Shown in pieces: positions 1 through 64,000 of a stretch of DNA of 64,000 nucleotides. A model generated the notes under the pieces. It searched no databases and was not told the origin of the DNA. It saw only the letters and a list, made by a program, of their open reading frames with translations. Origin of the DNA: an uncultured Candidatus Bathyarchaeia archaeon (GTDB lineage Archaea > Thermoproteota > Bathyarchaeia > Bathyarchaeales > Bathyarchaeaceae). The DNA lies in contig CAYNQS010000001.1 of assembly GCA_964399485.1 (NCBI GenBank), positions 64,797 through 128,796 of the forward strand, written 5' to 3'. The position numbers and the translations under genes were made by a program. How positions within the stretch are numbered: the stretch's first letter is position 1; the number at the start of each line of letters is the position of its first letter.

Positions 1-446
1 TTGGCATGAAAGTTGTTGTGTCTGATCCATGCATTCAAGATGACGATGTTACTGTTGTTTCTTTGGATCAGCTCTTGAGGATATCCGATTTTATAACTGT
101 CAACTGCCCCTTGACCGAGGGAACCAGAGATCTGATTGGAAGAGAAGAAATCGCCAAAATGAAGGATGGCGCATTTATTGTGAACACTGCGAGAGGCGGC
201 ATCATAAATGAAGAATCATTGCTAGAGGCAGTAAGGTCTGGAAAAGTTGGGGCAGCTTTAGATGTTTTTGTTTCCAAGACACCCTTCGAAGATGAACTGG
301 CAAACAGTCTGATCCATAATGAACGTGTGATTGCCACGCCACACAGTATTGGTCAGAGCCACGAAGCAATCGAAGAAAAAGGCGAAGGCGTACTAAAGGC
401 TATTAAAGACTACATAACCGCCAGCCAAAACGTAACGAAAGCATAG
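1..446 (+). CDS. D-isomer-specific 2-hydroxyacid dehydrogenase (SerA/GyaR-like), C-terminal part; 5' end outside window
   Basis: ORF 6..446 is open to the window edge. Segment FIVNTARGG...LDVF...ATPH is typical of the NAD-dependent D-2-hydroxyacid dehydrogenase family. Confidence 0.8.
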   Translation, partial: GMKVVVSDPCIQDDDVTVVSLDQLLRISDFITVNCPLTEGTRDLIGREEIAKMKDGAFIVNTARGGIINEESLLEAVRSGKVGAALDVFVSKTPFEDELANSLIHNERVIATPHSIGQSHEAIEEKGEGVLKAIKDYITASQNVTKA

Positions 447-563
447 AAATCAGATACTGAAAAGCCTTGCAATCACTCTGATCTATTGCACCTGCATTCT
501 GCCAAAACACGTTGTCTGTTGCACGCCATTTCGAAAAAGGGGATTTGCGGAGGACATCATCAT

Positions 564-596
564 TAGCCGTGGGTTCAATTCCCACCTCAGATTCCA
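564..596 (+). other. Orphan tRNA 3'-end-like fragment (T-arm + acceptor 3' strand + CCA), no 5' half found
   Basis: GTGGG-TTCAATT-CCCAC followed by CTCAGAT-T-CCA. No complementary acceptor 5' strand, D-arm or anticodon arm in the 120 nt upstream. Confidence 0.4.
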
Positions 597-605
597 CGGT
601 TTGCA

Positions 606-1244
606 CTAATTGACCAGTACAAGTCCATTCCACACTGCCTTATTTTTTGTGGGCATATCAAAGGGCAAACCTGCATTTTCTGCTGTTTTGAATACATCGA
701 TTCCGACAGCCTCCATGGATGGTCGGGATTGGTAGGGATGTCTGCAGGGTTCTTGCGAATTCTTTATTGTACATTCAGGGCACAACTTGCATGATCCAGC
801 GTTGAACCCTGTTGCAAAACGATAACCTAACATAGCTGCTTGGGCTTCTACTTTGTTAACTATATGATGCAGTTTCAATTTTATGGGATCAAAGGTTTTC
901 TTGTAGATATCCATAAAATTGGTGCTTTCATACAGCGCTGCAACGTCATCAGCCTGCCGTATTTGCTTCTTCATTTTAGCTGTAATCGGGGCTTCAATCT
1001 GGATGAGTATCGCCCATTTATATTTGGATGATACTTCTCTAAACTCCTGAACACTTATCACGTAAGGGGGACACATCAAATTCAAGCCATAATCATCGCA
1101 GGGTGGTATAATACACTTTAATCTAACTCTTTCATCAACAACCACATCGTTAGCGTTAAAGGATGCAGCGTTTGTCGCCCCGAGTTCTTTTGCTAGCTTA
1201 CATAAACCTTCGAGGTCTCTTTCAATTTGTGACATCAAATTCAC
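606..1244 (-). CDS. DUF2284-type predicted metal-binding protein
   Basis: 212-aa ORF with Cys motifs (CIIPPCDDYG...MCPP, CKLCPEC...CRHP) characteristic of the DUF2284 family. Confidence 0.75.
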   Translation of the reverse strand: MNLMSQIERDLEGLCKLAKELGATNAASFNANDVVVDERVRLKCIIPPCDDYGLNLMCPPYVISVQEFREVSSKYKWAILIQIEAPITAKMKKQIRQADDVAALYESTNFMDIYKKTFDPIKLKLHHIVNKVEAQAAMLGYRFATGFNAGSCKLCPECTIKNSQEPCRHPYQSRPSMEAVGIDVFKTAENAGLPFDMPTKNKAVWNGLVLVN

Positions 1245-1363
1245 AGTATAAACTTCTGGTCATTGAATAAGAAACTTTGCATGCACGAAGGGGGGATTGT
1301 GTGGGAGACATCATCATCCTTAAAATGAATGACAGTCAACTATAGTTTAGGTGTTACATTTGA

Positions 1364-2305
1364 GTGAGGGATACCCTTTTGCATGAATCAGTTTTAGATG
1401 CTGCTGACCGAATAAAACGGCTTGAGGTTCAGGGAGCCAGAAATGTGGCAATAGCCGCCATACAGGCTATCGAAGCGGGGGCAAAACGATCTAAAGCGAG
1501 AGGTAAAGGGGCGTTTCTGAAGGAGCTGAGGGACGCTAAAACGGTTCTTTTCGCTTCTAGAGAAACAGAGCCTCTGATGAGGAACGCCATTCGCCACATA
1601 GTTCACGCGGTGGAAACGAGTGAGGAAGAATCGGTCAGGGAACTGGTGGATGTGGTTTCACAGGTTTCAAGCAGTTTTTTGGAGGGTCTTGAGAGGTCGA
1701 AGGAAAAGATTGCTGCTGTGGGTTCCAAAAGAGTGTCCAACGGTTCAAAGGTTCTTACTCACTGTCACTCTTCAACAGTCACTAACATGTTACTAAAAGC
1801 CAAGCATGAAGGGAAATCGTTTGAAGTTATCTGCACCGAGTCGAGGCCCGCCTTTCAGGGCAGAATCACAGCAAAAGAAATGTTGGACGCTGGGATAGAG
1901 ACCACCTTGATTGTTGATTCTGCTGTGCGGTATTTCGTGAATGATGTTGACCTTGTGGTGGTGGGAGCCGATGCCATAACCTCTGAAGGCAATGTCATAA
2001 ACAAGATTGGAACAAGTATGGTTGCTCTCGCCGCTAAGGAGGCACGGACACCCTTCTATGTGGTTTCGGAGCTTCTGAAGTTTGATCCTCTAACCATCCA
2101 CGGAGATTACGAAACAATAGAGGAAAGAAGCCCACAAGAAGTCTGGAAAGACGCTCCGTCCGGCTTGGACATAAGAAATCCTGCCTTCGACGTCACGAGG
2201 AGAGAATTCATCCACGGAATCATCTGCGAAGAGGGAATCATATCTCCGCACTCGATAAGCGAGTTGATAAGCAGAAAACACCCATGGATATTCGAAGTAA
2301 CCTAA
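1364..2305 (+). CDS. eIF-2B alpha/beta/delta family protein (ribose-1,5-bisphosphate isomerase-like)
   Basis: 313-aa ORF with GTG start. Central and C-terminal motifs (THCHSS, VVVGADAITSEGNVINKIGT, NPAFDVT) match the archaeal e2b2/R15P isomerase family. Confidence 0.8.
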   Translation: MRDTLLHESVLDAADRIKRLEVQGARNVAIAAIQAIEAGAKRSKARGKGAFLKELRDAKTVLFASRETEPLMRNAIRHIVHAVETSEEESVRELVDVVSQVSSSFLEGLERSKEKIAAVGSKRVSNGSKVLTHCHSSTVTNMLLKAKHEGKSFEVICTESRPAFQGRITAKEMLDAGIETTLIVDSAVRYFVNDVDLVVVGADAITSEGNVINKIGTSMVALAAKEARTPFYVVSELLKFDPLTIHGDYETIEERSPQEVWKDAPSGLDIRNPAFDVTRREFIHGIICEEGIISPHSISELISRKHPWIFEVT

Positions 2306-2610
2306 CTTGAGGGGCGCTCACCTTTTTCTTGATTGAGCGGCTTTATGATTCTGATTTTCTTTTCTACCTCTATGAGTTTCTCTTCTAATTTTCTTACATT
2401 TGCGGCGTAGAGTTCTAGACGTTTTCCGTCTATGGCAATCCAGAAAGCGATGGCAACACCGGAGAGCCCCAGTATCAGATAGTAAATGTAGAGAGTTAGG
2501 CTCCAAGTTTCCAGCTGCCCCCACAGACTGCCCAGAACATAGGCTGTCGCAAAAATCATGATCACAAAATTCAGCAAATGAAAATAGGCTAAAAAGGTTC
2601 GCATCCTCAA
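2302..2610 (-). CDS. Small membrane protein with C-terminal coiled coil
   Basis: 102-aa ORF with two hydrophobic helices followed by a heptad-like KLEEKLIEVEKK tail. No recognisable family. Confidence 0.5.
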   Translation of the reverse strand: MRMRTFLAYFHLLNFVIMIFATAYVLGSLWGQLETWSLTLYIYYLILGLSGVAIAFWIAIDGKRLELYAANVRKLEEKLIEVEKKIRIIKPLNQEKGERPSS

Positions 2611-2830
2611 CAGTTTTCACGCCCCAAATAGAATATTTTGTTTGCAGCTTAAAGCTTTCCTGAGCCTAAACAAAAACAATGGCACTGAAATGTTTTACAA
2701 ACAGATTTGTGGTTTCATTCGAATAGTATCGCACCTAAACCTTTTTACCCCAAACCAACTCATTTATGGAGTAAAATAAACCCGAAGGTAAATGATGTTA
2801 AAGAGACTAAATGGAGAATGACCAGAACCC

Positions 2831-3013
2831 ATGCAGACCTTGAGAGATATTCGGGAGAAGATTGCGAAGCTGGAAAGCGAGAAGGCTGAACTTCTGGCGG
2901 AAGTGGAGGAACTCAGAGAAAAGGCAGAAACAAAAGCCGCCTCTCTAGAAGAAGAAGTAGCCCAACTAAGAGAAGAAGCAGAATCCTTGAAGGAAATGCT
3001 CGGCTCCCTCTAG
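2831..3013 (+). CDS. 60-aa coiled-coil protein (paralog of 19485..19667)
   Basis: ATG ORF. Same length and clear similarity to the ORF at 19485 (shared LREKIAKLE.EK..LL.EV..LR..AE.KAA.LE.EVA.LREEAESLK.ML). Confidence 0.6.
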   Translation: MQTLRDIREKIAKLESEKAELLAEVEELREKAETKAASLEEEVAQLREEAESLKEMLGSL

Positions 3014-3107
3014 CGAAACCACCATCCCACCTCAACAGTTCCCCCCATGTGCAAAGGAAGCACAGCCAAAAGTTCCACAGACAAAACCCTAACTGCCGAA
3101 CATGCCC

Positions 3108-3162
3108 CACAATCATATTTGAAGCCTAACAACAGCGCATTGTTGAAATGTACAAAAAATTT
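3108..3162 (-). repeat. Double-hairpin intergenic repeat (M1), copy A
   Basis: The reverse complement reads ACATTTCAACAATGCGCTGTTGTTAGGCTTCAAATATGATTGTG and aligns with the other M1 copies. Confidence 0.7.
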
Positions 3163-3219
3163 TAATGCTTAAGAATTGAACAAGTATAGATTAGTCAACT
3201 AAAAGAGAGGGTATAAGAA

Positions 3220-3999
3220 ATGAAGAAAGATTTGTTTGCTGCTTTTTCATTGCTCATGCTTTGCAGTCTACTGTTGATTACAACTGTTGGAACCGTCATG
3301 GCGGGCAACCAAGACTACTCAATCATAGAGTATTGGACTCAGGTAGCACCCACTTTTGATGGAGAATGGACTTCGCCAGATGAATGGACCGACGGTCAAC
3401 ATGTACAAATATCAGACGCTGGTATGTTCACATATACAGCGGACATAATGCTAACAGGTTCAATGAACTCCCAGTTCCTTGTCGAATTTTTCAGTGACAC
3501 CACCGACGATCCTGAAGACTACTGGCAAATTTGCCTTGACCCATCAGAAGGCGGTGGCTCTGCTCCTGGGACCGGTTATGGCAGAATAGACATTATCGGA
3601 CACACCGAGATAAAATGTTATGAAGGAGACGGAACAGGCTGGACCGAAATTTCGGTAGAATCAGACATAGAATGGGCAGACTCAATCACTGATACTCCGC
3701 TCAATAGCACTGCCCACTGGATTCTAGAATTACAATTTAACAAGGAATCAGGCGCCATGACACTCGCTCAGCCGCCAAATGGATTGAGAATTGCATTTTA
3801 TGATGCAAGCAATCCCGATGCGGGAGTTCAGGCGTGGCCACCAGGCAGTGACGTAGACGTTCCAGATACGTGGGGAGTAATCCCAACTTATTCAATGGAC
3901 CCGATACCAGAGAGCATTGGCTTCGGAGTTGCTGCGTTGCTATCGTCTATTGCGGTTGCTGTTAGCTTCTACTTTTTGCGGAAGCGACCAAAAACCTAA
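3220..3999 (+). CDS. Secreted CBM9/DOMON-like protein with C-terminal PEx-hydrophobic-basic anchor (paralog of 16036..16842)
   Basis: Signal peptide, PTFDGEWTSPDEWTD motif, and a C-terminus IPES + hydrophobic helix + RKRPKT resembling PEF/PGF-CTERM sorting signals. Confidence 0.75.
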   Translation: MKKDLFAAFSLLMLCSLLLITTVGTVMAGNQDYSIIEYWTQVAPTFDGEWTSPDEWTDGQHVQISDAGMFTYTADIMLTGSMNSQFLVEFFSDTTDDPEDYWQICLDPSEGGGSAPGTGYGRIDIIGHTEIKCYEGDGTGWTEISVESDIEWADSITDTPLNSTAHWILELQFNKESGAMTLAQPPNGLRIAFYDASNPDAGVQAWPPGSDVDVPDTWGVIPTYSMDPIPESIGFGVAALLSSIAVAVSFYFLRKRPKT

Positions 4000-4156
4000 A
4001 GTTACGGCTCAGGGAAAACGGGAGAAATAAGCTACACAACCTAAAACCTGCAAACACCAAACCTCCACCCTTTTTTTATGTTTTCCTGACACGGTTCCAT
4101 TTCAAAATTTGCCTTTTACTTGCGACTTTGCCCACCCCCTAAAAGAAAAACAGAAA

Positions 4157-4212
4157 TCATTCATATTAGGAGCCTAATAACAGAAGATTGTTAAAAACAG
4201 TCTTTTTTCCTG
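4157..4212 (-). repeat. M1 repeat, copy B
   Basis: The reverse complement reads CAGGAAAAAAGACTGTTTTTAACAATCTTCTGTTATTAGGCTCCTAATATGAATGA. Lies between the 3' ends of the 3220 gene and tRNA-Glu. Confidence 0.8.
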
Positions 4213-4233
4213 AAAACCAAGAAAGAATAAAAT

Positions 4234-4311
4234 TGGTGCTCCGGCCGGGATTCGAACCCGGGTCGGCGGCTCGAGAGGCCGTCATACTTAACCGGACTAT
4301 ACTACCGGAGC
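4234..4311 (-). tRNA. tRNA-Glu(CUC), CCA encoded
   Basis: Hand-folded cloverleaf: acceptor GCTCCGG/CCGGAGC, T-arm CCGGG-TTCGAAT-CCCGG, anticodon loop CTCTCGA, genomic CCA. Confidence 0.9.
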
Positions 4312-4340
4312 CTAAGTAATACTATTCATTTCCTTTTCCT

Positions 4341-4348
4341 GTATATAG
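4341..4348 (-). promoter_or_regulatory. Candidate TATA box for tRNA-Glu
   Basis: CTATATAC on the tRNA strand, about 30-37 nt upstream of tRNA position 1. Confidence 0.3.
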
Positions 4349-4475
4349 CCACTTCGTCCTGTTCACTGTACATGACGCACTCAAGCTACTTCCAACAGTT
4401 TATTTTCCTATTCCAGATTCAAAAATGCAGGTTTTTAATATGATTCCTAGAACAAAACGAATTTTCGGAAACTAA

Positions 4476-4503
4476 CCTGAAAAACTTGTTATTAGCTATC
4501 TCC
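4476..4503 (+). repeat. Degenerate or internally deleted M1-like copy
   Basis: CCTGAAAAACTTGTTATTAGCTATCTCC matches the M1 5' leader plus the first half of hairpin 2. Sits just past the stop of the 4525..5235 gene. Confidence 0.4.
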
Positions 4504-4524
4504 GTTTGCTGCCTATTGTATGTT

Positions 4525-5235
4525 TTATCTTAGTTTTGCGTTTGGAATTATCTTCTGTGCTGCAGCTAGAAACTTTTGCATTTCCTCGTCTGTAAAGGGT
4601 TTCAGTTTTATAAACTCCGGATTTATGGTTTCTTTGCCGAGGCTGACATCAAACTTCTGCAAAACATATTTTCTGCACCCCACCAAGCTGCGGCATATCT
4701 GCTCTATGCCCTCTTTTTCATGGAGCCTAGGAACAACAGTGGTCCTGAATTCGTAATCCATGCTGGAACCCAACAAGATTTCAACGCTTTCCTTCACGCT
4801 TTCCAGCAAGTTTTCTGCTTTGACACCGCTTGCCTTAGAGTATTTCTCCACAGTTAATGGCGCCTTTACGTCCATAGCTACGTAATCGATGAGACCATTC
4901 TTCATGAGTTTCTTCAGCATAGAAGGGCTGGTGCCGTTCGTATCCACTTTAACTAGGAAACCCATATTCTTTAATCGGGAGCATAGTTCCGGCAAGTCAC
5001 TGTGAAGGGTTGGTTCCCCACCTGTGATGCACACCCCGTCGGTCCAGCCTCTCTGCCTCTCAAGCTGATCTTCCACATATTCAAACGGGATTGTATCCAT
5101 CTTTTCAGGGTTAAAAACAAGATTCAAGTTGTGACAGAAGGGACAGCGAAAGTTACAGTTGGGAAGAAAAATAACAGATGAAATTTTTCCGTCCCAATCC
5201 ACGAAGCTAACATCGATGAATCCTTTTATCTCCAT
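4525..5235 (-). CDS. Radical SAM activating enzyme (anaerobic ribonucleotide reductase activase / PflA-like)
   Basis: CNFRCPFCHN cluster motif, ITGGEPT, VKVDTNG. Family-typical length of 236 aa. Confidence 0.85.
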   Translation of the reverse strand: MEIKGFIDVSFVDWDGKISSVIFLPNCNFRCPFCHNLNLVFNPEKMDTIPFEYVEDQLERQRGWTDGVCITGGEPTLHSDLPELCSRLKNMGFLVKVDTNGTSPSMLKKLMKNGLIDYVAMDVKAPLTVEKYSKASGVKAENLLESVKESVEILLGSSMDYEFRTTVVPRLHEKEGIEQICRSLVGCRKYVLQKFDVSLGKETINPEFIKLKPFTDEEMQKFLAAAQKIIPNAKLR

Positions 5236-5396
5236 TTCTCAAACACTTTCTAACTCTCTGAGTAAATGTGCCTAGCACCTTAAGTTCTTTTATGTCAAAT
5301 AAGCCAATGGAACCAGAAGCTCCAATAAAAAGGAAATCATTATTAAACCGCAACACCAAACCCCAGTATAAAACCAAGATTCTTGCAGGTGATTTT

Positions 5397-6269
5397 ATGC
5401 AAGCAGCAGCGGACACCAAAACTCATGTCATCGATGAACAGACAGTTCTCAGAAAAAGAATGAAGAAGATTAAGCATAAGATAGCGGTTATCAGCGGCAA
5501 GGGAGGAGTCGGCAAAACCGTTACCGCAGTCAACTTAGCCGTAGCTTTTGCCATGCAAGGACACGAAAACCGCGTTGGTCTCTTGGATGCTGACCTTCAT
5601 GGTCCCTGCGTTCCGAAGATGCTTGGCATGGAAGACGAAAAACTTAAGGTGGGACCGATAGGAGCTTTTCCAGCCTTAGGTCCTCTTGGAGTGAAGGTTG
5701 TTTCCATGGCGTTTGTGCTTGCAGGCAAGGAAGTTCCGGTTATATGGCGGGGACCCTTAAAAATGAGGGCAATCGAACAGTTCCTGTCTGAGATAGCTTG
5801 GGGCGAACTTGATTTTCTGCTTATAGATTTGCCTCCTGGAACCGGAGATGAACCATTGAGCGTCATGAAGCTTCTTCCAGAGATGGATGGCGTTGTTATA
5901 GTGACTATTCCCTCGGAGGTGTCCCAGAACGTGGTGGGAAAAGCCATCACATTCTCTAGGCAACTGAAGGTTCCGGTGATCGGGGTAGTTGAAAACATGA
6001 GTGGTTTCATCTGCCCCGAGTGCGGCGCCGAAACTCACATCTTCAAGACTGGAGGAGGCAAAAAAGTGTCTCAAGAATATTCTGTTCCCTTCTTGGGAAG
6101 CATACCTCTTGATCCCAGAATCTGCGAAGCCTCAGACTTGGGGCGCCCATTCATCATGGAATATCCTGATTCACCTGCCTCAAAAGCCTTCATGGAAATA
6201 GTGGAAAAAATCAAGACGTACATTCAAGAAAAAGAAAAACAGTCATCTAAGGAGACTGGCGACAAATAG
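5397..6269 (+). CDS. Mrp/NBP35 (ApbC) family Fe-S cluster carrier ATPase
   Basis: Deviant Walker A SGKGGVGKT, DLPPGTGD, CPECG motif. Start placed at the ATG preceded by AGGTGA; the ORF is open from 5268. Confidence 0.85.
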   Translation: MQAAADTKTHVIDEQTVLRKRMKKIKHKIAVISGKGGVGKTVTAVNLAVAFAMQGHENRVGLLDADLHGPCVPKMLGMEDEKLKVGPIGAFPALGPLGVKVVSMAFVLAGKEVPVIWRGPLKMRAIEQFLSEIAWGELDFLLIDLPPGTGDEPLSVMKLLPEMDGVVIVTIPSEVSQNVVGKAITFSRQLKVPVIGVVENMSGFICPECGAETHIFKTGGGKKVSQEYSVPFLGSIPLDPRICEASDLGRPFIMEYPDSPASKAFMEIVEKIKTYIQEKEKQSSKETGDK

Positions 6270-6288
6270 CCTCCAATTTTTCACATGC

Positions 6289-7146
6289 CTAAAATTCGAT
6301 AATGTCTCCAGTGTGAAGAGGTTGGCATCGGTCTCCGAATGCTTCAGCAAACTTTTTGCCAGCTCTTTTGCCTGTGCAGTGGCACGGTCCAACGAATTTT
6401 AGGTCAAGTTTCTCCAGTTCGTATGCTGTCGCCTGAATTCTCTCGTTCTCTACATTCCCGAGGTGGAAGCCTCCCAGAACCGCGTATACCCTGCTGTTTC
6501 CTGTTATTTTCTGGGCATACTTGATAGTGTTGATTATCCCCGCATGCGCACACCCAGCTACAACAACCAATCCTTTGTTTTCGACATCTATGACCAAAGA
6601 TTGGTCGTCAAGCATCACATCATCAACGAACTTTCTGTTGCGGACTGTCCAGAAGCCTCTAACACTCTCAAAAGCTGTAATTCTGGGGACTTCTCCAGTT
6701 GTGGTAATTCCGTCAGCTATCTTTACAGGATTAGTAGCCAGAATAGGTTTGCCACCAGCAGCCTCAACTTCAGAGGCGTGGAAAGGTGCACCGATAAACT
6801 TTAGATGCGGCTTCATCTTGAGTTTTGGACCGAAAACCGTTGGATGCCCAATAACTGGAACACGTTTTTTCATCCGTTTCAGGGCTTCCAGCAAGCCGCC
6901 TGTGTGGTCGTAGTGACCGTGACTAATCGCAATTACGTCAACATCTTCCAAATTCACGCCCATCGCATCCACATTGTGCAGAAGCGCTTCTGGCGATGCC
7001 CCCGTATCCATCAACACCGTCACTTCGTCGTCGCCAATTTTTGCTTTTGTGAAGAACGAGAGACCATGTTTGCTTTTGAGGTGAGGCTTAGCTGGGCTTT
7101 TAGAGTCTTCGATCAGAACTGTTATCTGGACGTTTTTGGCAGCCAT
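6289..7146 (-). CDS. Metallo-beta-lactamase fold protein (COG1237-like)
   Basis: HGHYDHTGG metal-binding motif; 285 aa. Confidence 0.8.
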   Translation of the reverse strand: MAAKNVQITVLIEDSKSPAKPHLKSKHGLSFFTKAKIGDDEVTVLMDTGASPEALLHNVDAMGVNLEDVDVIAISHGHYDHTGGLLEALKRMKKRVPVIGHPTVFGPKLKMKPHLKFIGAPFHASEVEAAGGKPILATNPVKIADGITTTGEVPRITAFESVRGFWTVRNRKFVDDVMLDDQSLVIDVENKGLVVVAGCAHAGIINTIKYAQKITGNSRVYAVLGGFHLGNVENERIQATAYELEKLDLKFVGPCHCTGKRAGKKFAEAFGDRCQPLHTGDIIEF

Positions 7147-7272
7147 TTTGTTTTCTACCTTGCTTTTTAATTTTTGAGGGCGTATGCAGGTAATATTGTT
7201 CTTCGCTTCATAACTAAAGAGAGTTATGTTTAGAAAATAAACTGGCTAACAAAAAACTTGTGTGCACCCGTC

Positions 7273-7680
7273 TTATGGGGTAATTATGAGTGACCTGAGC
7301 TGCTTCACTCCCTTCCTTGTTGCCAGCTCCTGAGCCAGCTTTCTTATGTCTTCGGCGTCGCCTTTAACCGCAACAGCCTCCAGACAGTCTCGGTCGCTTA
7401 GGTGAACGTGGAGGACTGAATTTATAACTTCTCGATGGTGATGTTGATATTCGACGAGATCGTCTTCCAGACCCTTGATTTCATGATCATAAACCATCAC
7501 CAAGACGCCAGCCTTTTTTCCCTTCTGCTTGTGAAGTAACCGCTGTTCTGCAATAAAAGACGTAACCGCATCCTGAATAGCCTTTGATCTGCTATCATAC
7601 CCCATCTCCTCAACGGTTTCATCCAGCTCCCTCAGCAACTCTGGGGGAAAAGTGACACCAACACGAACAATCTTACCCAT
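7273..7680 (-). CDS. nikR: Nickel-responsive regulator NikR (ribbon-helix-helix + metal-binding domain)
   Basis: N-terminal RHH (VRVGVTFPPELLRELDE) and C-terminal His/Cys-containing ACT-like domain (HHHRE...HVHL...C). Start set at MGKIV. Confidence 0.8.
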   Translation of the reverse strand: MGKIVRVGVTFPPELLRELDETVEEMGYDSRSKAIQDAVTSFIAEQRLLHKQKGKKAGVLVMVYDHEIKGLEDDLVEYQHHHREVINSVLHVHLSDRDCLEAVAVKGDAEDIRKLAQELATRKGVKQLRSLIITP

Positions 7681-8004
7681 GCTTGATTCCCAGCTAAACC
7701 GTTGGCACACTAATCATAAAACCTTTCTCTCTTTCCAATTGTTGCGGGTAAGTGGAAAAAGACTGCGACGAAGCGGTTAATCCAAGAAACAGTCCGAGAC
7801 CTAATCATCCGAATTTGTAGTGTTTTCTGATTTTCTTTTTTATTTCCTTGCTAACCTGTAATAGCAATCCACACTTCTTTAGTCTATAACTGGTGGCTCT
7901 TTAGCAACAAAAAGAAAGAGCGTCAGTCTCCTTCGTCGCCTTCCTTCCCTAAAGAAAAAACAGAAAACAAAACCAATTCACAAACACACAGAGCTACCGC
8001 ATGC

Positions 8005-8349
8005 ATGCATTTATGTGCAGATCATTCATATCTACTGACTATGGAATGTGCAATAGGAAAGGTTAACTTTCTTCGCCGTGGTATTATCTCAATATTAATT
8101 GGTTTATTCATTCTCGCAGTTGGAGTAACCCTTTATCTAAAATTAAACACTGGAACAAGATCTCTAATCATCATCTTAGGATTTTCGACTCCTTTCTTCA
8201 TTATAGGGTCTCTCCTTCTTATATGGCATTATGCCAACCGTAAGAGAAAGATACAGAAACCATCGTCACAATATCTTTTGCAGCTCGCTCTTATATATTC
8301 AATGCGAAACGAATATAGAACTAGCTCTTTCTTGGTGCCCCACAAATAG
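8005..8349 (+). CDS. Hypothetical membrane protein
   Basis: 114-aa ORF with two predicted TM helices. No family recognised. Overlaps the 3' end of the next gene. Confidence 0.4.
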   Translation: MHLCADHSYLLTMECAIGKVNFLRRGIISILIGLFILAVGVTLYLKLNTGTRSLIIILGFSTPFFIIGSLLLIWHYANRKRKIQKPSSQYLLQLALIYSMRNEYRTSSFLVPHK

Positions 8350-8887
8350 GACATGAACTTGAGTTAGCAGGCATCAAAGACCTGCAGTACTCGCAGGGCA
8401 CCATCTCCACCTCTTCTTTGATTACGCCTGCTGCGGCCCTGATTACCTGAAGCTCGATCGTGTCGCTAGTGGCGTCAGGGCGGTCATCCACTCCCACCAC
8501 TCCTTTGATGAGCCAGGAGACGTTTGCATCTATACCGTCTAAGGTTTCACGTCCACTGGCGGGAATGTTCACTTTTATTGGAAACGTCTTTTTGAATCCC
8601 GGCACAATATGCATTGGACCGCTTGCCTTCAAATCGTCTGAAAGAAGAGTGGCTGAATCCCAGTATACGTGCCGCACATTGCGTCGAAGGCGCTCATTGT
8701 ACACCCACCTTTCTCGTCTCCTCTTTTCGATGCATCGGAGCTCTGCTCTTATTTCGGTGGTGTCAAATTCTTCCTTGGAGGATACCGTGATTGTTCCGTT
8801 TATGCTTGAACCCAAAGCCATTGTTCTTTTTGGAATTTCAAGTTTGACTGCAGTTTTTGGTTTCCTGAACATTTTGAAGAAGCCCAA
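8321..8887 (-). CDS. SpoOM/arrestin-N-like protein with C-terminal zinc ribbon
   Basis: N-terminus MGFFKMF...GSSINGTITV resembles the SpoOM family. C-terminus is CEYC...CPIC. Confidence 0.55.
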   Translation of the reverse strand: MGFFKMFRKPKTAVKLEIPKRTMALGSSINGTITVSSKEEFDTTEIRAELRCIEKRRRERWVYNERLRRNVRHVYWDSATLLSDDLKASGPMHIVPGFKKTFPIKVNIPASGRETLDGIDANVSWLIKGVVGVDDRPDATSDTIELQVIRAAAGVIKEEVEMVPCEYCRSLMPANSSSCPICGAPRKS

Positions 8888-9029
8888 AGATTTCTATCTC
8901 CGGTTGGCTGTTATTTTGAAGATAAAGTATCTATTTATGATTTGCGTGTCTCTGCCTCTGAAAGGAAAACTTAGATTTCTGGGATAGAAGATAGAAAGTC
9001 TTTTTGAAACATGGTATGCGCGTTGGGTT

Positions 9030-9233
9030 TCATCTTTTTACAATGAAAGCGATTTTGACATCGGCATTGTATTCCACAATCTTGTTGTCTTCTACTTTGG
9101 CTGTGCATCGCTTAACGTGAACTCCTTTGATGTTCTTAACAGTCTTTGCTGCCTCAGTTACAGCGTTTTGAACAGCCTCGCTCCAGCCCTTCGGTGAACT
9201 ACCTATCAACTCGATAATTTTTACAACAGGCAT
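9030..9233 (-). CDS. Dodecin family flavin-binding protein
   Basis: MPVVKIIELIGSSPKGWSEAVQNAV...VEYNADVKIAF matches dodecin-family sequences. Start set at MPVVK. Confidence 0.8.
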   Translation of the reverse strand: MPVVKIIELIGSSPKGWSEAVQNAVTEAAKTVKNIKGVHVKRCTAKVEDNKIVEYNADVKIAFIVKR

Positions 9234-9379
9234 AACATTCACCTCCACTAACAAATGGTTTACGCGTCACTTCAGCTTTTCGACATAAACGCTCTCCAAA
9301 AAGCTGTTGTTAAGAAAATTAACGGACCCTTTTTATTGCAGCCTCAGTTAATCCCTTGAAAGAAAAAAGGGATTATCGG

Positions 9380-9901
9380 ATGACCATTATCATGGATGAC
9401 GCAGGAACTGGTGACCTCCTTTTTGGTGTTGTCATTGGCGCATTCCGCAATTCAACCCAAGAATTCAGATATAACGTTATTGACGTAAAATTTTTTAAAC
9501 CTAGAGCTTTTTCGCGAAAAGCATACCTGAAACAATGCTCAAAGATTGTTTCTAAGCTACTTGCTGGCATGAAACCAAAGCCAGAGGAAGAAATTCACAT
9601 TTGCAGAGGCTACATCTTTGATGAGGCTGTGGAGAAACTAAAACGGAAATATGGAGAAGATCGAATTCGCCGAGTTAAAGTGGTAGGAGAAACGCAAGAC
9701 CTTACAGAAATTGCCTACCTTGATGAAGTAAGGAATTTAGGTTACGAACCTCTTGAAGAAAGAGACAACAGAAGGGCAAAAAGCTTTTTTCACATGATGA
9801 ATTGGCTGAAGAAAAATCCAGACATGCTGAAATATGCAAAAACTGGTTGGCCACGATTGCAAAGGTACAAATTATTCAGGTCAAAAGAGAAGCGCAACTA
9901 A
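9380..9901 (+). CDS. Hypothetical protein
   Basis: ORF open from 9356 (TTG); ATG at 9380. Basic C-terminus; no family recognised. Confidence 0.5.
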   Translation: MTIIMDDAGTGDLLFGVVIGAFRNSTQEFRYNVIDVKFFKPRAFSRKAYLKQCSKIVSKLLAGMKPKPEEEIHICRGYIFDEAVEKLKRKYGEDRIRRVKVVGETQDLTEIAYLDEVRNLGYEPLEERDNRRAKSFFHMMNWLKKNPDMLKYAKTGWPRLQRYKLFRSKEKRN

Positions 9902-10009
9902 TTTTCTGTCTTCGGTAACATGGCACAGTTCGTTGCCGTTACGTCCGAATGCGGCTCTTCATGATAAATTGAAGGTAAACGTTTTTCTGAGGTTTTCACT
10001 GTTCACTTA

Positions 10010-10474
10010 GTGATAACTTTGAAAAACCAAGACTTAGAGTTTGCCAAGTTGAAGCTGATAAAGGAAGATCTGAGTTTAGTAATCGTGAAGAAAGGAAAAG
10101 TTATTTTTGAAACAAAGAAGCAGGGAATAAGCGGTTTTCTACAAGCCATCGAGAAGCTGGATAAAAATTTGGTTGCAGCCTCAGCAGCTGATAAGATTGT
10201 TGGGGTGGCTGCAGCCATGCTCTGTGTCTATGCTGGGGTGGCTTCTGTATTTGCCTTGACCGTCAGTGAGGAGGGAATCAGGGTGCTTGAAGACAACAAT
10301 ATTGCATGTCTGTTTGAAAAGAAAGTTTCGAATATCCTGAACCGCGACAAAAATGATGTGTGTCCCTTCGAAAAACTGGCTATTTCCTCTAGAAGCCCAG
10401 ATGAGGCTTATGTGAAGTTGAAGTCCTTAGCGAGTCAAATGATGAGAAAATCAACAGAAACTAATGATGACTAA
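10010..10474 (+). CDS. DUF1893 (TM1506-like) protein
   Basis: 154-aa ORF. GISGFL, ADKIVGVAAA and CPFEK segments resemble the DUF1893 family. Confidence 0.65.
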   Translation: MITLKNQDLEFAKLKLIKEDLSLVIVKKGKVIFETKKQGISGFLQAIEKLDKNLVAASAADKIVGVAAAMLCVYAGVASVFALTVSEEGIRVLEDNNIACLFEKKVSNILNRDKNDVCPFEKLAISSRSPDEAYVKLKSLASQMMRKSTETNDD

Positions 10475-10523
10475 CTGCGTTATTATTTTCGAGAAAAAAA
10501 GAAAGGGGGTTATTGTTTCAATC

Positions 10524-11480
10524 CTATGATGTTGGCGACGGAATCAGTATAGGTGTTCCGTCAGGAGCCATTATCAGCATGTCAATGTCCGGAGCTATCT
10601 TCTCTAGAGTTTGTACCACAAGATAAAGTTCTGCAACTCTAGTTTCGTTGCTTGAATCCACTCCTGCAGCCTCAAGAACCATTTCTATAGCCGCCCTTGT
10701 TGCATTCGCCTCGATAACTGTCGCATTTGCTTTTGCTGCCGCTTCAATTGTTATTTTCTCGGCAGTTGCTGTGGCGTTGATAATTACTATTTGTCTCTCG
10801 AAGTCTGCTTGGATTTTCTGCTGTTCCGCAACCAGTTTGTCCTCGATTGCTGAAGTGTATTTTGCGGGGTATCCTATGTTTCTGAGTTCAAACTCGAAGT
10901 CTATTAATGCTCCGGCTAGAGGGGCTGATGTGCTAATTTTGTTCCAGATTGCGTCCCGTATGGTTTGAGCCACAAAATCTCTCCTCTCAATTGTTTCGAT
11001 TGTGTTAAATTCCTTTGTGACTATTCTGACCTGCTCTCGTGCAATAGATGCTATAACATCATTTTTCCAGTTCTTTTGGGGCAGATTCTCATACAGTTGC
11101 TTAACATTCGGAGGGTCAAGCCTCCACCTCATCATGATGTCAATCTCCATCTCCAACTGGTCTTTTGAGAAACTTTTTACGGTCTCAAAGTCTGCTGTGC
11201 CGTCGGTTCCGTCACCCCACATTCCCAATGTGTCTACCGCAACTTTGATTTGGACGGGATTGACCCAAGGAGCTTTGATTGCCCAAGTTGGACCCAAGAT
11301 CGGTTCACTGATTGTGCCTGCTATGGGGTCAACCATTAGGACTGCATTGCCTACCGGAACGTTGACCCACATGGTTGAGAAGAAGATCACTGTGGAAAAT
11401 GCTGCCACCACTAGAATTATGATCAGGGCTATTCCTATTTTAGGATTGATTCTAATTTTAGGTTCATATTCAATATTCAT
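10524..11480 (-). CDS. SPFH/band-7 (prohibitin-like) membrane protein
   Basis: N-terminal TM helix, SPFH-like core and Ala/Glu-rich coiled C-terminus. Start set at the ATG 4 nt after GGAGGTGA. Confidence 0.8.
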   Translation of the reverse strand: MNIEYEPKIRINPKIGIALIIILVVAAFSTVIFFSTMWVNVPVGNAVLMVDPIAGTISEPILGPTWAIKAPWVNPVQIKVAVDTLGMWGDGTDGTADFETVKSFSKDQLEMEIDIMMRWRLDPPNVKQLYENLPQKNWKNDVIASIAREQVRIVTKEFNTIETIERRDFVAQTIRDAIWNKISTSAPLAGALIDFEFELRNIGYPAKYTSAIEDKLVAEQQKIQADFERQIVIINATATAEKITIEAAAKANATVIEANATRAAIEMVLEAAGVDSSNETRVAELYLVVQTLEKIAPDIDMLIMAPDGTPILIPSPTS

Positions 11481-11511
11481 TTTTTCACCTCCCCTATACA
11501 TTTAAAACTAA

Positions 11512-11542
11512 CCAGAAAAACTTGCTGTTTGTGTTGTATCAC
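11512..11542 (+). repeat. Degenerate M1-like copy
   Basis: CCAGAAAAACTTGCTGTTTGTGTTGTATCAC shares the M1 leader and part of the hairpin region. Confidence 0.35.
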
Positions 11543-11727
11543 GGAGTTGAAAAGCCCACCTTATCTTACCCTTTTACGTTATACACGCTTTCAATATACT
11601 CAACTTACTCTAAATATTTTTCTAAAATAGTATATATGCCTCTATTGAATCTATATAGCCACAATTGACGTTCAGAGCTACATCCGTCTCTATAGACCTC
11701 AAAAACAGGAGCAGCACCAAGAACTTC

Positions 11728-12186
11728 CTAACTTAAACTTGTTTTAACAATCTTCTCGGCAACGGTTTTTCCCAGTTTGCGACAATCCTCTAAACCTTTT
11801 TTGTCTGGATTGTATTTTATGCGTAGAGCGGGTTCTATGACGTCCATTCCAAATCGGTTCTTCATGATCTCCAGCAGCATATTTGGAGCTTCTCCGCTCC
11901 AGCCGTATGAGCCGAAGGCTGCTCCCACCTTGCCTTTGAGGTCTATTTCCTCCTTGGATGCGGCTTCTAGGAGGTTCTTCATGTCTATGCCTATGTCATG
12001 GTAGTATGTGGGCATCCCCAAAATTATCGCATCTGCCTCTGCCAACTCTTCTGGTTTAACAAAATATTTCAGTTCTACGTTAACTCCTACGACTGATTTT
12101 GCTCCTTCTTCAACCGCCTTAGCCATCTTTTCGGTGTTACCTGTTTGGCTGTAATAGACGATAAGCAGCTTAAGCATGTTCGCCAA
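11728..12186 (-). CDS. Flavodoxin-like protein
   Basis: LLIVYYSQTGNTEKMA FMN-binding loop; 152 aa. Confidence 0.8.
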   Translation of the reverse strand: MANMLKLLIVYYSQTGNTEKMAKAVEEGAKSVVGVNVELKYFVKPEELAEADAIILGMPTYYHDIGIDMKNLLEAASKEEIDLKGKVGAAFGSYGWSGEAPNMLLEIMKNRFGMDVIEPALRIKYNPDKKGLEDCRKLGKTVAEKIVKTSLS

Positions 12187-12315
12187 GTTTTAATCCCTCA
12201 AATATGTAGATGTAACTGAGAAAAGATAACCTTTGCGCGTGCTATAATAGAAAATAGACTTTGGAATGCCGGAATGATTTTTAAATGAATTCTTGATGTT
12301 ATTAGTTTAGACAAG

Positions 12316-13128
12316 ATGGGAAGTGGTGGTATGGGTGTGACAGAAACTGCTGATATAGGAATCATAGGTGGAACAGGCGTCTATGACCAAGAAAGTTTCG
12401 AGGATATCAAAGAAATTAAAGTGTTCACTCCTTTCGGTGAAACGTCGGATCTGGTTTCCGTTGGCATTTACAAGAACATTAAGGTGGCGTTTATACCTAG
12501 GCATGGCAGAAACCACACGATTCCTCCTCACAGAGTCAATTACCGGGCTAACGTGTGGACGCTAAAGAAGTTAGGCGTCAAAAGAATAATTGCTTCAGCA
12601 GCCGTGGGAAGTTTACGGGAGGATTATGGTCCAGGAACTTTTGTTATTCCAGACCAGTTTATTGACCGAACCAAAAAACGGTTAGACACTTTTTATGAAG
12701 GGGGACAAGTTTGTCACATATCCGCGGCAGATCCTTTCTGTGAGCAACTTCGACAGGTTTTCATAAAAAATGCAAAGAAAATAGGGTTAGATGTCAAAGA
12801 TAGTGGAACATACGTTTGTATTGAAGGTCCAAGGTTTTCAACTAGAGCCGAGTCCAGACTTTTTCAGATGTGGAAAGCGGACGTGGTGGGGATGACCATT
12901 TATCCTGAGTGTGTTTTGGCTAGAGAAGCGGAACTGTGTTATGTTTCAATTTCCATAGTTACCGACTATGATGTGTGGGCTGAAAGTCCGGTGTCTACAA
13001 AAGAGGTAATAGAAAAAGCGCATAAGAGTAACGAAGACCTAAAGAAGCTAATTCTGGAGGTACTTCCACAAATACCAAAAACCAGAGATTGCAAATGCGG
13101 CTCAGCACTAAAAGATGCACTGATGTAA
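12316..13128 (+). CDS. mtnP: S-methyl-5'-thioadenosine phosphorylase
   Basis: GIIGGTG, FIPRHGRNHTIPPHRVNYRAN, VGMT motifs of the MTAP/PNP family. Confidence 0.9.
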   Translation: MGSGGMGVTETADIGIIGGTGVYDQESFEDIKEIKVFTPFGETSDLVSVGIYKNIKVAFIPRHGRNHTIPPHRVNYRANVWTLKKLGVKRIIASAAVGSLREDYGPGTFVIPDQFIDRTKKRLDTFYEGGQVCHISAADPFCEQLRQVFIKNAKKIGLDVKDSGTYVCIEGPRFSTRAESRLFQMWKADVVGMTIYPECVLAREAELCYVSISIVTDYDVWAESPVSTKEVIEKAHKSNEDLKKLILEVLPQIPKTRDCKCGSALKDALM

Positions 13129-13168
13129 TTTTGACGATCAGCCAATCTTGAATTATTGAACTTCAGGA

Positions 13169-13825
13169 TTATTTCTTTGTGTTGTCCTGAATGAGGTTCC
13201 GCCGTTTAAGTTCTCGTAGAACATAAGCTATCGTTTCTTCATTTGTGTCAATCGTGTAGAATTGCTTCAGTTCCTTCCTGATTTGTGCAACGTCAACATC
13301 GCCAGTAGGGCTCACTGAGAGGCGCGCACAGACCTTCGGAACAATATTGCACATGTCCTCTGTGAAGTTCCAAGGGAATATAACCCAGCGCCAATCCATC
13401 TCCTCGCCAAAGTAGTCCGGCTTAAACTTTGAGCTTGTTATGTGCCTCAGTGCAGCGGTTCTGACCTCGGAAGGATTCAGCGATTTGATATACTCAACTG
13501 CCACCTGCATGCTTTCACCCGTATCGGTGATATCGTCTACAATCAGCACCTTTTTTCCATTCAAGTCGACTTTAAATGGATACTTCAGCTTAGCTTTCCC
13601 GTCTGGTGTTGCTGTTACTCCCCAGTGCTCAACCTTCAGGCTTACTAGGTCCTTGACGCCTATCAAGTCGCAGAGAATCCGAGCTAAGACCCAGCCTCCC
13701 CGAGCTAAACCGACTATCAGGCCAGGTTTGTAGGCTGAACCGTTAATTTTCTTTGCCACTTTCCTAGCTAAATTGTAAAAAAGGTCCCAGTCCATGACTT
13801 CACATTCGAAACAATCTGCAGACAT
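13169..13825 (-). CDS. Purine phosphoribosyltransferase (Hpt/Gpt-like) with C-terminal extension
   Basis: PRPP-binding loop VLIVDDITDTGES. Start placed at the ATG 8 nt after AAGGTG; the ORF is open to 13873. Confidence 0.8.
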   Translation of the reverse strand: MSADCFECEVMDWDLFYNLARKVAKKINGSAYKPGLIVGLARGGWVLARILCDLIGVKDLVSLKVEHWGVTATPDGKAKLKYPFKVDLNGKKVLIVDDITDTGESMQVAVEYIKSLNPSEVRTAALRHITSSKFKPDYFGEEMDWRWVIFPWNFTEDMCNIVPKVCARLSVSPTGDVDVAQIRKELKQFYTIDTNEETIAYVLRELKRRNLIQDNTKK

Positions 13826-13946
13826 TGGAGACGCACCTTTTTTCTTTTCGCTGATTAATTCATTAGCTTCCAATATTATAGTTTCGCCTTTTTCTCACCC
13901 AGTCGATTCTAATAGTGCTCTCTGTTCTTTTCAGTCCAGGACAAAA

Positions 13947-15734
13947 TTACTCCGTACTCATGTAATAGTATTCGCCCATCTTCTTTTGTTCCCGGTCTAG
14001 CCTAGAACCTTCCTTGTTCACTCTGGGTCTTTTCGTTTGTGGGTCTCTTCGAAAAGTGATTGTCATGTCCTCTAGAAAGCTGTTCATGCCCTTGCGAAGG
14101 TCTGTGGGCTGATTAGCAAAACCACGAATTCCCGGCTCTCCAGTGAAAATCATGAGGCGGTCAGCTATGAAATCTTGCGTCACCACATCATGCTCTACCA
14201 CGAAAGCTGTTACTTGTCTGTTTTCGATTACATGCCGAATCGTCCGAGCCACAGACAATCGGTCCTCCACATCCAAGTAGGCACTCGGCTCGTCGAGAAG
14301 ATACAGTTCTGCCCCACGGGATAGACAGGCTGCGATGGCGACTCTCTGAAGCTCCCCTCCGCTGAGCTCAGTTACTTCGCGGTCAAGGAGAAGCTGCATT
14401 TTGAGGGGCTGCAGAATCTGGCTGTGATATAGACTTGTTTGGAACTCTTTTTCAGCCGTCTCTTTCAGCAGTTCCTCAACGGTGCCGCTGTACTGCGGCG
14501 AGATATATTGGGGCTTGTAACTTACTTTCAGCCCCTCCTCAGCGGATGTTTCTCCAGAATCTGCTTCCTCTATTCCCGCAAGTATCTTCACAAAGGTGGT
14601 TTTTCCAATTCCGTTGGGTCCAAATATTCCAACCACCTCTCCCCGCTTCACCTTCCCCGGCACCGCCTGAAACTCAAACTCCCCGAAGGATTTCTTGATT
14701 TCACTCCACTGAAGCATCGGCTCACCCACGGTTAATCCGGTGGCTGGAGGCTTCACGTGAAAGATTATGGAATCCTTTCTGAAGCGCACGTTCTCGTCAG
14801 GGATATAGCCTTCAAGGTAAATGTTTATTCCAACTCTTACTCCGTGGACATGGGAGACTACTCCGTAAACTCCGGGGTCACCATAAAAGACGCAGATTTG
14901 ATCTGACAGATAATCGAGAATCGCCAAATCATGCTCTGCAACAATAACCGTTTTTCCGTCTTCTTTGAGTGTTCGAATAGCCCTTGCTACCTGCAGCCGC
15001 TGCTTCACATCCAAGTAGCTGGCAGGCTCGTCGAAGAGGTAAACGTCCGCTTCTCTGCAGATAGAGGCGGCGACAGCCACCCGTTGGAGTTCTCCGCCGC
15101 TCAAAACCTCCAGTTTTCTGTTCCAGACTGTCTCAAGTTGAAGCTTTTTGGTGAGCTGACTCAACTTGTTTCGCTCGTCGACTTTTTCAAGAAGCTCTCC
15201 TACCTTGCCAGAGACAATCCGAGATATTCGATCTACATACTGGGGCTTGTGCACCACCTTCATGTTTCCCTCGCTTAGTCTCTGAAAATATTCCTGGAGG
15301 GTTGAGCCGCGGAAATGTTTAATCAGTTCTGTCCACTCTGGGGGGTCGTCATATTTTCCTAGGTTCGGTTTGATTTCTCCAGCAAGAATGTGGAGTGCAG
15401 TGGTTTTTCCTACACCATTTTGTCCCAGAAGACCCAGAACTACGCCTGGGGAGGGTGTGGGGAGACGAAAGAGTTTGAAGGTGTTGGGTCCGAAGCGGTG
15501 GCTGCAATCTTCCTCCAGTTCGTCCGCCAAGTTGACTATGGAGATGGCTTTGAATGGGCATTTCCTAACGCAGATGCCGCATCCTACGCATAGGCTTTCC
15601 ACGATCTGAGGCTTGTCCCCCTCGAATACGACTGCTTCAATCTTGTTTCTCACCGGCGGACAGAAACGATAGCATGGTCTACCGCAACGTTTGGATTCAC
15701 ATCGTTCCTCGTCGAGAACCGCTATCCGAACCAT
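13947..15734 (-). CDS. abce1: ABCE1/RLI ribosome-recycling ATPase
   Basis: N-terminal double 4Fe-4S ferredoxin motifs (CVGCGICVRKCP), two ABC cassettes (GQNGVGKTT / GPNGIGKTT, two LSGGELQRV signatures); 595 aa. Confidence 0.95.
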   Translation of the reverse strand: MVRIAVLDEERCESKRCGRPCYRFCPPVRNKIEAVVFEGDKPQIVESLCVGCGICVRKCPFKAISIVNLADELEEDCSHRFGPNTFKLFRLPTPSPGVVLGLLGQNGVGKTTALHILAGEIKPNLGKYDDPPEWTELIKHFRGSTLQEYFQRLSEGNMKVVHKPQYVDRISRIVSGKVGELLEKVDERNKLSQLTKKLQLETVWNRKLEVLSGGELQRVAVAASICREADVYLFDEPASYLDVKQRLQVARAIRTLKEDGKTVIVAEHDLAILDYLSDQICVFYGDPGVYGVVSHVHGVRVGINIYLEGYIPDENVRFRKDSIIFHVKPPATGLTVGEPMLQWSEIKKSFGEFEFQAVPGKVKRGEVVGIFGPNGIGKTTFVKILAGIEEADSGETSAEEGLKVSYKPQYISPQYSGTVEELLKETAEKEFQTSLYHSQILQPLKMQLLLDREVTELSGGELQRVAIAACLSRGAELYLLDEPSAYLDVEDRLSVARTIRHVIENRQVTAFVVEHDVVTQDFIADRLMIFTGEPGIRGFANQPTDLRKGMNSFLEDMTITFRRDPQTKRPRVNKEGSRLDREQKKMGEYYYMSTE

Positions 15735-15868
15735 CTTTCATCAATACATCCATTAATGTAGGATAATACAAAGAATAACATGCCTATCTTGGGTTAATTT
15801 AGGCTTATGGACTCTATGCATAACCACTGAAAAACCACACGGGGATATAAAACTCTTCGCGAGGTTTT

Positions 15869-15905
15869 TGGTGCGGTCGTCGGGGTTTGAACCCAAGCTG
15901 GACGC
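15869..15905 (-). other. Orphan tRNA 3'-end-like fragment (T-arm + acceptor 3' strand + CCA), no 5' half found
   Basis: The minus strand reads TTGGG-TTCAAAC-CCCGA-CGACCGC-A-CCA, preceded by a GC-rich CTGCGCGCG tract. No GCGGTCG acceptor partner or D-arm within 130 nt upstream. Confidence 0.45.
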
Positions 15906-16035
15906 GCGCAGTTACTTGGGTTTTCTGAATACTAATTTGAAAGTTGCCTTTAATAAGAAAAAATAGCACCTGATCTTTTAGTTGGATTAAAAAAAGGTGG
16001 GAGTTTGAGCCGAGATGCTTCTGTGCATCGTCAGA

Positions 16036-16842
16036 TTATTGTTTCTCCCGTTTTTTTGAGCGTTTCTGTAGATATTGTTGTCCGACGAGCAGCGAGATTG
16101 ATGACAGGAAAACCATGACTGCGAAGGTTAAGCCCTCTGGAATAGTCTCCATAATAGAATAAGTTTGTCCCCACTCGTCGGGAACGTCAACGCTTGAGTC
16201 GGGCCATGCTTGTACCCCAGCTTCACTGTTACTTTCGTCGTATGCCGCCACTCTAACACATTGATCAGGGCCTGACTGAAGGGCCGAATGATCCATAACC
16301 ATTTCAACGATGTAGTGTGGAGTGCTGTTAGTTGGAGACTCACTTATTGAATCAACTATTTCGATGCTTTCTCCCCAAGTTAATTCATCGGTTTCAACCC
16401 AGCCTGATCCATCGCCTCTGTAAACCGTAAGCCCTGATTGATCGTGACCCACAAAGTCTACCCTAATATCGTCTGCATTCGGAGCAGAACCACCATCCGC
16501 GCTACCATCCAAACATAATTGCCAATAGTCTCCTGCATCATCAGTGTCGTCATCGTAAAATTCGATAATCCAAAACACGGGGATACCAGAATATCCACTA
16601 CCACTACTCATCAACCAATTCGTTCTGAAAACAACATTGAGGTCACCGTCCATTTGATGTTCCATATCAACGTCAGTCCATTCGTCAGATGGTGTCCACT
16701 CGCCATCTATGGTAGGTTCTGTCACAGCCATATAGTGGTCAAATTCATATCCCGTTTGATATGCGGTAGCGATTCCTGCATTTGCTAGCAAACCTAAACT
16801 CAACAACGCAATTATACAGAAAGTCACACCAATTTTCTTCAT
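16036..16842 (-). CDS. Secreted CBM9/DOMON-like protein with C-terminal PEx anchor (paralog of 3220..3999)
   Basis: Signal peptide, PTIDGEWTPSDEWTD, AGVQAWP...VDVPDEWG, C-terminus IPEG + hydrophobic helix + KRSKKREKQ. Confidence 0.75.
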   Translation of the reverse strand: MKKIGVTFCIIALLSLGLLANAGIATAYQTGYEFDHYMAVTEPTIDGEWTPSDEWTDVDMEHQMDGDLNVVFRTNWLMSSGSGYSGIPVFWIIEFYDDDTDDAGDYWQLCLDGSADGGSAPNADDIRVDFVGHDQSGLTVYRGDGSGWVETDELTWGESIEIVDSISESPTNSTPHYIVEMVMDHSALQSGPDQCVRVAAYDESNSEAGVQAWPDSSVDVPDEWGQTYSIMETIPEGLTFAVMVFLSSISLLVGQQYLQKRSKKREKQ

Positions 16843-17213
16843 TTTTCTACAATACCCCTTATCGATGCCAATGCATATCTGTTGTGTTTGCTTAAAAAAC
16901 TTTTATGTGTCAAAAATTAGTGAAATAGGCGCGTAAGAATGATGAGCTGTCAATGTGCGTGCAGGAGTCTACGGTAGCCTCTTCGTAAGTTAATTCGGTT
17001 TTTCGGTGAGCTTATTCTTTTCGGGAACCTTGAGCATTCACTTCTTTTGTTAGGCTTGTCTTGCGGCAGAAAAGATAAGGGACGGCGAAATATTAGCTTA
17101 ATATTCTTACCTCAAATGCTTGAAGATACGTTTAAATCTAGACAATGCAGAGATTTAGTTGCCTAGTTGCTGTGTGAAAAAAGTTTTTACCAGGATTTAG
17201 GCGGTGAATTAAA

Positions 17214-17909
17214 TTGGAGTACGAAATTAAGTATAAGCCCTCGTATTCGATGCTTGTTGTCAAGTTGGAGCCTAACGAATCTGTAACTGCAGAAGCCGGC
17301 GCCATGACCTACATGGAACCCAACATAGACGTGAAGACACGTAAACGGGAAAAGAGCCTCTTAGGCACCTTGAGTCTCGCCCTCTTGGGGCGGCAATCCT
17401 TCTTTGTAAACGATTACAGAGCCCAGAAAGGTTCAGGTGAAGTTGCTTTCGTTTCTGCTCCGGTCGGCGACATCGAAACGTTGGAGGTGAAGCCAAACCA
17501 AGGCTACATCATACAATCTGCCTCATACATTGCATCCACACAAAAAGTGGACTTGGACATGAAATGGCAGGGATTCACGAAGGGGCTCTTCGGACAGGGG
17601 CTTTTCATGATAAAGGTTTCAGGGGAAGGCAAACTCTTCATCAACACTTTCGGTGCCATCGACAAGCACACCCTGGAAGCCGGCAAATCATTGATTGTCG
17701 ACAACTTTCATCTCGTGGCTTTCAGCGATAGCTGCGACTATGATGTCCGAAAGTTTGGTGGATTAAAATCAACTATTCTCGGCGGCGAGGGGCTGGTTAC
17801 GGAGATAAGAGGTCCCGGCGACGTGTACATTCAAACCAAAAATCTGAGAGAATTCGTGGAATGGCTCTGGACACTCCTTGGACCCAGAGTTAAATCAAGG
17901 GCAAGATAA
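17214..17909 (+). CDS. TIGR00266/AIM24 family protein
   Basis: Collinear with the family pattern (EAGAMTYME, LFGQGLFMIKVSGEG, GGEGLVTEIRGPGDVYIQT). TTG start after GGCGGTGA. Confidence 0.75.
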   Translation: MEYEIKYKPSYSMLVVKLEPNESVTAEAGAMTYMEPNIDVKTRKREKSLLGTLSLALLGRQSFFVNDYRAQKGSGEVAFVSAPVGDIETLEVKPNQGYIIQSASYIASTQKVDLDMKWQGFTKGLFGQGLFMIKVSGEGKLFINTFGAIDKHTLEAGKSLIVDNFHLVAFSDSCDYDVRKFGGLKSTILGGEGLVTEIRGPGDVYIQTKNLREFVEWLWTLLGPRVKSRAR

Positions 17910-18028
17910 AAAAACCAAAAAACAAACAGCTGACTATCTTTTCTTTTTTCAGTAGACCTATAAGACAAAGTTAGAAAGTTTGGGTAGAACCTTAATAGAA
18001 CCTTCAACATATTCGATTCGGCGAAAAC

Positions 18029-18646
18029 ATGACAGTTCTGAAAGCAACAAAAAGCAACATCATGGTTGCCGCTCAGATTGTGAGACGGGGCGGGTTGGCT
18101 GTCTATCCAACCGAAACCGTGTACGGTTTAGGATGCGACCCACTCAATATTGAAGCCGTGAAGCGAATTCTGGACGTGAAGGGCGAACGAAACAAGCCTC
18201 TGCCCATATTAGCATCAAGCATTGGCGACGCCGATAAGATAGCCTTCATTTCCCTGAATGGGAAGCGGCTTGCTGTGAAGTTTTGGCCTGGACCGCTCAC
18301 AATGGTTTTTCCTAAGAAGTCTGCTCTTCCAGATGTTGTTACTTTTGGTTTGGATTCTGTGGGCTTGAGAATACCCGACAATGATGTAGCGCTTCATCTG
18401 ATTGGCTTGTCTGGGGGTCTGTTGATTGGGTCAAGTGCCAACAGAACGGGAGAAGAGCCTCCGCGGCAGGTTCAGGAAATCTCTAGGGAAGTGAATGAGA
18501 TGGTGGATGTTGTTCTTGACGGTGGAGCTGCAGCTCAGGGGATGCCGTCGACAGTGGCTGATTTGACTTCAGAAAAGCCGAGAATCCTCAGGGAGGGTCC
18601 CATAAGCCTCAAGGAGATTTTGGATGCGTTAGCTCTTGGTGCCTAG
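18029..18646 (+). CDS. tsaC: L-threonylcarbamoyladenylate synthase (Sua5/YrdC/TsaC, short form)
   Basis: YPTETVYGLGCDP, SSANRTGE and STVADL motifs. Confidence 0.9.
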   Translation: MTVLKATKSNIMVAAQIVRRGGLAVYPTETVYGLGCDPLNIEAVKRILDVKGERNKPLPILASSIGDADKIAFISLNGKRLAVKFWPGPLTMVFPKKSALPDVVTFGLDSVGLRIPDNDVALHLIGLSGGLLIGSSANRTGEEPPRQVQEISREVNEMVDVVLDGGAAAQGMPSTVADLTSEKPRILREGPISLKEILDALALGA

Positions 18647-19195
18647 CAGTGCCATGCGTTCGATCACTAGATCGGTTATTGCCTCTTTTTCTAACCCTTT
18701 TTTTTCCAGTTTAGCTTCGAATTCAAGGTGAGAAATCCCGAATAACTTTTTGATGACCACGATTTTTTTGGCTGTCAGTTCTAGTGCGCTGTCGTCTCGT
18801 TCGCCAGGAACTGTTTTGGTGACTAGGCGTAGATAGTCAGATTTTCTGTGCCTGTTTTCTGTTATTATCAGCGCTGCTACTTCTGAGGAGTCCTGTTTGA
18901 TTCCCAGCATGTTCACAGCCTTTTTTATCTGTCTTTGGGCAGAAGCGTAGAGGAGAGCCTCAACCGCCAGATTGTTTGATATATTTGCGTTTTTTTCGAA
19001 GGCGCTCAGCGCGTTTAAAGCTGCAAAATACAGGTGTTGAGGACCTGCCACATGTTTGGCGTCAAAAAACTGAACCGAGGCTCCACTGTCTTCTTTTCTG
19101 AAGTGTTCAAGAAAAGCGTTGACGTCCTCTATCTGCACGTTCCTGAAACCAACTATAGTGATGTTTTCGTTGGGTTCTTCCGCTCTTTCGTTCAT
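18629..19195 (-). CDS. cgi121: Cgi121-like KEOPS subunit
   Basis: About 188 aa from MNERAEEP, with a helical C-terminal half resembling archaeal Cgi121. Converges on and overlaps tsaC by 18 nt. Confidence 0.6.
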   Translation of the reverse strand: MNERAEEPNENITIVGFRNVQIEDVNAFLEHFRKEDSGASVQFFDAKHVAGPQHLYFAALNALSAFEKNANISNNLAVEALLYASAQRQIKKAVNMLGIKQDSSEVAALIITENRHRKSDYLRLVTKTVPGERDDSALELTAKKIVVIKKLFGISHLEFEAKLEKKGLEKEAITDLVIERMALLGTKS

Positions 19196-19484
19196 TGTTA
19201 TTCCCTGAAGACTTCTTTGATTAACCGTTCCGCAAGTTCCCTGTTTAGCTCGAAACTGATTAGCTTTTCTTTTGCATCTTCCACAGTTAACTTGCTGATT
19301 CATGGAGTTAGCTGAGTTATTTGTTCATGCTGGGTAAGGCAATTTAAGAGTATCTAAAGTTGAGGCTCCTGTTTTAGGTTTCGAGGTTCTTTCTTTGGCG
19401 GATACGTCTGTTTCTGAGTTATGTTTTTGACTGTAATAACGATTATATAAATTAGGAGCCGATTTCTGGTGTAGAGGCTCAATT

Positions 19485-19667
19485 ATGGTAACTTTGAAGA
19501 AGCTGCGGGAGAAGATCGCGAAGCTGGAAAACGAGAAAACTAAGCTTCTGGAAGAGGTAAAGAAACTTAGGAAAGAAGCAGAGGAAAAAGCTGCCGCACT
19601 AGAATGTGAAGTGGCTGTGCTTCGAGAAGAAGCGGAATCGCTGAAAAAAATGCTTGATAGCTTCTAG
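19485..19667 (+). CDS. 60-aa coiled-coil protein (paralog of 2831..3013)
   Basis: Same length and collinear similarity to the 2831 ORF. Confidence 0.6.
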   Translation: MVTLKKLREKIAKLENEKTKLLEEVKKLRKEAEEKAAALECEVAVLREEAESLKKMLDSF

Positions 19668-19678
19668 TTGTTGAAGAT

Positions 19679-20137
19679 TCAATTCTTTGTTTCCACAATT
19701 TTCGGGCGGATGAATTTAGCGCATTTGGGGCATCTGTGTCTGGAAAGTGTTCGTACATTAGGGTAGCCGATAGATTCCAGATGTGTTTTTGACATGGATT
19801 CTTGCCATTGATGTTTGCAGAGGGGACACTCAAGCAGCGTCTTTACTTCCTCGGTCACGGTAACTTTTTCTCTTCTTAGGACCAGAATTACGGAACCTGC
19901 TGCAAGGCACACAAGGCCTAAAATGGTGCAGTGAAGAATCGTCACTCCCAATCCAAAACCTAATAATTCATTCTCCTTCTCAAAACTCGAGCCTATCGCT
20001 GAGATTATGTCTGGGTCTGAGAAAACGTCCGTGACCCACCATCTCCACACAACGATGAGCAGCGTTATAATTCCGAAAATAGCGAGGGCAAGACCTAAAG
20101 CATAATAACTCTTCTTCCTAAGAACTGTTAACCCCAT
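19679..20137 (-). CDS. Membrane protein with C-terminal zinc ribbon
   Basis: Three hydrophobic helices followed by CPLC...CPKC. Confidence 0.5.
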   Translation of the reverse strand: MGLTVLRKKSYYALGLALAIFGIITLLIVVWRWWVTDVFSDPDIISAIGSSFEKENELLGFGLGVTILHCTILGLVCLAAGSVILVLRREKVTVTEEVKTLLECPLCKHQWQESMSKTHLESIGYPNVRTLSRHRCPKCAKFIRPKIVETKN

Positions 20138-20257
20138 CCTCCATCCGCCATCGCTTCATTTGGTATGTTTCACTTATTTAATTTGTGACACAATACCCTA
20201 TTTCATATTGAGAATAGTAAAAAATCTACTCTAAACTGCGAAGTTGGAAAGCGAAAA

Positions 20258-21253
20258 TTAATCGAGCTCTTGGAGAGCCTTCAGCCTTTTAACAATGTTT
20301 GGGTGAGTGGAAAACACTTCCATAATCTTGTCAAAAGTAGTTACTTTTCTCCTCAGAACCGCTTCGACAAGTTTTCTGTCGCCCCCGACTCCCCCAAGCT
20401 GTCTTATGGCAGCTGCATCTGACTCTGCGCGATCCGGATCAGAGATGAAGAGTGCCTTAAACGAGTTGGAGCTAGTGTCCTGTCGGTCGCGGCGGCTTTG
20501 TTTTACTACGTTTGTATAGTTCACTATCTTTGCCAGTCCTTCAGAGAGTTTGCGGGGTCCATCCTCGACGATTGAGGCGCTGTGCCGGTCTGCGAAGTAT
20601 TCGCGTATTCGGCTCAGGTATAGGGTGAAGAGGGTGAGTATCCAGTAGATGAGGAGGCTTGCGATGCCGATGATTGCGGCTCCTCCGCTGTCTCTGCTGT
20701 CTCTACGGCTGAACATGGAGGAGAGGAGCATGGAGTAACCGATGAAATAGAAGATTGCTGGCAGTATGGAGACGAACATCATAACTTGGACGTCCCTGTG
20801 TTTTAGGTGACCCAGTTCGTGTCCTATTACGGCCTCAACTTCTTCGGTCTCAAGGGTTTCCAGAAGCCCGGTTGTTACTGCAACTTTGCTTCCTGTGAGT
20901 GGTGAACTATATGCGAAGGCGTTAGGTATTGCCATTTTGGCTTTCATGAGTTTCGGGGTTTTGATTCTGCTCTTCTTGCTGAGTCGCTCTACCATACTGT
21001 GCAACGCTGGGTCTTCTTGGGGCTTGACCTCTTTCACGTGGTACATTGCGTCTATTAGGTATGGGGCTATGAGCCACTGGATTATGTTGAAGATGACCAC
21101 TATGAAGGGCAAGAGCATGAGACTGACGCCAGCTAAAGCCATAATAACTGTGAAGAAAAGCGTGGATAATCCGATGATAAGTGCCAGAGTTCCTATCAGG
21201 GAAAATCGTAGTTTCCATAAACTCAAGAAATTGTCCTCAATAATGCTGAGCAA
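20258..21253 (-). CDS. htpX: HtpX-like M48 zinc metalloprotease
   Basis: HELGHLKHRD zinc motif, multiple TM helices, C-terminal THP motif. Confidence 0.85.
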   Translation of the reverse strand: MLSIIEDNFLSLWKLRFSLIGTLALIIGLSTLFFTVIMALAGVSLMLLPFIVVIFNIIQWLIAPYLIDAMYHVKEVKPQEDPALHSMVERLSKKSRIKTPKLMKAKMAIPNAFAYSSPLTGSKVAVTTGLLETLETEEVEAVIGHELGHLKHRDVQVMMFVSILPAIFYFIGYSMLLSSMFSRRDSRDSGGAAIIGIASLLIYWILTLFTLYLSRIREYFADRHSASIVEDGPRKLSEGLAKIVNYTNVVKQSRRDRQDTSSNSFKALFISDPDRAESDAAAIRQLGGVGGDRKLVEAVLRRKVTTFDKIMEVFSTHPNIVKRLKALQELD

Positions 21254-21480
21254 GAAAGGCGACTTATAACCATTTTGCTTTTTAACTTAAATGATTGCTG
21301 TTTGCAGGTTACCGTTCTCTGTTAAAGACCTCTGCGCCTCTATGTCCAAAATACGCAGAAGACTTAGCACATGCATATTTTAACAACCATTTGCATAGTA
21401 TTGATATGGCACTGCCTTCAAGTAGCATCTCTGTTTGTATTGAAGAGACGACTAATTAGCAGATGGAAAGGTAAAATGGC

Positions 21481-22914
21481 ATGGCTTCAAAACCTATTTC
21501 ATTTGAAGTAAAAGCTGAAATTGCTCCCGCTTTTTTCGACAACATGTTAAGATTCATTAATCGAAATTACATCCTCAAAAACAGAAAAAGTTTCACAAAC
21601 GTGAATTTGGCTGTGGGCGGAGATAATCAGCTTTCATTTACAGTTCTAGGTTCTGAAGGGGAGCCTGCCCTTGATGTAAAAATTGTGGCTAAGAAAACCA
21701 TTAGAGTAAAGATGGTTCCACTTGTGGAGGAGCTTTCTGAAGAATTCGTGGATCAGCTGAGGAATGATCTTCTACTCGGAATCCAGTTGTTCGAAGAAAA
21801 AGTGAGAAAGACTACGCTGTATTTTGCGTGGTTAGAGGGGGAAGAAGTTAAGCTAGAAAGAGTGATGGAGAATAAGAAAAGTATACTGGGAAAAATCTTC
21901 TCTAGCGGCATGTACATCTTTTTCGTAATTTCTATCGCTGTCAGCATTTTTCTCTTCTTACTGTTTGGACTTTATGCTGTAGTGATAATAATAGTCTTAC
22001 AATTTGTGCTTTTTTTGTTTTCAGACAAACTCATAGCTAAGGCTGGAGACTGGCAAGTAACCTCAAAAAATGCTAATGTTCATTTATTCCAATACCATCT
22101 TCCAGTTGAAGACTACCAAAAAATCAAACAAAGATTCAGTGACAAAGAATTTGCTGCAATGAAATCAGAAATATACAAAAGAACTCTGGCTGCTGGGGAA
22201 CCTTTGAACTGCAACGTGGTCCATGAAGTCTTTTCTAACTATGGAATTCGGTGTAATCCAGAAAACATGTTAACAAAGAAAGTGAATGTTTACCAAATAG
22301 TCAAAAAAGTAGCTGAAAAATTCGGTGTCCCAATCCCCAAGATAATTCTTGCAAACACCATAGTTCCCAACGCTGCGGCTTCTGGTCCCAGCCCCAGCAG
22401 AGGTGTCACCTTGATAACTACAGGTTTGCTGGTGCAGCTTGAAGAAGACGAAATCCTCAATGTAGTTGGTCACGAGTTCAGCCATCTGAAAAACAGAGAC
22501 CCGCTCATCCTGTTGGGGTTAACTTCGACTGAGTTTTTACTTCGAATCTACGTGCTCATTAATTTGTTCGCTTCCTTCTTTTGGTTCGGATACATCTACC
22601 TTTTCGCTTCCATCACTTCACTCTACTTTATAGCCAAATTTTTTGAAGGCAGAGCAGATTTAGATACTGCTGTTAAGATTGGACAACCTAAGATTCTTGC
22701 TGAAGCTCTAGAAAAAATCGGATTTAGAAGACTGCAATTTCAAGATATATCTGCTTACAGGATTCAAAGCTGGATAAGATGGGACCCTCACCCCCCAATA
22801 TATTTCAGGATTCACAGACTGGAAACGCTAGAGAAGCCTGAAGAAATTAAACACACCTTAATCCGGTCCATCAAAGATAACCTGCACGCGTTTGTGGATG
22901 CAATCCGAACCTAA
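21481..22914 (+). CDS. M48 family peptidase with large N-terminal domain
   Basis: GHEFSHLKNRD motif near residue 330. About 140 aa of unrecognised soluble N-terminal domain plus TM helices. Confidence 0.75.
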   Translation: MASKPISFEVKAEIAPAFFDNMLRFINRNYILKNRKSFTNVNLAVGGDNQLSFTVLGSEGEPALDVKIVAKKTIRVKMVPLVEELSEEFVDQLRNDLLLGIQLFEEKVRKTTLYFAWLEGEEVKLERVMENKKSILGKIFSSGMYIFFVISIAVSIFLFLLFGLYAVVIIIVLQFVLFLFSDKLIAKAGDWQVTSKNANVHLFQYHLPVEDYQKIKQRFSDKEFAAMKSEIYKRTLAAGEPLNCNVVHEVFSNYGIRCNPENMLTKKVNVYQIVKKVAEKFGVPIPKIILANTIVPNAAASGPSPSRGVTLITTGLLVQLEEDEILNVVGHEFSHLKNRDPLILLGLTSTEFLLRIYVLINLFASFFWFGYIYLFASITSLYFIAKFFEGRADLDTAVKIGQPKILAEALEKIGFRRLQFQDISAYRIQSWIRWDPHPPIYFRIHRLETLEKPEEIKHTLIRSIKDNLHAFVDAIRT

Positions 22915-22966
22915 TGTGCGTGCAGGAGGCTAAATTTTAGCCCCAAACCCAAACTATAAAACCTAT

Positions 22967-23011
22967 CCAAAAACTTGCTTTCAATAGTATTGCAGTATAC
23001 TAATGTGTGTG
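22967..23011 (+). repeat. M1 repeat, degenerate copy C
   Basis: CCAAAAACTTGCTTTCAATAGTATTGCAGTATACTAATGTGTGTG aligns with the M1 consensus with gaps. Confidence 0.45.
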
Positions 23012-23047
23012 AACTTTGGGTGCCAAGTTTTTGTTGTGTCTGGAATT

Positions 23048-23099
23048 CCTGAAAAACCTATTTTCAACAATGAACTACTATTAGTCTACTAATATGTGT
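23048..23099 (+). repeat. M1 repeat, copy D
   Basis: CCTGAAAAACCTATTTTCAACAATGAACTACTATTAGTCTACTAATATGTGT. Confidence 0.8.
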
Positions 23100-23221
23100 A
23101 AAGTTTGTGTGAATAAGTCAAGGTTTGATTTTATCTTGAGCTTGTGCTGCAACACGTTTATTAGACGTTAAATGTATATTGTGTATTAAGATTTAATTTC
23201 CTTTTCTGAGGGGGAAATACG

Positions 23222-23398
23222 ATGTCCAACGAGAATAAAAAAGAGGAACTGAAATCCCGGATAGAATTGCTGGAAAAAGAAATTCTTCACCTGAGGGGAA
23301 GAAAAAGAGCCGAAGCCAGAATGGAATATCTTAGGCTTTTGAAATCTTGTGGAAAAGAATGCGGATTAGAGGAACCAATCTACCTTAGGCGATGCTAG
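23222..23398 (+). CDS. Possible 58-aa coiled-coil protein (below the ORF-track cutoff)
   Basis: ATG preceded by GAGGGGGAAATACG. Translation is MSNENKKEELKSRIELLEKEILHLRGRKRAEARMEYLRLLKSCGKECGLEEPIYLRRC. Confidence 0.35.
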   Translation: MSNENKKEELKSRIELLEKEILHLRGRKRAEARMEYLRLLKSCGKECGLEEPIYLRRC

Positions 23399-23407
23399 CA
23401 GCAAAGA

Positions 23408-23635
23408 TCAGCCACGCCTTTTTCTAACGTAAACTGTTTTGATTTTGTCAACATCATTTCCGTAACATCTTCTGCACTCTTCATCTATTTCCTCAAGATT
23501 TACCGGTTCCAGATGAACTTCGAAGCCTAAAGATTTGTACTCGTCAACTATCTCGCTTAATCGTGGCTCCCCAATAGTGGTCCGCTTAATCCACCCCTGT
23601 TTCTCCAATTTCTCAGACATTAACCATCTTTCCAC
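23408..23635 (-). CDS. Hypothetical small protein
   Basis: 75-aa ORF (possibly starting at MSEK, 23620). No family recognised. Confidence 0.5.
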   Translation of the reverse strand: MERWLMSEKLEKQGWIKRTTIGEPRLSEIVDEYKSLGFEVHLEPVNLEEIDEECRRCYGNDVDKIKTVYVRKRRG

Positions 23636-23685
23636 TCCTCTAATTTGAAAGTAATCAGTTGATCTCCTTGTTTAGGAAATAATTG

Positions 23686-24720
23686 TCAGATCTTCTCAAT
23701 TCTGTATACCTCCCCAACTTTGTTAATTTGGAACTTTATGCCCAGAATCTTCTCCATCAACCAAATGTTGGTGTCCAAGTGTTCTGTTATCTTTCGAGTT
23801 AGATATGTTGAGGCGCCGTCTGCTAGTGCAACGTATGGCACAAGCATGTCCGCAAGGTGAACGTCTACGGTGGCATGGGCTTCAATTTCCTTCAACAGAT
23901 TTTCAGCAGCTTCTCTGCCCACAGCCTCGCTGGACTTCCCCAGTTCTCCTATAGCGTCTCCTGCAACTAGGGCGCCTTTGCTTGTTTTCGCCCATAACAC
24001 TATAGAACTGCCCTTCTGAAGAGGGTTAGACTGGTCATTAACTACACGAATCTCTACATCATAACCGTGACTTCTAAGAAGGTTCGTAGCCGCCTCAGCT
24101 TGCCGCTCTGCAACCCTCTGTTTCTCCAAGAAAGTGCAGACTGAAACTCCTCCGATCTCCTCTATTTCACCAAACTCCTTTATGGAAACGGCACTGAGCT
24201 TAGAGCCATTGCTGACGTTCAAGACGACTTCGCCCATGCCCTTAGGATAATAGCCGAAACTTTTGACAGTTAAAGAAGCCTTAACACCCACTCGCTCCAG
24301 CACAGGTAAAAGCACATGTTTCATGTAATTAATCGTAGGAGCGTAACGAACGTCCGTGCCGCCACCAACAACATGAACTTTGATGTCGCCCTTGGCGCAG
24401 GCACAGATGGGCAGAACCGCTAAAAGCAGCATGGATATGCTTCCCGCAGTGCCTATCTCAGCCCTCACCTCGCCGCTTACGATGCCTTTTGGCTTGAACC
24501 ACAGTTCACGAGAACCAAGATTTGCCCCCTCAGTTTCAGCGTTACAGAGCTTCGCAGCTGTCAACACTGATTCGAGGTGCTGGGGGCGGAGTCCCGGTTG
24601 TCTGCGCCTATGGCGGATGTTATAAATATGCATGGGCTTCTCTAGGATGCCTGCAAGGGCGATGGATAACCGTAATATTGTTCCGCTGCCACTCTTCTGG
24701 CTACCGTCAATCGTCAACAT
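23686..24720 (-). CDS. rtcA: RNA 3'-terminal phosphate cyclase
   Basis: MLTIDGSQKSGSGTILR N-terminus and the conserved His-containing region (VDVHLADML) of the RtcA family; 344 aa. Confidence 0.9.
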   Translation of the reverse strand: MLTIDGSQKSGSGTILRLSIALAGILEKPMHIYNIRHRRRQPGLRPQHLESVLTAAKLCNAETEGANLGSRELWFKPKGIVSGEVRAEIGTAGSISMLLLAVLPICACAKGDIKVHVVGGGTDVRYAPTINYMKHVLLPVLERVGVKASLTVKSFGYYPKGMGEVVLNVSNGSKLSAVSIKEFGEIEEIGGVSVCTFLEKQRVAERQAEAATNLLRSHGYDVEIRVVNDQSNPLQKGSSIVLWAKTSKGALVAGDAIGELGKSSEAVGREAAENLLKEIEAHATVDVHLADMLVPYVALADGASTYLTRKITEHLDTNIWLMEKILGIKFQINKVGEVYRIEKI

Positions 24721-24859
24721 TTCTTGTCTACAAAATATTGTCTCTCCGCATTTATTTAACCTTAAAAAAGAATATCTAGAATTGTGTGCCCGGTTGGAAA
24801 TTCTGGGAGACGATAAACCTTTTCTTTTAAGATTTGGTTAAACAACAGGGGAAAGATTT

Positions 24860-25174
24860 TTGAGTTGGATGGAGGATTTAAAAAAACTCCACTGCAAACC
24901 GAAAGTTTCCATCACAGAAATTAACGACTTCATTCTGCAGCATCCAAAATGGGTTGCGTCAATAATTAGAAACGCCGTAGGCTTCGAAATGTACAGAGAG
25001 TTCTGTTTGTGTTGCGAAAATTTTGATAGATGCTACGAAAAGCTGGGTGCCATAAAAAGGAAACCCCGTTTAGGTTGCATCTGCAACGAATTCTTGAACC
25101 AAGAACACTCTGAAGCTAATAAGCCAAGATTACGAGCATACTTCAAAGAAGTTGCAGTGATGCTTGACATCTAA
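24860..25174 (+). CDS. Hypothetical Cys-rich protein
   Basis: 104-aa ORF with TTG start and CLCCENFDRC...CIC. No family recognised. Confidence 0.4.
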   Translation: MSWMEDLKKLHCKPKVSITEINDFILQHPKWVASIIRNAVGFEMYREFCLCCENFDRCYEKLGAIKRKPRLGCICNEFLNQEHSEANKPRLRAYFKEVAVMLDI

Positions 25175-25304
25175 TATTGACACAAACGGGTGAACTATGA
25201 TAGCTGTAATGGGACGTTGCTGCAAGTCATCTTTGCAAGACTCTGGGGTGGACTCAAAAAGTTTTATTATTATCATCTTAACAGTTTCACATCTTGGAGG
25301 AAAG

Positions 25305-25747
25305 ATGTCTGTTTAAGAAAATATTAATTGCACTAGACGGTTCCAAGGCAGCCAATAATGCACTAAACTTTGCACTCGGATTGGCAGAGACAACTTCAGC
25401 GGAGCTTGAACTACTTACGGTTTCCACCTGTCTTTTTGCCTTCACACTCAATCTGCAACAGCTTCTGATTTAATCACACAGATTGTGCTAAAGCATTGGC
25501 TGTTACTTTCAGGGGGGTGCTGTCTAAGGCGAAAAGAGAAGCTCGAAATAGAAAGCCTGAGCTTGAAGTTTCAACGAGATTTGAAAAGGGAGAGCCTGCT
25601 GAAAAAATTGTTGAGGTAGCGGAACGTGGTAACTTTGATCTTATTGTTATGGGAAGCAGAGGGTTAGGTGGCAGAGTTTCCACTCTGGGGAGTGTCAGCT
25701 CTAGGGTTGTAGATAACGCCTCCTGTCCCGTAGTGATAGTGAAATAA
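25305..25747 (+). pseudogene. Universal stress protein, frame-disrupted
   Basis: ATG at 25305 hits a stop after 3 codons. FKKILIALDGSKAANNALNFAL is in the +1 frame. The C-terminal USP part (DLIVMGSRGLGG...CPVVIVK) is in a third frame (ORF 25496..25747). Total length equals one USP. Confidence 0.6.
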
Positions 25748-25891
25748 GATTTTTCTGTCCTGAACGAAGCTTTGTTGCGGTTCGCAGGAAAGCTTGGGTC
25801 TTTAAATAGTGAATGCTCCAGATGTTGACAAGGTAGGATAAAACAAATGAGTAAGTTATGGTAACGTATTCTTGTGTGGAGGTTAGGGTTG

Positions 25892-26272
25892 ATGGGTGAA
25901 GAAAAGGTGAACATTCAAGAATTAGCCCGAAAAGTCGATGAACTTCTTAACGTCCTGAATGTGATCGCGGGGGACCTCTCTGAAGTTTCCAAGTCCCTCA
26001 AAGCGGTAAGCGAACCAGCCGCTACTCCTACAGTTTCTGCTGCACCATCTGGAAAAAAGCGTGGAGTCAACGATGTTAAGCAGGCGTTTTCTTCCGAACT
26101 TGCGGGTATGTTAATCTTTGAGGAGAGCGGAACCTTCATTATTGTGAAGCCACGGAGATTCTTAGGTTCCGACAATTTCGCTAGAATCGCATCTATTGTA
26201 CGCGACCTTGGTGGAGAATACATCAGTGCAGGAAGAAATTCTCATTTCAAGGTTCCGAAGGAAGTGGGTTAG
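25892..26272 (+). CDS. Hypothetical protein
   Basis: ATG 6 nt after GGAGGTTA; 126 aa. N-terminal helix, Ala/Pro/Ser linker, small C-terminal domain. No family recognised. Confidence 0.5.
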   Translation: MGEEKVNIQELARKVDELLNVLNVIAGDLSEVSKSLKAVSEPAATPTVSAAPSGKKRGVNDVKQAFSSELAGMLIFEESGTFIIVKPRRFLGSDNFARIASIVRDLGGEYISAGRNSHFKVPKEVG

Positions 26273-26325
26273 CAGGAAAAAGCTTGTTTTCAACATAGCT
26301 CTGTTATTAGTCTCCTAATATGCTC
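26273..26325 (+). repeat. M1 repeat, copy E
   Basis: CAGGAAAAAGCTTGTTTTCAACATAGCTCTGTTATTAGTCTCCTAATATGCTC, starting immediately after the stop codon at 26272. Confidence 0.8.
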
Positions 26326-26357
26326 TGGGATTTGGACAGCAAATCATATTCTTGCTT

Positions 26358-26423
26358 GGAAAAACAGAAAAAACACTGTTTTCAACAATGAAGTATTATT
26401 AGGCTTCAAATATGAATGTGTGG
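26358..26423 (+). repeat. M1 repeat, copy F
   Basis: GGAAAAACAGAAAAAACACTGTTTTCAACAATGAAGTATTATTAGGCTTCAAATATGAATGTGTGG. Lies 38 nt beyond the stop of rpl40e on the other strand. Confidence 0.8.
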
Positions 26424-26460
26424 TTAGCACCGTTTCGAGTGCAAACTGTTTTCGTGTGTT

Positions 26461-26613
26461 TTAGCGGATGATTTCGCGTTTCTTCCATCGCAGATTTTTG
26501 CTTCTGCATTTTCTGCATTTTGTGGCGCTGGAGGCGTTTCGTGCTCCGCATTCTCGGCAGATTTTCATGTAGAGTCTGTGCTTCTGGGCAAGCGTTTTCT
26601 TGAAGGGATCCAT
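26461..26613 (-). CDS. rpl40e: 50S ribosomal protein L40e (below the ORF-track cutoff)
   Basis: Translation is MDPFKKTLAQKHRLYMKICRECGARNASSATKCRKCRSKNLRWKKREIIR. The C-x2-C...C-x2-C ribbon and basic tail are typical of archaeal L40e. Confidence 0.85.
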   Translation of the reverse strand: MDPFKKTLAQKHRLYMKICRECGARNASSATKCRKCRSKNLRWKKREIIR

Positions 26614-26885
26614 TATTGGCAAGTCAGATGTTCTCCGTTAGCGAAGTTTAGTTACGATTCAAATCACCTCTGACCTAAATATGTTTTCCCTTTCCCTAAG
26701 GCTTCAACCGTCAGCCTCACCAATTTCCCTTGCTCTAGACAGTTATCGTCGTTCTTGGCATCATTATCGCCTGATGTTTCCTGTTTCTGGCGGAGCGATT
26801 CCCAAATCAAGTTGAACAGTAACATATGCAAAGATTCACCGCAACGTATTTATTGAGCAGACAAAAAGCAAAGTTCACTAAAAAA

Positions 26886-27185
26886 ATGAGGAGCGAGGCG
26901 GGGAAAGTGGCAGAAAACAACTCTGTGTTGATCGGCAAAAAGCCAGCAATGAACTATGTGCTGGCATGCATATCCCTCTTCCACGGCGGAGCAAACGAAA
27001 TAACGGTTAAGGCTAGAGGCAGAGCAATCAGCAGAGCAGTTGACGTTGTGGAAGTAACCAGAAACCGTTTCATGCCAGACCTAAAAGTCAAGAAAATCGG
27101 AATAGACACAGAACAGTTGGCTACCTCTGAAGAAGATGCCGCGCCATCGAACGTTAGCACTATCGAAATAACCTTAGCAAAATAA
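26886..27185 (+). CDS. albA: DNA/RNA-binding protein Alba
   Basis: [16 protein letters not shown]...[18 protein letters not shown] matches the Alba family. Start set at the internal ATG. Confidence 0.9.
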
Positions 27186-27252
27186 ACAAAAACACGCAAC
27201 TTTAAAAGTCTCCGCCGCCACCTCCTTTATTTCAGGGAGGACACAAGACGGA

Positions 27253-27759
27253 GTGAAAACGGAACTATGCAATTTCTGCTTGAAAAGCGGAATACTGTGC
27301 TCGAAATGTCAAGGAAAACTTAAGTCGGGTAAGGTCAGTGAAGTAGACTTCACCGTTGCCCGTTTACTTCTGTCTCTGGAAGAAAAGTATCCTTCTCTTC
27401 AAGATGTATATTTCCACAAGGCTGTGGACGCGGATAGGATTCTCGCCATCCTCGTCGACAAGGGTGATGTGCCCCGTCTTCTGAGCCATGGCGGAAAAAT
27501 CGTTAAGGCTCTCGGCGAAAAGACGGGAAAAACCATCCGTGTTCTGGAATACGGAGTGACTGAACGAAAGTTCTTGGAGGACCTCTTTATTCCCTTAAGC
27601 ATTCTGACCATAAACAAGATTTGGTTGCCTGACGGAACCACTGAGACACGAGTTATACTGAAACGGGGAAGACGAAAAAGAATCCCCAACGTCAAAGCTT
27701 CGAAGCAAATTGCCCAAGAACTTCGGGGAATAACCCTCAGAGTGGAATTCGCTCACTGA
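27253..27759 (+). CDS. Zinc-ribbon plus KH-like putative RNA-binding protein
   Basis: N-terminal CNFC...CSKC and a central GGKIVKALGEKTGKTIRV (GxxG KH-like) segment. Exact family not resolved. Confidence 0.5.
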   Translation: MKTELCNFCLKSGILCSKCQGKLKSGKVSEVDFTVARLLLSLEEKYPSLQDVYFHKAVDADRILAILVDKGDVPRLLSHGGKIVKALGEKTGKTIRVLEYGVTERKFLEDLFIPLSILTINKIWLPDGTTETRVILKRGRRKRIPNVKASKQIAQELRGITLRVEFAH

Positions 27760-27774
27760 CAGCCGGGGTCGCCA

Positions 27775-29094
27775 ATGAAAGTTGAAAAAATGGGGAACTG
27801 GCGAAGAACCCACTACTCAGCCGATATAGGACCTGAACTGGACGGACAGGAAGTCTTGGTTTTCGGCTGGGTTCACGAGATCAGGGACTTAGGCGGCTTA
27901 CGCTTTCTGATACTACAGGACAAAACTGGAAAACTGCAGATCACGATCCACCGACACAAAGTCCCAGGTAAAGTGGTGAAGAAGGCAGAGTCGCTGCAGA
28001 AGCAATACAGCATCGGCGTCAAAGGAACCGTTAAAAAGATGGATAAGGCTCCCGGAGGAGCAGAAATCATCCCCAAAGAAATGCGGGTGTTCAGCGTATC
28101 GCAGCAGCCATTGCCCCTCGACATAACTGGACGGACAAAGGCGGAGATTGATGTGCGCCTTGATGCCCGCGTATTGGATTTGCGGCGAGAAGAAAACCAA
28201 GCTATCTTCAGGATTCAACATGCTGCTCTTGAGGCTGCCCGAAGTTTCCTGTCAAAAGAGGGTTTCATGGAAGTTTTTACTCCCCGAATCATTGTGTCCG
28301 CTACTGAGGGCGGTTCTGCTCTGTTTCCTGTGGCATACTTTACGCGGGAGGCTTTTCTGGCTCAGAGTCCCCAGCTTTACAAGGAGCAGCTGATTCTGGA
28401 TTTCGAGAAGGTGTTCGAGATCGGACCCTTTTTCAGAGCCGAAGAGTCTCATACTCGCCGCCACCTAAGCGAATTCATCTCAGTTGACATCGAGCAGGCT
28501 TTCGCCACGGCTGAGGACGTCATGAAGGTTCTCGAAGAACTAATTCATAGCGTCTGCAAGGATGTGGCGGAGAACTGTAAACGGGAATTGAAGCTTCTCA
28601 AGCACAAAATTAAGGTTCCTGAGGTTCCCTTCAAGCGTCTAACTTATGGCGAGGTTTTGGAGGAGCTGGAGGAGAACAAGATTCACATCAACTGGGGCGA
28701 GGACATTCCCACCACCGCCAACAGGGTTCTCGGGAAGCTTCATCCCAGTTACTACTTCATCACTGACTGGCCAACCAAAACTAAAGCCTTCTACATCAAA
28801 CCGCAAGACAACAACCCTGAACTGAGTGAAGGCTTCGATTTGATGTGGCACTGGGTAGAACTCTCTTCGGGAGGAACACGTATCCACTCCAAGGAACTGC
28901 TGATGAAAAGGCTAGCCGAGCAGGGACTCAGCAAGGAATCCTTCAAAACTCACCTGCAGGCATTCGATTATGGCATGCCCCCCCACGCAGGATGGGGCTT
29001 AGGTCTAGCAAGACTGGTCATGGTCCTCACGGGCATAAAAAACATCAGAGAAGCAGTGCTCTTCCCAAGAGACCAATTCAGACTCACACCCTAA
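27775..29094 (+). CDS. aspS: Aspartate--tRNA ligase (archaeal type)
   Basis: OB-fold N-terminus (GWVHEIRDLGGLRFLILQD) and class II motifs (FRAEESHTRRHLSEF, GGTRIH, GWGLGLARL). Confidence 0.95.
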   Translation: MKVEKMGNWRRTHYSADIGPELDGQEVLVFGWVHEIRDLGGLRFLILQDKTGKLQITIHRHKVPGKVVKKAESLQKQYSIGVKGTVKKMDKAPGGAEIIPKEMRVFSVSQQPLPLDITGRTKAEIDVRLDARVLDLRREENQAIFRIQHAALEAARSFLSKEGFMEVFTPRIIVSATEGGSALFPVAYFTREAFLAQSPQLYKEQLILDFEKVFEIGPFFRAEESHTRRHLSEFISVDIEQAFATAEDVMKVLEELIHSVCKDVAENCKRELKLLKHKIKVPEVPFKRLTYGEVLEELEENKIHINWGEDIPTTANRVLGKLHPSYYFITDWPTKTKAFYIKPQDNNPELSEGFDLMWHWVELSSGGTRIHSKELLMKRLAEQGLSKESFKTHLQAFDYGMPPHAGWGLGLARLVMVLTGIKNIREAVLFPRDQFRLTP

Positions 29095-29101
29095 CCAAGG
29101 G

Positions 29102-30469
29102 CTAGTATCCTGCTGTTATCAGGTCTTGTGGCTTCATGAATTCTCTTAGCAGGACAGTTGCGTAGCTGCCGCGGTTCAGGGTGAATCCAAGCTTCATCAT
29201 CTGTTTTCCCTCGTTCTCTGAATCGTCGGCTACTTCTTCCTGATCCAGATTCCAGACAGGATTCAGAATCTCCCTTACTCTGCCTTCTGCGGTTACTTCG
29301 GGCATGAAAGGGATTTTGAACTTTTCTGGGGTCACGTTCTCGGCTTCAAGAATCTCCTGCTCTATTTCTCCCTGTATTCCCTTGGATGGAGGCTGGTTTG
29401 GACCTATGAGCGGCGCCGCCACGAACATCTTTCCCTCTTTCACTGATTGTTCTATTGCTTTAATGTTTGTTTCGGTTGTCTGATCGTATTCTTCTGTGGG
29501 AAGTCCATGTTCGTCAAGCTTTACCGTGTAGTCGCCGATCTGGGGTTCGTCGAGGGGGATGCCTCTTCGTATCCGTTCACTGATGAACCTGTTGAAGAGA
29601 TAGGATTGGTAGCCTTGAACGAAGAGTTTACGGAGTCTCCGAGGCAGCTCTCTGAATGCGCCCACATAATCTTTTGGATACCTTGCCAAGTGACGGAGCA
29701 TGAAACGTTCATACCTCAAAAATCTCGGGAAACGTTCGAGCGCCGCTCCAAAGTCTAGAGTATCTTGCAGTTGTTGTCGAGCCGCCCTTGCTTCCGGGTG
29801 CTCGTGTACGCTGGGTTCTGCAAGGAAAACCAGAGCCGCCCTCTCAGAGTCCCCCATTGTTAGATGTTTGCCTATCTGATGGGTGTTGGGTCTGATGGTG
29901 CCAAAGCGCTGGTGACCAAAAAAGTTGGGAACCCCGCCTACCCTCTCTATTTCATCTTGGGCCTTCTTTGCCCGCTCCTCAATAACTGAAGCTGGGTATT
30001 CTATTCCTCTGATTGTTATGTGGAACCTGTTTCCTTTGATGAGCTGAGAATACATCCTCTCTTTAGAGAAACGCTGCGGATACAACTTCATGTCCTTGAT
30101 GTTGACTCCTGCAACCCTGTCAGGCGACACGCTTTGGAGGCTTATATGCTGCGCAGTGAGGGCTTTGGTGTCCTTGATGCCCGCAAACCTGATGCGCTTA
30201 TGGCTTATTCTCAGCCTCTCTGCAACCTGCCTCACCGCCAAAAAGGTGTCCCATCTCCGCTTAACCAAAACACAGATAAGATAACGTCCCTCCCCAGCAG
30301 GTTCCCAACCCTTAACCGAAGCCGAAACCTCAGCCAGCGACCCATCAACAAGCAGCTCCTCAACCACAAAATCGTCTAACAGTTGACGGATTCTTCCCCC
30401 CACCCCCGGAGATTGGGTGACGTAAGTTTCCATGCCCAGCTCTCTCTCAAGTGATGGAACCTGCAACAA
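29102..30469 (-). CDS. truD: tRNA pseudouridine(13) synthase TruD
   Basis: GVGGRIRQLLDDFVVEE, AGIKDTKA (catalytic Asp) and YATVLLRE family motifs. The start may be the internal METYV. Confidence 0.9.
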   Translation of the reverse strand: MLQVPSLERELGMETYVTQSPGVGGRIRQLLDDFVVEELLVDGSLAEVSASVKGWEPAGEGRYLICVLVKRRWDTFLAVRQVAERLRISHKRIRFAGIKDTKALTAQHISLQSVSPDRVAGVNIKDMKLYPQRFSKERMYSQLIKGNRFHITIRGIEYPASVIEERAKKAQDEIERVGGVPNFFGHQRFGTIRPNTHQIGKHLTMGDSERAALVFLAEPSVHEHPEARAARQQLQDTLDFGAALERFPRFLRYERFMLRHLARYPKDYVGAFRELPRRLRKLFVQGYQSYLFNRFISERIRRGIPLDEPQIGDYTVKLDEHGLPTEEYDQTTETNIKAIEQSVKEGKMFVAAPLIGPNQPPSKGIQGEIEQEILEAENVTPEKFKIPFMPEVTAEGRVREILNPVWNLDQEEVADDSENEGKQMMKLGFTLNRGSYATVLLREFMKPQDLITAGY

Positions 30470-30476
30470 ATCAGCC

Positions 30477-30863
30477 TCAGAGGAGAGGAAATTTTCCCGT
30501 TATGGTATCCACTCTATCGGATGGGGCGGGTCCTATTCCTAGGCAAGTTATGGTTTCCGGCGGCAGCTCAGTTAAACCCCTGTCAACAATCAGGGCTGCA
30601 GGCAAACCTGCGTTCCTAGCTTTTCTCTCAAGTTCCAGAAGCTCCTGCTCAGACTTCACCTTCACCGCAATCTTGCACTGCCCCTCCCCGATCCATGGGC
30701 TCCACCATTCAGGACGATTCTTCCGAGCATACTCAGACGCGGAAACAGCAGCATGTCCAGCCTGAGCAGCCACCTTTCCTTTACTCATCTTAATGTCGGT
30801 TCTCACCACAATAACCTGCTTATACGAGAAATCCGACGAATCAACAGAAATTTTTCCCGTCAT
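30477..30863 (-). CDS. pth2: Peptidyl-tRNA hydrolase, archaeal Pth2 type
   Basis: KQVIVVRTDIKMSKGKVAAQAGHAAV and CKIAVKV motifs. Confidence 0.9.
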   Translation of the reverse strand: MTGKISVDSSDFSYKQVIVVRTDIKMSKGKVAAQAGHAAVSASEYARKNRPEWWSPWIGEGQCKIAVKVKSEQELLELERKARNAGLPAALIVDRGLTELPPETITCLGIGPAPSDRVDTITGKFPLL

Positions 30864-30990
30864 GTTCCTGTAACCTCAACAACTATCTAATGTGTCCCTG
30901 TCCTTCATAAAACGCTTTCATGCCCTCCGGCGACAAAACCAGAAGTTTTCCATTCGAAAACTGAAATAACATGCTTTGCGGAAACGAAGA

Positions 30991-32208
30991 TTACTGTTTT
31001 GTTGCCGAGGTCAGCCATGAAAAGAGGAAATAGCTGATCACCGCCAGTGCGCCCGGATACTTGATCATGGGAATAAGAGATCGTCCCTGAAAATCTAGGT
31101 CCCCAACCTTCTCAAGCACGCTGTCAACACCCAGTTTTCTGCACAAGTCAATCATCCCGTCTATTCTGCTGTCAGAAAGGCTGTTGAGCATTCTGCGCAT
31201 CCGAAGCATAGCAGCCAAGTCAAAACCAATCAAACTTTTCCATCGGGACTGGTAACGGGACAGAAAAGCCTCCGAAAAATCCTGCATTTTCACGGCTTCA
31301 TAGGCAGCCTCCCCTGCCACTCTAGCACATGTCAACCCAAAGATGACGCCTCCCCCGGTTGTGGGTTTCACTTGGGAAGCCGCGTCTCCAACCACCAGAA
31401 AACCGTCCGAATACGTTTTAGGGATTGGACCAGCCAACGGTATGGGATGAAAAGAACTGTATGTGGTTCTGCTTCTTTTCAGTTTCTCAGAGGCAATAGG
31501 GTGTTTCTCCATGAATCGCCGCAGATATTTTCCGGGGTCACCGGATTCGGTGGCTAAACCAACCTTCGCTGAGCCATCTTTTCTGGGGATTATCCAAGCA
31601 AAAAAGCCGGGAGCAACTTTACTTCCTAGATACACTTCAACCATGTCTTCCTCTGTCCCCTCCACGCAGTCAACTTCAGCTTGGGCTCCCTTCACCATCA
31701 TAGAACCCATCAGCCTCTGTAGACCGGTCTTCTTCAGAAGCTTTGATGAGCAGCCCTCAGTATCTATCACCACATTCGCCTCCACCCTCTCTTCTCCCTT
31801 TAAGACTACTCCCTTGACAGAACCTGAATCCAAAATTAGAGATTTCACCCTTGACTTGAAGCGGTACATGACTCCTGCTTTCATGGCAAGTTCAGCGAGG
31901 TGTTTGTCAAAGAGTTCCCTGTTAACTACATAGGTTACTGGAGCGCGGCACCGCAACACAAACTGTTTACCTGACGGAGAACAGAAAACGGCTCCTCTAA
32001 TCTCGTTTTCAATGGCAGCCCGTGGCATCCGCATTCCTAACCGTTCCAGACTGGAGACATTCAAGTGACCAGCACAGTGCTTAGGCACCCCTATCTCTTC
32101 ATGCTCTTCGCAAACCAGAACTTCGGCACCTAGTTTGGCGGCTGTATATGCCGCATATGAGCCACAGGGTCCTCCTCCGACTACAACGATGTCAGATTTT
32201 TCCTTCAC
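30991..32208 (-). CDS. Geranylgeranyl reductase family flavoprotein
   Basis: DIVVVGGGPCGSYAA FAD-binding fold and VVGDAASQVKPTTGGG motif. Confidence 0.85.
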   Translation of the reverse strand: MKEKSDIVVVGGGPCGSYAAYTAAKLGAEVLVCEEHEEIGVPKHCAGHLNVSSLERLGMRMPRAAIENEIRGAVFCSPSGKQFVLRCRAPVTYVVNRELFDKHLAELAMKAGVMYRFKSRVKSLILDSGSVKGVVLKGEERVEANVVIDTEGCSSKLLKKTGLQRLMGSMMVKGAQAEVDCVEGTEEDMVEVYLGSKVAPGFFAWIIPRKDGSAKVGLATESGDPGKYLRRFMEKHPIASEKLKRSRTTYSSFHPIPLAGPIPKTYSDGFLVVGDAASQVKPTTGGGVIFGLTCARVAGEAAYEAVKMQDFSEAFLSRYQSRWKSLIGFDLAAMLRMRRMLNSLSDSRIDGMIDLCRKLGVDSVLEKVGDLDFQGRSLIPMIKYPGALAVISYFLFSWLTSATKQ

Positions 32209-32319
32209 TTCTCCTCCTCTTCTGTTCAGCCAACGACTCTACTAATGCACTGAGAAAGAATTAAAAGATAGCATATATAAGAGGCAGTTGTATTATCCAA
32301 TTTTCCTTGAGGTGTTGCT

Positions 32320-32505
32320 GTGAGCGAGGATGTAAACATCGTTATGCCCAAGTGCATGTCATGTAACCGAACTATTCCACCGGGTGAAGACGCAACAAAG
32401 ACCAGTTGCCCAAACTGCGGAGAAATAGTTATCTGGCGCTGCTCTAAATGCCGTCAGTTCGGAAGAAACTACCGCTGCCCAAAATGCGGGTTTACTGGAC
32501 CGTAG
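32320..32505 (+). CDS. Small double zinc-ribbon protein (COG2888/DUF1610-like)
   Basis: Four C-x2-C pairs ending CPKCGFTGP. GTG start 5 nt after GAGGTG. Confidence 0.7.
   Translation: MSEDVNIVMPKCMSCNRTIPPGEDATKTSCPNCGEIVIWRCSKCRQFGRNYRCPKCGFTGP
32482..32504 (+). repeat. Direct repeat, left copy (3' end of the zinc-ribbon gene)
   Basis: AAATGCGGGTTTACTGGACCGTA, identical at 21/23 positions to 34630..34652. Confidence 0.8.
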
Positions 32506-32898
32506 GGGATATTTACCTGACCTTTTTATTTATCTTTAAATGTGCATGATTTTAGCACAAAAAAGGGTCTTGGTCGATATTAGAGATATTAACCACCTGG
32601 TTGTCTTTTTTGGTTTCAGAGCAATTTCATGAATACATATTATAATGTACTATACATAAACCGTACACGCAGAGAAACTCATTCAGCCATCAATAAGCTC
32701 AGGAGGCTCTCAGTCCTATTACTTCTGCTTAAACAGCTGAGGCATCTAAGTCTCTATGTTGCCCTTTCTCTTTCTTAATCAGACCCAATTTCACTCAGCT
32801 TATTCTTCAAGTTTCATTTATGAACGCGTTAATAACTGTCCTAAAAAATAAGGGAGGGAGGGTTGTGACCGTAGTTTTTGGTGGGATGTTTTGGAGCT

Positions 32899-34248
32899 CT
32901 AGACCGCGATCTCCACAGCCTCGTGATCCCTCTGCCAATGGCCTATATGGAAGTAGTTGTTTATGATGGTTCTGTCCCAAGCTCTAAGAACTACCAGGTA
33001 GCAGCACGGTTGGAGTTCTTCTCCTTCCGCCCAAGGGTTCCAAATCACTTTCCTCCAAGGCGGTTCACCGGTGTCAGCTACGTTTCCTTCGTAGGATCTG
33101 TCGACCTCCAAGCCCGTAATCTCGTCTTTAATTTTTTTAGTGATACCGCATCCGCCTTCTGCTACAAGGGTGAGCTTTCCGAAGTTGGGGTCCTCTGCTC
33201 TGAACCTTATAACGATCTTGCCTTCACCCTTTTTGATGCCGCTGCATTTTATCTCCTTCTCCGTTCCGTCATCCATTAGTATTTTGAGGTTTTGGAGTTG
33301 GACAAGCGGTGCTTCATTATCCACTCTTACTGCGACGATTTCACTCATGAACTCGGCTCCAAGAGTGTTCCTAACTGTCAGCCTAAGATAATATTTCCCT
33401 GTCCCACTGGGGGTCGGCCAGTCTGTCAGATAGTTCATGTTTACCATTTCCGCCACATTATACCAGCCCGGGTCTGGAGCGAGAGACGGTTTTCTGATAA
33501 TGTAACTGATTCCATTCCATTCTATAAGTGTGGTCGTGATCGGGGTCCATGAGGCTAGGTCCGAGGAATATTCAACCTTGTACTTGTCAGGTTTGGTTAT
33601 CCAGAGAATTCCCCGTATCTCTGCCCACCCACCGAAAGGGTGGTCGCCACGCCCTTCCGAGACATCGGGTGCAGCGGTCGTCCCTGGAGGCTGGCTAGGA
33701 CCGTTTGCATAACCTTCGGCGTCGATCTTACCAGTGGGGATGTTGCCCACATGTGTGATATGAGGCATGTCTGGGCAGAGGAGCCAGCATATCCTACGGC
33801 AATAGAAGTAGGCGAACCAGCCACAGAACTGCCTACAGTAAGGCATCATCTTCCATTCCGCGAGTATGGATCGGAACTTTTCGGCGTCCTGTCGCTTGTA
33901 AGCATCGAAGAGAGCCACAAAAGCCTCCTTGTTGGCGGTCAGTCTCACCGTTGCCTTCCCAAAATTGAGCATTTCCTTAACTGTCGGTTTAATCGGCTCT
34001 TTCTCTGGTGGACAAAGCGGTGTGCAGGCAAATCTCCATATCTTTACGCAGAACCAGCGGCAAATCCACCGACAGTATTTGAAGATGTCAAGTCTCGATA
34101 GCACCGCCTGAAATCTTTCCGCATCACGCTTCTCAACTGCCTCGGCAGCTTCCCTAAAAAGCTCTGGATTCTTAACAAGTTCTTCTAAAGCCTCCCGAAA
34201 CTCTGTCAACTTCTCAATCTCTACTTCATCTTCACTCAAGTCTTTCAC
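32899..34248 (-). CDS. Orphan 449-aa protein: two mirrored Cys-rich helical modules plus a beta-rich C-terminal region
   Basis: Long ORF. The likely start is the TTG at 34239, 5 nt after GGAGGTGA. Modules are YCRWICRWFCVKIWRFACTPLCPP and YCRQFCGWFAYFYCRRICWLLCPD. No family recognised. Confidence 0.7.
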   Translation of the reverse strand: MKDLSEDEVEIEKLTEFREALEELVKNPELFREAAEAVEKRDAERFQAVLSRLDIFKYCRWICRWFCVKIWRFACTPLCPPEKEPIKPTVKEMLNFGKATVRLTANKEAFVALFDAYKRQDAEKFRSILAEWKMMPYCRQFCGWFAYFYCRRICWLLCPDMPHITHVGNIPTGKIDAEGYANGPSQPPGTTAAPDVSEGRGDHPFGGWAEIRGILWITKPDKYKVEYSSDLASWTPITTTLIEWNGISYIIRKPSLAPDPGWYNVAEMVNMNYLTDWPTPSGTGKYYLRLTVRNTLGAEFMSEIVAVRVDNEAPLVQLQNLKILMDDGTEKEIKCSGIKKGEGKIVIRFRAEDPNFGKLTLVAEGGCGITKKIKDEITGLEVDRSYEGNVADTGEPPWRKVIWNPWAEGEELQPCCYLVVLRAWDRTIINNYFHIGHWQRDHEAVEIAV

Positions 34249-34629
34249 CTCCTCTTGATTTTATTTCATTATGAAAGAATACTCCCGTCAAAATCATGAT
34301 GTTTAGGTGTATCCCTTCACATTATAATTATTTGTTGAACTGAACTTAAAACTTTGGGGTCAATCAAAAATTATAACAAAAACTGTGGGGCTGTGCTGCT
34401 TTCAAATTTTATTAGTTCTTAATACAAACTGTGATAGGCAATGTAATTACCTTTCAATTTGGAAGGAACACAGAAAAGATACTGACAAAGAAAGGTTAAA
34501 ATTTAATCCTTAGAAAGCGAGGGTACAGAGCACAAAGTCAATAATATTTAAAGATAATTTGTATACCCATTCTAAAATAAGCAAAATTTTAAATTTGGTC
34601 TTCCGGGGGCTGTCTCCATGATGATTTGC

Positions 34630-34652
34630 AAATGCGGGTTCACTGGACCCTA
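34630..34652 (+). repeat. Direct repeat, right copy (orphan duplicate of the zinc-ribbon gene 3' end)
   Basis: AAATGCGGGTTCACTGGACCCTA. In frame it still reads KCGFTGP-stop. Confidence 0.8.
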
Positions 34653-34867
34653 ACAAGAGTCCAGTAGATCAGCTGCTTCTGTTTGTGGATTAGCATGAAT
34701 TTTTTAATGGGTAGGCATACTCAAAGCCAGTTTTTCTAGCGAAGATTACGGCTTATTCTTTTGGGCATCATTTCACGACATATTGCACTTACGTGCTTGC
34801 CGTTTGAAAGGAAATAAGGTAGATTGTGTATAGACTACTGTAAAGTAAAGTAGAGGGGGGTGAAACT

Positions 34868-34990
34868 GTGGGGATTCAGGAAGTTAATGAGAAGTACCGT
34901 TGCAATATTTGCGGTAACGAAGTTGTTGTAACCAAGGTCGGCGGCGGAACACTTGTATATTGCGGACAGAATATGGAGTTAATCAGCTAG
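34868..34990 (+). CDS. Desulforedoxin-like small protein (40 aa, below the ORF-track cutoff)
   Basis: GTG start after GAGGGGGGTGA. Translation is VGIQEVNEKYRCNICGNEVVVTKVGGGTLVYCGQNMELIS, resembling the Dx/Dfx N-terminal domain but with YC instead of CC. Confidence 0.5.
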   Translation: MGIQEVNEKYRCNICGNEVVVTKVGGGTLVYCGQNMELIS

Positions 34991-35121
34991 AAGTTCTCTT
35001 GTATCCGGTTTGCTCCGATTCTAAACTGCAGAATGTGCTACACTATAATTTCATGAGGTGTAAAAGCAAATAGTTATATAATACCCAAGAACGTTTCACC
35101 TTTTAAAAAGGCTAAGTTACA

Positions 35122-36093
35122 TTGAAAACTGCAAGACTGTTAGTTACTGTTTCAAGACCCGAGTTTATTCCCGCAAATTCAGCCTCCCTAATTATTGGAG
35201 TGGCGTGGGGCATCAATCTCCCAGTAATAGACCTTGTTTGGGAACTGTTGATTCCAGTGGCTCTAGTGTACGCTGTAATCAGTCTTGTTGCAGCCGTGGC
35301 AGCCCAAATCAACACTATGGCAGACTATGAACTGGACCTTAAAGACAGCAACAAAAAAGAACTTGTCAAAGCCATGAAAAGCGTGGGGCAGAGCAAAGTA
35401 AAGGGGCTTATTATTGTCGAGATACTACTAAGCTTAATTTTTATCGTATTATTGTGGCAAATCATAGGGAAACCTGCTCTGCTGCCTATTTTGGCAACCG
35501 CAGTTTTCTTGGCATACGCCTATTCTGCAAAGCCTCTTAGACTAAAATCCAGATCATGGCTTGCAGTGCTCACGCTGATTATTGTCCTCAGCATCTTGCC
35601 CATAGGCTTCGTGTATTACACCTTCACTTCTGAACTGAACTTTCTGTTCCTCATTTTCCTCTCTGGACAGGCTATGACAGTTTATGGTGTAATCGTACCA
35701 GCTGAGATTCGAGACTACTTCACTGACAAGAAAATGGGCACTCAGACTATGACCGTGCAGCTGGGACTTGTCAAAGCTTCACTCTTAAGTATAGTGTTGC
35801 TGAGTGTGGGAGGATTCCTCGCGGGAACAGGCTTCTTACTCAAATTTGTTTACGGGACTAATCAGATACTGATTGTCTTCTTGCTTGTAATGGCGATTGT
35901 TTACGGTTTTATTCTGAAAAAATACAGCAGGCTCTATTCTCTTTCCAAGAAACACTTGACATCAAAAGACTCTGATTCTGTTGCTCAGGAGATTGAGAAG
36001 TTGACGGCACAAAATCCACGGTGGATCACTCTAGTCACCCAATCAATCGTCTTAATGTCTATCGTACTTTTGGTAAGCACGTTCCTGTCTTGA
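35122..36093 (+). CDS. UbiA family prenyltransferase
   Basis: Polytopic membrane protein with an NxxxDxxxD motif (NTMADYELD). Confidence 0.8.
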   Translation: MKTARLLVTVSRPEFIPANSASLIIGVAWGINLPVIDLVWELLIPVALVYAVISLVAAVAAQINTMADYELDLKDSNKKELVKAMKSVGQSKVKGLIIVEILLSLIFIVLLWQIIGKPALLPILATAVFLAYAYSAKPLRLKSRSWLAVLTLIIVLSILPIGFVYYTFTSELNFLFLIFLSGQAMTVYGVIVPAEIRDYFTDKKMGTQTMTVQLGLVKASLLSIVLLSVGGFLAGTGFLLKFVYGTNQILIVFLLVMAIVYGFILKKYSRLYSLSKKHLTSKDSDSVAQEIEKLTAQNPRWITLVTQSIVLMSIVLLVSTFLS

Positions 36094-36148
36094 GCAATCA
36101 CCCAGAATGTTACTGATGCAGCGAAGGCAAGACCACAAAACCTGTTTT

Positions 36149-36781
36149 TTATCTTGAATTGGTTATCTTGATACATCGTTCGATTGCATCAAGGCATGTT
36201 TCGTCTAGAGAATACTTGATGGTATTCCCCTCAGCTCGACCTGTTACCAGACTTTCCTCTTTTAGTTGTTTCATGTGCCACGTTAGAGCCTGAGAGGAGA
36301 TGTTTAGGCGCTGAGCCAACTTTCCATGAGACGCCGACTCGTCATCATGCAGTATCGCCAAAATTTTTGCCGTTGTCTCATGTCTGAGAACAGAAATTAT
36401 TTTCTTCTCTATGCTGGAGAATTTTTTGGATTCAAAGTATCGTTTGTTTCGTCCATCGCGGCGATTAGAAATTAAACCTCCCTTCATGAGCACCGCAAGG
36501 TGATACTGTACAACTCCGATTGGAAGCGTGAGGTAGTTGCAGATGCCTCTGAAGTTGATTCCCGGGTTGTTTATTATGAAGTTGTAGATTTGCAGGCGAG
36601 TTGTTTGATTCAAAAGATGCGAGACATGATTACTGCAAGTCATCTCCTGAAGGAATGATTGAGGGAAAAATGATGAGGGATAATATGGAGCAAGATTACC
36701 CTTCAGATTTACTACTGCAACCAAAGAAAAGATGATGATTAACAGTATTAGGAACATTGAAAGGAGCTTTGCATGTTTCAA
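36149..36781 (-). CDS. Membrane-anchored winged-helix (ArsR-like) transcriptional regulator, two wHTH units
   Basis: N-terminal TM helix, then two HTH-like segments (GICNYLTLPIGVVQYHLAVLMKGGLI and HGKLAQRLNISSQALTWHMKQLKEESLV). Confidence 0.7.
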   Translation of the reverse strand: MKHAKLLSMFLILLIIIFSLVAVVNLKGNLAPYYPSSFFPQSFLQEMTCSNHVSHLLNQTTRLQIYNFIINNPGINFRGICNYLTLPIGVVQYHLAVLMKGGLISNRRDGRNKRYFESKKFSSIEKKIISVLRHETTAKILAILHDDESASHGKLAQRLNISSQALTWHMKQLKEESLVTGRAEGNTIKYSLDETCLDAIERCIKITNSR

Positions 36782-36906
36782 CTTTGTTCCTCTAAAGAAA
36801 GTTGCCTTTCAGGTATTTATGATGTTTCGTAAACAAATGTACTACTGTTCACTGGTTGACATGAGCTAAATGTTTTTAAGCAAAATCCTTGTAAACCCTT
36901 CCATTT

Positions 36907-36964
36907 GCGGGTAGGTGGTGCCTCCCACCCGTTCCGCAATAAAAATCCCGGAGTAGGGAGGTGA
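36907..36964 (+). promoter_or_regulatory. Structured leader upstream of queT that can sequester the ribosome-binding site
   Basis: GCGG...CCGC and GGTGG/CCACC nested helices, then an A-rich tract. Loop CCUCC and downstream UCCC are complementary to the GGGAGGTGA ribosome-binding site. Confidence 0.25.
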
Positions 36965-36972
36965 AATAGAGA

Positions 36973-37503
36973 ATGAAAACAAATGAAATAACGTTAGCGA
37001 TAGTTTTTGCAAGTTTGTATGCAGTTTTAGTTATTGCTTTAGGAACAGTTGGTCAAGGTCCTGTGCAATTGCGTGTTGCAGATTGTCTGATTCCCTTAGC
37101 CGCTTTGTTTGGTTGGCCAGTTATTGCCGGAGTAACAGCTGGATGCTTTATTGGTAACTCGGTTGTGTGGTTGGGTACAGAGGATGTTGTCTTTGGAACA
37201 ATTGCTAACTTTATCGCAGCAACCATAGTTTTTCTTCTTAGAAAACGGCAACTGTTGGCTTGCACTGCTGGTTCTTTTCCAATCGGAATAATTGTGGGCA
37301 GCTATCTTTGGCTATTCTTCGAGTTCCAAATAGACGTCTTTGGGTTACAAATTCCAGCGTGGGCTAGTATGATGGTTAGCATTACAATTAGCACTTTGAT
37401 TGTGATGTCGGGAATAGGCTACGCTATACTCAAAACATTGAGCAGTTCCAGCCTTATCCAGACGTTCAAATCTTGGGGAATAAAAGTTTACAATAAAGAA
37501 TAA
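36973..37503 (+). CDS. queT: QueT-family (queuosine/archaeosine precursor) transporter S-component
   Basis: 176-aa polytopic protein with a GPVQLRVADCLIPL segment like the QueT family (COG4708). Confidence 0.7.
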   Translation: MKTNEITLAIVFASLYAVLVIALGTVGQGPVQLRVADCLIPLAALFGWPVIAGVTAGCFIGNSVVWLGTEDVVFGTIANFIAATIVFLLRKRQLLACTAGSFPIGIIVGSYLWLFFEFQIDVFGLQIPAWASMMVSITISTLIVMSGIGYAILKTLSSSSLIQTFKSWGIKVYNKE

Positions 37504-37654
37504 ACTGCATCAAAGAATAACGGAAGAAACAAACTAACTATGCTATCTATGATTGGGGTTTAGGCACAAATTTTTTGAGTGCTAGTGTATGGAAATAACT
37601 TATGTATAGGTAGTATCGACAGATTGAAGATGCATTAAATTAGGTGAAACAAAA

Positions 37655-38248
37655 ATGCGTAACAAAATAATGTCAAAAATTTTAGTAACATTCATTATAG
37701 CATCGATGGCATCAGCAGCCACGATGTCATCAAATGTCTTCACTGTATTCGCACAACAAGCCACTCTTGAGGATGTCATTGCAGAGATAGAAGTGCTTAA
37801 CGATAGACTGGATGACATAGAAGAAAATCTAACCGCCCTGAATTCAGCCATAGCCTCATTGAGTGCTGCAGTTGATAAGCTGGAGGGGATCATGTATACT
37901 CTCAGCGCAACCACCGCAACTGCCTCGGAAGTAGCTCGTTTTGATTCAGTTTTGGACAATCTAGCCAACATGGTCAATAACGCATGGTCAATCACAACTT
38001 CTCTCAACGCCACTGTCGCGACCAAATTAGAGTTAGCCGCTGTAAGTTCAACTGTAGACGAACTTGAAGTCACCTTGGATTCTCTCAGCGCACGCACACA
38101 AGCAACAGAAAGCTACCTGAAAGAAAACATCGAACTCTTGAAAATACTGGTAGTGGTAGCACTCGTTTTGGCTCTGGTGGCAGCAGTTGCTGCAATAGCG
38201 TCAGTCTACATTATGCTGAAAAAAACCAAGACCCCGAAAGCTGGGTGA
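37655..38248 (+). CDS. Secreted coiled-coil protein with C-terminal TM anchor
   Basis: Signal peptide, long Ala/Leu/Ser/Thr heptad region, C-terminal hydrophobic helix plus KKTKTPKAG. Confidence 0.6.
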   Translation: MRNKIMSKILVTFIIASMASAATMSSNVFTVFAQQATLEDVIAEIEVLNDRLDDIEENLTALNSAIASLSAAVDKLEGIMYTLSATTATASEVARFDSVLDNLANMVNNAWSITTSLNATVATKLELAAVSSTVDELEVTLDSLSARTQATESYLKENIELLKILVVVALVLALVAAVAAIASVYIMLKKTKTPKAG

Positions 38249-38425
38249 ATCTTCCTCCTTTTTATTTTTTATAGAGTGTAACGTTGAAGTGACCTTAATT
38301 TGGCATTATGAATTTTCGATAGGACTAAAATAAAAAATGTTAGTATTTATTTGACTGCGCAAACTGTAAATAAGGACAATTTTATTATTATCTTTTGATT
38401 AATTTGCTTTTCATGGGGGTTTGTC

Positions 38426-40108
38426 ATGAATATTTCAACGTTTTGTCGTAGAATGAGAGAAGAAGTTGCTGAACACTCAGTTGGAAGAGAAGATACTGCC
38501 GCTTTTCTAATATGGTATTTAGAAAACTATTTTAGACTTGAAACTGTTGATGCAATAAGTTCTGTTTGTGACAGTAGAAACGATAGAGGTATTGATGCAA
38601 TTTTTGTAGATGATGATGATCAAACCATATATATTTTTCAATCAAAGTTTAGCCCATCAAATAGGCAACGTCAAGGGGATAGAGATCTGAGAGATTTTAT
38701 GGGGACCCTACAATGGTTCAATAATGAAGCAGCGGTAAGGACATTGAAAAATGGAACAACAAGCCAAGAATTGAAATCTATTATCGAGAATCAAAAGATC
38801 ATAGAGAAAATAGATTATGAAAAGAGATTGGTTTTTGTAACTAATAAAAGATTTAATGACCATGCAAACGAATATCTTGCTACCACAGAGAATTTTGAAG
38901 CATATGATTTACAAAATCTTTTTGACAAATATACTTACTTTGCAGAGGAAGAAATTGATTTACCTGAGGTCGAATTAATCATTTCAAATTTGACCAACAT
39001 TGCATATAATTTGACTGGCGGGTTAAGGGCAAGAGTGTATGCAATTAGAGCCAAAGAACTTCTCAAGTTACATGGGATTCAAGATCGAACTCTCTTCTAC
39101 AAAAATGTGCGGTATAGCGTAGGAAAAACAAGGGTAAACAAAGATATTAAGAAAACTATTGATCAAAGAAACGAACATCAGAATTTCTTCTTGTATCATA
39201 ATGGCATCTCAATTATATGTAGAGAATTAACTGAGGATCACCAGAATCACAGAATAAGACTAAGGGGATATGCTATAGTTAATGGATGCCAATCCATGCT
39301 AACTTTCTATGAAAATCGGAATGAATTAAGTAACAACTTGTATGTCTTGGTCAAGATAATAACCATCAATCCAACATCCCCCTTGATCAAAAAAATTACG
39401 CATAATGCCAATAATCAAAACTCTATAAGCATTCGGGACCTCAGATCCAACGACTCAGTTCAAACTTGTTTGCAAAGAGAATTTCAAGAAATATTTGGTG
39501 ACAGGGTTTTTTACAATAGAAAACGGGGAGAGCTCTCTCCAAACGCTGATATTGTAATCGACAAAGATTTGGCTGCACAACTTATTACAGCAGTATATTT
39601 GAAGGAACCACACATGACTCATTTGAAGCAAAAACTGTTTGGAGAATATTACTCCAAAATCTTCTCAAGAAACATGACAGCGGAAAAAATATTCTTAGCC
39701 AAAAAAATCTATGATATTGTGGAAGAAAATTCTGATTTATTAGATAACGAACGCATTAGAAATTATGGTCTATCGCTCTTTTTCTTTTCACATGTCCTTG
39801 CAGAGATCCTGAACATGGATGAAACTGGTGCTGAAATACTAAATAATCCAAGACAATATATTGTAGATCAAATTGATCCTCTAACAAACAGTATAAGGCA
39901 AATCTGGAGATTAATAACGCCAGATATAAATGTCGATATAGAGGAATACACCGAACAAAATGATAATTATTTTGATTACAAAAACGTTTTCAAAAATGCT
40001 AACTTTGTAAGAACGATGGGACGCCAAATTACTGCAGATTATCAAAGAGTAATACGAAGAAATAATGATGACTCCTTCTCAAGAATATTTGAAACATTTT
40101 CTACATAG
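38426..40108 (+). CDS. AIPR (abortive infection phage resistance) family protein
   Basis: N-terminal nuclease-like GIDAIFVDDDDQTIYIFQSKF and central FLYHNGISIIC...VNGCQS motifs typical of AIPR. The gene and flanks are visibly AT-rich. Confidence 0.75.
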   Translation: MNISTFCRRMREEVAEHSVGREDTAAFLIWYLENYFRLETVDAISSVCDSRNDRGIDAIFVDDDDQTIYIFQSKFSPSNRQRQGDRDLRDFMGTLQWFNNEAAVRTLKNGTTSQELKSIIENQKIIEKIDYEKRLVFVTNKRFNDHANEYLATTENFEAYDLQNLFDKYTYFAEEEIDLPEVELIISNLTNIAYNLTGGLRARVYAIRAKELLKLHGIQDRTLFYKNVRYSVGKTRVNKDIKKTIDQRNEHQNFFLYHNGISIICRELTEDHQNHRIRLRGYAIVNGCQSMLTFYENRNELSNNLYVLVKIITINPTSPLIKKITHNANNQNSISIRDLRSNDSVQTCLQREFQEIFGDRVFYNRKRGELSPNADIVIDKDLAAQLITAVYLKEPHMTHLKQKLFGEYYSKIFSRNMTAEKIFLAKKIYDIVEENSDLLDNERIRNYGLSLFFFSHVLAEILNMDETGAEILNNPRQYIVDQIDPLTNSIRQIWRLITPDINVDIEEYTEQNDNYFDYKNVFKNANFVRTMGRQITADYQRVIRRNNDDSFSRIFETFST

Positions 40109-40276
40109 AATAAAAAACTACATCAATGATGATTTGTTTTATATTAGGTCACAGTTACATTTTTTCTAATCTTTCAGGCAGACTGAAATCATAATTTTGA
40201 TAGGTAGCTTTTTGGAGGGGTCCTTGACATTTTATATAGAACCGTTACAGTTCGGAATATAAAGGGATGAGTTTAC

Positions 40277-41380
40277 ATGTCCAAAAAATACGGCATCGTT
40301 GTTTTGCGTGGAGACGGCATAAGCAAAGAAGTGATTCCAGAAGCCGTCAAAGCGCTGAATGCCGCGCAAGATGTTGTGAAGGGTCTCGATTTAAAATTTA
40401 CAGAATTCGAATGCGGCTTTGAGTACTACCAGAAAACGGGAGAACCATGGCCAGCCGACGCCTACCCTGCATGCAAAGAATCTGACGCCATTCTATACGG
40501 CGCGGTGGGAATGCCTGGAGTGGCAGGTCTGGAGCACATTGTCTACGTTCACAGGCTCCTCAGACAGAAACTTGACCTTTACGCTAATGTTCGTCCCATC
40601 AAACTTCGGGCAAACATTCCTTGTCCTCTGGCTGGAAAGAAAGCGGGTGACATTGACTTTGTTGTGGTTAGGGAGGGCACGGAAGACCTTTACACTCCTA
40701 TTCGAGGGGTTCTGGAACGTGCCGAAAAGAATGAGGTGGCTATAGATGTGAAGATAGTGACGCGGAAAGGCTCAGAGAGAATCATAAAGTATGCTTTCGA
40801 CCTTTGCAGGGCAAGAGACAGAGGAGCACCTGTGGACGGAAAAAAGAGGGTAACCTGTGTCGACAAGAGCACGGTTCTCAGAAGTTGTGTTCTTTTCAGG
40901 GAGGTCTTCGATGAGGTGGCTGAGGGCTACCCTGAAATTGAAAAAGACTATGCTTTGGTGGATGCTTGGGCTCAGTGGGCTATTAGGCGACCTGAATACT
41001 ATGATGTTGTTGTCACCACTAACATGTTTGGGGATATAATCTCAGATTTGACGTCGCCGTTTCAGGGCGGTTTGGGCGTAGCTCCTAGCGCAGAAGTTGG
41101 AGACAGGTATGGCATGTTCAGGCCTATCCACGGTAGCGCACCGAAATATTATGGCAAGAATGTGGCGAATCCTATAGCAACTATTCTGTCGGCTAAGATG
41201 CTTCTTGATTGGTTGGCTCAAAGACACGAAGATAGGTCTGCCAAAGAAGCTGCGGATAGAATTGACAATGCCGTAGACCTGACTCTTAAAGAGGGGAAAG
41301 TGCTTCCGCGTGATCTTGGAGGAGCCTCCAAAGCGGATGAGGTCGGCGATGAGATAGCCAAAAAGATTCGGGGTCTCTAA
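40277..41380 (+). CDS. Isocitrate/isopropylmalate dehydrogenase family enzyme (LeuB, homoisocitrate or tartrate dehydrogenase-like)
   Basis: VLRGDGI, VREGTEDLY and NMFGDIISDL motifs; 367 aa. Confidence 0.9.
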   Translation: MSKKYGIVVLRGDGISKEVIPEAVKALNAAQDVVKGLDLKFTEFECGFEYYQKTGEPWPADAYPACKESDAILYGAVGMPGVAGLEHIVYVHRLLRQKLDLYANVRPIKLRANIPCPLAGKKAGDIDFVVVREGTEDLYTPIRGVLERAEKNEVAIDVKIVTRKGSERIIKYAFDLCRARDRGAPVDGKKRVTCVDKSTVLRSCVLFREVFDEVAEGYPEIEKDYALVDAWAQWAIRRPEYYDVVVTTNMFGDIISDLTSPFQGGLGVAPSAEVGDRYGMFRPIHGSAPKYYGKNVANPIATILSAKMLLDWLAQRHEDRSAKEAADRIDNAVDLTLKEGKVLPRDLGGASKADEVGDEIAKKIRGL

Positions 41381-41448
41381 CTGACTTCATGATATTTTCT
41401 GAAACAGAATAGACCGTTAGCCGCAAATAGGTGAAGAGAGCTGGTTCT

Positions 41449-41871
41449 CTACTTCACGTAGAATATGTCTTTTGTCTCTTGTGGCTTCCTTGTGGTTTCT
41501 TTTCTTATTTTCTTCTCTATCTTTTTTTCTTGGCTTCCAGTTATTTTTGCGTCGTAGTCTACAAAGGCGGAAACAAGTTTGGCGAGGTTCTTGTTTATCT
41601 CCACCATCTCGTCTAGAGAGAATTGAGCCATGATGTCGGGGTTGTCAGCCCACTGCATCCATCCGGTTACGCTTCGTTGCAGTGCAAGAATTGTGAATCT
41701 GATGGTTCGCACCATGTCTAGGCGGTCTTGTCCCTCAACCTTTTCTGACTTTTTTATTTCTTTCAAGATTTTTTGGCAGTCGTTAACCCATCTTCCTTCC
41801 ATCAGCAATACCCAGTATGCCCTAGGAATTTCAGGCATAAAAGGTTTCTTAATTTCAAATCTTTTTCGCAA
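41449..41871 (-). CDS. Hypothetical protein
   Basis: 140-aa ORF, helical with a Lys-rich tail. No family recognised with confidence. Confidence 0.5.
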   Translation of the reverse strand: MRKRFEIKKPFMPEIPRAYWVLLMEGRWVNDCQKILKEIKKSEKVEGQDRLDMVRTIRFTILALQRSVTGWMQWADNPDIMAQFSLDEMVEINKNLAKLVSAFVDYDAKITGSQEKKIEKKIRKETTRKPQETKDIFYVK

Positions 41872-41906
41872 AAGGATATAAGAATCGACAAAATCTCTTT
41901 TCAGAT

Positions 41907-42809
41907 ATGAGCTTAACTACTAGGGAACAGAAAGAGCCGTCGTTGGCTTTTGGCGGGCAGGCAGTGATGGAGGGGGTGATGATGCGCTCCAAAGACCACA
42001 TGGTGGTGTGCGTGCGGCAGCAGAACAATGAGATAGTGACGAAGACGGAAAAGCTGCACTCTCTATCCGAAAAGTACAGGTTCCTGAAACTTCCTTTCCT
42101 GAGGGGTATACTGGCTCTGTTTGAAACATTGTATGCGGGGATAAAGGGGATTTATTTTTCTGCAAACGCCGCTTTTGGCGAAGATGAAAATGAGGAAGAG
42201 GTCCTTAACCCTAAAGAGATTGCCGTGGTTGTTGCCGTGGCTATATGCCTGTCGATACTATTGTTCAGCGTGACACCCTTTTTCTTAACGTCACTCCTGA
42301 ATCTGGGCGGAGGAGTCCTCTTCAACATCGCTGAAGGCGTAGTTCGACTCAGCTTCCTCTTGGTGTATCTTGCTGCTGTGTCTTTGGTTGGAGATTTCAA
42401 ACGGATATTCCAGTATCACGGCGCAGAGCATACTGCCATTAACGCGTATGAGGCTGGGGTGGTGTTGAATGTTGAAAATGCCAGAAACTATTCTCGTTTT
42501 CATGCTAGGTGCGGAACATCGTTTCTTCTTATAGTTACTTTGATTAGCATATTGTTTTTTTCGCTTATGCCCCGTGCTGATTATCTGGTAAGATTGTCCT
42601 ACAGGATTGTTCTCATTCCCGTAATTAGCGCTGTTTCCTATGAGATTTTGAAGCTCAGCGACCGGTACAGAGACTCGAGAATCATGAAGGTTTTGGTTGC
42701 ACCGGGTTTGGCTCTCCAACATCTTACCACAAGACAGCCTGACGACAATATGATCGAAGTAGCCATAAAAGCAGTGAAAGAAGTTGAACGCCTACAAAAA
42801 GGTATGTGA
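41907..42809 (+). CDS. DUF1385 family membrane protein
   Basis: GGQAVMEGVMMR and YHGAEHTAINAYE signature motifs. Confidence 0.85.
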   Translation: MSLTTREQKEPSLAFGGQAVMEGVMMRSKDHMVVCVRQQNNEIVTKTEKLHSLSEKYRFLKLPFLRGILALFETLYAGIKGIYFSANAAFGEDENEEEVLNPKEIAVVVAVAICLSILLFSVTPFFLTSLLNLGGGVLFNIAEGVVRLSFLLVYLAAVSLVGDFKRIFQYHGAEHTAINAYEAGVVLNVENARNYSRFHARCGTSFLLIVTLISILFFSLMPRADYLVRLSYRIVLIPVISAVSYEILKLSDRYRDSRIMKVLVAPGLALQHLTTRQPDDNMIEVAIKAVKEVERLQKGM

Positions 42810-42869
42810 ATGAAGTTTTGGTTTCGGGTTACTTATAATAGGCAGTTTGCATCTTTTCAGAAATAGGCG

Positions 42870-43577
42870 ATGGATTTGGATGCCTTGAAGCTTGATTTAA
42901 GGTCTTGGAAGCTGTTTTTTACTCTGTATAAGTTGGCGGAGTTGGGTGCTTCCAGCCGGACTGTTAAGGTGTCCACGGAGTATCTAGCCGAAAAACTTGG
43001 GGCGTCCCAGCAGACAGCATCCAGGCACTTAATCAGCTTGGAGAAGATGGGGTGGATAAAACGGACCATAACTCCGGAAGGCTGCTTAACAAGAATAACC
43101 AGCCAAGGCGTTGCAGAGTTAAAGAAACTGTACTCTGAGCTGCGGTTGATATTTGAGTCAGCATATCCTCCCTCAATAACCTTGGAGGGCGCCCTTTTCA
43201 CTGGCTTGGGGGAGGGAGCCTACTACGTAACCAAAGAGGGCTACCGCAAACAGTTCATGGAGAAGCTCGGTTTCGATCCCTATCCAGGCACCCTTAACCT
43301 CAAGCTGACATCCGAATATGACATAAAATCGCTATCAGAACTTGAAGCCTACCCCGCCATAGAACTGGAAGGCTTCGAGGACGAATCCAGAACTTTTGGT
43401 CCCGTGAAATGCTACCCGGCAATAATAAACAACAAAGCAAAAGGCGCCGCCATCCATGCTCTGAGAAGCCATTACGGATCATCCGTTCTGGAGATTATTT
43501 CCCCCCATTATCTTCGAAGCCTCTTGAAACTGAAAGACGGACACAAAGTGAAAGTGGAAATCCTGATCTTGCCCTAA
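42870..43577 (+). CDS. ribK: wHTH-fused CTP-dependent riboflavin kinase (RbkR-type)
   Basis: N-terminal HTH (LAEKLGASQQTASRHLISLEKMGWI) plus an archaeal riboflavin kinase domain (GLGEGAYYV, YPGTLNLKL). Confidence 0.85.
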   Translation: MDLDALKLDLRSWKLFFTLYKLAELGASSRTVKVSTEYLAEKLGASQQTASRHLISLEKMGWIKRTITPEGCLTRITSQGVAELKKLYSELRLIFESAYPPSITLEGALFTGLGEGAYYVTKEGYRKQFMEKLGFDPYPGTLNLKLTSEYDIKSLSELEAYPAIELEGFEDESRTFGPVKCYPAIINNKAKGAAIHALRSHYGSSVLEIISPHYLRSLLKLKDGHKVKVEILILP

Positions 43578-43586
43578 TCCAGCGTT

Positions 43587-44048
43587 TTATTTGTTGAAGG
43601 ATTCCACGATCTTCCGCATGATCTTTGAGGAACTGTCCAGTTCTCTCTTCCCGAATCTTCCGATCTTCACAACTTTAACGCCAAACTTTTCTTGTTCTAT
43701 TGCCTTCTGCACTTCCCTCTCTATTCCATCTTGGTCGTGACCCACAGCTATCACATCTGGCTTTATCTTCTCAATCACCTTGCCTATGCTGAAATCCTCC
43801 AAACCCAAAATCGCCTCATCCACCACCTTCAGCGACTCAACAAGCGCCCTCCGCTGATCCTCCGGCATAACAGGTTTCTTTCCCTTCCTCGCCTTAACAG
43901 TGCTGTCCCTAGCAACTATAACCACCAACTCCGCGTCTTTGCCTCCCGCCTTTTTTGCTTCCTCCAGAAATCTCACATGGCCTAGATGAAGCAGATCAAA
44001 AGTTCCCGAAGCCAAGACCACCCTTCTTTTTTTCTCTTTTTTCACCAT
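43587..44048 (-). CDS. ribL: FAD synthetase RibL (cytidylyltransferase fold)
   Basis: VLASGTFDLLHLGHVRFLEEAKK nucleotidyltransferase motif; 153 aa. Confidence 0.85.
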   Translation of the reverse strand: MVKKEKKRRVVLASGTFDLLHLGHVRFLEEAKKAGGKDAELVVIVARDSTVKARKGKKPVMPEDQRRALVESLKVVDEAILGLEDFSIGKVIEKIKPDVIAVGHDQDGIEREVQKAIEQEKFGVKVVKIGRFGKRELDSSSKIMRKIVESFNK

Positions 44049-44299
44049 GAGAACTCCACAGCTCCTAGCAGCCGCAGGGCATCCAGCAGCCCCTCACAAT
44101 AGGCAACGGACGTAAGGCTTGTTTCCAGTTTGCCTTCCCTCTGATAATACTTTGCGTCTTCCAAATAACGTTTAGCCCAATCAAAAACTGTCTTCGCTTC
44201 CTCTTCATTAAGGTGCACATCCTCTGGTATTTCTCCAATTTCTTTGATAACCCGTTCAGCGCCCCGAATATATTTTGCAACCAACTCTTCAACCGTCAT
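44042..44299 (-). CDS. DUF357 family protein
   Basis: 85-aa helical protein with YLEDAKYY...AYCEGLLDALRLLG. Overlaps both neighbouring genes, suggesting one operon. Confidence 0.65.
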   Translation of the reverse strand: MTVEELVAKYIRGAERVIKEIGEIPEDVHLNEEEAKTVFDWAKRYLEDAKYYQREGKLETSLTSVAYCEGLLDALRLLGAVEFSW

Positions 44300-45099
44300 T
44301 CAGCCATCCTCCTGACCTCTTTAGGTGCATCTGCCAGTGTGATGAGGGCTTCGGCTTCCATGAAATGTAGTTTACCTGGAAAAATGAGCGTGTGTGGAGG
44401 AGCACCGAAATGATGGTCTATCACCTCTTCTATGTAGCCTGCCTTAACCTCTGGCTGGATTGAGCCTGCCCTAGCCACTCCAATAACCAATGTTCTTGGG
44501 GTGATAACCTTTTCTTTCTTCTGTTTCTCCAGTTCCAGAAGCGTCTGCAGCGCCTCCTTGATGGTCAAGTATCTCTGTTCCTCAGCTTTTATGTCTAAGT
44601 AGCACATGGTGTGAAGTCCTCTCTCCCTGTTTTCTGAAATAACTCTATACGGAGTCTCAGAAACAAACCCCTGCTCAGAAAACGGTATGGTAACAGCTTT
44701 TCCATACTTGTAGTTCTGCAACCCAGAAATCCCTCTGACCGCCGAAACAACGGAAGCACCATGTATAACGCGGGTTCTGATTCCCTGCTTTTCTGCGCTA
44801 ATCCGTAAATCTACATGAGTCGTGGCAATCAACGGGTCTCCCGGAACCAAGAAAACCACTTTCCCCTTTTTAGCCTCTTCAAGAATCTGTTTTCCCTCTT
44901 CCTCCTCTAAGACTCTTCGCGAAACAACCTTGACTGTCTTTCCTGCCATCTCTTCCAGTTTCTTGATGGAGAGTCCAAGCATGAGGCTGGTGTAGAATTC
45001 GGCAAAAACCACGTCTGCCTCTTTCAGTTCTTCGAGTCCCCTGATGGAGATGTCTTTTTCGTCGTATAATCCTAATCCGATAAATACTAGTTCGCTCAT
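44296..45099 (-). CDS. dph5: Diphthine synthase
   Basis: LVFIGLGLYDEKDISIRGLE, GDPLIATTH. Start set at MSELVF. Confidence 0.9.
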   Translation of the reverse strand: MSELVFIGLGLYDEKDISIRGLEELKEADVVFAEFYTSLMLGLSIKKLEEMAGKTVKVVSRRVLEEEEGKQILEEAKKGKVVFLVPGDPLIATTHVDLRISAEKQGIRTRVIHGASVVSAVRGISGLQNYKYGKAVTIPFSEQGFVSETPYRVISENRERGLHTMCYLDIKAEEQRYLTIKEALQTLLELEKQKKEKVITPRTLVIGVARAGSIQPEVKAGYIEEVIDHHFGAPPHTLIFPGKLHFMEAEALITLADAPKEVRRMAE

Positions 45100-45187
45100 A
45101 GCCTTCCTGCTCCCATCTAACCTACAGTCTTTCGGCAACAAAAAATATTAGGGTAACTGTTTTCTCAATAAGAGGATACGTTTGGGT

Positions 45188-45286
45188 GGGCCCGTAGCTC
45201 AGCAAGGCAGAGCGGCGGACTGGTCCTGCGGGACTAGGTTGAGGCTCTTAACCCGTAGGTCAGGGGTTCAATTCCCCTCGGGCCCG
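45188..45286 (+). tRNA. tRNA, most likely Lys(CUU), with a 25-nt interruption in the anticodon arm; no encoded CCA
   Basis: Acceptor GGGCCCG/CGGGCCC, D-arm GCTC-AGCAAGGCA-GAGC, T-arm AGGGG-TTCAATT-CCCCT. Removing 45219..45243 gives stem GCGGG/CCCGT with loop CTCTTAA. Confidence 0.7.
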
Positions 45287-45390
45287 CTTCACTCCTCTAG
45301 ATAATGGCTGTTTTGTCACAAAATTCAAGTATCCAGCACGCCATAGTTTCTGTTGGGGTGTTCTTTGTGGCTGTTTTCAAGTTGCCGAAA

Positions 45391-45843
45391 ATGACTAAAC
45401 AGGAAATGTGGAAGCTGATTCGGAGGCAGAGGCTGTGCCGTATCGCCTTCAAGGGAGACGATTACCCGTACATGGCTCCGTTCCAGTATATCGTATTGGA
45501 TGATACGTTGTATTTTCACTTCACTGATTATGGCACGAAAATGAAGCTGATAGAAAATGACAAACGTGTCTGCGTAGAAATCGAAGAGTACCGGGAAGAC
45601 CTGAGCGAATACAGCTTCATCGTCCTAAGAGGCACCCTCAAAGTCGTCACTGACCCACAGGAAAGAGCTAAGGCGCTGCAGAAACTTGCGGAAGAGGGAG
45701 AACAGAAGCTTTCCCCGAGCTTTCTCCCTGCACACGGCTTCCGAAAAGAAGACGGCTGGAACTCACTAACTCCAGAAAACACTTCATTAGTAGCCATCAA
45801 ACTCGAGAACATAACCCAAGAAATAGGGCTGAAATCTCCCTGA
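45391..45843 (+). CDS. Pyridoxamine 5'-phosphate oxidase-like FMN-binding protein
   Basis: LCRIAF..DDYPYMAPFQYIVLDDTLYFHF and VCVEIEEY segments resemble the PNPOx-like split-barrel family. ORF open from 45304. Confidence 0.65.
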   Translation: MTKQEMWKLIRRQRLCRIAFKGDDYPYMAPFQYIVLDDTLYFHFTDYGTKMKLIENDKRVCVEIEEYREDLSEYSFIVLRGTLKVVTDPQERAKALQKLAEEGEQKLSPSFLPAHGFRKEDGWNSLTPENTSLVAIKLENITQEIGLKSP

Positions 45844-45893
45844 TTGTTGTGGTTGCGTTAAAAAGGGGGGATGGCTTCAGTTTCCTGAAGCTT

Positions 45894-46712
45894 TCAGAAT
45901 GGCGCAAAGACTCCGATGAACACTAGCCATGCTAGGATTGATTTTGCCACGAAGCTGAGTATGATATAGACTCTTTCGCCGTACAGGTAGTCTCTCCAGC
46001 GTCCAACGCCCTTGTACTGCAGAACCATGTTGACTGCGAAGATGTTGAACAGGAAGAAGTAGATGAACAATATCATGTAAACGAAGGTTGGAGGGTCCAA
46101 GCCCGTGGATTGGATAGCAGCGACGAAATAGGCGTAGAGCACAACCCATGGTGTGAAGCCGGAAATGCTTCCGAGAATAAAGGCTGACCAGCTTGTTTTC
46201 TCCGTTTTCTGGTTCACCACTTCCATTAGGTAACCGAACATTATCATCATCGCATTCAAAACAAAAATCATGACCAGCGACCAGAAATCCCAGACGCCCA
46301 AGAACAATGCAATCAGCACAATCATTATGGAGCTAGAGAATGCATATTCGTACCATCGGTATGGATTCATGCCTTTTTTCAGATTCTCGTTATACTGTTT
46401 ATTCTTAACGAATGCAATAGCGAAATGAGCTAATGCAGAAATCAGCGGGAATGACGCCACAATAATTCCTAAGTATCCTACGGTGAACAAGACCTGTGGG
46501 TCTATAACTATTTGAAATGGTGGACCTTCACCTATTATGAATTTTGGGTAGAAAGTGTAAATGCTACGTTCCCACTCAAGTTGAGTTCCCAACAGCAGCA
46601 TCAATAATCCTTGGATTAGATGCAAAACACCAGCAGCTGCATTGAAGCGCTTAAGATGCGAGAAAGAAATCGGCGAGTTAGCTATAATCTCTTGTCTTTC
46701 TCTAAATTTCAT
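45894..46712 (-). CDS. Heliorhodopsin
   Basis: Seven TM segments, collinear with heliorhodopsin 48C12 as remembered: FNAAAGVLHLIQ, ISALAHF, YRWYEYAFSSSIMIVLIA, LQYKGVGRWRDYLYGERVYIILSFVAKSILAW (TM7 Lys). Confidence 0.9.
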   Translation of the reverse strand: MKFRERQEIIANSPISFSHLKRFNAAAGVLHLIQGLLMLLLGTQLEWERSIYTFYPKFIIGEGPPFQIVIDPQVLFTVGYLGIIVASFPLISALAHFAIAFVKNKQYNENLKKGMNPYRWYEYAFSSSIMIVLIALFLGVWDFWSLVMIFVLNAMMIMFGYLMEVVNQKTEKTSWSAFILGSISGFTPWVVLYAYFVAAIQSTGLDPPTFVYMILFIYFFLFNIFAVNMVLQYKGVGRWRDYLYGERVYIILSFVAKSILAWLVFIGVFAPF

Positions 46713-46877
46713 AAAGCATCATATCTAATTTTTGTTCTTTTATAATTTTTGTAGAAAAATTTTACACTGTCTTTTAGTTAGGCTAGTTGGCGACTGTGTT
46801 TTCAATTTGAACCCCACTTTTTAAAAAAGATGGTAATTGAAGTCTAGGTTTTCACACCTAATTCCTCAATAGCAGAT

Positions 46878-46976
46878 TTAAGCTAATTTTAGTTTTGCAC
46901 CACAAACAGAGCATTTTCCATCAGCTGTTATTTTTGGCTGTTCTTTGACCTCTTTTTTACAAAGCCCACACTTCAA
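46878..46976 (-). CDS. Possible 32-aa zinc-ribbon peptide
   Basis: TTG start 6 nt after GGAGGTG. Translation is MKCGLCKKEVKEQPKITADGKCSVCGAKLKLA. The longer 72-aa ORF lacks ribosome-binding-site support. Confidence 0.35.
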   Translation of the reverse strand: MKCGLCKKEVKEQPKITADGKCSVCGAKLKLA

Positions 46977-47132
46977 AATTTTCACCTCCCCCCGGAAAAA
47001 GGACTGATTCACGTAATATAATATGGCTTTTAGGCTAGTTAAGATTTTCGCCACCACAAAATACGTAATAAAAACTCTTAAAAACAGAATGCACAAAACA
47101 GTAAGGTGTAGCCATCAGAAGGGGGTGAGTCT

Positions 47133-47306
47133 ATGAAGTATTGTAAATGGACTTTAATTATAGTTGGGTTGATTGTTCTGGTGATGGGAATTGCAGGTCT
47201 GCCAGGCATTTCTGACATGGGAACTGAACCAGATTGGCATGCAGCATTAAAAATTGTCATTGGCATAGTTGCTGTAGTAGTTGCATTGATGGAAAAAAAG
47301 GAATGA
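47133..47306 (+). CDS. Possible 57-aa two-helix membrane protein (below the ORF-track cutoff)
   Basis: ATG after GGGGGTGAGTCT. Translation is MKYCKWTLIIVGLIVLVMGIAGLPG...IVIGIVAVVVALMEKKE. Confidence 0.45.
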   Translation: MKYCKWTLIIVGLIVLVMGIAGLPGISDMGTEPDWHAALKIVIGIVAVVVALMEKKE

Positions 47307-47551
47307 AAATTTTAAAACCATTAAACTTCCCCTTTTTTTGAATGAACAATTTTTTTGTCAACTAGGATAACTGATTTCTTTGTTCTCTTCCTTGTGTGAA
47401 TATATTGTTATAGTGTAGAGGTGAATACAGTTTGTTGCACATTCAGCAGATGCGGAAAAACGTTTACTCTGTCGTTACAGGCAACAAATCATCGTTTTAT
47501 TGCGACTCTACGGATTTAAGTGTAGTTTTACATACTACTTTGTGAGTAACA

Positions 47552-48619
47552 GTGCCGGAAGCAACTTGCTTAAAGGTTCCAAAAAACTTGGGAGAACAAG
47601 CTATTCGCCTAGTTAGAGAACTCCAACTTTTAAATCAAAAACTGAAGGTCCACCAAGTAGGCGACTATCTCTGCATACCCTTAACCGCTGCCCCCTCACC
47701 TGCGGTTATCAATAGACTCGAGAAGAAAGTGCCCAACTTCGAAATCTCTGTCCACGCTTTTACTGAGCAGGAGAAACGCCATTTCACACACCTTGATTCT
47801 CTCGCAGACAAACTGTCCCCCAACCTCTTGGCAAGCGTTCCTCGAGCAATCGATTTCATAGGTGACATCGCCATAGTTGAGATTCCCCAACAGCTTGTAA
47901 ACTATAAAAAGCCAATCGGAGAAGCGATACTGGAGGCGCACAAGCAGACAATCACGGTTCTAGCCAAATCAAGTGCTGTTGAAGGAGTTTACCGCACAAG
48001 AGACTTCGAAGTCATAGCCGGCGCAGAGAAAACTGCCACCGTCTACAGAGAGTATGGTTGCGTATATCATGTGGATGTTGCCAAAGCCTACTTCTCCCCC
48101 CGCCTCTCCACCGAACACAACAGAGTTGCTTCACAGGCGAAAGATGGAGAAACAGTTGTTGACCTGTTCGCTGGAGTTGGGCCCTTCGCTATTCCAATCG
48201 CAAAAAAACACGAAAATGTGCGGGTCTACGCTGTTGACGTGAACCCAGACGCCATAGCCATGCTGAAAATGAACATTGCCGTGAACCGTGCAGAAAAACA
48301 GGTTGTGCCACTTCTTGGCGACGCCCGTCAAGTGGTCAGAGAACAGCTGTCTGGGAAAGCGGATCGTGTGATTATGAATCTGCCGGAAACTGCATTAGAG
48401 TTTGTGGATGTAGCCTGCGAAGCCCTCAAGCCGGAGGACGGTATTATACATTATTACGGTTTCGTTAAGGCTTCGAACCCGCTGGAAACAGCAAAAGTTC
48501 GGTTAACCGAAGCCGTGAGCCTAAACAACCGACAGATAAACAGCTTTCTGTTAACGAAGACGGTGCGAGAAGTTGCCCCTTACACATGGCAAGTGGTTGT
48601 GGATGCTCGAATTCAATAA
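47552..48619 (+). CDS. tRNA methyltransferase/aminocarboxypropyltransferase of the Trm5/Taw2 family
   Basis: VVDLFAGVGPFAIPIAKK SAM-binding motif and NLPE catalytic-loop motif; 355 aa. Confidence 0.8.
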   Translation: MPEATCLKVPKNLGEQAIRLVRELQLLNQKLKVHQVGDYLCIPLTAAPSPAVINRLEKKVPNFEISVHAFTEQEKRHFTHLDSLADKLSPNLLASVPRAIDFIGDIAIVEIPQQLVNYKKPIGEAILEAHKQTITVLAKSSAVEGVYRTRDFEVIAGAEKTATVYREYGCVYHVDVAKAYFSPRLSTEHNRVASQAKDGETVVDLFAGVGPFAIPIAKKHENVRVYAVDVNPDAIAMLKMNIAVNRAEKQVVPLLGDARQVVREQLSGKADRVIMNLPETALEFVDVACEALKPEDGIIHYYGFVKASNPLETAKVRLTEAVSLNNRQINSFLLTKTVREVAPYTWQVVVDARIQ

Positions 48620-49053
48620 CTTGCCACAGTCAACGTGACTTTGACTTCTTGATTGTGGTCTTTCAGCTTTTCAACAAGCTTTCTTGAGAAGTCGCTGGCA
48701 GCCTTATCTGCCCTTATCGCCAATGTTCGACCACACACGTAACCGCTCTTTCTCACCACCAGATCCGTGGGGTGAGTGAACTGTAACTTGGGGCTTCCTT
48801 TTGCCTTCACCGTTTCATCCAGTTCGCCTGCCTCGATCGTTACTGTTATTCGTGCATCCTCTTTTCTTGCGGCTTCCTTGAATTCGAACGGCAAATCCGC
48901 TGCAGCTCTAGTGGACTCCACAGCCAATATGCAATCGCCCCGCTTCGTAAGAGTCGCTTCCTTTGTGACTTCAAATGTTGTTTTGTGTGTTGCCAGTACA
49001 TTCTTGTGTCCAAGTGCATGAAACACAACAGTTACAGAGTCCATACCTAACAA
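48613..49053 (-). CDS. DUF371 family protein
   Basis: GHKNVLATHKTTFEVTKEATLTKRGDCILAV matches the DUF371 pattern. Confidence 0.7.
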   Translation of the reverse strand: MLGMDSVTVVFHALGHKNVLATHKTTFEVTKEATLTKRGDCILAVESTRAAADLPFEFKEAARKEDARITVTIEAGELDETVKAKGSPKLQFTHPTDLVVRKSGYVCGRTLAIRADKAASDFSRKLVEKLKDHNQEVKVTLTVASY

Positions 49054-49127
49054 AGCAGCTTGGCCTTCAAATATTTCTTTAGGCCTTCAAACTGGAAAAA
49101 ACATTCTTGTGTGTTCAGGAACAGAGT

Positions 49128-50090
49128 TTATTCAAGAACTTCTATGGAGTCAACCTTTCCATCGCCGTCGAGGTCGAATCCCTGAATCACAACAGCAAAT
49201 TCTTCTTCGCCGCCAAAGTTCCTCAAGGTCTTCTTCCAGAATTTAGTGAGAGCCAACACACATGCCTTAGTTCCGATTGCCTTGTTGCCCGCGAGAACGA
49301 TCACACTCTTTTTCTTGTTCCACGGGTTAGGTATTTTCGCTATTAACCCAATGTTGTCAGCGGTGTAGACGTTTTGGGTTTTTTCTGAGAAAAGCCCTCC
49401 CAAAAGGAAACCATGCTCAGAGGGCATCATGTTGAAGCGTATGGGCAAAAATTCGTTTAACTCTTGGGTAATCAGGTTGGTTCCAGGTCCACCAACCAAG
49501 ATTAGGTTGTTGTCTTCCTCCTTCTCAGCCTTCACGTCAACATCCAGCTTTATCAGAAAGTCCTCCGGCAAATCCACGAATTGACCCAGAAAGAGGGTAA
49601 GATATGCGACATAGTGTCCGTCTCTGGCTTTGGCTTTGAAGGGACCATGAGGATCAGGGCTTCCAACAATGATTTTTCCATCAAAAGTGTCGCCTTTGAC
49701 AAGAGGGTTTAGGAACTTTTTCATTTTCTCAGCTATGTTGGTGGCTGGGAACCTGTTGATCTTTTGGTAACCAAATGGGAGTTCTACGCCTATGGCTGGA
49801 AACACGGCTTTGTAGTATTTTGCGACGGCCCCCTTCTTTTCTTCTTCTCTAACAACTTTTATCGCGCCAGCTTTGGTCAGCTTTCTGATGTGATAATACA
49901 CTTTCTGTTCGTGCACTTTCAGTTTCCTAGCGACCTCCATGGGATACATTTCTCTTTCGCTTAGGAGTTGGAGGATCTTCCAGCTGAGTTTGTTCAGGAC
50001 AGATCTGAGTCTCTCTGGGTCTTCGAAAATCGCTATGTCCTTAGCTGTGAGCTGTCTTTTTTCGCCGCTGAGCAAACGCTTCTTCTTCAT
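49128..50090 (-). CDS. wHTH (ArsR-like) domain protein with large C-terminal domain
   Basis: N-terminal SWKILQLLSEREMYPMEVARKLKVHEQKVYYHIRKLTKAGAI; about 220-aa C-terminal domain not recognised. Confidence 0.65.
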   Translation of the reverse strand: MKKKRLLSGEKRQLTAKDIAIFEDPERLRSVLNKLSWKILQLLSEREMYPMEVARKLKVHEQKVYYHIRKLTKAGAIKVVREEEKKGAVAKYYKAVFPAIGVELPFGYQKINRFPATNIAEKMKKFLNPLVKGDTFDGKIIVGSPDPHGPFKAKARDGHYVAYLTLFLGQFVDLPEDFLIKLDVDVKAEKEEDNNLILVGGPGTNLITQELNEFLPIRFNMMPSEHGFLLGGLFSEKTQNVYTADNIGLIAKIPNPWNKKKSVIVLAGNKAIGTKACVLALTKFWKKTLRNFGGEEEFAVVIQGFDLDGDGKVDSIEVLE

Positions 50091-50480
50091 GCCCGTAACT
50101 ATGACTGAATCCCCTATAAATATTATTTTAATGGTTAATAACCGTGATTTCTCGTGCCGCTAGGGAACTGTGTTGCTTATCCAACATCAATTCAGTATGG
50201 TTGAACTTGTATAGTCTCCTTTGCGGCTGCCTTCCAATCCACAGTTGCTGCCTACAATCATCACGTCCTTGAGTTTAAGCCCAAAACCATGCTATAGCAA
50301 CTTTCAGTTGGGTTTTGATATTGAACGATTCAAACACAAATAAGTTCTTCATCTTTTGGTTATGCGTTAAAACAGATAAAGTATATTTTAAATTCATACA
50401 CATGCCGCCCAAAAAACTTCACACGCTTCAGTTAATGGTTAATTTTATTAGATGCATAGAGCGTAGAGAAAAATGGAAGG

Positions 50481-50798
50481 ATGACCCTGACACTTAATGA
50501 GTCATTTGCGCCCATCATTTTTCAGCTGTGCATCGGCGGAATCGGCGGATTTTTGATAGGTTACGCCGTACGGAAATTCATTAAAATCGCCTTGATTATC
50601 GGAGTGATTGTCTTTTCTCTAATTTTTTTGGCTTACACAAACGTGATCAACGTAGATTACGGTGGACTAGCCGAAATGGTGTCAAGTTTCGTTAACGCCA
50701 TTAATCCGGCGCTAGAAGTGTTCACTCCCCTCTTGGCACACATTCCCTTCATAGTCAGCCTCATGATCGGCTTATTTCTTGGATTCACAAGGGACTAA
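50481..50798 (+). CDS. Small membrane protein (FUN14-like)
   Basis: 105 aa, three hydrophobic helices, Gly-rich first helix GGIGGFLIGY. Confidence 0.5.
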   Translation: MTLTLNESFAPIIFQLCIGGIGGFLIGYAVRKFIKIALIIGVIVFSLIFLAYTNVINVDYGGLAEMVSSFVNAINPALEVFTPLLAHIPFIVSLMIGLFLGFTRD

Positions 50799-50854
50799 TC
50801 TATATCCGCTATTCTGATACACTTAGTCTAGAGAATATGGTTGCTCAATTTCCG

Positions 50855-51283
50855 CTAAGTCGGTTGGTCTTTTCTGATGTATTTCTGCATTTCTTGCCAT
50901 ATGGCTTTTATGTCCGCCACTTTTCCCACGATCGGATCCATTTTTTTGCTCACGGTTTCGATGCGCAAAATTCCCCTCTTTCGAAATACCCCCATTTCGC
51001 CATATTGCATTGATCTAATGTCCTCGATTCTCTCCGAGATGATTCTGTCCTTTTTGAACAAAACTCCCCGTCGTCTATACAGTAGTATCCGTTGATCGGT
51101 TATGTAAAAGAAAAAGCTGTCGTTAAGGCTGTCAATCTTGTTGCTCTGGAATACTATTGTTTCGCCGGGATAAAGGAAATCTGTAAGAACCAAATTGCTC
51201 TCCTTCTTTTCTGTTGAGTTTTTTGGTTCATATTTTTTGTGGTAAACGATGTAACGCCTGAAGTCGTATGAAGTAGGGTGCAT
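50855..51283 (-). CDS. Hypothetical protein with PH/GRAM-like (bPH_2-type) region
   Basis: GETIVF...FFFYITDQRILLYRRRG...I.SMQY pattern resembles bacterial PH domains. Weak assignment. Confidence 0.45.
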   Translation of the reverse strand: MHPTSYDFRRYIVYHKKYEPKNSTEKKESNLVLTDFLYPGETIVFQSNKIDSLNDSFFFYITDQRILLYRRRGVLFKKDRIISERIEDIRSMQYGEMGVFRKRGILRIETVSKKMDPIVGKVADIKAIWQEMQKYIRKDQPT

Positions 51284-51475
51284 CGTTATGGTCAGAATCG
51301 TGACGGTACTTGTACGGTACGAGTATCGTTTCAGTAAACCCTTACAATTTCAATTATAATTCTAAAACACGATTCCTAAAAATGCTTATAGCCACTATTT
51401 CTGTTTAAATAAAGCCTACAAAAACGGATGTGCCTCCCCTCTTATATGTGAACCAAGAAATGTGAGGAATGAATT

Positions 51476-53299
51476 ATGTGTGGAATATTCGGATGTATCT
51501 TACGAACAGGTGATGCTGCATCGATAATTCACAAAGGCTTAAAGAAGCTTGAATATCGGGGCTACGACTCCGTAGGAATAGCAACACTTCAAGGGAGCCA
51601 ATTGTTCATAAAAAAGGATAGCGGAAAAATTGACGATGTTCACGAAATACACAACCTCGACGCTCTTCCCGGCAGACTGGGGATAGGTCATACGCGATGG
51701 GCTACACACGGCGCACCCTATCAAGTTAACGCCCATCCACATACTGACTGTGACAATCAAATTGCTGTTGTTCACAACGGAATTATCGAAAATTTTGCGG
51801 AACTCAAAACTGAACTTGAAGAGTCTGGGCATACTTTTAGGTCAAAAACTGACACCGAGGTCATCGCGCACCTTGTTGAAGAAAAGTTGAAGGAAGGTTT
51901 GTCCCTTGTCGATGCGGTTCGAGAGACTGTGAAACGGTTAGACGGCTCTTACGCCCTCGCTATCATCTCTGTTAAAGAACCTGACAAGATTGTTTGTGCA
52001 CGAGAGGAGAGTCCACTCGTTCTTGGAGTAGCAGAAGACAGCCTATACGTTGCATCTGACATTCCCGCTTTTCTCTCGAATACCAACAAATCTGTTGTTA
52101 TTCAAGACGGAGAGCTTGTGGTTTTAAGTGATAAGGGATACCAAATCCGAAACATTGCTGATTGGAAAGTGGTCACTAGAAAGCCGGAGATTATAGATTG
52201 GGCTCCAGAGATGGCTGAGAAACAGGGCTATCCGCACTTCATGCTGAAGGAGATTCATGAGCAGCCTTTACGCTTAAGAAACACCCTCCGTTTACAGGAC
52301 AAATACTTGGAGTTGATGACCACCTTCTTAGATAGGGCAGGAGAAGTTTTCTTGGTGGCCTGCGGAACCTCCTACCATGCCTGCTTGGCAGCGTCCTACA
52401 TGTTCTCTAAGTTGTCTTTCTTGGCAACTCATCCTATCATAGCCTCCGAGTTTGTTGAACAACATGGAAAATCAGTGAACATCGATAGCACCCTTCTGGT
52501 CGTCAGCCAGTCCGGAGAAACCGCTGACACATTAGAAGCAGTTGAAAGCGCTAGACTGCGCGCCGCTACGGTTCTGGGACTCACTAACATTGTCGGCTCC
52601 ACCCTGACCCGGGTTGCTCGGGTCTACATATGTCAGCAGTCAGGTCCAGAGATAGGAGTCGCAGCTACGAAAACCTTCACCTCTCAGCTCTCTGTGCTCT
52701 CTCAGCTAGCCATAAGACTCGCCAAGAAGCGGGGAAAGATTTCTCATGTGGAGATTGAGGAAATGGAGGAGAAGCTTGAGCAGATACCTGACATCGTTGA
52801 ACGTGTTATCCAGAGTCAAGAAGAAAGTGTGAAACAGTTAGCAAAGAAATATCGAGGCAAGCAAGCCTTCTTCTTTTTGGGACGGGGAATAAGCTCTGCT
52901 GTAGCCCTTGAGGGCAGATTGAAGCTCATGGAGATCGCCTATCTTCCTTCAATAGCTTATCCTGCAGGAGAAAGCAAGCATGGTCCCATCAGTTTGATCG
53001 AGCAGGGTTTTCCTGTGGTTTTTGTATGCCCAAAGGACGGCACACATAAAACGATAATCAGCAACATTATGGAGATGAAGGCTCGCGGCGCCTCAATAAT
53101 CGTGATAATTGAGAAGGGGGATGAGGAGATAAAGAAGTTGGCTGATGATTACGTAGAGATAGACACGGGATTGCCTGAAATCTTGTCTCCAATACCTTTT
53201 GTCACTCCGCTGCAACTCTTCGCCTACTACATGGCACTTGAGCAAGGATGCGACCCAGACAAGCCCCGAAACTTGGCTAAATCCGTGACAGTAAAGTAG
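51476..53299 (+). CDS. glmS: Glutamine--fructose-6-phosphate aminotransferase
   Basis: MCGIFG N-terminal nucleophile, two SIS domains (SQSGETADT), C-terminal KPRNLAKSVTV; 607 aa. Confidence 0.95.
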   Translation: MCGIFGCILRTGDAASIIHKGLKKLEYRGYDSVGIATLQGSQLFIKKDSGKIDDVHEIHNLDALPGRLGIGHTRWATHGAPYQVNAHPHTDCDNQIAVVHNGIIENFAELKTELEESGHTFRSKTDTEVIAHLVEEKLKEGLSLVDAVRETVKRLDGSYALAIISVKEPDKIVCAREESPLVLGVAEDSLYVASDIPAFLSNTNKSVVIQDGELVVLSDKGYQIRNIADWKVVTRKPEIIDWAPEMAEKQGYPHFMLKEIHEQPLRLRNTLRLQDKYLELMTTFLDRAGEVFLVACGTSYHACLAASYMFSKLSFLATHPIIASEFVEQHGKSVNIDSTLLVVSQSGETADTLEAVESARLRAATVLGLTNIVGSTLTRVARVYICQQSGPEIGVAATKTFTSQLSVLSQLAIRLAKKRGKISHVEIEEMEEKLEQIPDIVERVIQSQEESVKQLAKKYRGKQAFFFLGRGISSAVALEGRLKLMEIAYLPSIAYPAGESKHGPISLIEQGFPVVFVCPKDGTHKTIISNIMEMKARGASIIVIIEKGDEEIKKLADDYVEIDTGLPEILSPIPFVTPLQLFAYYMALEQGCDPDKPRNLAKSVTVK

Positions 53300-53387
53300 A
53301 CAAACAAGGCCAAAAGACTAACACATTTAACAAAGTTCTTGAATAACTCTGCAGTGTTGATTGGAGTCCGTGGAGGATGTTTTGTTC

Positions 53388-54020
53388 ATGAAGGCTGTTG
53401 GTCTTTTTTCTGGCGGTAAAGATTCACTCTACGCCGTATATCTTGCCGAAAAAAGGGGTATCGAGGTTGAGCAGCTGTTAACTTTGATTCCAAGTCTTCC
53501 TCGACCCTCTCCTCATGCCGAAAACATGGAAGCTCTGAAGATATTAGCGGAATCCATGGGGAAACCTCAGACAATAGTTGATTTTAAGAAGGAAGGAGCA
53601 TTCATTGAGGCACTCAAAAGCCTTGAGGTTGATGCTTTGGTTGCCGGTGACATTTTTGTTGAGGAGCATGTGGCGGGTCTTAAAGATGTCTGCAGTAAGG
53701 TTGGTTTGGAGTTGTTTGAGCCCCTCTACAGGAGAGACACGTCAGAGGTTTTCGATGAAATCTTCGGTTTAGGATTCAAGGCTTTGATTACGGGTGTAAA
53801 CCTGAAATATCTGGGTGAAGAGTGGCTGGGATACACCATCAGTAAAGAGACGAGCGCCAGCTTTCTGTCGAAGATTGGAAGTGCTGACCCTTTGGGCGAA
53901 AACGGGGAGTTTCATACGCTGGTCCTCGACTGTCCCCTCTACGCGAAATCCTTTAAGGTAAAGGATGTGGAGAAGAAAGCTGCGAAGGGTACGGCTTATC
54001 TTAATGTGACAATTGTGTAA
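53388..54020 (+). CDS. dph6: Diphthine--ammonia ligase (Dph6, MJ0570-type ATP pyrophosphatase)
   Basis: GLFSGGKDS PP-loop and GENGEFHT motif. Start set at MKAVG. Confidence 0.8.
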   Translation: MKAVGLFSGGKDSLYAVYLAEKRGIEVEQLLTLIPSLPRPSPHAENMEALKILAESMGKPQTIVDFKKEGAFIEALKSLEVDALVAGDIFVEEHVAGLKDVCSKVGLELFEPLYRRDTSEVFDEIFGLGFKALITGVNLKYLGEEWLGYTISKETSASFLSKIGSADPLGENGEFHTLVLDCPLYAKSFKVKDVEKKAAKGTAYLNVTIV

Positions 54021-54166
54021 AGTTTTGTATAATCTGCCTTAGAACCTGTGGATTTTCTCTGGTTCGGTGTTTCGTGTTTTTGCAGGAACTTTTATATAGG
54101 TGTTTGGATGGATTATCCATCCGAGTGGGTGAAAACAATGGAAAACAAGATAACCAGCAAACTGGG

Positions 54167-55135
54167 ATGGTGGAAATAACGTCAAGGAAAACAATCATCG
54201 CTATCATACTATTGATAATAGTTGGAGTCACGGCAGTTATTGCCGTTTCACAATTCTACAAACCTGAGGAAGCAACCCCCGGTACGGTAAGCATTATAGA
54301 CGACGTTGGAAGAAACGTTACGATAACCGATTTTCCTCCGCAGAGAATAGTGTCAACGGCTGCTAGTTGTACGGAAATACTTTTCGCGTTGGGACTGGGA
54401 GACAAAGTCGTTGGTGTGGACGAATATTCCGACTATCCTCCAGAGGTTCTAGAAAGGGTTGATGCGGGCACCTTAACAACTGTAGGATCCTTCGCTGAAA
54501 TTAACATAGAGTTGGTTGTCAGCTTAGAACCTGATTTGATTGTGGCAACAAGTGGAGTGCAGAGTGCAGTTGTAGAAAACTTGGAGGGACAAGGCCAAAC
54601 TGTCATTGTTTTATATCCCGAAAGGTTTGACGGAGTACTCACAGACATTTCTTTGGTTGGAGAAATCACGGGCCAAACAGATGAGGCGGAAGAAATTGTA
54701 ACAGATATGCAGGAAAGAGCCCAGGAAATCGCTGAAAAAGTAAAAGACTTACCTAAAATACCTGTCTACATTGAAATGTTCTTCAATGGAGGCTACTGGA
54801 CTTTCGGGTCAGACTCGTATGTTGACGAGTTGATCTCTATGGCTGGTGGAACAAACGTGTTTTCGGGAGTCGGAGGCGGACACATATCAACATCTTCAGA
54901 GGAGATACTTCAAGCGAATCCAGAGATTATAATAATCTCGAGGGGTGCCATGGCAGATTTTTGTGGGCTTACAGCGGAAGTAATTAGAGCACGGCCGGGT
55001 TGGAACGAGATTTCCGCGGTGAAAAATGATCAGATATACGAAGTCACGGAATCTATCATAGTTTTAGGAGTGCCCAGACTGATTGATGGCTTGGAAGCGA
55101 TTGCTGAAATAATTCATCCGGAACTGTTCAGCTGA
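54167..55135 (+). CDS. ABC importer substrate-binding protein (FhuD/BtuF class, siderophore/heme/cobalamin type)
   Basis: N-terminal TM/signal anchor. RIVSTAASCTEILFALGLGDKVVGV and DLIVATSG are typical of Peripla_BP_2 proteins. Confidence 0.85.
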   Translation: MVEITSRKTIIAIILLIIVGVTAVIAVSQFYKPEEATPGTVSIIDDVGRNVTITDFPPQRIVSTAASCTEILFALGLGDKVVGVDEYSDYPPEVLERVDAGTLTTVGSFAEINIELVVSLEPDLIVATSGVQSAVVENLEGQGQTVIVLYPERFDGVLTDISLVGEITGQTDEAEEIVTDMQERAQEIAEKVKDLPKIPVYIEMFFNGGYWTFGSDSYVDELISMAGGTNVFSGVGGGHISTSSEEILQANPEIIIISRGAMADFCGLTAEVIRARPGWNEISAVKNDQIYEVTESIIVLGVPRLIDGLEAIAEIIHPELFS

Positions 55136-55155
55136 TTGCAGAGGACTAAGCAGTA

Positions 55156-55908
55156 ATGACGAACATCTACAACATCACACATTACAGTAGCAGCAACTCC
55201 ATATACATCCTCTTTAAGGGATGCAACTTCCAATGCAAAGGTTGTTTTATAAAGGACACGAAGTGGGACTACCACCTTGCAGATGACGTTCGTGAACATT
55301 TTGAAGCAACCAAAGATATTGAACTGTTATCGTTGAGCGAATTTGAGACTATCGTTAAAGGGCTTAATGTAAAACAAGCTGTTTTGGGCGGAGAAGAGTG
55401 CACTGTCGATGAAGAGCTGCCAAACGTAGTCGATTTGCTCACCAGTCTCGGCATCAAAACTCTCGTAACGACCAACGGTCATCGTTTAAATGAAGAATTG
55501 ATAGAAGAATTGGAGGCGGCAGGGCTCTCGGCTACTCGCATGAGTATCAAGGCATATGAGGACAGTATTCATCGACTTTACACAGGACACACTAACAAGT
55601 CAGTTTTGAAGCATTTCAGGCTTCTCAGCGAAAGTCGAATCAGACCTATTGCAGAGAGCACGTTAATCCCAGGGTTGGTCGAACAAAATGAAATTGAGAG
55701 AATAGCTGAATTTATTGCCATCATAAATCCAGCGATACCGTATAGAGTCGACGGGTTTCTTCCTTCCTATAAGGCGACTTGGCGAGCCCCCTCTCCAGAG
55801 GAAGTGATTAACGCAGTACATGCAGCCCAAAAGTATTTGTGGTGCGTTCACTATCTCCACTGCGCGACAGTACAGCATGAAAATAAAGTCTCCAGTGTAT
55901 ATCCATGA
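55156..55908 (+). CDS. Small radical SAM protein embedded in the ABC operon
   Basis: CNFQCKGC (C-x3-C-x2-C) near the N-terminus, LGGEE glycine-rich motif; 250 aa. Subfamily not recognised. Confidence 0.8.
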   Translation: MTNIYNITHYSSSNSIYILFKGCNFQCKGCFIKDTKWDYHLADDVREHFEATKDIELLSLSEFETIVKGLNVKQAVLGGEECTVDEELPNVVDLLTSLGIKTLVTTNGHRLNEELIEELEAAGLSATRMSIKAYEDSIHRLYTGHTNKSVLKHFRLLSESRIRPIAESTLIPGLVEQNEIERIAEFIAIINPAIPYRVDGFLPSYKATWRAPSPEEVINAVHAAQKYLWCVHYLHCATVQHENKVSSVYP

Positions 55909-55950
55909 ATTAAGTAAGGTGACCCATTATCAGACGATAAAGGAGAGGCG

Positions 55951-57036
55951 ATGACTCCTATGAGTTCAAGTGAAGCTGAGAGTGCGTATTTCAAGCGGTT
56001 TGCTAGATGGAAATTTATCGTCCTCATTCTAATTCTGGCTCTAATACTTACAATGACATTTGCTATCACAGTTGGTCCAGTGCCAATTTCGCCTATTGAT
56101 GCCTATAAGATAGTTATCAATAAGATACCTTTCATAGGCGATTTGATCACAAGCGGGTCATCATCCATGGAGGAATCTGTCATAATGCTAGTAAGATTAC
56201 CCCGTGTGTTGGGTGCGGCACTTGTTGGAATTGCTCTTGCAGTAGCTGGCGTTGTCTTACAGGGGCTATTTAGGAATCCAATGGCCGATCCATACTTAAT
56301 AGGCATTTCTGCTGGAGCAAGCGTGGGCGCATCACTTGCCATAGCTTTTGGAATCGGTTTATCGTTTTTTGGAGTGCTATATTCAGTCCCTCTTATGGCA
56401 TTCATTTTTGCTATTGGCACGGTTTTCTTGGTTTACACTATTTCAAGGACAGGAAAAGAAGTGCCGATGTCAACACTGTTGCTCGTTGGAATAGCTGTCA
56501 ACAGTTTTCTAATGGCTATTACTGCAATCATCAGATTGATTGCCGGTGAAGCAGTACATGCCATAATGACTTGGATGTTTGGCAGCCTTAATTTAGTTGA
56601 CTGGAACTATGTAGAAATCGCCTTACCCTTCGTGGTGGTTGGTGTAGCCCTGATCTATGTTTTTGCCAGAGACCTAAACATAATGCTGCTTGGTGAAGAA
56701 CAAGCTCATCATCTTGGAGTGGATACCGAAAGGCTGAAAAAAATTTTGCTTACCTCTGCAACGTTAATGACAGCGGCAGCAGTTTCAATTAGTGGTATAA
56801 TTGGTTTTGTCGGATTGATTATTCCACATGTAGCAAGAATCTTAGTGGGTCCAGATCACCGAATTTTAATACCATCATCTGCATTAACGGGGGCAATAGT
56901 TCTAATTTTGTGTGACACAGCAGCACGCACCGTCGTTAGACCAATGCAGTTGCCAGTTGGCATAATTACCGCTCTCCTAGGCGCGCCCTTTTTCATATAC
57001 TTAGTACGTAGGAAAAAACGTTCAGTAATAGGGTAA
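55951..57036 (+). CDS. FecCD/BtuC family ABC permease
   Basis: Polytopic, with RLPRVLGAALVG, NPMADPYLIGISAGA and PVGIITALLGAPFF family motifs. Confidence 0.9.
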   Translation: MTPMSSSEAESAYFKRFARWKFIVLILILALILTMTFAITVGPVPISPIDAYKIVINKIPFIGDLITSGSSSMEESVIMLVRLPRVLGAALVGIALAVAGVVLQGLFRNPMADPYLIGISAGASVGASLAIAFGIGLSFFGVLYSVPLMAFIFAIGTVFLVYTISRTGKEVPMSTLLLVGIAVNSFLMAITAIIRLIAGEAVHAIMTWMFGSLNLVDWNYVEIALPFVVVGVALIYVFARDLNIMLLGEEQAHHLGVDTERLKKILLTSATLMTAAAVSISGIIGFVGLIIPHVARILVGPDHRILIPSSALTGAIVLILCDTAARTVVRPMQLPVGIITALLGAPFFIYLVRRKKRSVIG

Positions 57037-57046
57037 GGATGGAAAA

Positions 57047-58336
57047 TTGGTAAACTTGAGAATTAGCGGCATAGACTGCTACTATGGGTCAATTAAAGCA
57101 TTGGATAACATCAATTTTTCAGTTAGAGAAGGCGAATTTGTAGGCATTTTAGGCCCAAACGGATCAGGAAAAACAACTGCTCTCAGGGCAATTAGCAGAA
57201 CCTTGAAACCCAGAATGGGGACGATTTTCTTAGATGACAAAAACATTTACGACATGGAGAACAGGGAGGTAGCAAAAAACGTAGCTGTGGTGCCTCAAGA
57301 GAGCATATCAACCTTTGATTTCACAGTATTAGACATTGTGCTCATGGGACGGAACCCATACATAGACCGTTTCAGACAGGAAAGCAGAGAAGACCTAGCC
57401 ATAGCCAAGAGAGTTATGGAGTTAACAAACACATGGAGTTTAGCTGAAAGACCAGTTAACGAGTTAAGCGGCGGAGAAAAACAGCGCGTCATAATTGCGC
57501 GTGCCCTAACTCAAGAACCGAAAATTCTTTTGCTAGACGAACCGACAAGCCACTTGGACATAAGCAATCAACTAGAGATAATGGACCTCATCAAACGTTT
57601 ATGCGAAACTAAAAAGCTGCTGATAATCGCCGTTTTCCACGACTTCAACCTAGCTGCCCGATACTGCGACTCAATTATTCTTTTGAATGAGGGAAAAATC
57701 GTTGCTGTCGGAAAATCAGACGAGACTCTCACCAGCGAAAACGTCAGAAAAGTTTTCAGCGTTGACACCATCGTCAAAAAGCATCCTGTCACCGGCTTCC
57801 TTCACGTTATCCCCGTTTCAAGACCCCTAAACCAGAAACAAAAAACCCTTTCCATCCATCTGATTAGTGGATGCGGCACAGGTAGCCCCCTGATGAAGAT
57901 TTTGAAGGACGAAGGCTATTTCGTGACTGCTGGGGTTCTCAACCTGCTGGACACTGATCAAGAGACTGCTCAGCTGCTGAAGATTCCAACAACAAGTGAA
58001 GCCCCCTTCTCTCCCATAACCGAAGAAGCTTACACGGCAAACCTGAAGATGATAAACAAAGCCAACACTATAGTTATAACGCCGACCCAGTTTGGTGACG
58101 GCAACCTGCGTAACCTCGAAGCTGCAGAAACGGCTCTGAAAAAAGGAATACAGATCATCCTCCTAGAAAATGGGCCAATCGAAGAGAGGGACTTCACCAA
58201 CGGCAAAGCCACAAAATACTTGGCATCACTCAAAAACAACGGCGCCATAACCGTGAAGAGCAACAAGGAACTCCTACATTTTCTCGACAAACTAGAAAAG
58301 AAAAACAACAAAAATTCCCATAAGAAAAAGGGATGA
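57047..58336 (+). CDS. ABC ATPase (FecE/BtuD type) with about 170-aa C-terminal Rossmann-like extension
   Basis: GPNGSGKTT, LSGGEKQRV and LLLDEPTSHLD, followed by an extra domain beginning IHLISGCGTGSPLMKILKDEGYFVTAGVLNLLD. Confidence 0.9.
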   Translation: MVNLRISGIDCYYGSIKALDNINFSVREGEFVGILGPNGSGKTTALRAISRTLKPRMGTIFLDDKNIYDMENREVAKNVAVVPQESISTFDFTVLDIVLMGRNPYIDRFRQESREDLAIAKRVMELTNTWSLAERPVNELSGGEKQRVIIARALTQEPKILLLDEPTSHLDISNQLEIMDLIKRLCETKKLLIIAVFHDFNLAARYCDSIILLNEGKIVAVGKSDETLTSENVRKVFSVDTIVKKHPVTGFLHVIPVSRPLNQKQKTLSIHLISGCGTGSPLMKILKDEGYFVTAGVLNLLDTDQETAQLLKIPTTSEAPFSPITEEAYTANLKMINKANTIVITPTQFGDGNLRNLEAAETALKKGIQIILLENGPIEERDFTNGKATKYLASLKNNGAITVKSNKELLHFLDKLEKKNNKNSHKKKG

Positions 58337-58419
58337 GGCAACAGAAACTGTTACACAACCCTCTTTCTGGAAAAATTAAATACATTTTTATCTCCTCGTT
58401 AAACTCTTGAATACTGCTC

Positions 58420-59508
58420 ATGGTGAAGATTTTGAAGTCCAATGGACCCCTATTCATTCTGCCTTGGAGATGCACACAAGCCTGCACCAGCAGTTGTCTA
58501 CACTGCGGTTTCGCATCAAACCCCCCCGCCTCTGACGCCCTCGGAACCAAAGAAGTCATGCGTATCGTGGACGAAATCTACGATTTTGGGGCAACTTATC
58601 TAGGATTAAGCGGCGGAGAACCCCTTCTGCGAAAAGACCTACCAGAAATAATCGGCTACGCCAAAAACGTCGGCTTGAACGTGAGTCTCATAACCAACGG
58701 CTACCATGTTGACGGCAAAATCTTCGACAACCTAGTTAGACACGATGTTCGCGTCTCACTGAGTGTTGACGGAACAGAAGAAATCAACGATGCTATACGA
58801 GGAAAGGGCGCATACGAAAAAGCTGTTTCAGCCATGGAAAAAACTTCTAAAGCGGGGCTGCTGGACTGTCTTGTGGCAACCCTTGCCAATGTTGACGCAA
58901 CCCGCAATAACCTCACCTCCGAAGATATGGAGCACGTCATCCAACTGGCTGAAAGGTATGGCGCCCGGTGGGTGGTGATTCACGGCTTCATTCCCTTCAA
59001 CCGAACAAAAGAGCACCTCGCCAAGTCTCCATCCCCACAGCAGTACGAGAAGATTTGGAACCAAGTCTATGATTTGCGGCTGAAGTACTACGGAAAACCT
59101 GAAGTCAACGTTTATTGCCCCTTCTTCGCCCGCATCGCCAAGGAACGGGGCATGCCGGATCTCCATCACTGGTTCAACAACATTTTCCTTGGCAAGTGCT
59201 CCATCGCCGGCAAATACATGAGCGTAATCGAAAACGGAGACGTTATCCCCTGCAGCTTCAACGACCATATCCGACTTGGAAACGTTCAGGATAAGCCGCT
59301 GAAGCAAATCTGGGATGAACATCAAACCTCAGCACTTACTCGCAAGCTCAGGGATCGGAGTAACCTGAAAGGCAAATGTGGCGTCTGCGAGTACCGCGAA
59401 ATCTGTGGCGGATGTCGAACCAGAGCAGAGATGTACACTGGAGATATTTTCGCCTCTGACCCAGCATGCGGATACGTGCCTAAACTATTGCGTGAAAAAA
59501 CTGAATAA
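58420..59508 (+). CDS. Radical SAM/SPASM protein, NirJ/AhbC/AhbD-like (paralog 1)
   Basis: CTSSCLHC cluster motif, SGGEPLL, C-terminal GKCGVCEYREICGGCRTRAE SPASM motif. Confidence 0.85.
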   Translation: MVKILKSNGPLFILPWRCTQACTSSCLHCGFASNPPASDALGTKEVMRIVDEIYDFGATYLGLSGGEPLLRKDLPEIIGYAKNVGLNVSLITNGYHVDGKIFDNLVRHDVRVSLSVDGTEEINDAIRGKGAYEKAVSAMEKTSKAGLLDCLVATLANVDATRNNLTSEDMEHVIQLAERYGARWVVIHGFIPFNRTKEHLAKSPSPQQYEKIWNQVYDLRLKYYGKPEVNVYCPFFARIAKERGMPDLHHWFNNIFLGKCSIAGKYMSVIENGDVIPCSFNDHIRLGNVQDKPLKQIWDEHQTSALTRKLRDRSNLKGKCGVCEYREICGGCRTRAEMYTGDIFASDPACGYVPKLLREKTE

Positions 59509-59569
59509 CCATTCATCTAAATGCATCTGTTTCTTTCCTTATACTAAGTAAACATTGACTGAAAACACA

Positions 59570-59577
59570 TTATAATT
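59570..59577 (+). promoter_or_regulatory. Candidate TATA box for the left M2 element
   Basis: TTATAATT 30 nt upstream of the conserved block, preceded by the A-rich AAAACAC. Confidence 0.3.
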
Positions 59578-59599
59578 CACGTTCATACCTAATTTTTTA

Positions 59600-59661
59600 G
59601 TCAAGAAAATTTGACTAACGTATGGTGTGGTTGGTCAAGAATCCTTTACAAAAATCCTTTT
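59600..59661 (+). ncRNA. M2 element, left copy (candidate leader RNA, small RNA or operator)
   Basis: 62 nt, 57/62 identical to the reverse complement of 62532..62593. Contains GTCAA-N6-TTGAC and TTGACTAA-N12-TTGGTCAA. Confidence 0.35.
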
Positions 59662-59702
59662 ATTACCTACTCTCCACGTAATCAATTGTTGGAGCTCCTA
59701 AC

Positions 59703-59837
59703 ATGAAAAAGACCGCATTAAGATTCGTTATGTTGCTACATTCTACTAGAAAAATCAATCTCACAAAAGCGGCACCTAAGACCATAGTTGCTCCTGCGCT
59801 CACGCAAAAAAGCAACGACTGGATAGCACGCGGCTAA
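59703..59837 (+). CDS. Possible 44-aa ORF upstream of radical SAM paralog 2
   Basis: ATG after GGAGCTCCTAAC. Translation is MKKTALRFVMLLHSTRKINLTKAAPKTIVAPALTQKSNDWIARG. No other support. Confidence 0.2.
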   Translation: MKKTALRFVMLLHSTRKINLTKAAPKTIVAPALTQKSNDWIARG

Positions 59838-59909
59838 CACAGTGGGACTCCAACACTCTAACCCCTACTAACATAATAAGGGAGTAATGTAAAGGAGTGC
59901 GAACAAACC

Positions 59910-60959
59910 GTGAATAGAAGACCTCTCCTGTATATGATGACTTGGAGATGTACGAGAGCTTGTAACTATAACTGTTTGCACTGCAGTTTCGGTTCCAGCC
60001 CTGCCGCCATTAACGAGATCGACACCAAAGGTGGAATGCGCATAGTTGATGAACTTTATGAGATGGGGGCAAAGTGGTTTGGGCTGAGCGGCGGAGAACC
60101 TCTTCTGCGGAAGGACATTTTTGAGATCATTAAGCATGCGAAGAGTCTGGGCATGAATGTGAGCCTCATAACCAACGGCTACTATGTTAAGGGGGATATT
60201 CTCGACAACCTAATCCGAAACGAGGTTATGACCGCGGTAAGTCTTGATGGAAGAGAGGAGTCGCACGATTTTATACGCGGCAAAGGCGCCTATGCAACAG
60301 CTCTTCTGGCTATGGAGAATTTGTCTGAGGGCGGAATTTTTGATTGCGTCGTAAGTACACTGAATAAGCGTAACTGCTCGGAGGTGGATCATGTAGCCCA
60401 GGTGGCGCATGAGTATGATGCTACTCGTGTGGTTTATCACAATTACATTCCTGTTGGCAGAGCTGAGGAGCATCTGGAGTTGGCTCCCACCCCACAGCAG
60501 TATGAGACGGTTTTGAATAGAATTTACGATTTGATGCAGGAGTATAGAGGAAAACTCGGCGTCAACGTTTATTGTCCCTTCTTCGCTCGCATCGCCAAGG
60601 AAAGGGGTATGCCCGACTTTGATTACTGGTTCAACAATGTGTTTCTTGGGCAGTGCTTTATTGGCGGCAGATATATTGGTCTGCTGGAAAATGGTGACAT
60701 GCGACCCTGTGGCTTTAATGAGGGTTACCGTATGGGCAACATTAAGAACAAGTTGATGAAGGAGATTTGGGCTGACATGCAGACATCAGAGTTCACTCGT
60801 AAGCTCAGGGATCGGAGTAACCTGAAGGGCAAATGTGGCGTCTGCGAATACCGCGAAATCTGTGGCGGATGCCGAACCAGAGCAGAAATCTACACTGGCG
60901 ACCTCTTCCAGTCTGACCCAGCATGCGGATACGTGCCTAAACTATTGCGCGAAAAATAG
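59910..60959 (+). CDS. Radical SAM/SPASM protein, NirJ/AhbC/AhbD-like (paralog 2)
   Basis: CNYNCLHC, SGGEPLL and the same C-terminal SPASM motif as paralog 1. GTG start after AAGGAGTG. Confidence 0.85.
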   Translation: MNRRPLLYMMTWRCTRACNYNCLHCSFGSSPAAINEIDTKGGMRIVDELYEMGAKWFGLSGGEPLLRKDIFEIIKHAKSLGMNVSLITNGYYVKGDILDNLIRNEVMTAVSLDGREESHDFIRGKGAYATALLAMENLSEGGIFDCVVSTLNKRNCSEVDHVAQVAHEYDATRVVYHNYIPVGRAEEHLELAPTPQQYETVLNRIYDLMQEYRGKLGVNVYCPFFARIAKERGMPDFDYWFNNVFLGQCFIGGRYIGLLENGDMRPCGFNEGYRMGNIKNKLMKEIWADMQTSEFTRKLRDRSNLKGKCGVCEYREICGGCRTRAEIYTGDLFQSDPACGYVPKLLREK

Positions 60960-60972
60960 GGCGACAACAAAG

Positions 60973-62268
60973 TTATTTGTTTTCTGCGAATTCCCACGCG
61001 ATGTTGGCTTTCCAGAGGTCTCCAAGTTCGGTTATTTTGATTTCTTTTTCGTTTATTTCGATTAGTCCCTTTTCTTTCAGTCTTTTCAGTTGTTCAGGGT
61101 ACACTTCTTCGGGGAGCTTTCCGAACCTTTCCTTGAATTCCAGTTTATCTACGGGTAGGCGCAGGTAGAGTTTTGTCATCACCTTTCTCATCATGTCTTC
61201 GTCTGTAGATTTCGAGAGTTTTGCGATCGGAAATCTTCCTTCCTGAACAGTTGCAACGTAGTCGTTCGCCAGCTCGATGTTGGAGTAAGAAAATCTCTGA
61301 AGATATCCCATGAAGCATCCTGCTCCTGTCGTTAGGATGCCTGCCCAAGGCCATCCGTTTAGGCAGTTCTCTTTGGCGTGCCATTCTACTCTGGAGTAGC
61401 GGTCGTGACCAATCGGCTTGTAGCCCGCCTCCGTGAACAGTTCGTATGCTGCAACATACATTTTCTTCTCCAGTTCCGGGTCTGCTTGGGGCGGCACCTT
61501 CCCAGCTTGCATCTGTTTATACAAGACCGTTTCAGGGTAAACTTCAAGGCAGTATGCGTCAACTTCCGCATCTAATTCGATTGCCGTCTTCACAGTGTCG
61601 ATCCAGCTTTCCAGTGTTTGTCCTGGAATGCTGTACATTATGTCTATGCAGACGCAGAGTCCAAGTTTTCTGGCGAGTCTGACTTCCTCTTTTACGTGTT
61701 CTGCGCTGTCCGGCAGATTCAGCATCCTTCGGAGTTTGTCGTCGAAGGTTTGGGCTCCCATGTCCACTTGGAAGACGCCGTATTCTGCGGCTGCAACTAG
61801 CTTCTCTTTGGAGAAGCTTCTGGATGAGCCCGTGATTTTGATGAAGTAGTCGTCTACTGTGTTGAAGTTTTGTTCGCAGAATTTTATCAGATCAAACATC
61901 TGGTCTTTGGTCATGAGGCTTGGTGTTCCTCCGCCCAGAACTATTTCGTCGAATTCGCTGGTTTTGACATACTTTGTTTCAGCGTACATCATCAGCTCTT
62001 TCTTTAAAGCCTTGAGATATGGTTCCATCTTGGCGCTGGAGTAAGGGTTGTTTGGGTAGTAGCAGAAGGTGCATCTGGAGTCGCAGAAGGATATCCACGG
62101 CTGGAGCTCCATCACCTTGTTTGACGTGTTCTCGGTTGCCAGGAACCCCATGAATTCCTTGTATGTTTCAGGTGCGATGTCCGGATAATCTCGGTATGTG
62201 TAAGGCGGCCAGCTCTCTCTTGAACTGTATGTGTTCTCTTTCTCTGCTTCGGGGATAGCTGATTTCAT
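60973..62268 (-). CDS. HemN-family radical SAM protein (HemN/HemW/ChuW-like)
   Basis: CDSRCTFC cluster motif, LGGGTPS, C-terminal HemN_C-like winged-helix tail; 431 aa. Confidence 0.85.
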   Translation of the reverse strand: MKSAIPEAEKENTYSSRESWPPYTYRDYPDIAPETYKEFMGFLATENTSNKVMELQPWISFCDSRCTFCYYPNNPYSSAKMEPYLKALKKELMMYAETKYVKTSEFDEIVLGGGTPSLMTKDQMFDLIKFCEQNFNTVDDYFIKITGSSRSFSKEKLVAAAEYGVFQVDMGAQTFDDKLRRMLNLPDSAEHVKEEVRLARKLGLCVCIDIMYSIPGQTLESWIDTVKTAIELDAEVDAYCLEVYPETVLYKQMQAGKVPPQADPELEKKMYVAAYELFTEAGYKPIGHDRYSRVEWHAKENCLNGWPWAGILTTGAGCFMGYLQRFSYSNIELANDYVATVQEGRFPIAKLSKSTDEDMMRKVMTKLYLRLPVDKLEFKERFGKLPEEVYPEQLKRLKEKGLIEINEKEIKITELGDLWKANIAWEFAENK

Positions 62269-62424
62269 TTCGAATTTCCCCAGATTGCCGTTTTATAGAA
62301 TATTTGGGAATAATATAAACTTGCGTTTTTCATTGTTATTGCCAGAATGTTCGGGTTATTTGGCGTTTGCAAGCTTATATTCGGTGCCAGAAGAGAAAAA
62401 CTGTTTTTGTTGTTGCCTGTTTTT

Positions 62425-62483
62425 CCAGAAAAAATATTGTTTTCAACAATCAACTGTTATTAGTCTCCTAATATGAATGATTT
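62425..62483 (+). repeat. M1 repeat, copy G
   Basis: CCAGAAAAAATATTGTTTTCAACAATCAACTGTTATTAGTCTCCTAATATGAATGATTT. Confidence 0.8.
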
Positions 62484-62531
62484 ATGATGCCGTACGACCA
62501 ATTTCCGTGCCTATATCGCCAGTGAGAGGCT

Positions 62532-62593
62532 AAAAGGGTTTTTGTAAAGGATTCTTGACCAACCACACCATAGTTTAGTCAAGTTTTTTTGAC
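62532..62593 (-). ncRNA. M2 element, right copy (inverted relative to the left copy)
   Basis: The reverse complement reads GTCAAAAAAACTTGACTAAACTATGGTGTGGTTGGTCAAGAATCCTTTACAAAAACCCTTTT. Confidence 0.35.
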
Positions 62594-62617
62594 AAACCAT
62601 TCAATCGGTTCATAATT

Positions 62618-62625
62618 GTTTATAA
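62618..62625 (-). promoter_or_regulatory. Candidate TATA box for the right M2 element
   Basis: TTATAAAC on the minus strand, 32 nt upstream of the conserved block, preceded by AAAACCAC. Confidence 0.3.
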
Positions 62626-62683
62626 CCGTGGTTTTGGATTGGAACAGCGTAACTTATAAGAAAACTTCGCCAATTGAACAACT

Positions 62684-63769
62684 GTGAATACTATGCCAAA
62701 GAAGCTTACTTACTCGGAGGCGGGCGTGGACAGGGAAACGAGAGCAAAATCCAAGCAGTCTCTCTCAATGTTGAAACAAACTTACACGTTAGGGAGGTAC
62801 GGAAAAGTTGTTCAACTGCCTTACGGCAACATCTTCCTCGCCGGCGACCGCTACTTGGACCTTGTTATTGAAGGGGTTGGAACCAAAGTTCTGTTGGCAC
62901 AGCTGGCAGACAAGTATGACACTATCGGAGTGGACGGGGTTGCCATGGCAGTCAACGATGTTATACGGTCAGGCGCCACTCCCTTAGCTTTGGTTGACAA
63001 CTTTCACGCTCACGTTTCTGACCCAGATTTGGTTCGGGAGTGGCTGAAGGGCATAGTGAAAGGCGCCGAAGAGTCGGATTGTCCAGTCCCGGGAGGCGAA
63101 ATCGGAGATGTGGCAGCCATCATAAAGGGGCTGACAAAGGGAAAAAGCTTCGACCTGATCGTCGCCAGCGTAGGCGAAGTGGATGAGAAGGATGTGATCT
63201 CTGGGCAAGCCATAAAGCCTGGTGACGTTGTTGTGGGTTTAAGAAGCTCCGGCGTTCACAGCAATGGAATATCATTGGTAAGGAAGGTTCTTTTCAAGGA
63301 GTGGGGAGGCAAATACGAGCCCTTCGATGTTCCCGACGGATTCGACAGAGAAATCGTTTACGAGGCGCTGGAGCCCACGCGAATTTATGTTAAGCCTTTC
63401 CTGAAGGCGGCTAAAGAGGTTAAGCTGAAGGGTGCTGTTCACGTCACCGGGGACGCTTACATGAAGTTCGACAGATTCATGAAATATTCGAAAGGGATAG
63501 GGTTCGAATTCACCAATTTCAAGCCACAGCCAATCTTCGAGCTTATCCAGCAGACAGCCCCTGAAGTTGGAGGCGAAATAACAGACGAGGAGATGCTGAA
63601 AACCTTTAACATGGGATGGGGTTTCGCCGTAGTCATAGACAAAAACGATGAGGATGAAGTTATCACGATCTTTGAGAAGGGTGGCGTTGAAGCTGAACAA
63701 ATCGGAAAAGTAACCAGTTCAGGAAAAGTTGTTGCCAAATATAAGGATAAAAAGCTGGAGTTACGGTAA
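62684..63769 (+). CDS. purM: Phosphoribosylformylglycinamidine cyclo-ligase (AIR synthase)
   Basis: TYSEAGVD N-terminus, DGVGTK-like EGVGTKV, SSGVHSNG and NMGWGF motifs. The start may be the ATG at 62693. Confidence 0.95.
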   Translation: MNTMPKKLTYSEAGVDRETRAKSKQSLSMLKQTYTLGRYGKVVQLPYGNIFLAGDRYLDLVIEGVGTKVLLAQLADKYDTIGVDGVAMAVNDVIRSGATPLALVDNFHAHVSDPDLVREWLKGIVKGAEESDCPVPGGEIGDVAAIIKGLTKGKSFDLIVASVGEVDEKDVISGQAIKPGDVVVGLRSSGVHSNGISLVRKVLFKEWGGKYEPFDVPDGFDREIVYEALEPTRIYVKPFLKAAKEVKLKGAVHVTGDAYMKFDRFMKYSKGIGFEFTNFKPQPIFELIQQTAPEVGGEITDEEMLKTFNMGWGFAVVIDKNDEDEVITIFEKGGVEAEQIGKVTSSGKVVAKYKDKKLELR

Positions 63770-63837
63770 CAGGTTTAACTGTTCATTTAAATTTTTAAGT
63801 AGATAACATTTAAATTTTGATTGTTTCACTAACAATC

Positions 63838-64000
63838 ATGATGTATCGCGCAAGAATCGAAGTCAGTCTCAAACCGGGGCACTCAGACCCGGAGGGAGAA
63901 ATGACCGCACAGTCCTTGAGGGAACTGAAGTTTTCCGCCAAAAAAGTCAGCGTAAGCAAAGTTTACACCATAGTTTTTGAGGCAGAATCCAGAGAAAAAG
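63838..64000 (+). CDS. purS: Phosphoribosylformylglycinamidine synthase subunit PurS, 3' end outside window
   Basis: MMYRARIEVSLKPGHSDPEGEMTAQSLRELKF matches the PurS pattern. Runs off the window edge. Confidence 0.8.
   Translation, partial: MMYRARIEVSLKPGHSDPEGEMTAQSLRELKFSAKKVSVSKVYTIVFEAESREK

Follow-up and report, generated by a model that had tools for sequence, protein, structure and literature searches.

The closest characterized relatives of the heliorhodopsin (HeR) described here are TaHeR from a Thermoplasmatales archaeon, the best solved one (PDB 6is6, 7u55, and 7clj), and 48C12 from a freshwater actinobacterium (6su3 and 6uh3). Both are reportedly non-transporting and have slow photocycles. 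For Bathyarchaeota, heliorhodopsins with transcripts were described by Pan et al. (2020; PMC7110647), and HeRs of strict anaerobes as well as a Bathyarchaeia/Methanobacteria cluster followed in 2021. According to the literature, HeR-only genomes usually lack a retinal pathway. Published HeR partners are a glutamine synthetase, a photolyase, and an ABC transporter (AbHeR-glutamine synthetase, TfHeR-photolyase, and OcHeR-OmrDE), and the working model for these pairs is that the HeR modulates an adjacently encoded protein. Neither a PNPOx nor a zinc ribbon is among the ten partner groups published.

Two further systems place a small zinc-finger or zinc-ribbon element with an opsin. In Halobacterium salinarum, the bacteriorhodopsin-regulating small zinc finger Brz is encoded upstream of bacterio-opsin (Tarasov et al., 2008; PMC2253796). 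In Znf-HeR of Thermoplasmatales (Bulzu et al., 2021), a CxxC...CxxC ribbon tied to the cytoplasmic side of the HeR is fused at its N-terminus.

Here we analyzed a HeR gene and its surroundings in a 64-kb stretch of DNA (hereafter the window) whose host is a Bathyarchaeon. The published Bathyarchaeota HeRs (Bathy-6 and Bathy-8 in Pan et al., 2020; C10 in Bulzu et al., 2021) belong to the same clade and the same hosts, and the same conclusion was drawn for them, namely light sensing by a host that has no retinal pathway. The initial annotation had implied that a HeR in this setting is noteworthy, which does not hold: HeRs of Bathyarchaeota were published in 2020 and the clade in 2021, the absence of the retinal pathway is typical, and NCBI already names relatives as HeRs. 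The one point that may be new is a zinc-ribbon microprotein encoded beside rhodopsin genes, which is mentioned nowhere in the main texts (supplements aside) of the Bathyarchaeota HeR papers cited.

Identity and fold of the heliorhodopsin

The gene was characterized by profile searches, residue mapping, and an AF2 model.

45894..46712, minus strand: heliorhodopsin gene, 272 aa, ATG-to-stop ORF

The Pfam profile PF18761 (Heliorhodopsin) matched the protein over profile positions 1-241 of 242 with 308 bits (E 5e-92; Pfam cut-off 26.7), and the NCBIfam equivalog NF038020 ("heliorhodopsin HeR") scored 348 bits (cut-off 100); these matches bear out the HeR proposed from the sequence at the outset. 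In the PDB, TaHeR (6is6) was matched with E 1.5e-57 and 48C12 with E 8e-47. The alignment with 48C12 spans residues 18-271, in agreement with the collinearity claimed earlier. A type-1 microbial rhodopsin was rejected, as PF01036 (Bac_rhodopsin) gave no match at E ≤ 0.01 and type-1 structures ranked below all HeR entries. The exact sequence was absent from databases in an exact look-up. Its database relatives share 77-95% identity, the nearest being 95% identical and the copy of Bathyarchaeum tardum 79%, and close ones already bear the NCBI name "heliorhodopsin HeR [Candidatus Bathyarchaeota archaeon]". The best 80 species-genome matches come nearly all from Bathyarchaeia, B. tardum included. 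The product is intact and an ordinary member of the Bathyarchaeia/Methanobacteria clade of heliorhodopsins.

The key residues are the Schiff-base Lys257 (K241 in 48C12), the counter-ion Glu122 (E107), His31 (H23), His96 (H80), and Ser253 (S237), all of them invariant in 82 clade members with 68-95% overall identity. The four motifs quoted in the initial annotation fall on the right 48C12 residues (GVLHLIQ on His31, ALAHF on His96, RWYEYAFSSS on Glu122, and SFVAKSILAW on Lys257), and the alignment with characterized HeRs that it had recommended shows Schiff-base Lys and counter-ion Glu both retained. Altogether, 24 pocket or active-site positions were mapped. Except for one Leu-to-Met exchange, all are as in 48C12 or TaHeR, and 20 of them are invariant among the 82 clade members. 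Besides H23, H80, E107, S237, and K241, the window HeR keeps N16, S76, N101, R104, W105, Y108, and other residues of 48C12 (42% identity), while Q213 and L143 are both replaced by Met; the 48C12 host is an aerobic bacterium, in contrast to the anaerobic archaeon here. TaHeR (about 45% identity over 247 columns) has the same length class, the same constellation of Lys, Glu, two His, and Ser, and likewise a Met at the 48C12-Q213 position. It belongs to another archaeal phylum and differs by a Thr in place of Asn153 and by a TM1-TM2 extracellular loop that is about 7-8 residues longer in the window HeR.

The AF2 model, of moderate confidence (pLDDT 66, pTM 0.61), contains seven long helices (residues 17-44, 73-102, 120-138, 143-169, 175-202, 209-234, and 239-269). 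In a Foldseek search with this model, ranks 1-9 were all HeR entries (TM 0.62-0.75), with 6is6, 7u55, 7clj, and 6su3 as the best and TaHeR as the best structural match, whereas type-1 rhodopsin structures matched at just 11-18% identity. The protein is therefore predicted to fold like a heliorhodopsin and to span the membrane with seven helices. Helix borders were taken from the AF2 helices and from homology to TaHeR, as a crude hydropathy segmentation mis-split helices. On the predicted cytoplasmic side, Lys and Arg residues number five in the N-terminal segment, five in the TM2-3 loop, two in the TM4-5 loop, and four in the TM6-7 loop; on the predicted outside, there are two in the TM1-2 loop and none in the other segments. 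With totals of about 16 cytoplasmic versus 2 extracellular, the positive-inside rule, taken alone, predicts the inverted HeR topology with a cytoplasmic N-terminus and the C-terminus outside.

The active-site residues of TaHeR and 48C12 are kept and no transport-type motif change was seen, which, along with the reported slow, non-transporting photocycles of these two closest characterized proteins, argues against a light-driven ion transporter or a light-harvester for phototrophy, perhaps with an externally acquired carotenoid antenna. Such a function draws on several observations elsewhere: possible phototrophy in Bathyarchaeota was raised by Pan et al. (PMC7110647), a viral heliorhodopsin is reported to transport protons, a 2025 preprint argues for a carotenoid-binding fenestration in most heliorhodopsins, and a schizorhodopsin, a real pump, stands beside the HeR in some related loci. 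Weighing both sides, we regard transport or light harvesting as very improbable.

Host and retinal supply

Five radical-SAM proteins are encoded in the window, one of which reaches the NrdG2 equivalog cut-off, so that the radical-SAM enzymes and the anaerobic RNR activase-like gene noted initially are indeed present; these genes support an anaerobic lifestyle. According to its description paper, the cultivated B. tardum is a strict anaerobe inhibited by 2% O2, and its cytoplasmic membrane is surrounded by an S-layer. A Bathyarchaeon with such a relative agrees with the monoderm hosts of heliorhodopsins.

Scanning or inspection of about 65 ORFs in the 64-kb window revealed no crt, blh, or brp, as had been stated for retinal-synthesis genes from the sequence. 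A Lycopene_cycl Pfam match above threshold at 30991-32208 is not CrtY, as it covers the N-terminal Rossmann part alone, and TIGR02032 identifies the protein as a geranylgeranyl reductase. A divergent Blh/Brp was also rejected, none of the unannotated window ORFs encoding a multi-pass membrane protein. Because crt, blh, and brp are missing from the window and HeR-only genomes usually lack the pathway, the cell would not make its retinal but scavenge it from the environment.

The missing retinal-synthesis gene can also be read differently: in a dark-dwelling anaerobe unable to make retinal, the opsin would not be photoactive and would be a relic or serve a light-independent role, e.g., lipid or carotenoid binding. 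Pan et al. (2020; PMC7110647) note that visible light hardly penetrates the habitats of many Bathyarchaeota, a point against a light sensor, and that these archaea are abundant in subsurface sediment; furthermore, the description paper of B. tardum mentions neither a rhodopsin nor a light response. Against this stand the transcripts detected in mangrove sediment (PMC7110647), the light-related families enriched nearby (schizorhodopsin, Staygreen, and TudS-DUF1722), and the invariance of Lys257, Glu122, His31, His96, and Ser253 in the 82 clade members, since such active-site conservation is not expected of a relic. A loss of photoactivity is very improbable, slightly more so than transport.

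Gene neighborhood

The following features surround the HeR gene:

45188..45287, plus strand: tRNA-Lys(CTT) with a 25-nt intron (Rfam RF00005, 52 bits; ARAGORN with introns allowed)
45391..45843, plus strand: PNPOx-like split-barrel flavoprotein gene, Pyridox_ox_2, 150 aa (PF12900, 83 bits)
46738..46745, minus strand: TATA-like TTATAAAA, read from the sequence, with the HeR ATG about 29 nt downstream
46823..46828, minus strand: T6 run, read from the sequence, after the microprotein stop codon and ahead of the HeR promoter region
46878..46976, minus strand: gene of the 32-aa zinc-ribbon microprotein (M)KCGLCKKEVKEQPKITADGKCSVCGAKLKLA, CxxC-x15-CxxCG, TTG start
46983..46989, minus strand: Shine-Dalgarno-like motif GGAGGTG, 6 nt upstream of the microprotein TTG
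47133..47306, plus strand: ORF of a 57-aa two-helix membrane peptide, divergent from the microprotein gene

The PNPOx-like gene is convergent with the HeR gene, with 50 bp between the 3' ends. Its start is probably at 45391, as judged from 150-aa genes called in two related loci (L001 and L005). The product is a split-barrel flavoprotein of the Pyridox_ox_2 family; assignment as a PNPOx proper or as a Nim reductase was rejected (NimABCDEF 38 bits vs a cut-off of 260, NimIJ 28 vs 270). The 57-aa peptide gave just weak DUF308/SfLAP-like Pfam matches, all under cut-off, and versions of it with 64-100% identity adjoin the microprotein in L012, L025, L087, L088, L097, L103, L104, L110, L119, and L133. 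The initial annotation had identified these neighbors correctly, but its ORFs for the zinc ribbon (72 aa) and the PNPOx-like protein (179 aa) were too long. The tRNA gene, missed by ARAGORN at default settings and recovered with introns allowed, sits where relatives have an ABC-2 transporter pair and is not part of the system.

The TATA-like box close to the HeR ATG suggests transcription of the HeR gene from a promoter of its own, with an mRNA that is leaderless or has a very short leader, and the T6 run is a possible archaeal oligo-T terminator. HeR neighbors mostly form separate transcription units; in the window, the PNPOx gene is convergent, and the T-run and TATA-like box lie between microprotein and HeR. 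In this the locus differs from the AbHeR, TfHeR, and OcHeR pairs: its neighbors are not co-transcribed with the HeR, and no glutamine synthetase, photolyase, or ABC transporter gene is adjacent.

Across the lineage, the recurrent HeR neighbors, with family identities confirmed by Pfam, are PNPOx-like, SOUL, Staygreen, peroxiredoxin, nitroreductase, and TudS-DUF1722 proteins and sometimes a schizorhodopsin, which is next to the HeR in some related loci. YbgA of E. coli, a TudS-DUF1722 relative, is co-operonic with photolyase. At least one recurrent neighbor lies within two genes of the HeR in 44 of 80 distinct loci and none in the other 36. SOUL adjoins the HeR in 13 distinct loci versus 4 at distal positions, and PNPOx in 12 versus 5. 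In 15 of 21 distinct matches, the HeR has a member of the window PNPOx orthogroup no more than 300 bp away, in three arrangements, and the HeR-PNPOx pair is also present in B. tardum; ABC transporters flank the pair in L001, L005, and L006. PNPOx, SOUL, and AhpC were reported as HeR neighbors in 2021, and an oxidative-stress reading of the neighbors was reached independently by Chazan et al. and Bulzu et al. Since SOUL, AhpC, and PNPOx also neighbor proton-pump rhodopsins (Chazan et al.), they are not HeR-specific.

The neighborhood also bears on the hypothesis of Chazan et al. that heliorhodopsins are light-dependent enzymes or lipid-remodeling factors, which builds on DegV and DUF2177 as the most HeR-specific neighbors across prokaryotes. 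Both are absent from the recurrent neighbors in the 80 distinct clade loci and from the window, and for this HeR we hold an enzymatic or lipid-remodeling function to be very improbable, the least probable of the roles weighed here.

A zinc-ribbon microprotein beside rhodopsin genes

The microprotein gene and the HeR gene share a strand, with 165 bp between them and the microprotein gene in the upstream position. GGAGGTG or GGAGGTGA also precedes the microprotein gene in several further loci. The 72-aa reading frame was rejected as over-extended: conservation among aligned copies begins at KCG, and the conserved gene encodes 32 aa. Ninety-eight copies comprised 75 nucleotide versions and 36 distinct peptides with four invariant Cys. 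Differences per site at codon positions 1, 2, and 3 were 0.10, 0.05, and 0.52, respectively, and with a dN/dS of about 0.05 the microprotein is under strong purifying selection. CPxCG-related proteins are defined by fewer than 100 aa and a pair of Cys/His patterns separated by 7-40 residues, of which one or both read CPxCG, CPxCx, or CxxCG (Tarasov et al., 2008; PMC2253796); the microprotein fits this definition with 32 aa, CGLC(K/G)...CSVCG, and a 15-residue spacer.

No copy of the ribbon fused to another protein was found: a 43-aa query matched 31 short stand-alone ORFs, and a scan of 1.84 billion representative proteins gave 38 clusters without a HeR-sized single-match protein, the few long matches being multi-repeat Cys-rich proteins. 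In Znf-HeR the ribbon is part of the opsin and has a spacer of 17 residues, whereas here it has a gene to itself, complete with a ribosome-binding motif and a likely terminator. The window HeR was accordingly rejected as a Znf-HeR, as its N-terminal 24 residues contain no Cys, the ribbon gene lies upstream, and no fused homologue exists among the matches. PDB 9vfc (317 aa), considered as a Znf-HeR, is actually the eukaryotic Chromera HeR.

Eighty metagenome loci seeded with the microprotein were picked by similarity to the window copy and are for this reason biased towards close relatives. In 23 of them the immediate neighbor of the microprotein is a HeR, the next commonest family accounting for 7. 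The microprotein stands beside HeR genes in all four relative orientations, and these HeRs are 68-95% identical to the window HeR and have differing flanking contexts; in the window and in 16 of 27 close pairs, it directly precedes the HeR and has the same orientation. It also stands beside genes of a second, unrelated rhodopsin family: a schizorhodopsin adjoins it in L153 and L154, with no HeR detected in the locus, and in L090, a mere 2-kb contig.

This pairing could nevertheless have been inherited as synteny or have arisen by hitch-hiking in a variable genomic islet, the microprotein being an unrelated zinc ribbon such as a truncated Rpo12/RpoP paralogue. Its best PDB match, albeit weak, is to residues 7-34 of the 49-aa Rpo12 (18 bits, E 0.009), and several homologues are labeled RPC12/RpoP by JGI. 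No HeR lies within 600 bp in 15 of 31 well-flanked microprotein loci, for most HeR loci no microprotein turns up within 10 kb, and the bias of the 80 loci and the lack of a fusion with a rhodopsin point the same way. On the other side, HeR predominates among the immediate neighbors, all four orientations and differing flanks occur, and two rhodopsin families are involved. The C-terminal tail of Rpo12/RpoP docks into the polymerase. The microprotein stops 3 residues past the Rpo12-aligned region and lacks this tail of roughly 15 residues (Rpo12 has 48-49 aa), and in the 80 seeded loci it is never next to ribosomal-protein genes. An RNA polymerase subunit Rpo12/RpoP was rejected on length (32 vs about 44-50 aa) and context, while hitch-hiking in the wider sense is a serious possibility, if short of an even chance.

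A somewhat more tentative reading is that the microprotein is a dedicated, hitherto unnoticed companion of Bathyarchaeia HeRs and schizorhodopsins, as a Brz-like regulator or possibly as a cytoplasmic partner. Going by the description of Brz, both are tiny archaeal proteins that carry a paired CxxC(G)-type zinc motif, and both genes immediately precede an opsin gene and share its orientation. The microprotein differs from Brz in being shorter, in having four Cys instead of a Cys/His mix, in its partner opsins (heliorhodopsin and schizorhodopsin vs bacteriorhodopsin), and in that bat, brp, and blp are not near. Regulation of the adjacent opsin gene, as by Brz, is possible.

Proposed role of the locus

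As a whole, the locus is best explained by an intact HeR acting as a light sensor with scavenged retinal, together with a photo-oxidative-stress gene set and a Brz-like microprotein, an explanation that we consider highly probable. Judging from characterized relatives, all-trans-retinal would be bound at Lys257, and the HeR would absorb green-yellow light and pass through a slow photocycle without ion pumping; retinal binding, color, photocycle, and non-transport of the clade are extrapolated from proteins just 42-45% identical. The HeR may then act by altering the activity of partner proteins at the cytoplasmic side. Gene neighborhoods suggest that it belongs to a loosely clustered set of light and photo-oxidative-stress genes, and light probably signals nearness to an oxic, photosensitizer-rich surface for an oxygen-sensitive sediment archaeon. 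Within this scheme, the microprotein would most likely be a small Brz-like regulator of the adjoining opsin gene.

The window HeR, which shares 95% identity with deposited sequences, enlarges by one a clade that is already published and well populated, and on its own it changes nothing. The HeR-PNPOx pair in the cultivated B. tardum makes a light-response experiment on the clade feasible now. The microprotein gene is too small for routine annotation and for Pfam-based neighborhood surveys, and its product resembles Brz in size, motif, and position; no other small zinc-finger regulator of an opsin is known. If the link to the rhodopsins is functional, it would open a testable route into heliorhodopsin regulation or signaling. 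In strict anaerobes, the microprotein may be part of a light-response module that also comprises the PNPOx-like, SOUL, Staygreen, and peroxiredoxin genes, which, if true, would give a concrete starting point for working out heliorhodopsin function.

Heliorhodopsin Identity and Conserved Residues

45894-46712, minus strand: heliorhodopsin (HeR) gene, ATG-initiated open reading frame of 272 codons

The product of this gene matched Pfam PF18761 over positions 1–241 of the 242-position profile (308 bits, E 5e-92, cut-off 26.7) and the NCBI equivalog NF038020, "heliorhodopsin HeR", with 348 bits (cut-off 100), so that automatic naming by the standard NCBI pipeline is expected. The best matches among solved structures were TaHeR from a Thermoplasmatales archaeon (6is6, E 1.5e-57) and the actinobacterial 48C12 (6su3, E 8e-47), which bears out the identity proposed in the initial annotation. 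No type-1 rhodopsin profile was matched in the Pfam scan.

Residues were mapped by HMMER alignments to 48C12, in which the chain numbering reproduced H23, E107, and K241, and by aligning the protein with 82 clade members in MAFFT. The four motifs quoted in the initial annotation were all recovered and correspond to His31 (H23), His96 (H80), the counter-ion Glu122 (E107), and the Schiff-base Lys257 (K241; 48C12 numbers in brackets). Lys257 and Glu122 are kept in alignment with characterised heliorhodopsins, at 42% identity to 48C12 and 45% to TaHeR. Ser253 (S237), Arg119, Trp120, Tyr123, Asn116, Ser92, and Asn24 are conserved as well. Across the relatives, 20 of 24 examined positions were invariant (82/82) and the other four nearly so.

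Modelling with AlphaFold2 on 39 close homologues predicted seven long helices, at only moderate confidence (pLDDT 66, pTM 0.61). The nine best Foldseek matches of this model were heliorhodopsin crystal structures (TM 0.62–0.75), with type-1 rhodopsins ranking below. About 16 Lys/Arg residues lie on the N-terminal segment and the TM2-3, TM4-5, and TM6-7 loops, and two on the other side, a distribution that predicts the N-in orientation. This orientation is a defining trait of the family. The protein is a heliorhodopsin with an intact chromophore site and a predicted heliorhodopsin fold and topology.

Host and Relatives

A protein search with the window HeR returned 4702 matches; the top 120 clusters were 77–95% identical, and several top clusters carry the NCBI name "heliorhodopsin HeR [Candidatus Bathyarchaeota archaeon]". 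The exact sequence was not on record in an exact look-up, the nearest being 95% identical. Scanning species-representative genomes gave at least 527 matching stretches, of which the best 80 were almost all from Bathyarchaeia, together with Methanobacteriaceae, Hadarchaeota, and Methanosuratincola (68–71% identity). Candidatus Bathyarchaeum tardum, described as a cultivated strict anaerobe inhibited by 2% O2, encodes in its complete genome a HeR 79% identical to that of the window; the paper describing it does not mention a rhodopsin.

Housekeeping genes of the window are archaeal (Trm5/TYW2, diphthine synthase, CTP-dependent riboflavin kinase, RibL-type FAD synthase, Alba, TruD, aIF-2B, and others). 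Five radical-SAM proteins, one of them at NrdG2 anaerobic-RNR-activase equivalog score (197 bits vs. 131), and the absence of any oxidase, catalase, or SOD from profile scans of the window genes substantiate the anaerobic complement noted previously. A flavodoxin gene is also present. The host is thus an anaerobic archaeon.

In locus L004 (GCA_964603675.1), a HeR 82% identical to ours stands in a wholly different context (glyoxalase, presenilin-like, peptidase M54). This and the Methanobacteriaceae and Hadarchaeota copies suggest that the gene has moved between anaerobic archaea. Several single genomes within L007–L086 (such as JBHORG01, CAZPND01, JAOUKN01, and JAOUPL01) gave two different HeR loci, hence paralogous copies within one Bathyarchaeon.

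Further features were seen elsewhere in the window. An AIPR plus Mrr_cat (abortive-infection-like) gene at 38426-40108 (plus strand), between QueT and isocitrate-dehydrogenase-family genes, coincides with a GC trough (0.35 vs. ~0.45) and is probably an inserted defence islet. A tetrapyrrole-flavoured cluster at 54074-62268 comprises a Peripla_BP_2/FecCD/ABC importer, a small radical-SAM protein, two AhbD/NirJ-like radical-SAM/SPASM proteins, and a ChuW/HemW-like protein, all under NCBIfam equivalog cut-offs. Two paralogous signal-peptide proteins without a Pfam match, at 3220-3999 (plus) and 16036-16842 (minus), have the common motif DGEWT..DEWTD...YWQ(I/L)CLD..GGSAP.

Retinal-Synthesis Genes

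Pfam and NCBIfam scans found no retinal-synthesis gene in the window, and a check of the Pfam-less ORFs agreed with this earlier observation: none is a multi-pass membrane protein, and a divergent Blh among them was rejected. The gene at 30991-32208 (minus strand) was rejected as CrtY, as its Pfam Lycopene_cycl match (50 bits, above threshold) spans the Rossmann part only. A TIGR02032 score of 224 bits identifies the product as a geranylgeranyl reductase (carotene-cyclase model, 37 bits vs. a cut-off of 210). Such a match could pass for crtY, and the crtY reported in two Bathyarchaeota MAGs (Pan et al., 2020, PMC7110647) might possibly be the same artefact.

Gene Neighbourhood

45188-45287, plus strand: tRNA-Lys(CTT), Rfam 52 bits, with a 25-nt intron at position 32/33 according to ARAGORN

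The block DUF371, Trm5, small genes, HeR, PNPOx-like (an FMN-binding flavoprotein), tRNA-Lys, diphthine synthase, DUF357, RibL, RibK is syntenic with relatives that have a HeR at 79–95% identity, B. tardum among them. ABC transporters take the place of the tRNA and small genes in relatives; at the tRNA site, L001, L005, and L006 have an ABC-2 transporter pair. The intron-containing tRNA was found by Rfam and missed by default ARAGORN.

Within ±10 kb of HeR, 15 of 21 distinct PNPOx-like matches lay ≤300 bp from it, in three arrangements (convergent, divergent, co-directional), with 51–93% PNPOx identity. Some pairs occur in contexts without any other gene common to the window. Based on distance, arrangements, and unrelated contexts, the link exceeds inherited synteny. 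In the window the two genes are convergent with stop codons 50 bp apart, and hence not co-transcribed.

An unbiased count of immediate HeR neighbours in 80 distinct loci gave SOUL in 13 (vs. 4 at distal positions), PNPOx-like in 12 (vs. 5), TudS+DUF1722 in 6, and nitroreductase and AhpC/TSA in 3 each. At least one recurrent partner lay within two genes of HeR in 44 of the 80. The neighbourhood is non-random, and the published oxidative-stress theme is reproduced for this clade. The TudS (2-thiouracil desulfurase, DUF523) plus DUF1722 fusion adjoins HeR at L020 17145-18128 (plus strand) and five other loci; the E. coli relative YbgA shares an operon with photolyase, so that the fusion would be another light-linked neighbour. 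Homologues of Staygreen (PF12638), the chlorophyll Mg-dechelatase family, lie within a few kb of HeR or the microprotein described below in nine loci (L093 6160-6624, minus strand; L096, L010, L017, L030, L047, L051, L080, L160).

A Zinc-Ribbon Microprotein Beside Rhodopsin Genes

46976 to 46878, minus strand: microprotein gene, TTG start, GGAGGTG 6 nt upstream

The zinc ribbon recognised in a tiny ORF upstream of HeR was retained, but its 72-aa extent was not. Alignment with copies from other loci showed conservation starting at "(M)KCGLC..." and the remainder of the ORF unconserved, leaving a gene of 32 aa with the motif CxxC-x15-CxxCG and four invariant cysteines. The 98 copies comprise 75 nucleotide versions and only 36 peptides, with 0.10, 0.05, and 0.52 differences per site at codon positions 1, 2, and 3 (dN/dS ~0.05). 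Although collecting copies by the similarity of their peptides biases the set towards conservation, the near-saturated third positions identify a real coding gene.

Genome loci seeded by HeR held 17 distinct copies, 11 of them ≤300 bp from HeR, in four orientations. Reciprocally, 80 metagenome loci seeded by the microprotein alone, ranked by similarity to the window copy, contained HeR in 32 cases, in 23 as immediate neighbour (next commonest family: 7). Among loci with ≥1.2 kb on both sides, HeR was ≤600 bp away in 16 of 31. The microprotein was 5' of HeR on the same strand 16 times, convergent 5, divergent 4, and 3' on the same strand 2 times, with HeRs 68–95% identical to that of the window. 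Other recurrent neighbours of the microprotein are SOUL, Staygreen, NAD synthase, and a 57-aa two-helix peptide.

L148 6298-7050, plus strand: schizorhodopsin-like gene, Bac_rhodopsin (PF01036) 99 bits

This second rhodopsin adjoins the microprotein in L148/L155, L153/L154, and L090, and also occurs in genome loci L030 and L075. Among solved structures, schizorhodopsin SzR4 (7e4g, E 7e-37) is its nearest match, and an F-S-E helix-3 motif was seen by eye. A Bathyarchaeia-type HeR is near it in L148, L155, L030, and L075; none was detected in L153, L154, or the 2-kb contig L090. One 2025 schizorhodopsin preprint does not mention Bathyarchaeia.

Against a rhodopsin link, roughly one well-flanked copy in two is without a neighbouring rhodopsin. 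At most HeR loci, that of B. tardum among them, the microprotein is absent within 10 kb, and no fusion with a rhodopsin turned up, either among the 31 short stand-alone ORFs matched by a 43-aa query or in a scan of 1.84 billion representative proteins. A T-run and TATA-like box between the genes in the window suggest separate transcripts. The microprotein could instead be of RpoP/Rpo12 type, as the JGI label "RpoP" on homologues and a weak Rpo12 ribbon match would have it, but the Rpo12 C-terminal tail is missing and a ribosomal-protein context was never found.

The closest precedent is Brz of Halobacterium salinarum; bop is no longer transcribed when Brz is deleted or its Cys or His residues are mutated (Tarasov et al., 2008, PMC2253796). 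The "CPxCG-related" motif of these authors (two patterns 7–40 residues apart, at least one CxxCG) also describes the microprotein. The fused Znf-HeRs of Thermoplasmatales, with CxxC-x17-CxxC at the cytoplasmic N-terminus (Bulzu et al., 2021), are a second, looser parallel. By analogy, the microprotein may regulate opsin expression in the manner of Brz.

Proposed Role and Significance

TaHeR and 48C12 are reported to have a slow photocycle and no transport. By analogy, the window HeR would bind scavenged retinal, behave likewise, and pass a signal to partner proteins, soluble or membrane-bound, of the kind shown for other heliorhodopsins (glutamine synthetase, photolyase, an ABC transporter). 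The signal might be the nearness of an illuminated, oxidising, photosensitiser-rich sediment surface to an oxygen-sensitive cell, and peroxiredoxins plus flavin- and tetrapyrrole-handling neighbours would form the response side.

The noteworthiness implied for a HeR in an anaerobic archaeon has been anticipated. Heliorhodopsins and their transcripts were shown for Bathy-6 and Bathy-8 genomes, together with a discussion of exogenous retinal and of why sediment archaea, puzzlingly, should sense light (Pan et al., 2020, PMC7110647). In Bulzu et al. (2021), heliorhodopsins of Bathyarchaeia and Methanobacteria share cluster C10; the authors also noted strict anaerobes with heliorhodopsins and found a complete retinal pathway in only 1 of 381 heliorhodopsin-only genomes. 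Recurrent neighbours including SOUL haem-binding domain, AhpC/TSA, photolyase, and pyridoxamine-5'-phosphate oxidase were tied to oxidative stress, yet proton pumps have them too (Chazan et al., 2021). The window HeR is correctly identified but ordinary in kind of gene, host clade, neighbours, and retinal puzzle. What remains of interest is the rhodopsin-linked microprotein, together with a cultivated relative that now makes the biology testable.

Follow-up and report, generated by a model that had tools for sequence, protein, structure and literature searches.

The 64-kb stretch of DNA analysed here (the window), which appears to come from a near relative of Ca. Bathyarchaeum within the Bathyarchaeia, contains a locus whose best overall explanation, with a probability of about 0.6, is that it takes up and salvages corrinoids, both cobinamide and complete cobamides, with radical SAM accessories. 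B12 salvage is a known kind of system; the radical SAM accessories are new. The first-pass annotation had described five tightly spaced co-directional genes followed by a second SPASM gene and a convergent HemN-like gene, and open reading frames are present at all seven positions with the domains it reported (Table 1). The gaps are 20 nt from the binding protein gene to that of the 250-aa radical SAM enzyme (rSAM250), 42 nt from rSAM250 to the permease, 10 nt from permease to ATPase, 83 nt from ATPase to SPASM1, 401 nt from SPASM1 to SPASM2, and 13 nt between SPASM2 and the HemN-like gene. The functional unit begins one gene earlier than first noted, with the DUF71-B12 gene at 53361. All four radical SAM proteins carry CxxxCxxC. 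Gene order is conserved in relatives: it recurs complete in an independent contig (L097; L numbers designate loci used for comparison) with 86% to 97% amino-acid identity, and in part in L001 and L100.

Table 1 Features of the locus, in window coordinates
Feature	Position	Strand	Domain match or remark
DUF71/COG2102 PP-loop ATP pyrophosphatase, DUF71-B12 subgroup	53361..54020	+	upstream of binding protein
BtuF-like substrate-binding protein, N-terminal membrane anchor	54167..55135	+	Peripla_BP_2, 1e-41 (Pfam)
rSAM250, 250-aa radical SAM enzyme	55156..55908	+	Radical_SAM, 1.5e-20 (Pfam)
BtuC/FecCD-type permease	55951..57036	+	FecCD, 5e-97 (Pfam)
BtuD-type ABC ATPase	57047..58336	+	ABC_tran, 1.6e-34 (Pfam)
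Archaeal C-terminal accessory domain of ATPase, ~170 aa	residues ~261-429, 57827-58336	+	
SPASM1, AhbD/NirJ-like radical SAM/SPASM, importer-linked paralogue	58420..59508	+	Radical_SAM + SPASM (Pfam)
Promoter/operator cassette upstream of SPASM2	59597..59662	+	arm of 66-nt inverted repeat
44-aa ORF	59703-59837		between SPASM paralogues, GGAG upstream
SPASM2, AhbD/NirJ-like radical SAM/SPASM, HemN-linked paralogue	59910..60959	+	Radical_SAM + SPASM (Pfam)
HemN-family radical SAM protein, full HemN length, Bathyarchaeia-specific clade	60973..62268	-	Radical_SAM + HemN_C (Pfam)
Second promoter/operator cassette, upstream of HemN-like gene	62531..62596	-	other arm of inverted repeat

The 53361 protein matches Pfam family Diphthami_syn_2 (2.7e-40), and its top NCBIfam match is the PAB0415 family (189 bits, cut-off 250). 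Identity as Dph6 was rejected, given a Dph6_archaeal score of 118 (cut-off 197) and the presence of an ENGEFH motif, at residue 180. This motif is the signature of the DUF71-B12 subgroup, a published marker of B12-transporter clusters in which 75 of 102 members adjoin BtuCDF and 18 of 102 adjoin cbiB (PMC3541065). The order GlmS-DUF71-binding protein is kept in L008-L010, L044, L048, L059, L066, L096, L097, and L101; the DUF71 gene of L038 is placed between the ATPase and cobS-cobY.

Judged from protein sequence alone, the cargo of the importer would be ambiguous. The top solved homologue of the binding protein is the vitamin B12-binding protein 5ysc (9.5e-27), with iron- and heme-binding proteins scoring just below it, and the closest solved homologue of the permease is the hemin permease HmuU. 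The top NCBIfam models are the haloarchaeal BtuC PRK09535 for the permease (345 bits, cut-off 461) and the corrinoid ABC transporter ATPase PRK09536 for the ATPase (326 bits, cut-off 537); no curated NCBIfam model attains its cut-off for these or the other locus proteins. The C-terminal domain of the ATPase by itself matches positions 264-354, the C-terminal part, of haloarchaeal PRK09536 (4e-9) and corresponds to PF27219 (MJ0874) in precomputed matches; a single-sequence structure model gives merely a generic Rossmann-like fold.

The closest non-trivial orthologues of the importer (60% to 69% identity) sit between cbiB-cobD and DUF71-cobT-cobS-cobY. In L098 and L102 the order is cbiB-cobD / BP-rSAM250-FecCD-ATPase-AsnB-like-DUF71-cobT-cobS-cobY (BP, binding protein), with binding proteins 60% to 61% and permeases 68% to 69% identical to those of the window, and comparable contexts are found in L108, L111, L115, L127, and L132. 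Across the cobamide clusters L098, L099, L101, and L102, the binding proteins preceding rSAM250 homologues are 60% to 69% identical to ours. L003 and L004 read SPASM-like-BP-DUF4015-rSAM310-cbiZ-rSAM250-FecCD-ATPase-cobD-cbiP-cbiB-cbiZ/cobZ-cobS-cobY, with comparable contexts in L005-L007, and L038 has BP-FecCD-ATPase-DUF71-cobS-cobY as a single operon that lies 2 kb from a SPASM gene. BtuFCD has been reported to adjoin CbiZ in Bathyarchaeia, and most Bathy-8 MAGs have the transporter and salvage enzymes only (PMC11697101). The 64-kb window contains no cob/cbi genes, cbiZ, cbiB, cobS, cobY, and cobT included, which leaves the DUF71-B12 marker and the relatives as the basis for assigning a corrinoid. 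On these grounds, an archaeal BtuFCD-type system is the most likely identity of the importer, which would then carry a corrinoid, either cobinamide or a cobamide, and neither heme nor a siderophore. This disfavours heme and siderophores among the cargoes named in the first-pass annotation and supports its broader view of a tetrapyrrole-class uptake-and-processing locus.

If heme or another iron-tetrapyrrole were imported, the HemN-like protein could open the ring and free iron as ChuW/HutW does, with the AhbD-like enzymes processing the products. We consider this improbable. The HemN-like protein, which carries GGGTP and matches solved HemN 1olt (3e-23), does have ChuW/HutW as its top NCBIfam model, and the likeness of the permease to HmuU is joined by matches of the binding protein to IsdE and ShuT-type heme binders. 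However, the 191 bits for ChuW/HutW do not reach half of the required 400, and the HemW (154, cut-off 205) and HemN (137, cut-off 325) models score similarly. The HemN-like gene is missing beside the same importer in Ca. Bathyarchaeum and is usually importer-free, the markers and relatives of the importer are cobamide-linked (DUF71-B12, cobS/cobY/cobT/cbiB/cbiZ), and ChuX/ChuY-type or other heme genes were not found in the window. Homologues of the HemN-like protein are 66% to 93% identical among the 120 matches listed, and those named are from Bathyarchaeia or Bathyarchaeota.

The robust novelty of the locus is rSAM250. A radical SAM gene within an importer operon had been flagged as unusual, and it proves to be a conserved feature across relatives. 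No NCBIfam model reaches its cut-off for this protein, and no description of the family was found in the literature searched. Only three Cys are invariant in the family alignment, in keeping with one [4Fe-4S] motif, the single CxxxCxxC. The AF2 model (pLDDT 93) has PflA as its best PDB fold (TM 0.73 to 0.76, 17% to 18% identity). Down to ~30% identity, family members are embedded in BtuFCD or cbiZ/cbiB/cobD/cobS/cobY/cobT operons. Counting only loci of at least 5 kb and ignoring kinship, a BtuFCD/cobamide context surrounds homologues of at least 40% identity in 20 of 23 metagenome loci, and those below 40% in 10 of 21. Importer-free cobamide operons also include the gene, as in L113 (cbiZ-rSAM310..rSAM250-cobD-cbiB-cobS-cobY) and in L136, L141, L143, L145, and L146 (cobT-cbiZ-cobY-cobD-cobS-cbiB-rSAM250), and a distant member occurs in a BP-FecCD-ATPase-rSAM operon. 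Because the importer stands without rSAM250 in syntenic genomes of Ca. Bathyarchaeum, the enzyme is dispensable for import. Of 44 loci with rSAM250 homologues, only 5 have a SPASM gene nearby and only 1 a HemN-like gene. The earlier picture of one importer wired to four radical SAM enzymes as a unit thus has to be narrowed: only rSAM250 accompanies importers and cobamide genes from lineage to lineage, and the three radical SAM genes beside it are tied to B12 less firmly.

The two SPASM proteins, of 349 aa (SPASM2) and 362 aa (SPASM1) with the Cys motif at residues 14-29, have AhbD, TIGR04053, and NirJ2 as their top NCBIfam matches, and homologues are entered in some sources as "AdoMet-dependent heme synthase". 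It is nevertheless hardly credible that siroheme-dependent heme synthesis has its orthodox AhbC and AhbD in this pair. The AhbD model gives 197 bits for SPASM1 and 204 for SPASM2 against a cut-off of 500, the AhbC model gives the pair 143 and 160 bits against 650, and both proteins fall far under every curated cut-off; moreover, with 61% identity between them, the two are paralogues of one type, which an AhbC/AhbD pair would not be. Genes for ahbA/ahbB are absent from the recurrent families of characterised SPASM loci and, as had been noticed at the outset, from the window, where the sole TP_methylase is Dph5 and no ahb pathway is present.

SPASM enzymes are frequently peptide maturases, and the first-pass annotation had offered this role as its alternative: the pair would mature a RiPP or PQQ-like peptide from a nearby precursor, for example, the 44-aa ORF in the spacer between SPASM1 and SPASM2. 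PqqE is the top solved homologue of the SPASM family profile (1e-24), and a PqqE-like "PQQ synthase" has been proposed for Bathy-6 in one paper. We regard the proposal as very improbable. The spacer DNA aligns among the window, L059, L008, and L048, but the frame and sequence of the small ORF differ, no precursor peptide is conserved in this comparison, and the element that is conserved is a promoter/operator motif. An RRE/PqqD-like domain is missing from the N-terminus of the proteins, where the radical SAM Cys motif already begins at residue 14-22, and the models of PqqE and of peptide maturases all give lower scores than the tetrapyrrole-type ones and stay far under their own cut-offs.

In L008-L010, L019, L044, L048, L059, L097, and L100, the gene right behind the importer ATPase is an orthologue of SPASM1 (74% to 91% identity), and L066 has one behind the importer too, but after a 2.5-kb gap. 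This placement is confined to the Bathyarchaeum lineage, where ATPase-SPASM1 gaps are 29 to 134 nt. A TATA-like ACATTTTTAT ~30 nt ahead of the ATG suggests that SPASM1 has its own promoter in addition. The single-copy SPASM proteins of distant Bathyarchaeia are 54% to 59% identical to SPASM2 and 47% to 52% to SPASM1, making SPASM2 the apparently nearer relative of the pan-Bathyarchaeia core copy. SPASM2 and the HemN-like gene look like a separately regulated, usually importer-free pair. Their two cassettes form an inverted repeat with arms 91% identical in the alignment, and the SPASM2 cassette contains two GTCAAG-N4-CTTGAC-type palindromes and a BRE/TATA-like AAAAATCCTTTTAT. The cassette motif is kept upstream of SPASM2 in L008/L009, L048, L059, and L097, and its 30-nt form occurs just twice in the 64-kb window, allowing up to 7 mismatches.

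These separate promoters are also consistent with two unrelated systems lying side by side, a corrinoid unit (importer, DUF71, rSAM250) and a SPASM/HemN-like housekeeping pathway, such as membrane-lipid (GDGT/GMGT-type) modification or another cofactor, brought together by inherited synteny. We hold this possible, though rather unlikely. The core SPASM neighbourhood (B12-rSAM, HemN-like, TM221, RnfD/RnfC-like, two ~765-aa glycosyltransferase-like membrane proteins, and MtrH) is conserved in dozens of importer-free loci, and in Bathyarchaeum the importer stands upstream of SPASM where the HemN/Rnf block would otherwise be. Most SPASM/HemN-like neighbourhoods lack cobamide genes and have RnfC/D-like, membrane, glycosyltransferase-like, and B12-radical SAM genes instead, and some of their conservation may reflect inherited synteny rather than function. 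The GMGT synthase Gms, experimentally proven to act on lipids, is an AhbD homologue that clusters with a B12-radical SAM methylase (PMC11214058). However, Gms is defined by a ~100-aa N-terminal lipid-binding COG4001 domain and a length of >400 aa (PMC11214058), and SPASM1 and SPASM2 have neither; an AhbD-like protein of 471 aa that does have an extension of this kind exists separately in L023, a Ca. Bathyarchaeum genome from a different organism than the window. The SPASM family, moreover, repeatedly adjoins cobT-cobS-cobY, cbiZ, and DUF71 in varied arrangements, a relative heads the cobamide operon of L003, and SPASM1 stays directly behind the ATPase throughout one lineage. L028 reads cobT-cobS-cobY-SPASM (CobT confirmed by TIGR00303, 395 bits, cut-off 240) and L040 cobY-SPASM. 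With kinship ignored, 17 of 78 Bathyarchaeia SPASM loci contain a cobamide salvage gene, 25 contain a salvage gene, importer, or DUF71, and 33, mostly importer-free, have a HemN-like gene within 10 kb. A link of the SPASM2/HemN-like pair to corrinoids is only moderately supported.

In the corrinoid reading, the core unit would span 53361-58336, from the DUF71-B12 protein through the BtuF-like binding protein, rSAM250, and the BtuC-like permease to the BtuD-like ATPase with its archaeal C-terminal domain. Homology and context suggest that the binding protein captures a corrinoid extracellularly and that BtuCD imports it. rSAM250, probably co-translated between binding protein and permease, would modify the incoming corrinoid by SAM-dependent radical chemistry, a role proposed from the context of its family, and may thereby let it enter the archaeal CbiZ/CbiB/CobY/CobS route. 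SPASM1 may be a lineage-specific duplicate of the pan-Bathyarchaeia AhbD/NirJ-like enzyme recruited right behind the importer. The two near-identical cassettes would drive SPASM2 and the HemN-like gene, whose products, judging from homology, have the side chains of a tetrapyrrole-type cofactor as their most plausible target. The position of rSAM250 inside a transporter operon suggests that anaerobic B12 salvage includes a radical reaction not described before.

The seven open reading frames recognised in the first-pass annotation are all present and are clearly genes, with intergenic gaps of 20, 42, 10, 83, 401, and 13 nt in order from the BtuF-like binding protein (BP) to the convergent HemN-like gene. 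The locus begins one gene earlier than that annotation had placed it, with a DUF71/COG2102 PP-loop protein, and its base composition is unremarkable. A Pfam and tblastn survey identified only housekeeping genes in the rest of the 64-kb window, and neither ahbA/B nor cob/cbi genes in any part of it. The sole TP_methylase gene of the window was rejected as a corrin methylase; it is the diphthine synthase Dph5. No Rfam model matches positions 53000-63000, the long leaders contain no recognisable riboswitch or other RNA, and the leader fold has a z-score of only -1.86. Since the leader of the HemN-like gene holds an extra gene in the related contig L097, the window's leader is a deletion remnant. 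The window also contains a heliorhodopsin gene, in a genome otherwise of the anaerobic Bathyarchaeia type, a NikR-type nickel-responsive regulator, and an AIPR abortive-infection protein in the lowest-GC patch (38-40 kb, GC 0.35), which is probably a small defence island.

Coordinates of the features discussed, in the window and in other genome or metagenome loci with homologues (L-numbers)
Feature	Sequence	Coordinates	Strand	Match or description
DUF71-B12 gene	window	53361-54020		DUF71/COG2102
BP	window	54167-55135		Peripla_BP_2, 1e-41 (Pfam)
rSAM250	window	55156-55908		Radical_SAM (Pfam)
Permease	window	55951-57036		FecCD, 5e-97 (Pfam)
ATPase	window	57047-58336		ABC_tran, 1.6e-34 (Pfam)
ATPase C-domain	window	57827-58336		PF27219 (MJ0874 domain)
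SPASM1	window	58420-59508		Radical_SAM + SPASM (Pfam)
Arm preceding SPASM2	window	59597-59662		inverted repeat, 66 nt, 91% identical
Spacer ORF	window	59703-59837		44 aa
SPASM2	window	59910-60959		Radical_SAM + SPASM (Pfam)
HemN-like	window	60973-62268	-	Radical_SAM + HemN_C (Pfam)
Arm preceding HemN-like	window	62531-62596		inverted repeat, 66 nt, 91% identical
NrdG	window	4525-5235		
NikR-type regulator	window	7273-7710	-	NikR_C, 3e-25
AIPR protein	window	38426-40108	+	
TP_methylase (Dph5)	window	44296-45141		
Heliorhodopsin	window	45894-46712	-	PF18761, 308 bits
AhbD-like SPASM protein	L023 (CP070820.1)	13980-15395		471 aa
RnfD/RnfC-like set	L040	2166-4441		
DUF4015	L003	7523-8317		
DUF4015	L005	9130-9924		
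DUF4015	L017	17797-18744; 20143-21027		
DUF4015	L072			
DUF4015	L079			
AsnB-like	L102	11205-12197		PF00733
AsnB-like	L127	12682-13677		PF00733
AsnB-like	L113	1733-2680		PF00733
AsnB-like	L136	9431-10390		PF00733
AsnB-like	L091	7455-8426		PF00733
Phosphoglycerate-mutase-like	L102	5700-6932		cofactor-independent type

Where their source is named, homologues of all parts of the locus are almost all from Bathyarchaeia. Synteny, on which the first-pass annotation had made its proposal depend, is retained in relatives. Contig L097 (SMTZ1_10009335) has the exact order, including the 250-aa radical SAM gene (rSAM250), both radical SAM/SPASM genes (SPASM1 and SPASM2), and the convergent HemN-like gene, at 86-97% amino-acid identity, and the order recurs in part in L001 and L100. 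Ca. Bathyarchaeum genomes, including the complete chromosome CP070820.1, have a wider neighbourhood in common that comprises Trm5/TYW2, DUF371, HTH/S-layer, GlmS, DUF71, BP, FecCD, ATPase with its C-domain, and SPASM genes.

The cluster A binding protein, FecCD permease, and ABC ATPase are encoded together and co-directionally with gaps of 10-42 nt, and constitute a three-component type II importer. Among curated models, the permease and ATPase score best with those of haloarchaeal BtuC (PRK09535, 345 against a cut-off of 461) and BtuD (PRK09536, 326 against 537), both below cut-off, and the BP scores 89 of 234 with the BtuF model. The nearest solved homologue of the BP is a B12-binding protein, with iron and heme binders close behind, and that of the permease is HmuU, which transports hemin. 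Sequence by itself is not decisive for the cargo. The ATPase has ~170 extra C-terminal residues, assigned to their Pfam family in precomputed annotations, and when taken alone this domain aligns (4e-9) with the C-terminal part of the haloarchaeal model named "corrinoid ABC transporter ATPase". No solved sequence homologue of the domain was found; a mediocre AF2 model from the single sequence (pLDDT 69) retrieved only generic Rossmann/flavodoxin-like matches in Foldseek (TM ≤0.53), which suggest, at low confidence, a fold of this type.

Gene context is decisive for the cargo. Orthologous importers sit within cobamide salvage and nucleotide-loop operons, flanked by cbiB, cobD, cobT, cobS, cobY, and cbiZ (L003-L007, L038, L098, L102, L108, L111, L115, L127, and L132). 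In L098 and L102, where BP is 60-61% and permease 68-69% identical to those of the window, cbiB-cobD precede BP-rSAM250-FecCD-ATPase-AsnB-like-DUF71-cobT-cobS-cobY, and comparable arrangements are present in L108, L111, L115, L127, and L132. The order in L003 and L004, with counterparts in L005-L007, is SPASM-like-BP-DUF4015-rSAM310-cbiZ-rSAM250-FecCD-ATPase-cobD-cbiP-cbiB-cbiZ/cobZ-cobS-cobY, where rSAM310 is a paralogue of rSAM250, and L038 has BP-FecCD-ATPase-DUF71-cobS-cobY. Bathyarchaeia genomes have been reported to encode BtuFCD beside CbiZ, with most Bathy-8 MAGs containing the transporter and salvage enzymes only (PMC11697101).

The neighbouring transporter is marked as a corrinoid importer, independently and by a published criterion, by the gene directly upstream of the BP. 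Its product is nearest to the PAB0415 family, falls short of the cut-off for archaeal Dph6 (118 of 197), and has ENGEFH at residue 180. The motif ENGEF/YH is the signature of the DUF71-B12 subgroup, whereas Dph6 has EGGE/DxE at this place (de Crecy-Lagard et al. 2012, PMC3541065); by motif and by adjacency to a B12 transporter, the gene belongs to this subgroup. Among 102 DUF71-B12 genes, 75 adjoin BtuCDF and 18 adjoin cbiB (PMC3541065). As in the DUF71-B12/BtuCDF clusters predicted there, the window has the ENGEFH PP-loop gene directly beside a Btu-type transporter, and in relatives it adjoins cbiB, cobS, and cobY. The clusters of the window and of many metagenomic relatives also contain small radical SAM genes, one or two in each; radical SAM genes are mentioned 0 times in PMC3541065. 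An AsnB-like PP-loop protein (~320 aa) recurs beside DUF71-B12 in cobamide salvage clusters, and the presence of two amidoligase-type enzymes in each cluster hints that corrinoid carboxylates are re-amidated.

We put the probability that the importer carries a corrinoid at roughly 0.75. It is well supported that positions 53361-58336 encode a unit of known kind for the uptake and salvage of corrinoids, with a new conserved radical SAM component. The first-pass proposal of an importer wired to four radical SAM enzymes therefore holds for uptake and processing of a tetrapyrrole-class compound; heme or a siderophore as the cargo, and a single circuit of four enzymes, do not survive. The unit has the same BP/FecCD/ATPase architecture and ATPase C-terminal extension as archaeal BtuFCD systems of the Halobacterium sp. 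NRC-1 type, and its relatives are likewise embedded in cbiZ/cbiB/cobY/cobS clusters (salvage route CbiZ-CbiB-CobY-CobS). In contrast to those systems, it scores under the equivalog cut-offs, has a radical SAM gene between BP and permease and radical SAM/SPASM genes after the ATPase, and lacks salvage enzymes within the window.

These clusters contain other genes of note. A DUF4015 TIM-barrel gene ("putative glycosyl hydrolase") recurs beside cbiZ or the Btu binding protein, and its product is a candidate for a further cobamide-remodelling enzyme. A phosphoglycerate-mutase-like metalloenzyme is encoded directly beside cobD in the L102 cobamide operon; as L-threonine kinase is a listed pathway gap in haloarchaea (PMC8305020), this protein is a possible candidate for that role.

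The new component of the unit is rSAM250. In the family alignment the invariant cysteines are the three cluster cysteines only, accompanied by GGxE and other SAM-binding features. The confident AF2 model (pLDDT 93) has PflA as its nearest solved fold (3c8f/8fo0, TM 0.73-0.76), and rSAM250 resembles PflA and other small activases in size, in its single CxxxCxxC cluster, and in having a partial TIM barrel that is open on one side. However, identity is only 17-18%, and the gene context is cobamide salvage. No curated model comes near its cut-off (PFLA 36/232, NrdG2 38/131, YjjW 43/250), and a genuine NrdG is encoded separately in the window, so a role as an NrdG/PflA-type activase was rejected. 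In the window and in most related loci, rSAM250 has no neighbouring gene for a glycyl-radical enzyme; L003 and L004 have an NRDD gene ~5 kb upstream on the opposite strand.

The rSAM250 family is small. A word-indexed search recovered only 41 proteins, and an HMM scan across all 1.84 billion representatives recovered 104 at E ≤1e-30 and 414 at ≤1e-10. Throughout the family, the gene is physically linked to cobamide salvage. A metagenome scan gave 80 loci, and we counted context within 8 kb for loci of at least 5 kb: a Btu-type importer, cobamide salvage gene, or DUF71 accompanies 20 of the 23 homologues with at least 40% identity, and 10 of the 21 below 40%. Importer-less operons also contain the gene, as cbiZ-rSAM310..rSAM250-cobD-cbiB-cobS-cobY in L113 and as cobT-cbiZ-cobY-cobD-cobS-cbiB-rSAM250 in five loci (L136, L141, L143, L145, and L146). 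A distant member (E 9e-57) is the last gene of a BP-FecCD-ATPase operon in another assembly; the contigs of two distant relatives (P0330 and P0356) are too short or unrelated. The paralogue rSAM310, 31% identical, is often found beside rSAM250 and cbiZ.

Importers that lack rSAM250 are found in the syntenic Bathyarchaeum genomes; they are 38-41% (BP), 50-52% (permease), and 68-75% (ATPase) identical to that of the window. The rSAM250-bearing importers of L098 and L102, though more distant, are closer to the window in BP and permease than those of Bathyarchaeum. rSAM250 therefore travels with a particular BP/permease type and is dispensable for import as such.

We infer that rSAM250 acts on the corrinoid itself; for the family, some form of action on corrinoids is a tentative reading at somewhat less than even odds. 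Together with rSAM310 it would catalyse a so far undescribed radical step of anaerobic cobamide salvage on the imported corrinoid, and we found no paper in which salvage by CbiZ or BtuFCD is connected with a radical SAM enzyme. The clusters examined encode BtuFCD, CbiZ, CobZ-like, CbiB, CobD, CobT, CobS, and CobY proteins, that is, every salvage step, and no CobA/PduO adenosyltransferase was found among the unknown ORFs checked in five of them (L102, L111, L113, L127, and L136). CbiZ requires adenosylated cobinamide. These two points lead to a candidate reaction in which the SAM-derived 5'-deoxyadenosyl radical would be caught by cob(II)inamide to give adenosylcobinamide, the CbiZ substrate, a version that would need no ATP:cob(I)yrinate-type adenosyltransferase. 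We regard this particular chemistry as improbable; alternatively, rSAM250 might use radical chemistry to strip off a foreign ligand, upper or lower.

The radical SAM/SPASM enzymes AhbD, AhbC, and NirJ act on siroheme-derived tetrapyrroles, whose acetate and propionate side chains they remove or convert. They are the best-scoring curated families for SPASM1 and SPASM2, which match AhbD in length and architecture. The two proteins (362 and 349 aa) are 61% identical, with the last 50 residues nearly identical, and have CxxxCxxC at residues 18-29 with no N-terminal extension. At least seven conserved downstream cysteines, including CxxCx5CxxC, make up a full SPASM set for two auxiliary clusters. 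However, SPASM1 and SPASM2 respectively score 197 and 204 with the best-scoring model, AhbD (cut-off 500), 143 and 160 with AhbC (650), and 138 and 148 with NirJ (515), which is at most 40% of the equivalog cut-offs of TIGR04545, TIGR04546, and TIGR04051, and they are duplicates of one type. Neither ahbA/ahbB (siroheme decarboxylase) nor siroheme synthesis genes are present in the window or among the recurrent families of the characterised SPASM loci. In contrast to AhbD, AhbC, and NirJ, the family is essentially specific to Bathyarchaeia and has its own conserved neighbourhood.

A peptide-maturase role, which the first-pass annotation had kept as its alternative, would predict an adjacent conserved precursor gene, an RRE domain, or both. 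Scores with PqqE are 117 and 103 against 381, and no RRE (PqqD-like) or other N-terminal domain is present in either protein. The 44-aa spacer ORF was rejected as a RiPP precursor, as it is not conserved as a peptide. With scores far below the cut-offs, identities as orthodox AhbC/AhbD, NirJ, PqqE, mycofactocin, anSME, or other maturases were rejected. Gms, an AhbD homologue that cross-links archaeal tetraether lipids (GMGT synthase; PMC11214058, PMC11186832), is defined by a ~100-aa N-terminal COG4001 lipid-binding domain and a length >400 aa (PMC11214058). Like the SPASM pair, Gms is homologous to AhbD, is abundant in Bathyarchaeota, and is often encoded close to B12-binding radical SAM genes, but SPASM1 and SPASM2 lack the N-terminal domain and are too short at 362 and 349 aa, and this identity was rejected as well. 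A 471-aa AhbD-like SPASM protein of Bathyarchaeum (AhbD 308/500), with a 117-aa N-terminal extension and encoded beside a HemN-like paralogue, looks like the Gms type.

We examined the context of the SPASM family by a genome scan with local synteny analysis of 78 loci. Most Bathyarchaeia have one core copy, nearer to SPASM2 (54-59%) than to SPASM1 (47-52%). Its neighbours are B12-rSAM, HemN-like, a 221-aa membrane protein, RnfD/RnfC-like, a small B12-binding protein, MtrH, and two ~765-aa glycosyltransferase-like membrane proteins. The RnfD-like, RnfC-like, and 221-aa membrane protein genes lie between the HemN-like and SPASM genes, with other Rnf subunits absent (L017, L021, L040, L042, L051, L057, L062, and others), and the set may serve as a module that supplies the radical SAM enzymes with electrons. 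SPASM1 is attached to the core unit in one lineage only: in the Bathyarchaeum lineage the importer is immediately 5' of a SPASM1-type copy in nine genome loci and in L097 and L100. The family also lies beside cobamide nucleotide-loop genes in several unrelated arrangements, such as cobT-cobS-cobY-SPASM in L028 (CobT confirmed), cobY-SPASM in L040, and that of L038; DUF71-SPASM is found in L016 and L023, and a distant relative (28% identity) is the first gene of the L003 cobamide operon. A cobamide salvage gene is present in 17 of the 78 loci, and a salvage gene, importer, or DUF71 in 25 of 78 (both uncorrected for kinship), more than we think chance would produce for a few single-copy genes. 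On such uncorrected counts, we rate the link of the SPASM genes to corrinoids as only moderate.

ChuW/HutW is an anaerobic heme-degrading methyltransferase, HemW is a heme chaperone, and HemN is coproporphyrinogen dehydrogenase. The HemN-like protein has the radical SAM core, GGGTP second-SAM motif, HemN_C domain, and full length of this family, with no fourth cysteine after CxxxCxxC. It scores below the cut-off of each model (ChuW/HutW TIGR04107, 191/400; HemW TIGR00539, 154/205; HemN TIGR00538, 137/325) and forms a distinct, tightly conserved Bathyarchaeia clade (66-93% identity), whose partner is an AhbD-like SPASM gene and not chuX/chuY or heme synthesis genes. The two are within 10 kb of each other in 33 of 78 loci, directly convergent in L011, L013, L016, L025, L026, L034, and L091, and separated by one gene (~1.1 kb) in L012. 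Anaerobic heme degradation of the ChuW/HutW type, the family with the highest of these scores, is a weak explanation: no chuX/Y-type genes were seen, and the HemN-like gene is absent beside the same importer in Bathyarchaeum and usually has no importer nearby.

The promoter regions of SPASM2 and the HemN-like gene contain the two arms of an inverted repeat, ~220-240 nt from the start codons. Each arm has two GTCAAG-N4-CTTGAC-type palindromes, 34 nt apart, and a BRE/TATA-like AAAAATCCTTTTAT. The 30-nt core is absent elsewhere in the 64 kb, even at 7 mismatches, and the motif is kept upstream of SPASM2 in L008/L009, L048, L059, and L097. The shared arms are direct sequence evidence that SPASM2 and the HemN-like gene are co-regulated, apart from the importer operon. 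Similar operator motifs are also found ahead of a few unrelated, uncharacterised genes at other loci of Bathyarchaeia. The Bathyarchaeia-wide pair of SPASM2 and HemN-like genes could act in corrinoid metabolism or outside it. It is now mis-annotated as heme synthase and coproporphyrinogen oxidase, and no ahb genes were seen in any examined locus of organisms that have it.

Cobamide salvage and remodelling shape who lives in anoxic communities. To our knowledge, the known remodelling enzymes (CbiZ, CbiR, and CobS) are all hydrolytic or transferase. Operons for Btu importers or cbiZ/cbiB/cobS enclose members of the small rSAM250 family, both those of Bathyarchaeia and others down to ~30% identity, which implies that an oxygen-sensitive step of archaeal B12 salvage is still missing from the known pathway. 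With 250 aa and one cluster, rSAM250 is a concrete, clonable candidate for a simple assay with corrinoid, SAM, and reductant. The locus exposes two systematically mis-annotated radical SAM clades and gives anaerobic B12 salvage a defined missing step that can be put to the test.

Follow-up and report, generated by a model that had tools for sequence, protein, structure and literature searches.

Genes and repeats at the locus

The window, a stretch of 64,000 nt from an uncultured Candidatus Bathyarchaeia archaeon, carries two convergent radical SAM genes with an inverted copy of a short block on either side. The left gene (59910..60959, + strand) encodes a SPASM protein, paralog 2, with Pfam Radical_SAM and SPASM matches; its best NCBIfam matches are AhbD/NirJ2-like, all under the curated cut-offs. 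The right gene (60973..62268, - strand) is HemN-like (ChuW/HutW-like) by its domain matches. An exact-protein look-up of the HemN-like protein returned no record and a scan of a genome collection with a window-specific 20-mer gave only a chance match, in an Actinomycetota MAG, so the species lies outside the representatives of that collection.

A repeat finder reports the blocks as inverted-repeat arms of 66 nt at 59597-59662 (+) and 62531-62596 (-) that are 91% complementary. The initial annotation, made from the sequence of the window, counted 57 matches in 62 positions, and a recount over 59600-59661 gives the same figure. It was also right that the similarity has abrupt edges, as the flanks of the two copies fail to align, and that the blocks lie about 250-265 nt upstream of the genes (the GTG at 59910 is 248 nt away and the ATG at 62268 is 263 nt away). 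Both copies contain the GTCAA-N6-TTGAC palindrome that it described, which occurs within the window only at 59600 and 62578 (0.06 expected). A 27-nt core is the same in both copies and is found nowhere else in the window (0 expected).

Architecture of the module family

Further copies, which the initial annotation had proposed to search for, are abundant: part of the block, used to scan metagenomes, retrieves the proximal box described below on >120 contigs. The scan pattern fixed this box, so that its conservation among the hits holds by construction. The distal palindrome box, which was not part of the pattern, nevertheless lies upstream of it in 96 of 104 non-identical family copies; many copies are paralogous or orthologous, so that the counts do not represent independent events. 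The common architecture consists of the distal palindrome GTCAA-N6-TTGAC, a spacer, the proximal near-palindrome GTCAAGAAAyCTTTAC, and a tail formed by an A-run followed by CCTTTTA. The tail is conserved across the family, both in the nhmmer family profile and in an alignment of 54 copies. In the same alignment the GTCAA and TTGAC half-sites are invariant or nearly so, the 6-bp centre and the spacer vary, and the box centre is sometimes reversed (L032, L085). Profile searches detect no extra weak copies in the window or in the related loci L001-L008.

The spacing between the boxes, measured start to start, falls into two classes, 32-36 bp (n=54) and 43-46 bp (n=42), with none at 37-42 bp, and both classes are found inside one downstream protein family. 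Third boxes, where present, lie another 25-67 bp upstream, mostly 32-44 bp. A mirrored A-run/T-run tail is found at the distal side in 14 of 96 copies. Six of these 14 (L033, L052, L080, L121, L125 and L128) have a divergent secreted gene at the canonical distance on that side, as against 0 of the 82 copies without a mirrored tail. The two blocks of the window are copies of this module, probably a DNA control element that comprises a putative operator pair and a core promoter, and are not a private duplication.

Genes downstream of the module

The module precedes well over a hundred genes for secreted cell-surface proteins in uncultured Bathyarchaeia. An ORF with a signal peptide follows 78 of the 104 copies (75%), and in 70 of these 78 it starts 43-60 nt after the TTTAC of the proximal box, with a mode at 58. 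Over all copies, an ORF start is found at 40-65 nt in 86%, compared to 30% of random positions. The downstream proteins include 33 NosD/beta-helix and 17 Kelch proteins out of 76, and 44 of the 76 end in IPEFPSW, a transmembrane segment and a basic tail, that is, a PEF-CTERM anchor.

The association was also examined from gene to element, by looking up five homologues of one surface protein (L129-L133). The module is complete in L129 and L133; L130 carries a single perfect box, with an A-run and CCCTATATT. In L131 two boxes directly follow the queried gene, which is part of an operon-like array and therefore lacks its own promoter. L132, the most distant of the five homologues, has no box. No further palindrome of this kind is present in L129, L130 or L133. 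Judged from these gene associations, the module is best read as marking a cell-surface regulon of Bathyarchaeia that would comprise secreted, mostly PEF-CTERM-anchored proteins, among them beta-helix and Kelch proteins, together with a unit formed by a small ORF and a SPASM radical SAM gene.

Bathyarchaeia rank with the most abundant archaea of anoxic sediments and are essentially uncultured, and to our knowledge nothing is known about their gene regulation. Literature searches for a promoter or regulon motif in Bathyarchaeia returned nothing relevant. The module provides a sharply defined and searchable cis-regulatory signature in its palindrome, helical spacing and fixed start-codon distance, and it can help with start-site calls and the annotation of 5′ UTRs in MAGs. 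It could also be used as a DNA probe for its regulator and as a natural promoter for genetic tools.

Copy 1 and the small ORF/SPASM unit

Copy 1 (59597..59665, + strand) contains all parts of the module, matches the family profile with E = 1.4e-19 and aligns with 53 other copies. Its distal box, the palindrome GTCAAGAAAATTTGAC (59600..59615), is of the type found in the 96 copies mentioned above and is a putative high-affinity operator. The proximal box GTCAAGAATCCTTTAC (59634..59649) starts 34 bp further on and so falls into the shorter spacing class of the family. It is followed at 59650..59665 by a candidate core promoter composed of the A-run AAAAAT (BRE-like) and CCTTTTATTA (TATA-like). 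This assignment draws on the conservation of the tail throughout the family, its mirroring next to divergent genes and its replacement by CCCTATATT in L130, and it would place the start of transcription near 59686-59690.

A 44-aa ORF (59703..59837, + strand) has its ATG at the canonical start position of the family, 58 nt downstream of the first T of TTTAC (59645). A small ORF between the module and the SPASM gene recurs in the 9 related loci compared and is intact in 7 of them. The leader of the unit (59687..59855, + strand) has an MFE z of -2.69. RNAalifold on 8 lineages predicts a closing helix around the small ORF, formed by the ends at 59687-59699 and 59844-59855; covariation is weak, and the model is suggestive only. 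Copy 1 is best explained as a working member of the family in canonical position before the 44-aa ORF and SPASM paralog 2, the distal gene of the unit.

Copy 2 and the loss of its target gene

According to the initial annotation, each copy points to a radical SAM gene. This holds, and is conserved, for copy 1 only; copy 2 is a putative promoter left as an orphan. Copy 2 (62529..62596, - strand) is recognised by the inverted-repeat arm, the palindrome and the family profile. It has a distal box at 62578-62593, a proximal box at 62544-62559 and an A-run with CCCTTTTAG at 62530-62543, all on the - strand, and no start codon lies at the canonical distance from it. Its orthologues in L040 and L072 drive genes for secreted proteins of the Kelch and beta-helix types. 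In L040 a Kelch gene separates the right-hand copy from the HemN-like gene. The segment at 62269..62483 (- strand) aligns at 91.5% to L040 8683-8897 and consists of the last ~23 nt of the Kelch gene with its downstream hairpin/T-tract region, followed by the upstream region of the HemN-like gene, and about 1160 bp of L040 are absent in between. By this alignment, copy 2 was orphaned in the window lineage by a deletion of ~1.16 kb that removed its Kelch target gene. The hairpins and T-tract that had been described as an attenuator-like layout on the right side belong to the 3′ end of the deleted gene and to the region after it, and were not built for the HemN-like gene. Copy 2 now faces the old terminator region of the Kelch gene and a HemN-like gene that is promoted separately.

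The HemN-like gene is not a conserved target of the module. It is present in L001, L006 and L008, where the module is absent, and the module is missing from relatives at 85-87% HemN-like protein identity. The gene has a candidate proximal promoter of its own, AAAAACGCAAGTTTATATTATTCCC (62306..62330, - strand), in which the TATA starts 50 nt before the ATG. This promoter sequence is conserved in L001, which lacks the module. An iron operator of the DtxR type was considered, as FeoAB, SufBD and DtxR adjoin the HemN-like homologue in L002 and L003, and was rejected because the module is tied to surface-protein genes and not to the HemN-like gene.

Probably a DNA element and not a structured RNA

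Three roles had been suggested for the block from the two copies of the window, namely a riboswitch-like leader, a duplicated small RNA and a palindromic operator for a dimeric regulator. The first two would have a 62-nt RNA, with alternative helices or as a small RNA gene, transcribed from the TTATAA upstream. Such boxes, preceded by AAAAC, do exist at 59570-59575 and 62620-62625, 30 and 32 nt before the two blocks, a TTTT run closes the block, and the alternative hairpins can be drawn. An element upstream of biosynthetic genes with alternative hairpins is also what riboswitches and attenuator leaders look like. However, the TTATAA box is not a family-conserved promoter and is missing even from the L040 orthologue of copy 1. 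No family-conserved promoter is found upstream of the block, and the conserved BRE/TATA-like sequence is instead the 3′ tail of the block itself, which precedes the inferred start of transcription. Genes begin a fixed 58 nt past the block without a long leader. The 69-nt RNAs fold no better than shuffles (z = -1.06 and -1.51 in sense, -1.65 and -0.12 in antisense). The compensatory changes that would support the alternative helices are not seen in the 54-sequence alignment, where the core pairs are invariant and the outer pairs broken (36/53 unpaired at one position). Covariation in helix 1 is no higher than in shuffles, and no compensatory change occurs in helix 2. Some copies have the box flipped, and in others (L022) it is altered non-compensatorily. 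Spacing quantised by ~10 bp is a property of the DNA helix, and Rfam gives no match at the blocks, either at the gathering threshold or at E <= 10. A role as RNA is therefore very unlikely.

The mutually exclusive hairpins can be drawn because one palindrome is present twice in the block. A palindromic operator that is repeated in tandem will always look like a pair of mutually exclusive RNA helices, which calls for caution with similar elements. In principle, transcription might still enter the block from an upstream promoter that is not conserved, such as TTATAA. Inspection reveals no C/D boxes in the block, and ideas of a tRNA half, a C/D box RNA or an att site find no support from inspection, ARAGORN or Rfam. 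A scan for sigma-70 promoters and intrinsic terminators is uninformative for an archaeon.

A putative operator pair joined to a putative core promoter

The third suggested role, an operator for a dimeric regulator, fits the family well. The module has the properties expected of an operator: dyad-symmetric sites with conserved half-sites and a tolerant centre, several sites phased by integral helical turns, and a fixed position and orientation relative to the gene start. It is likely that the block represents a pair of transcription-factor operators fused to a BRE/TATA core promoter, with a geometry like that of Lrp/Ptr2 systems. A dimeric transcription factor would bind the perfect distal palindrome and the proximal near-palindrome, two putative sites that lie 34 or 44-45 bp apart on one face of the helix. 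The proximal site would abut the core promoter, made up of the A-run as BRE and CCTTTTA as a weak TATA. Transcription would begin ~30 nt past the T-run. The start codon, which lies 58 nt downstream of the proximal box, would then be preceded by a 5′ UTR of ~15 nt. The factor may be an activator that recruits TBP to the weak TATA, as do archaeal activators of the Lrp/Ptr2 type; alternatively, it may be a repressor occluding BRE and TATA. The TATA assignment is ambiguous. Besides the conserved A-run with CCTTTTA, and CCCTATATT in its place in L130, the candidates include TTTACAAA inside the proximal box, which would imply repression by occlusion.

In archaeal promoters the BRE is an A-rich element that directly adjoins the TATA box (PMC7289017). 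The TATA box is expected about 26 nt upstream of the transcription start. The sites bound by Lrp-type regulators in archaea are palindromic around an AT-rich centre and cluster in helical phase, and for the activators one site lies a few bp upstream of the BRE (PMC2995911). The module resembles the promoters controlled by Lrp/FFRP-type regulators, such as Ptr2 of M. jannaschii and Ss-LrpB and LysM of Sulfolobus, in having semi-palindromes with an AT-rich centre and two or three sites in helical register, one just upstream of the BRE (a putative BRE in the module) and the others further upstream (PMC2995911). These regulators activate weak TATA promoters or have dual roles (PMC2995911), and the likeness of the module to them is one of geometry. 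The 16-bp site with its GTCAA/TTGAC half-sites corresponds to no described consensus, the spacing is ~3.2 or 4.2 turns compared to the 2-3 reported, and the targets are cell-surface proteins in contrast to the metabolic genes of the Lrp/FFRP systems. Genes of the Lrp/AsnC family adjoin three surface-gene loci, which is a lead only. The AsnC-type neighbour in L130 has no homologue in about 1 Mb of loci searched by tblastn.

Recombination and inversion

The inverted copies bracket 2.9 kb in the window, and the convergent gene pair sits in differing contexts in relatives. This might suggest that the blocks mark where a private segmental inversion or duplication ends, a case that the initial annotation had raised against its own reading, or that they terminate a composite transposon carrying the SPASM and HemN-like genes. 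Such an origin is hardly credible, as the family occupies >120 loci, nearly all of them single copies before unrelated genes, and in L040 the Kelch gene driven by the right-hand copy intervenes before the HemN-like gene. The marks of a MITE or composite transposon are missing too: neither a transposase nor a target-site duplication is found, and position and orientation are tied to gene starts. A broader form of mobility, in which a promoter-carrying repeat is spread by recombination or gene conversion and owes its identity to recent descent and not to a dedicated regulator, has more in its favour. The module is present in the window and in L005 and absent from the relatives at 85-87% identity in which this gene pair is also found. 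The two copies of a genome have derived bases in common, indicating concerted evolution. L009 and L121 share one 2.9-kb flank, which adjoins different surface genes in the two and is combined with the module in opposite orientations, and between L125 and L128 the module is inverted at one and the same place. Very similar promoters before non-homologous genes, within and between genomes, have been described as reused or putative mobile promoters (Nijveen, Matus-Garcia and van Passel 2012; PMC3575422). In contrast to those, the module is archaeal, only ~70 bp are in common and these have an internal operator architecture; its spacers have diverged, and the similarity is therefore maintained and not merely recent. 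Spacers and box centres have diverged freely while half-sites, helical spacing and start-codon distance are held, which argues for selection on function, not recency. Terminal structures are absent, and the orientation to genes is non-random, as the positions of ORF starts show. Recent descent as the whole explanation is thus unlikely, and the spread of a cassette is compatible with promoter/operator function and does not exclude it. The similarity may be due in part to recent spread or gene conversion instead of a binding constraint, because the module is absent from those close relatives.

A related idea is that the module, lying between short inverted repeats, is an invertible switch that redirects surface-gene expression (phase variation), with the two copies of the window as substrates. 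The best case comes from L125 and L080 compared with L128, where 389 nt on each flank are 99% identical and the 74 bp between AAAAGGGTTTTTGT and ACAAAAACCCTTTT are 100% identical but reversed. The reversed segment has a beta-helix surface gene on either side, the two genes being divergent and each ~37-45 nt from the module. Copies 1 and 2 of the window show gene conversion, and archaeal invertons have barely been explored (10.1101/2023.03.11.532203). Bacterial invertons such as fimS and the surface-polysaccharide switches of Bacteroides likewise have a short segment, flanked by inverted repeats and adjacent to surface-protein genes, that occurs in both orientations. Unlike these, the module offers one clear case in about 100 loci, between strains from different samples that are 5% diverged overall, and the 9.8-kb locus of L125 contains no recombinase gene or domain. 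The putative core promoters lie inside the inverted repeats and would stay put, so that only the two boxes and the spacer flip. Most family members lack the second repeat, the mirrored end being present in only 14 of 96 copies, and the 2.9-kb segment of the window has the same orientation in L005 and L040. An invertible promoter switch is accordingly quite improbable.

The operator pair joined to a core promoter, our preferred reading, could also serve Bathyarchaeia as the control unit of a system that varies the cell surface by recombination, an unlikely extension. The operator pair would flip between the two fixed core promoters of divergent surface genes, as in L125 versus L128, and recombination between loci would exchange or delete surface genes, as in L009 versus L121 and in the Kelch deletion and gene conversion of the window. 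Such a system would be an archaeal counterpart of bacterial invertons and shufflons that acts at the level of the operator. Both orientations within one population, together with a site-specific recombinase, were not found in the material compared, which came from different samples and strains and included a search of the 9.8 kb of L125. An inverted-repeat-bounded segment in both orientations at one locus occurs in L125/L080 versus L128 only, and this inversion in place, if programmed, would be a rare case of archaeal phase variation.

A probable operator and core promoter module

The element found twice in the window appears to be an operator joined to a core promoter, a new family of a known kind. 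In full-text literature searches no account of a comparable Bathyarchaeia motif came up, and the module would be the first defined cis-regulatory signature, with its regulon, in an abundant uncultured archaeal class, which gives it moderate interest. It consists of a distal box (GTCAA-N6-TTGAC), a proximal box (GTCAAGAAAyCTTTAC) and a tail made of an A-run and CCTTTTA. Copy 1 lies at 59597-59665 on the forward strand and copy 2 at 62529-62596 on the reverse strand. A repeat finder recovers them as inverted arms of 66 nt (59597-59662 and 62531-62596), 91% complementary and separated by 2868 nt. The initial annotation had described the pair accurately: our own count over 59600-59661 gives the same 57 matches in 62 positions, the similarity does start abruptly, the compared regions upstream of the two blocks failing to align, and TTATAA is present 30 and 32 nt before the block starts. 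A 27-nt core, TATGGTGTGGTTGGTCAAGAATCCTTT, is identical in the two copies, with no third match in the 64-kb window at up to three mismatches (0 expected). GTCAA-N6-TTGAC itself occurs twice in the window, both times in the blocks (0.06 expected).

The related locus L005 (93% protein identity) is syntenic and carries both copies. Within each genome the two copies have derived bases in common (GGTG...AATCC in the window, GATT...AAAyC in L005) and their ends retain position-specific bases, so the inverted copies have undergone gene conversion. The convergent HemN-like/SPASM gene pair is found without the block in four other loci (L001, L006, L007 and L008; 85-87% identity).

Architecture of the family

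Scanning a genome collection with a window-specific 20-mer gave one chance match only. A metagenome scan with TGGTCAAGAANNCTTTACAAAA, a pattern derived from the columns invariant in four known copies and requiring only the proximal box, matched at least 120 contigs; removal of identical copies left 104 among the matches listed. A distal box with at most one mismatch lies upstream of the proximal box in 96 of these 104 listed copies. Measured from the start of one box to the start of the other, the distance falls into two strictly separate classes, 32-36 bp (n=54, mode 34) and 43-46 bp (n=42, with modes at 44 and 45), and none of the 96 listed two-box copies has a spacing of 37-42 bp. A third box stands 25-67 bp further upstream, mostly 32-44 bp, at seven of the listed loci. 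[quoted passage not shown] The half-sites show little or no variation; the 6-bp centre and the spacer between the boxes are variable, and in two compared loci (L032 and L085) the centre of the distal box is reversed.

Genes downstream of the module

An ORF with a signal peptide follows 78 of the 104 listed copies, and in 70 of these 78 its start codon is 43-60 nt past the first T of TTTAC (mode 58, n=25). By a looser criterion, an ORF starts at 40-65 nt in 86% of the listed copies; for randomly chosen positions in these loci the figure is 30%. Among the 76 downstream proteins of the listed matches, 33 are of the NosD/beta-helix type and 17 are Kelch proteins; 44 terminate in IPEFPSW, then a hydrophobic stretch, then a basic tail. 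Such an ending is the sorting signal known as PEF-CTERM, and the HMM recognises it in 7. In a second downstream class the module precedes a small ORF and then a SPASM radical SAM gene (copy 1 and loci L005, L040, L047, L053, L083, L109, L110 and L032), and in L070 and L073 a radical SAM gene is directly downstream.

The association was also approached from the gene. Homologues of one downstream beta-helix protein come from sources named Candidatus Bathyarchaeota or MCG-1 SG8-32-1, and one of these homologues is 100% identical to the protein 3′ of the L094 copy. Five homologues were fetched without reference to the motif. On the 776-kb contig L129 two boxes are 33 bp apart, the ATG is about 58 nt past TTTAC, and the proximal box, ACTTTTAC, falls outside the TGGTCAAGAANNCTTTACAAAA scan pattern. 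In L133 the two boxes are spaced 44 bp and the ATG comes at 59 nt. L130 carries a single perfect box, then AAAAAA and CCCTATATT; its start codon, a TTG, is 53 nt past the box. Elsewhere in the L129, L130 and L133 loci the palindrome is absent. In L131 (MCG-1 SG8-32-1) two flipped boxes, 34 bp apart and accompanied by AAAAACGCTTTTAT, are located 3′ of the queried gene, which stands within an operon-like array; no boxes were found at L132, the locus of a 38% homologue.

Lrp/AsnC-family genes lie 0.1-2 kb from the beta-helix surface-protein genes at three of the five independently fetched loci (L130 11402-11872, L132 1804-2043 and L133 3080-3328). One encodes a full HTH_AsnC domain and two the RAM domain only. 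These genes offer a lead to a candidate regulator of the module, but their family is common in archaea and no homologue of the L130 protein was found at the other loci.

Operator, promoter or RNA element

Throughout the family the block has a conserved 3′ tail, AAAAAy CCTTTTA, and L130 has a textbook TATA (CCCTATATT) at the place of the tail. A mirrored tail, AAAAGnnTTTTT, stands 5′ of the distal box in 14 of the 96 listed two-box copies. A gene for a secreted protein, reading divergently, lies 49-58 nt from the distal box in six of these 14 and in none of the other 82 listed copies. The archaeal BRE is A-rich and immediately 5′ of a TATA box of 7-8 bp (PMC7289017). On these grounds the A-run is a putative BRE and CCTTTTAy a putative weak TATA, in which case the proximal box would end exactly at the BRE. 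The same arrangement is described for the Lrp-type activators Ptr2, LysM and Ss-LrpB, where a dimer site lies a few bp upstream of the BRE with more sites upstream, the sites are palindromes with AT-rich centres, and helical periodicity governs their alignment (PMC2995911). By its layout the module may thus act like an Lrp/Ptr2-type controlled archaeal promoter. If the TATA centre is about 26 nt upstream of the start site, copy 1 would be transcribed from near 59686-59690. Its 5′ UTR would then be 15 nt long, with a GGAG 8 nt ahead of the ATG (59703). Alternatively, TTTACAAA, which overlaps the proximal box, could be the TATA, and the factor would then be a repressor.

Of the roles first proposed for the blocks, the palindromic operator gains support from the module evidence, the boxes being predicted protein-binding sites; the riboswitch-like leader and the small RNA do not. 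On neither strand is the fold of the 69-nt block RNAs better than that of shuffled sequences (z from -0.1 to -1.65). The only Rfam hits in the window are two tRNAs, and none comes up near the blocks when the threshold is relaxed to E = 10. The mutually exclusive helices were examined in a 54-sequence alignment of the 34-bp spacing class. There the five core GTCAA/TTGAC pairs never vary and are therefore uninformative on RNA pairing; the three outer pairs are not maintained, one being unpaired in 36 of 53 sequences, and covariation does not exceed that of shuffles. The alternative helix, TTGACTAA with TTGGTCAA, has zero compensatory changes in the alignment; it is a simple consequence of the complementarity between the proximal box's left half and the distal box's right half. 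The non-compensated GTCAAT...CTTAAC of L022 and the flipped boxes also argue against RNA helices. As for the TTATAA promoter proposed 30 nt upstream, the family does not show it, and it is missing from the L040 orthologue of copy 1.

Copy 1, a regular member

By these family rules copy 1 is a regular member. A 44-aa ORF (59703-59837) begins 58 nt after T59645, the family mode, and the order of module, small ORF and SPASM gene recurs in nine related loci compared, the ORF being intact in seven. A conserved leader of about 170 nt (59687-59855) lies between copy 1 and SPASM paralog 2. Its ends pair, UGUUGGAGCUCC with GGGACUCCAACA, enclosing the ORF (MFE z = -2.69); across eight lineages 93.9% of cells are paired and four pairs are altered on both sides. 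The peptide has synonymous changes in its APAL core, forms only three clusters among 1.84 billion representatives, and has lost its start codon in L047 and L032. The region may be the gene of a SPASM precursor peptide, a structured leader, or both.

Copy 2, an orphan after a deletion

No start codon stands at the canonical distance from copy 2. In L040 the orthologous purM-side copy precedes a gene for a 381-aa Kelch PEF-CTERM protein (8874-10019), followed by the HemN-like gene; in L072 it precedes a beta-helix protein gene. The window aligns with L040 in two blocks (compare 62269-62531 with L040 8683-10056). Between them about 1160 bp of L040 are skipped, a stretch that begins 37 nt upstream of the Kelch ATG and stops about 24 nt short of the end of the gene. 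The Kelch gene was thus deleted in the lineage of the window and L005, leaving copy 2 as a putative orphan promoter. Where the first post-module nucleotides stood, the window has 48 nt of unrelated filler (62484-62531). It follows from the two-block alignment that 62269-62483 comprises the old Kelch 3′ end and terminator region together with the HemN-like gene's own promoter. The latter has a BRE/TATA-like sequence, AAAAACGCAAsTTTATATTATTC, with a TATA beginning about 50 nt before the ATG, and is kept in L001, a locus without the block. That copy 2 is aimed at a radical SAM gene is an accident of the deletion; the double hairpin and T-tract noted on this side are present but represent the old Kelch 3′ end and terminator region, not an attenuator. 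Within this region, 62426-62475 matches, reversed, the sequence upstream of the L013 module (50 nt, 90%). The match probably reflects a 3′ end or terminator that PEF-CTERM genes have in common, and it may correspond to the motif initially called M1.

In-place inversion and possible gene exchange

Loci L125 and L080 are collinear with L128: the 389 nt flanking the module to the left and to the right are 99% identical, and the 74 bp between AAAAGGGTTTTTGT and ACAAAAACCCTTTT are 100% identical but reversed (L125 3028-3101, L080 10160-10233; L128 2838-2911). The segment is bounded by 14-bp inverted repeats and has a beta-helix gene on either side; the two genes are divergent, and their starts are 37-45 nt away from the module. 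The flipped part would be the box pair and spacer, the inverted repeats themselves being the putative core promoters. In L121 (3830-7014) and L009 (9209-12300) a common 2.9-kb housekeeping flank (90%) adjoins the module, whose orientation differs between the two loci. The surface genes on the far side are not the same either, one locus having a Kelch gene and the other a gene for an unrelated secreted protein, which suggests gene exchange at the module. Programmed inversion is a minority hypothesis for these loci, with the first comparison a clear case and the second suggestive; against it, the 9.8-kb L125 locus encodes no recombinase. At one locus the module is inverton-like, archaeal invertons being reported as barely studied (10.1101/2023.03.11.532203), and there is a small chance that it belongs to a surface-variation mechanism. 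Its evolution partly resembles that of the 'reused promoters' of Nijveen et al. (PMC3575422).

Genomic neighbourhood

SPASM paralog 2 (59910-60959, forward strand), 3′ of copy 1, converges with the HemN-like gene (60973-62268, reverse strand), and purM lies beyond copy 2. Upstream of copy 1 are a haem/corrinoid-type ABC transporter (substrate-binding protein, FecCD permease and ATPase) and, alongside it, a small radical SAM gene and SPASM paralog 1. The top NCBIfam model for the HemN-like gene is ChuW/HutW, an anaerobic haem-degrading methyltransferase, matched below the cut-off (191 bits against 400); homologues of the protein come from sources named Bathyarchaeota or Bathyarchaeia. The stretch 54074-62268 groups the HemN-like gene with two AhbD/NirJ-like SPASM enzymes, the small radical SAM protein and the haem/B12-type transporter, and in L002/L003 (2892-11231) the neighbours of the HemN-like homologue are SufBD, FeoAB and a DtxR-type repressor. 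Such a cluster may serve a Bathyarchaeon in the anaerobic acquisition of haem or iron. Elsewhere in the window, the 99-nt tRNA at 45188-45286 (Rfam, 52 bits), which ARAGORN does not report, presumably contains an intron.
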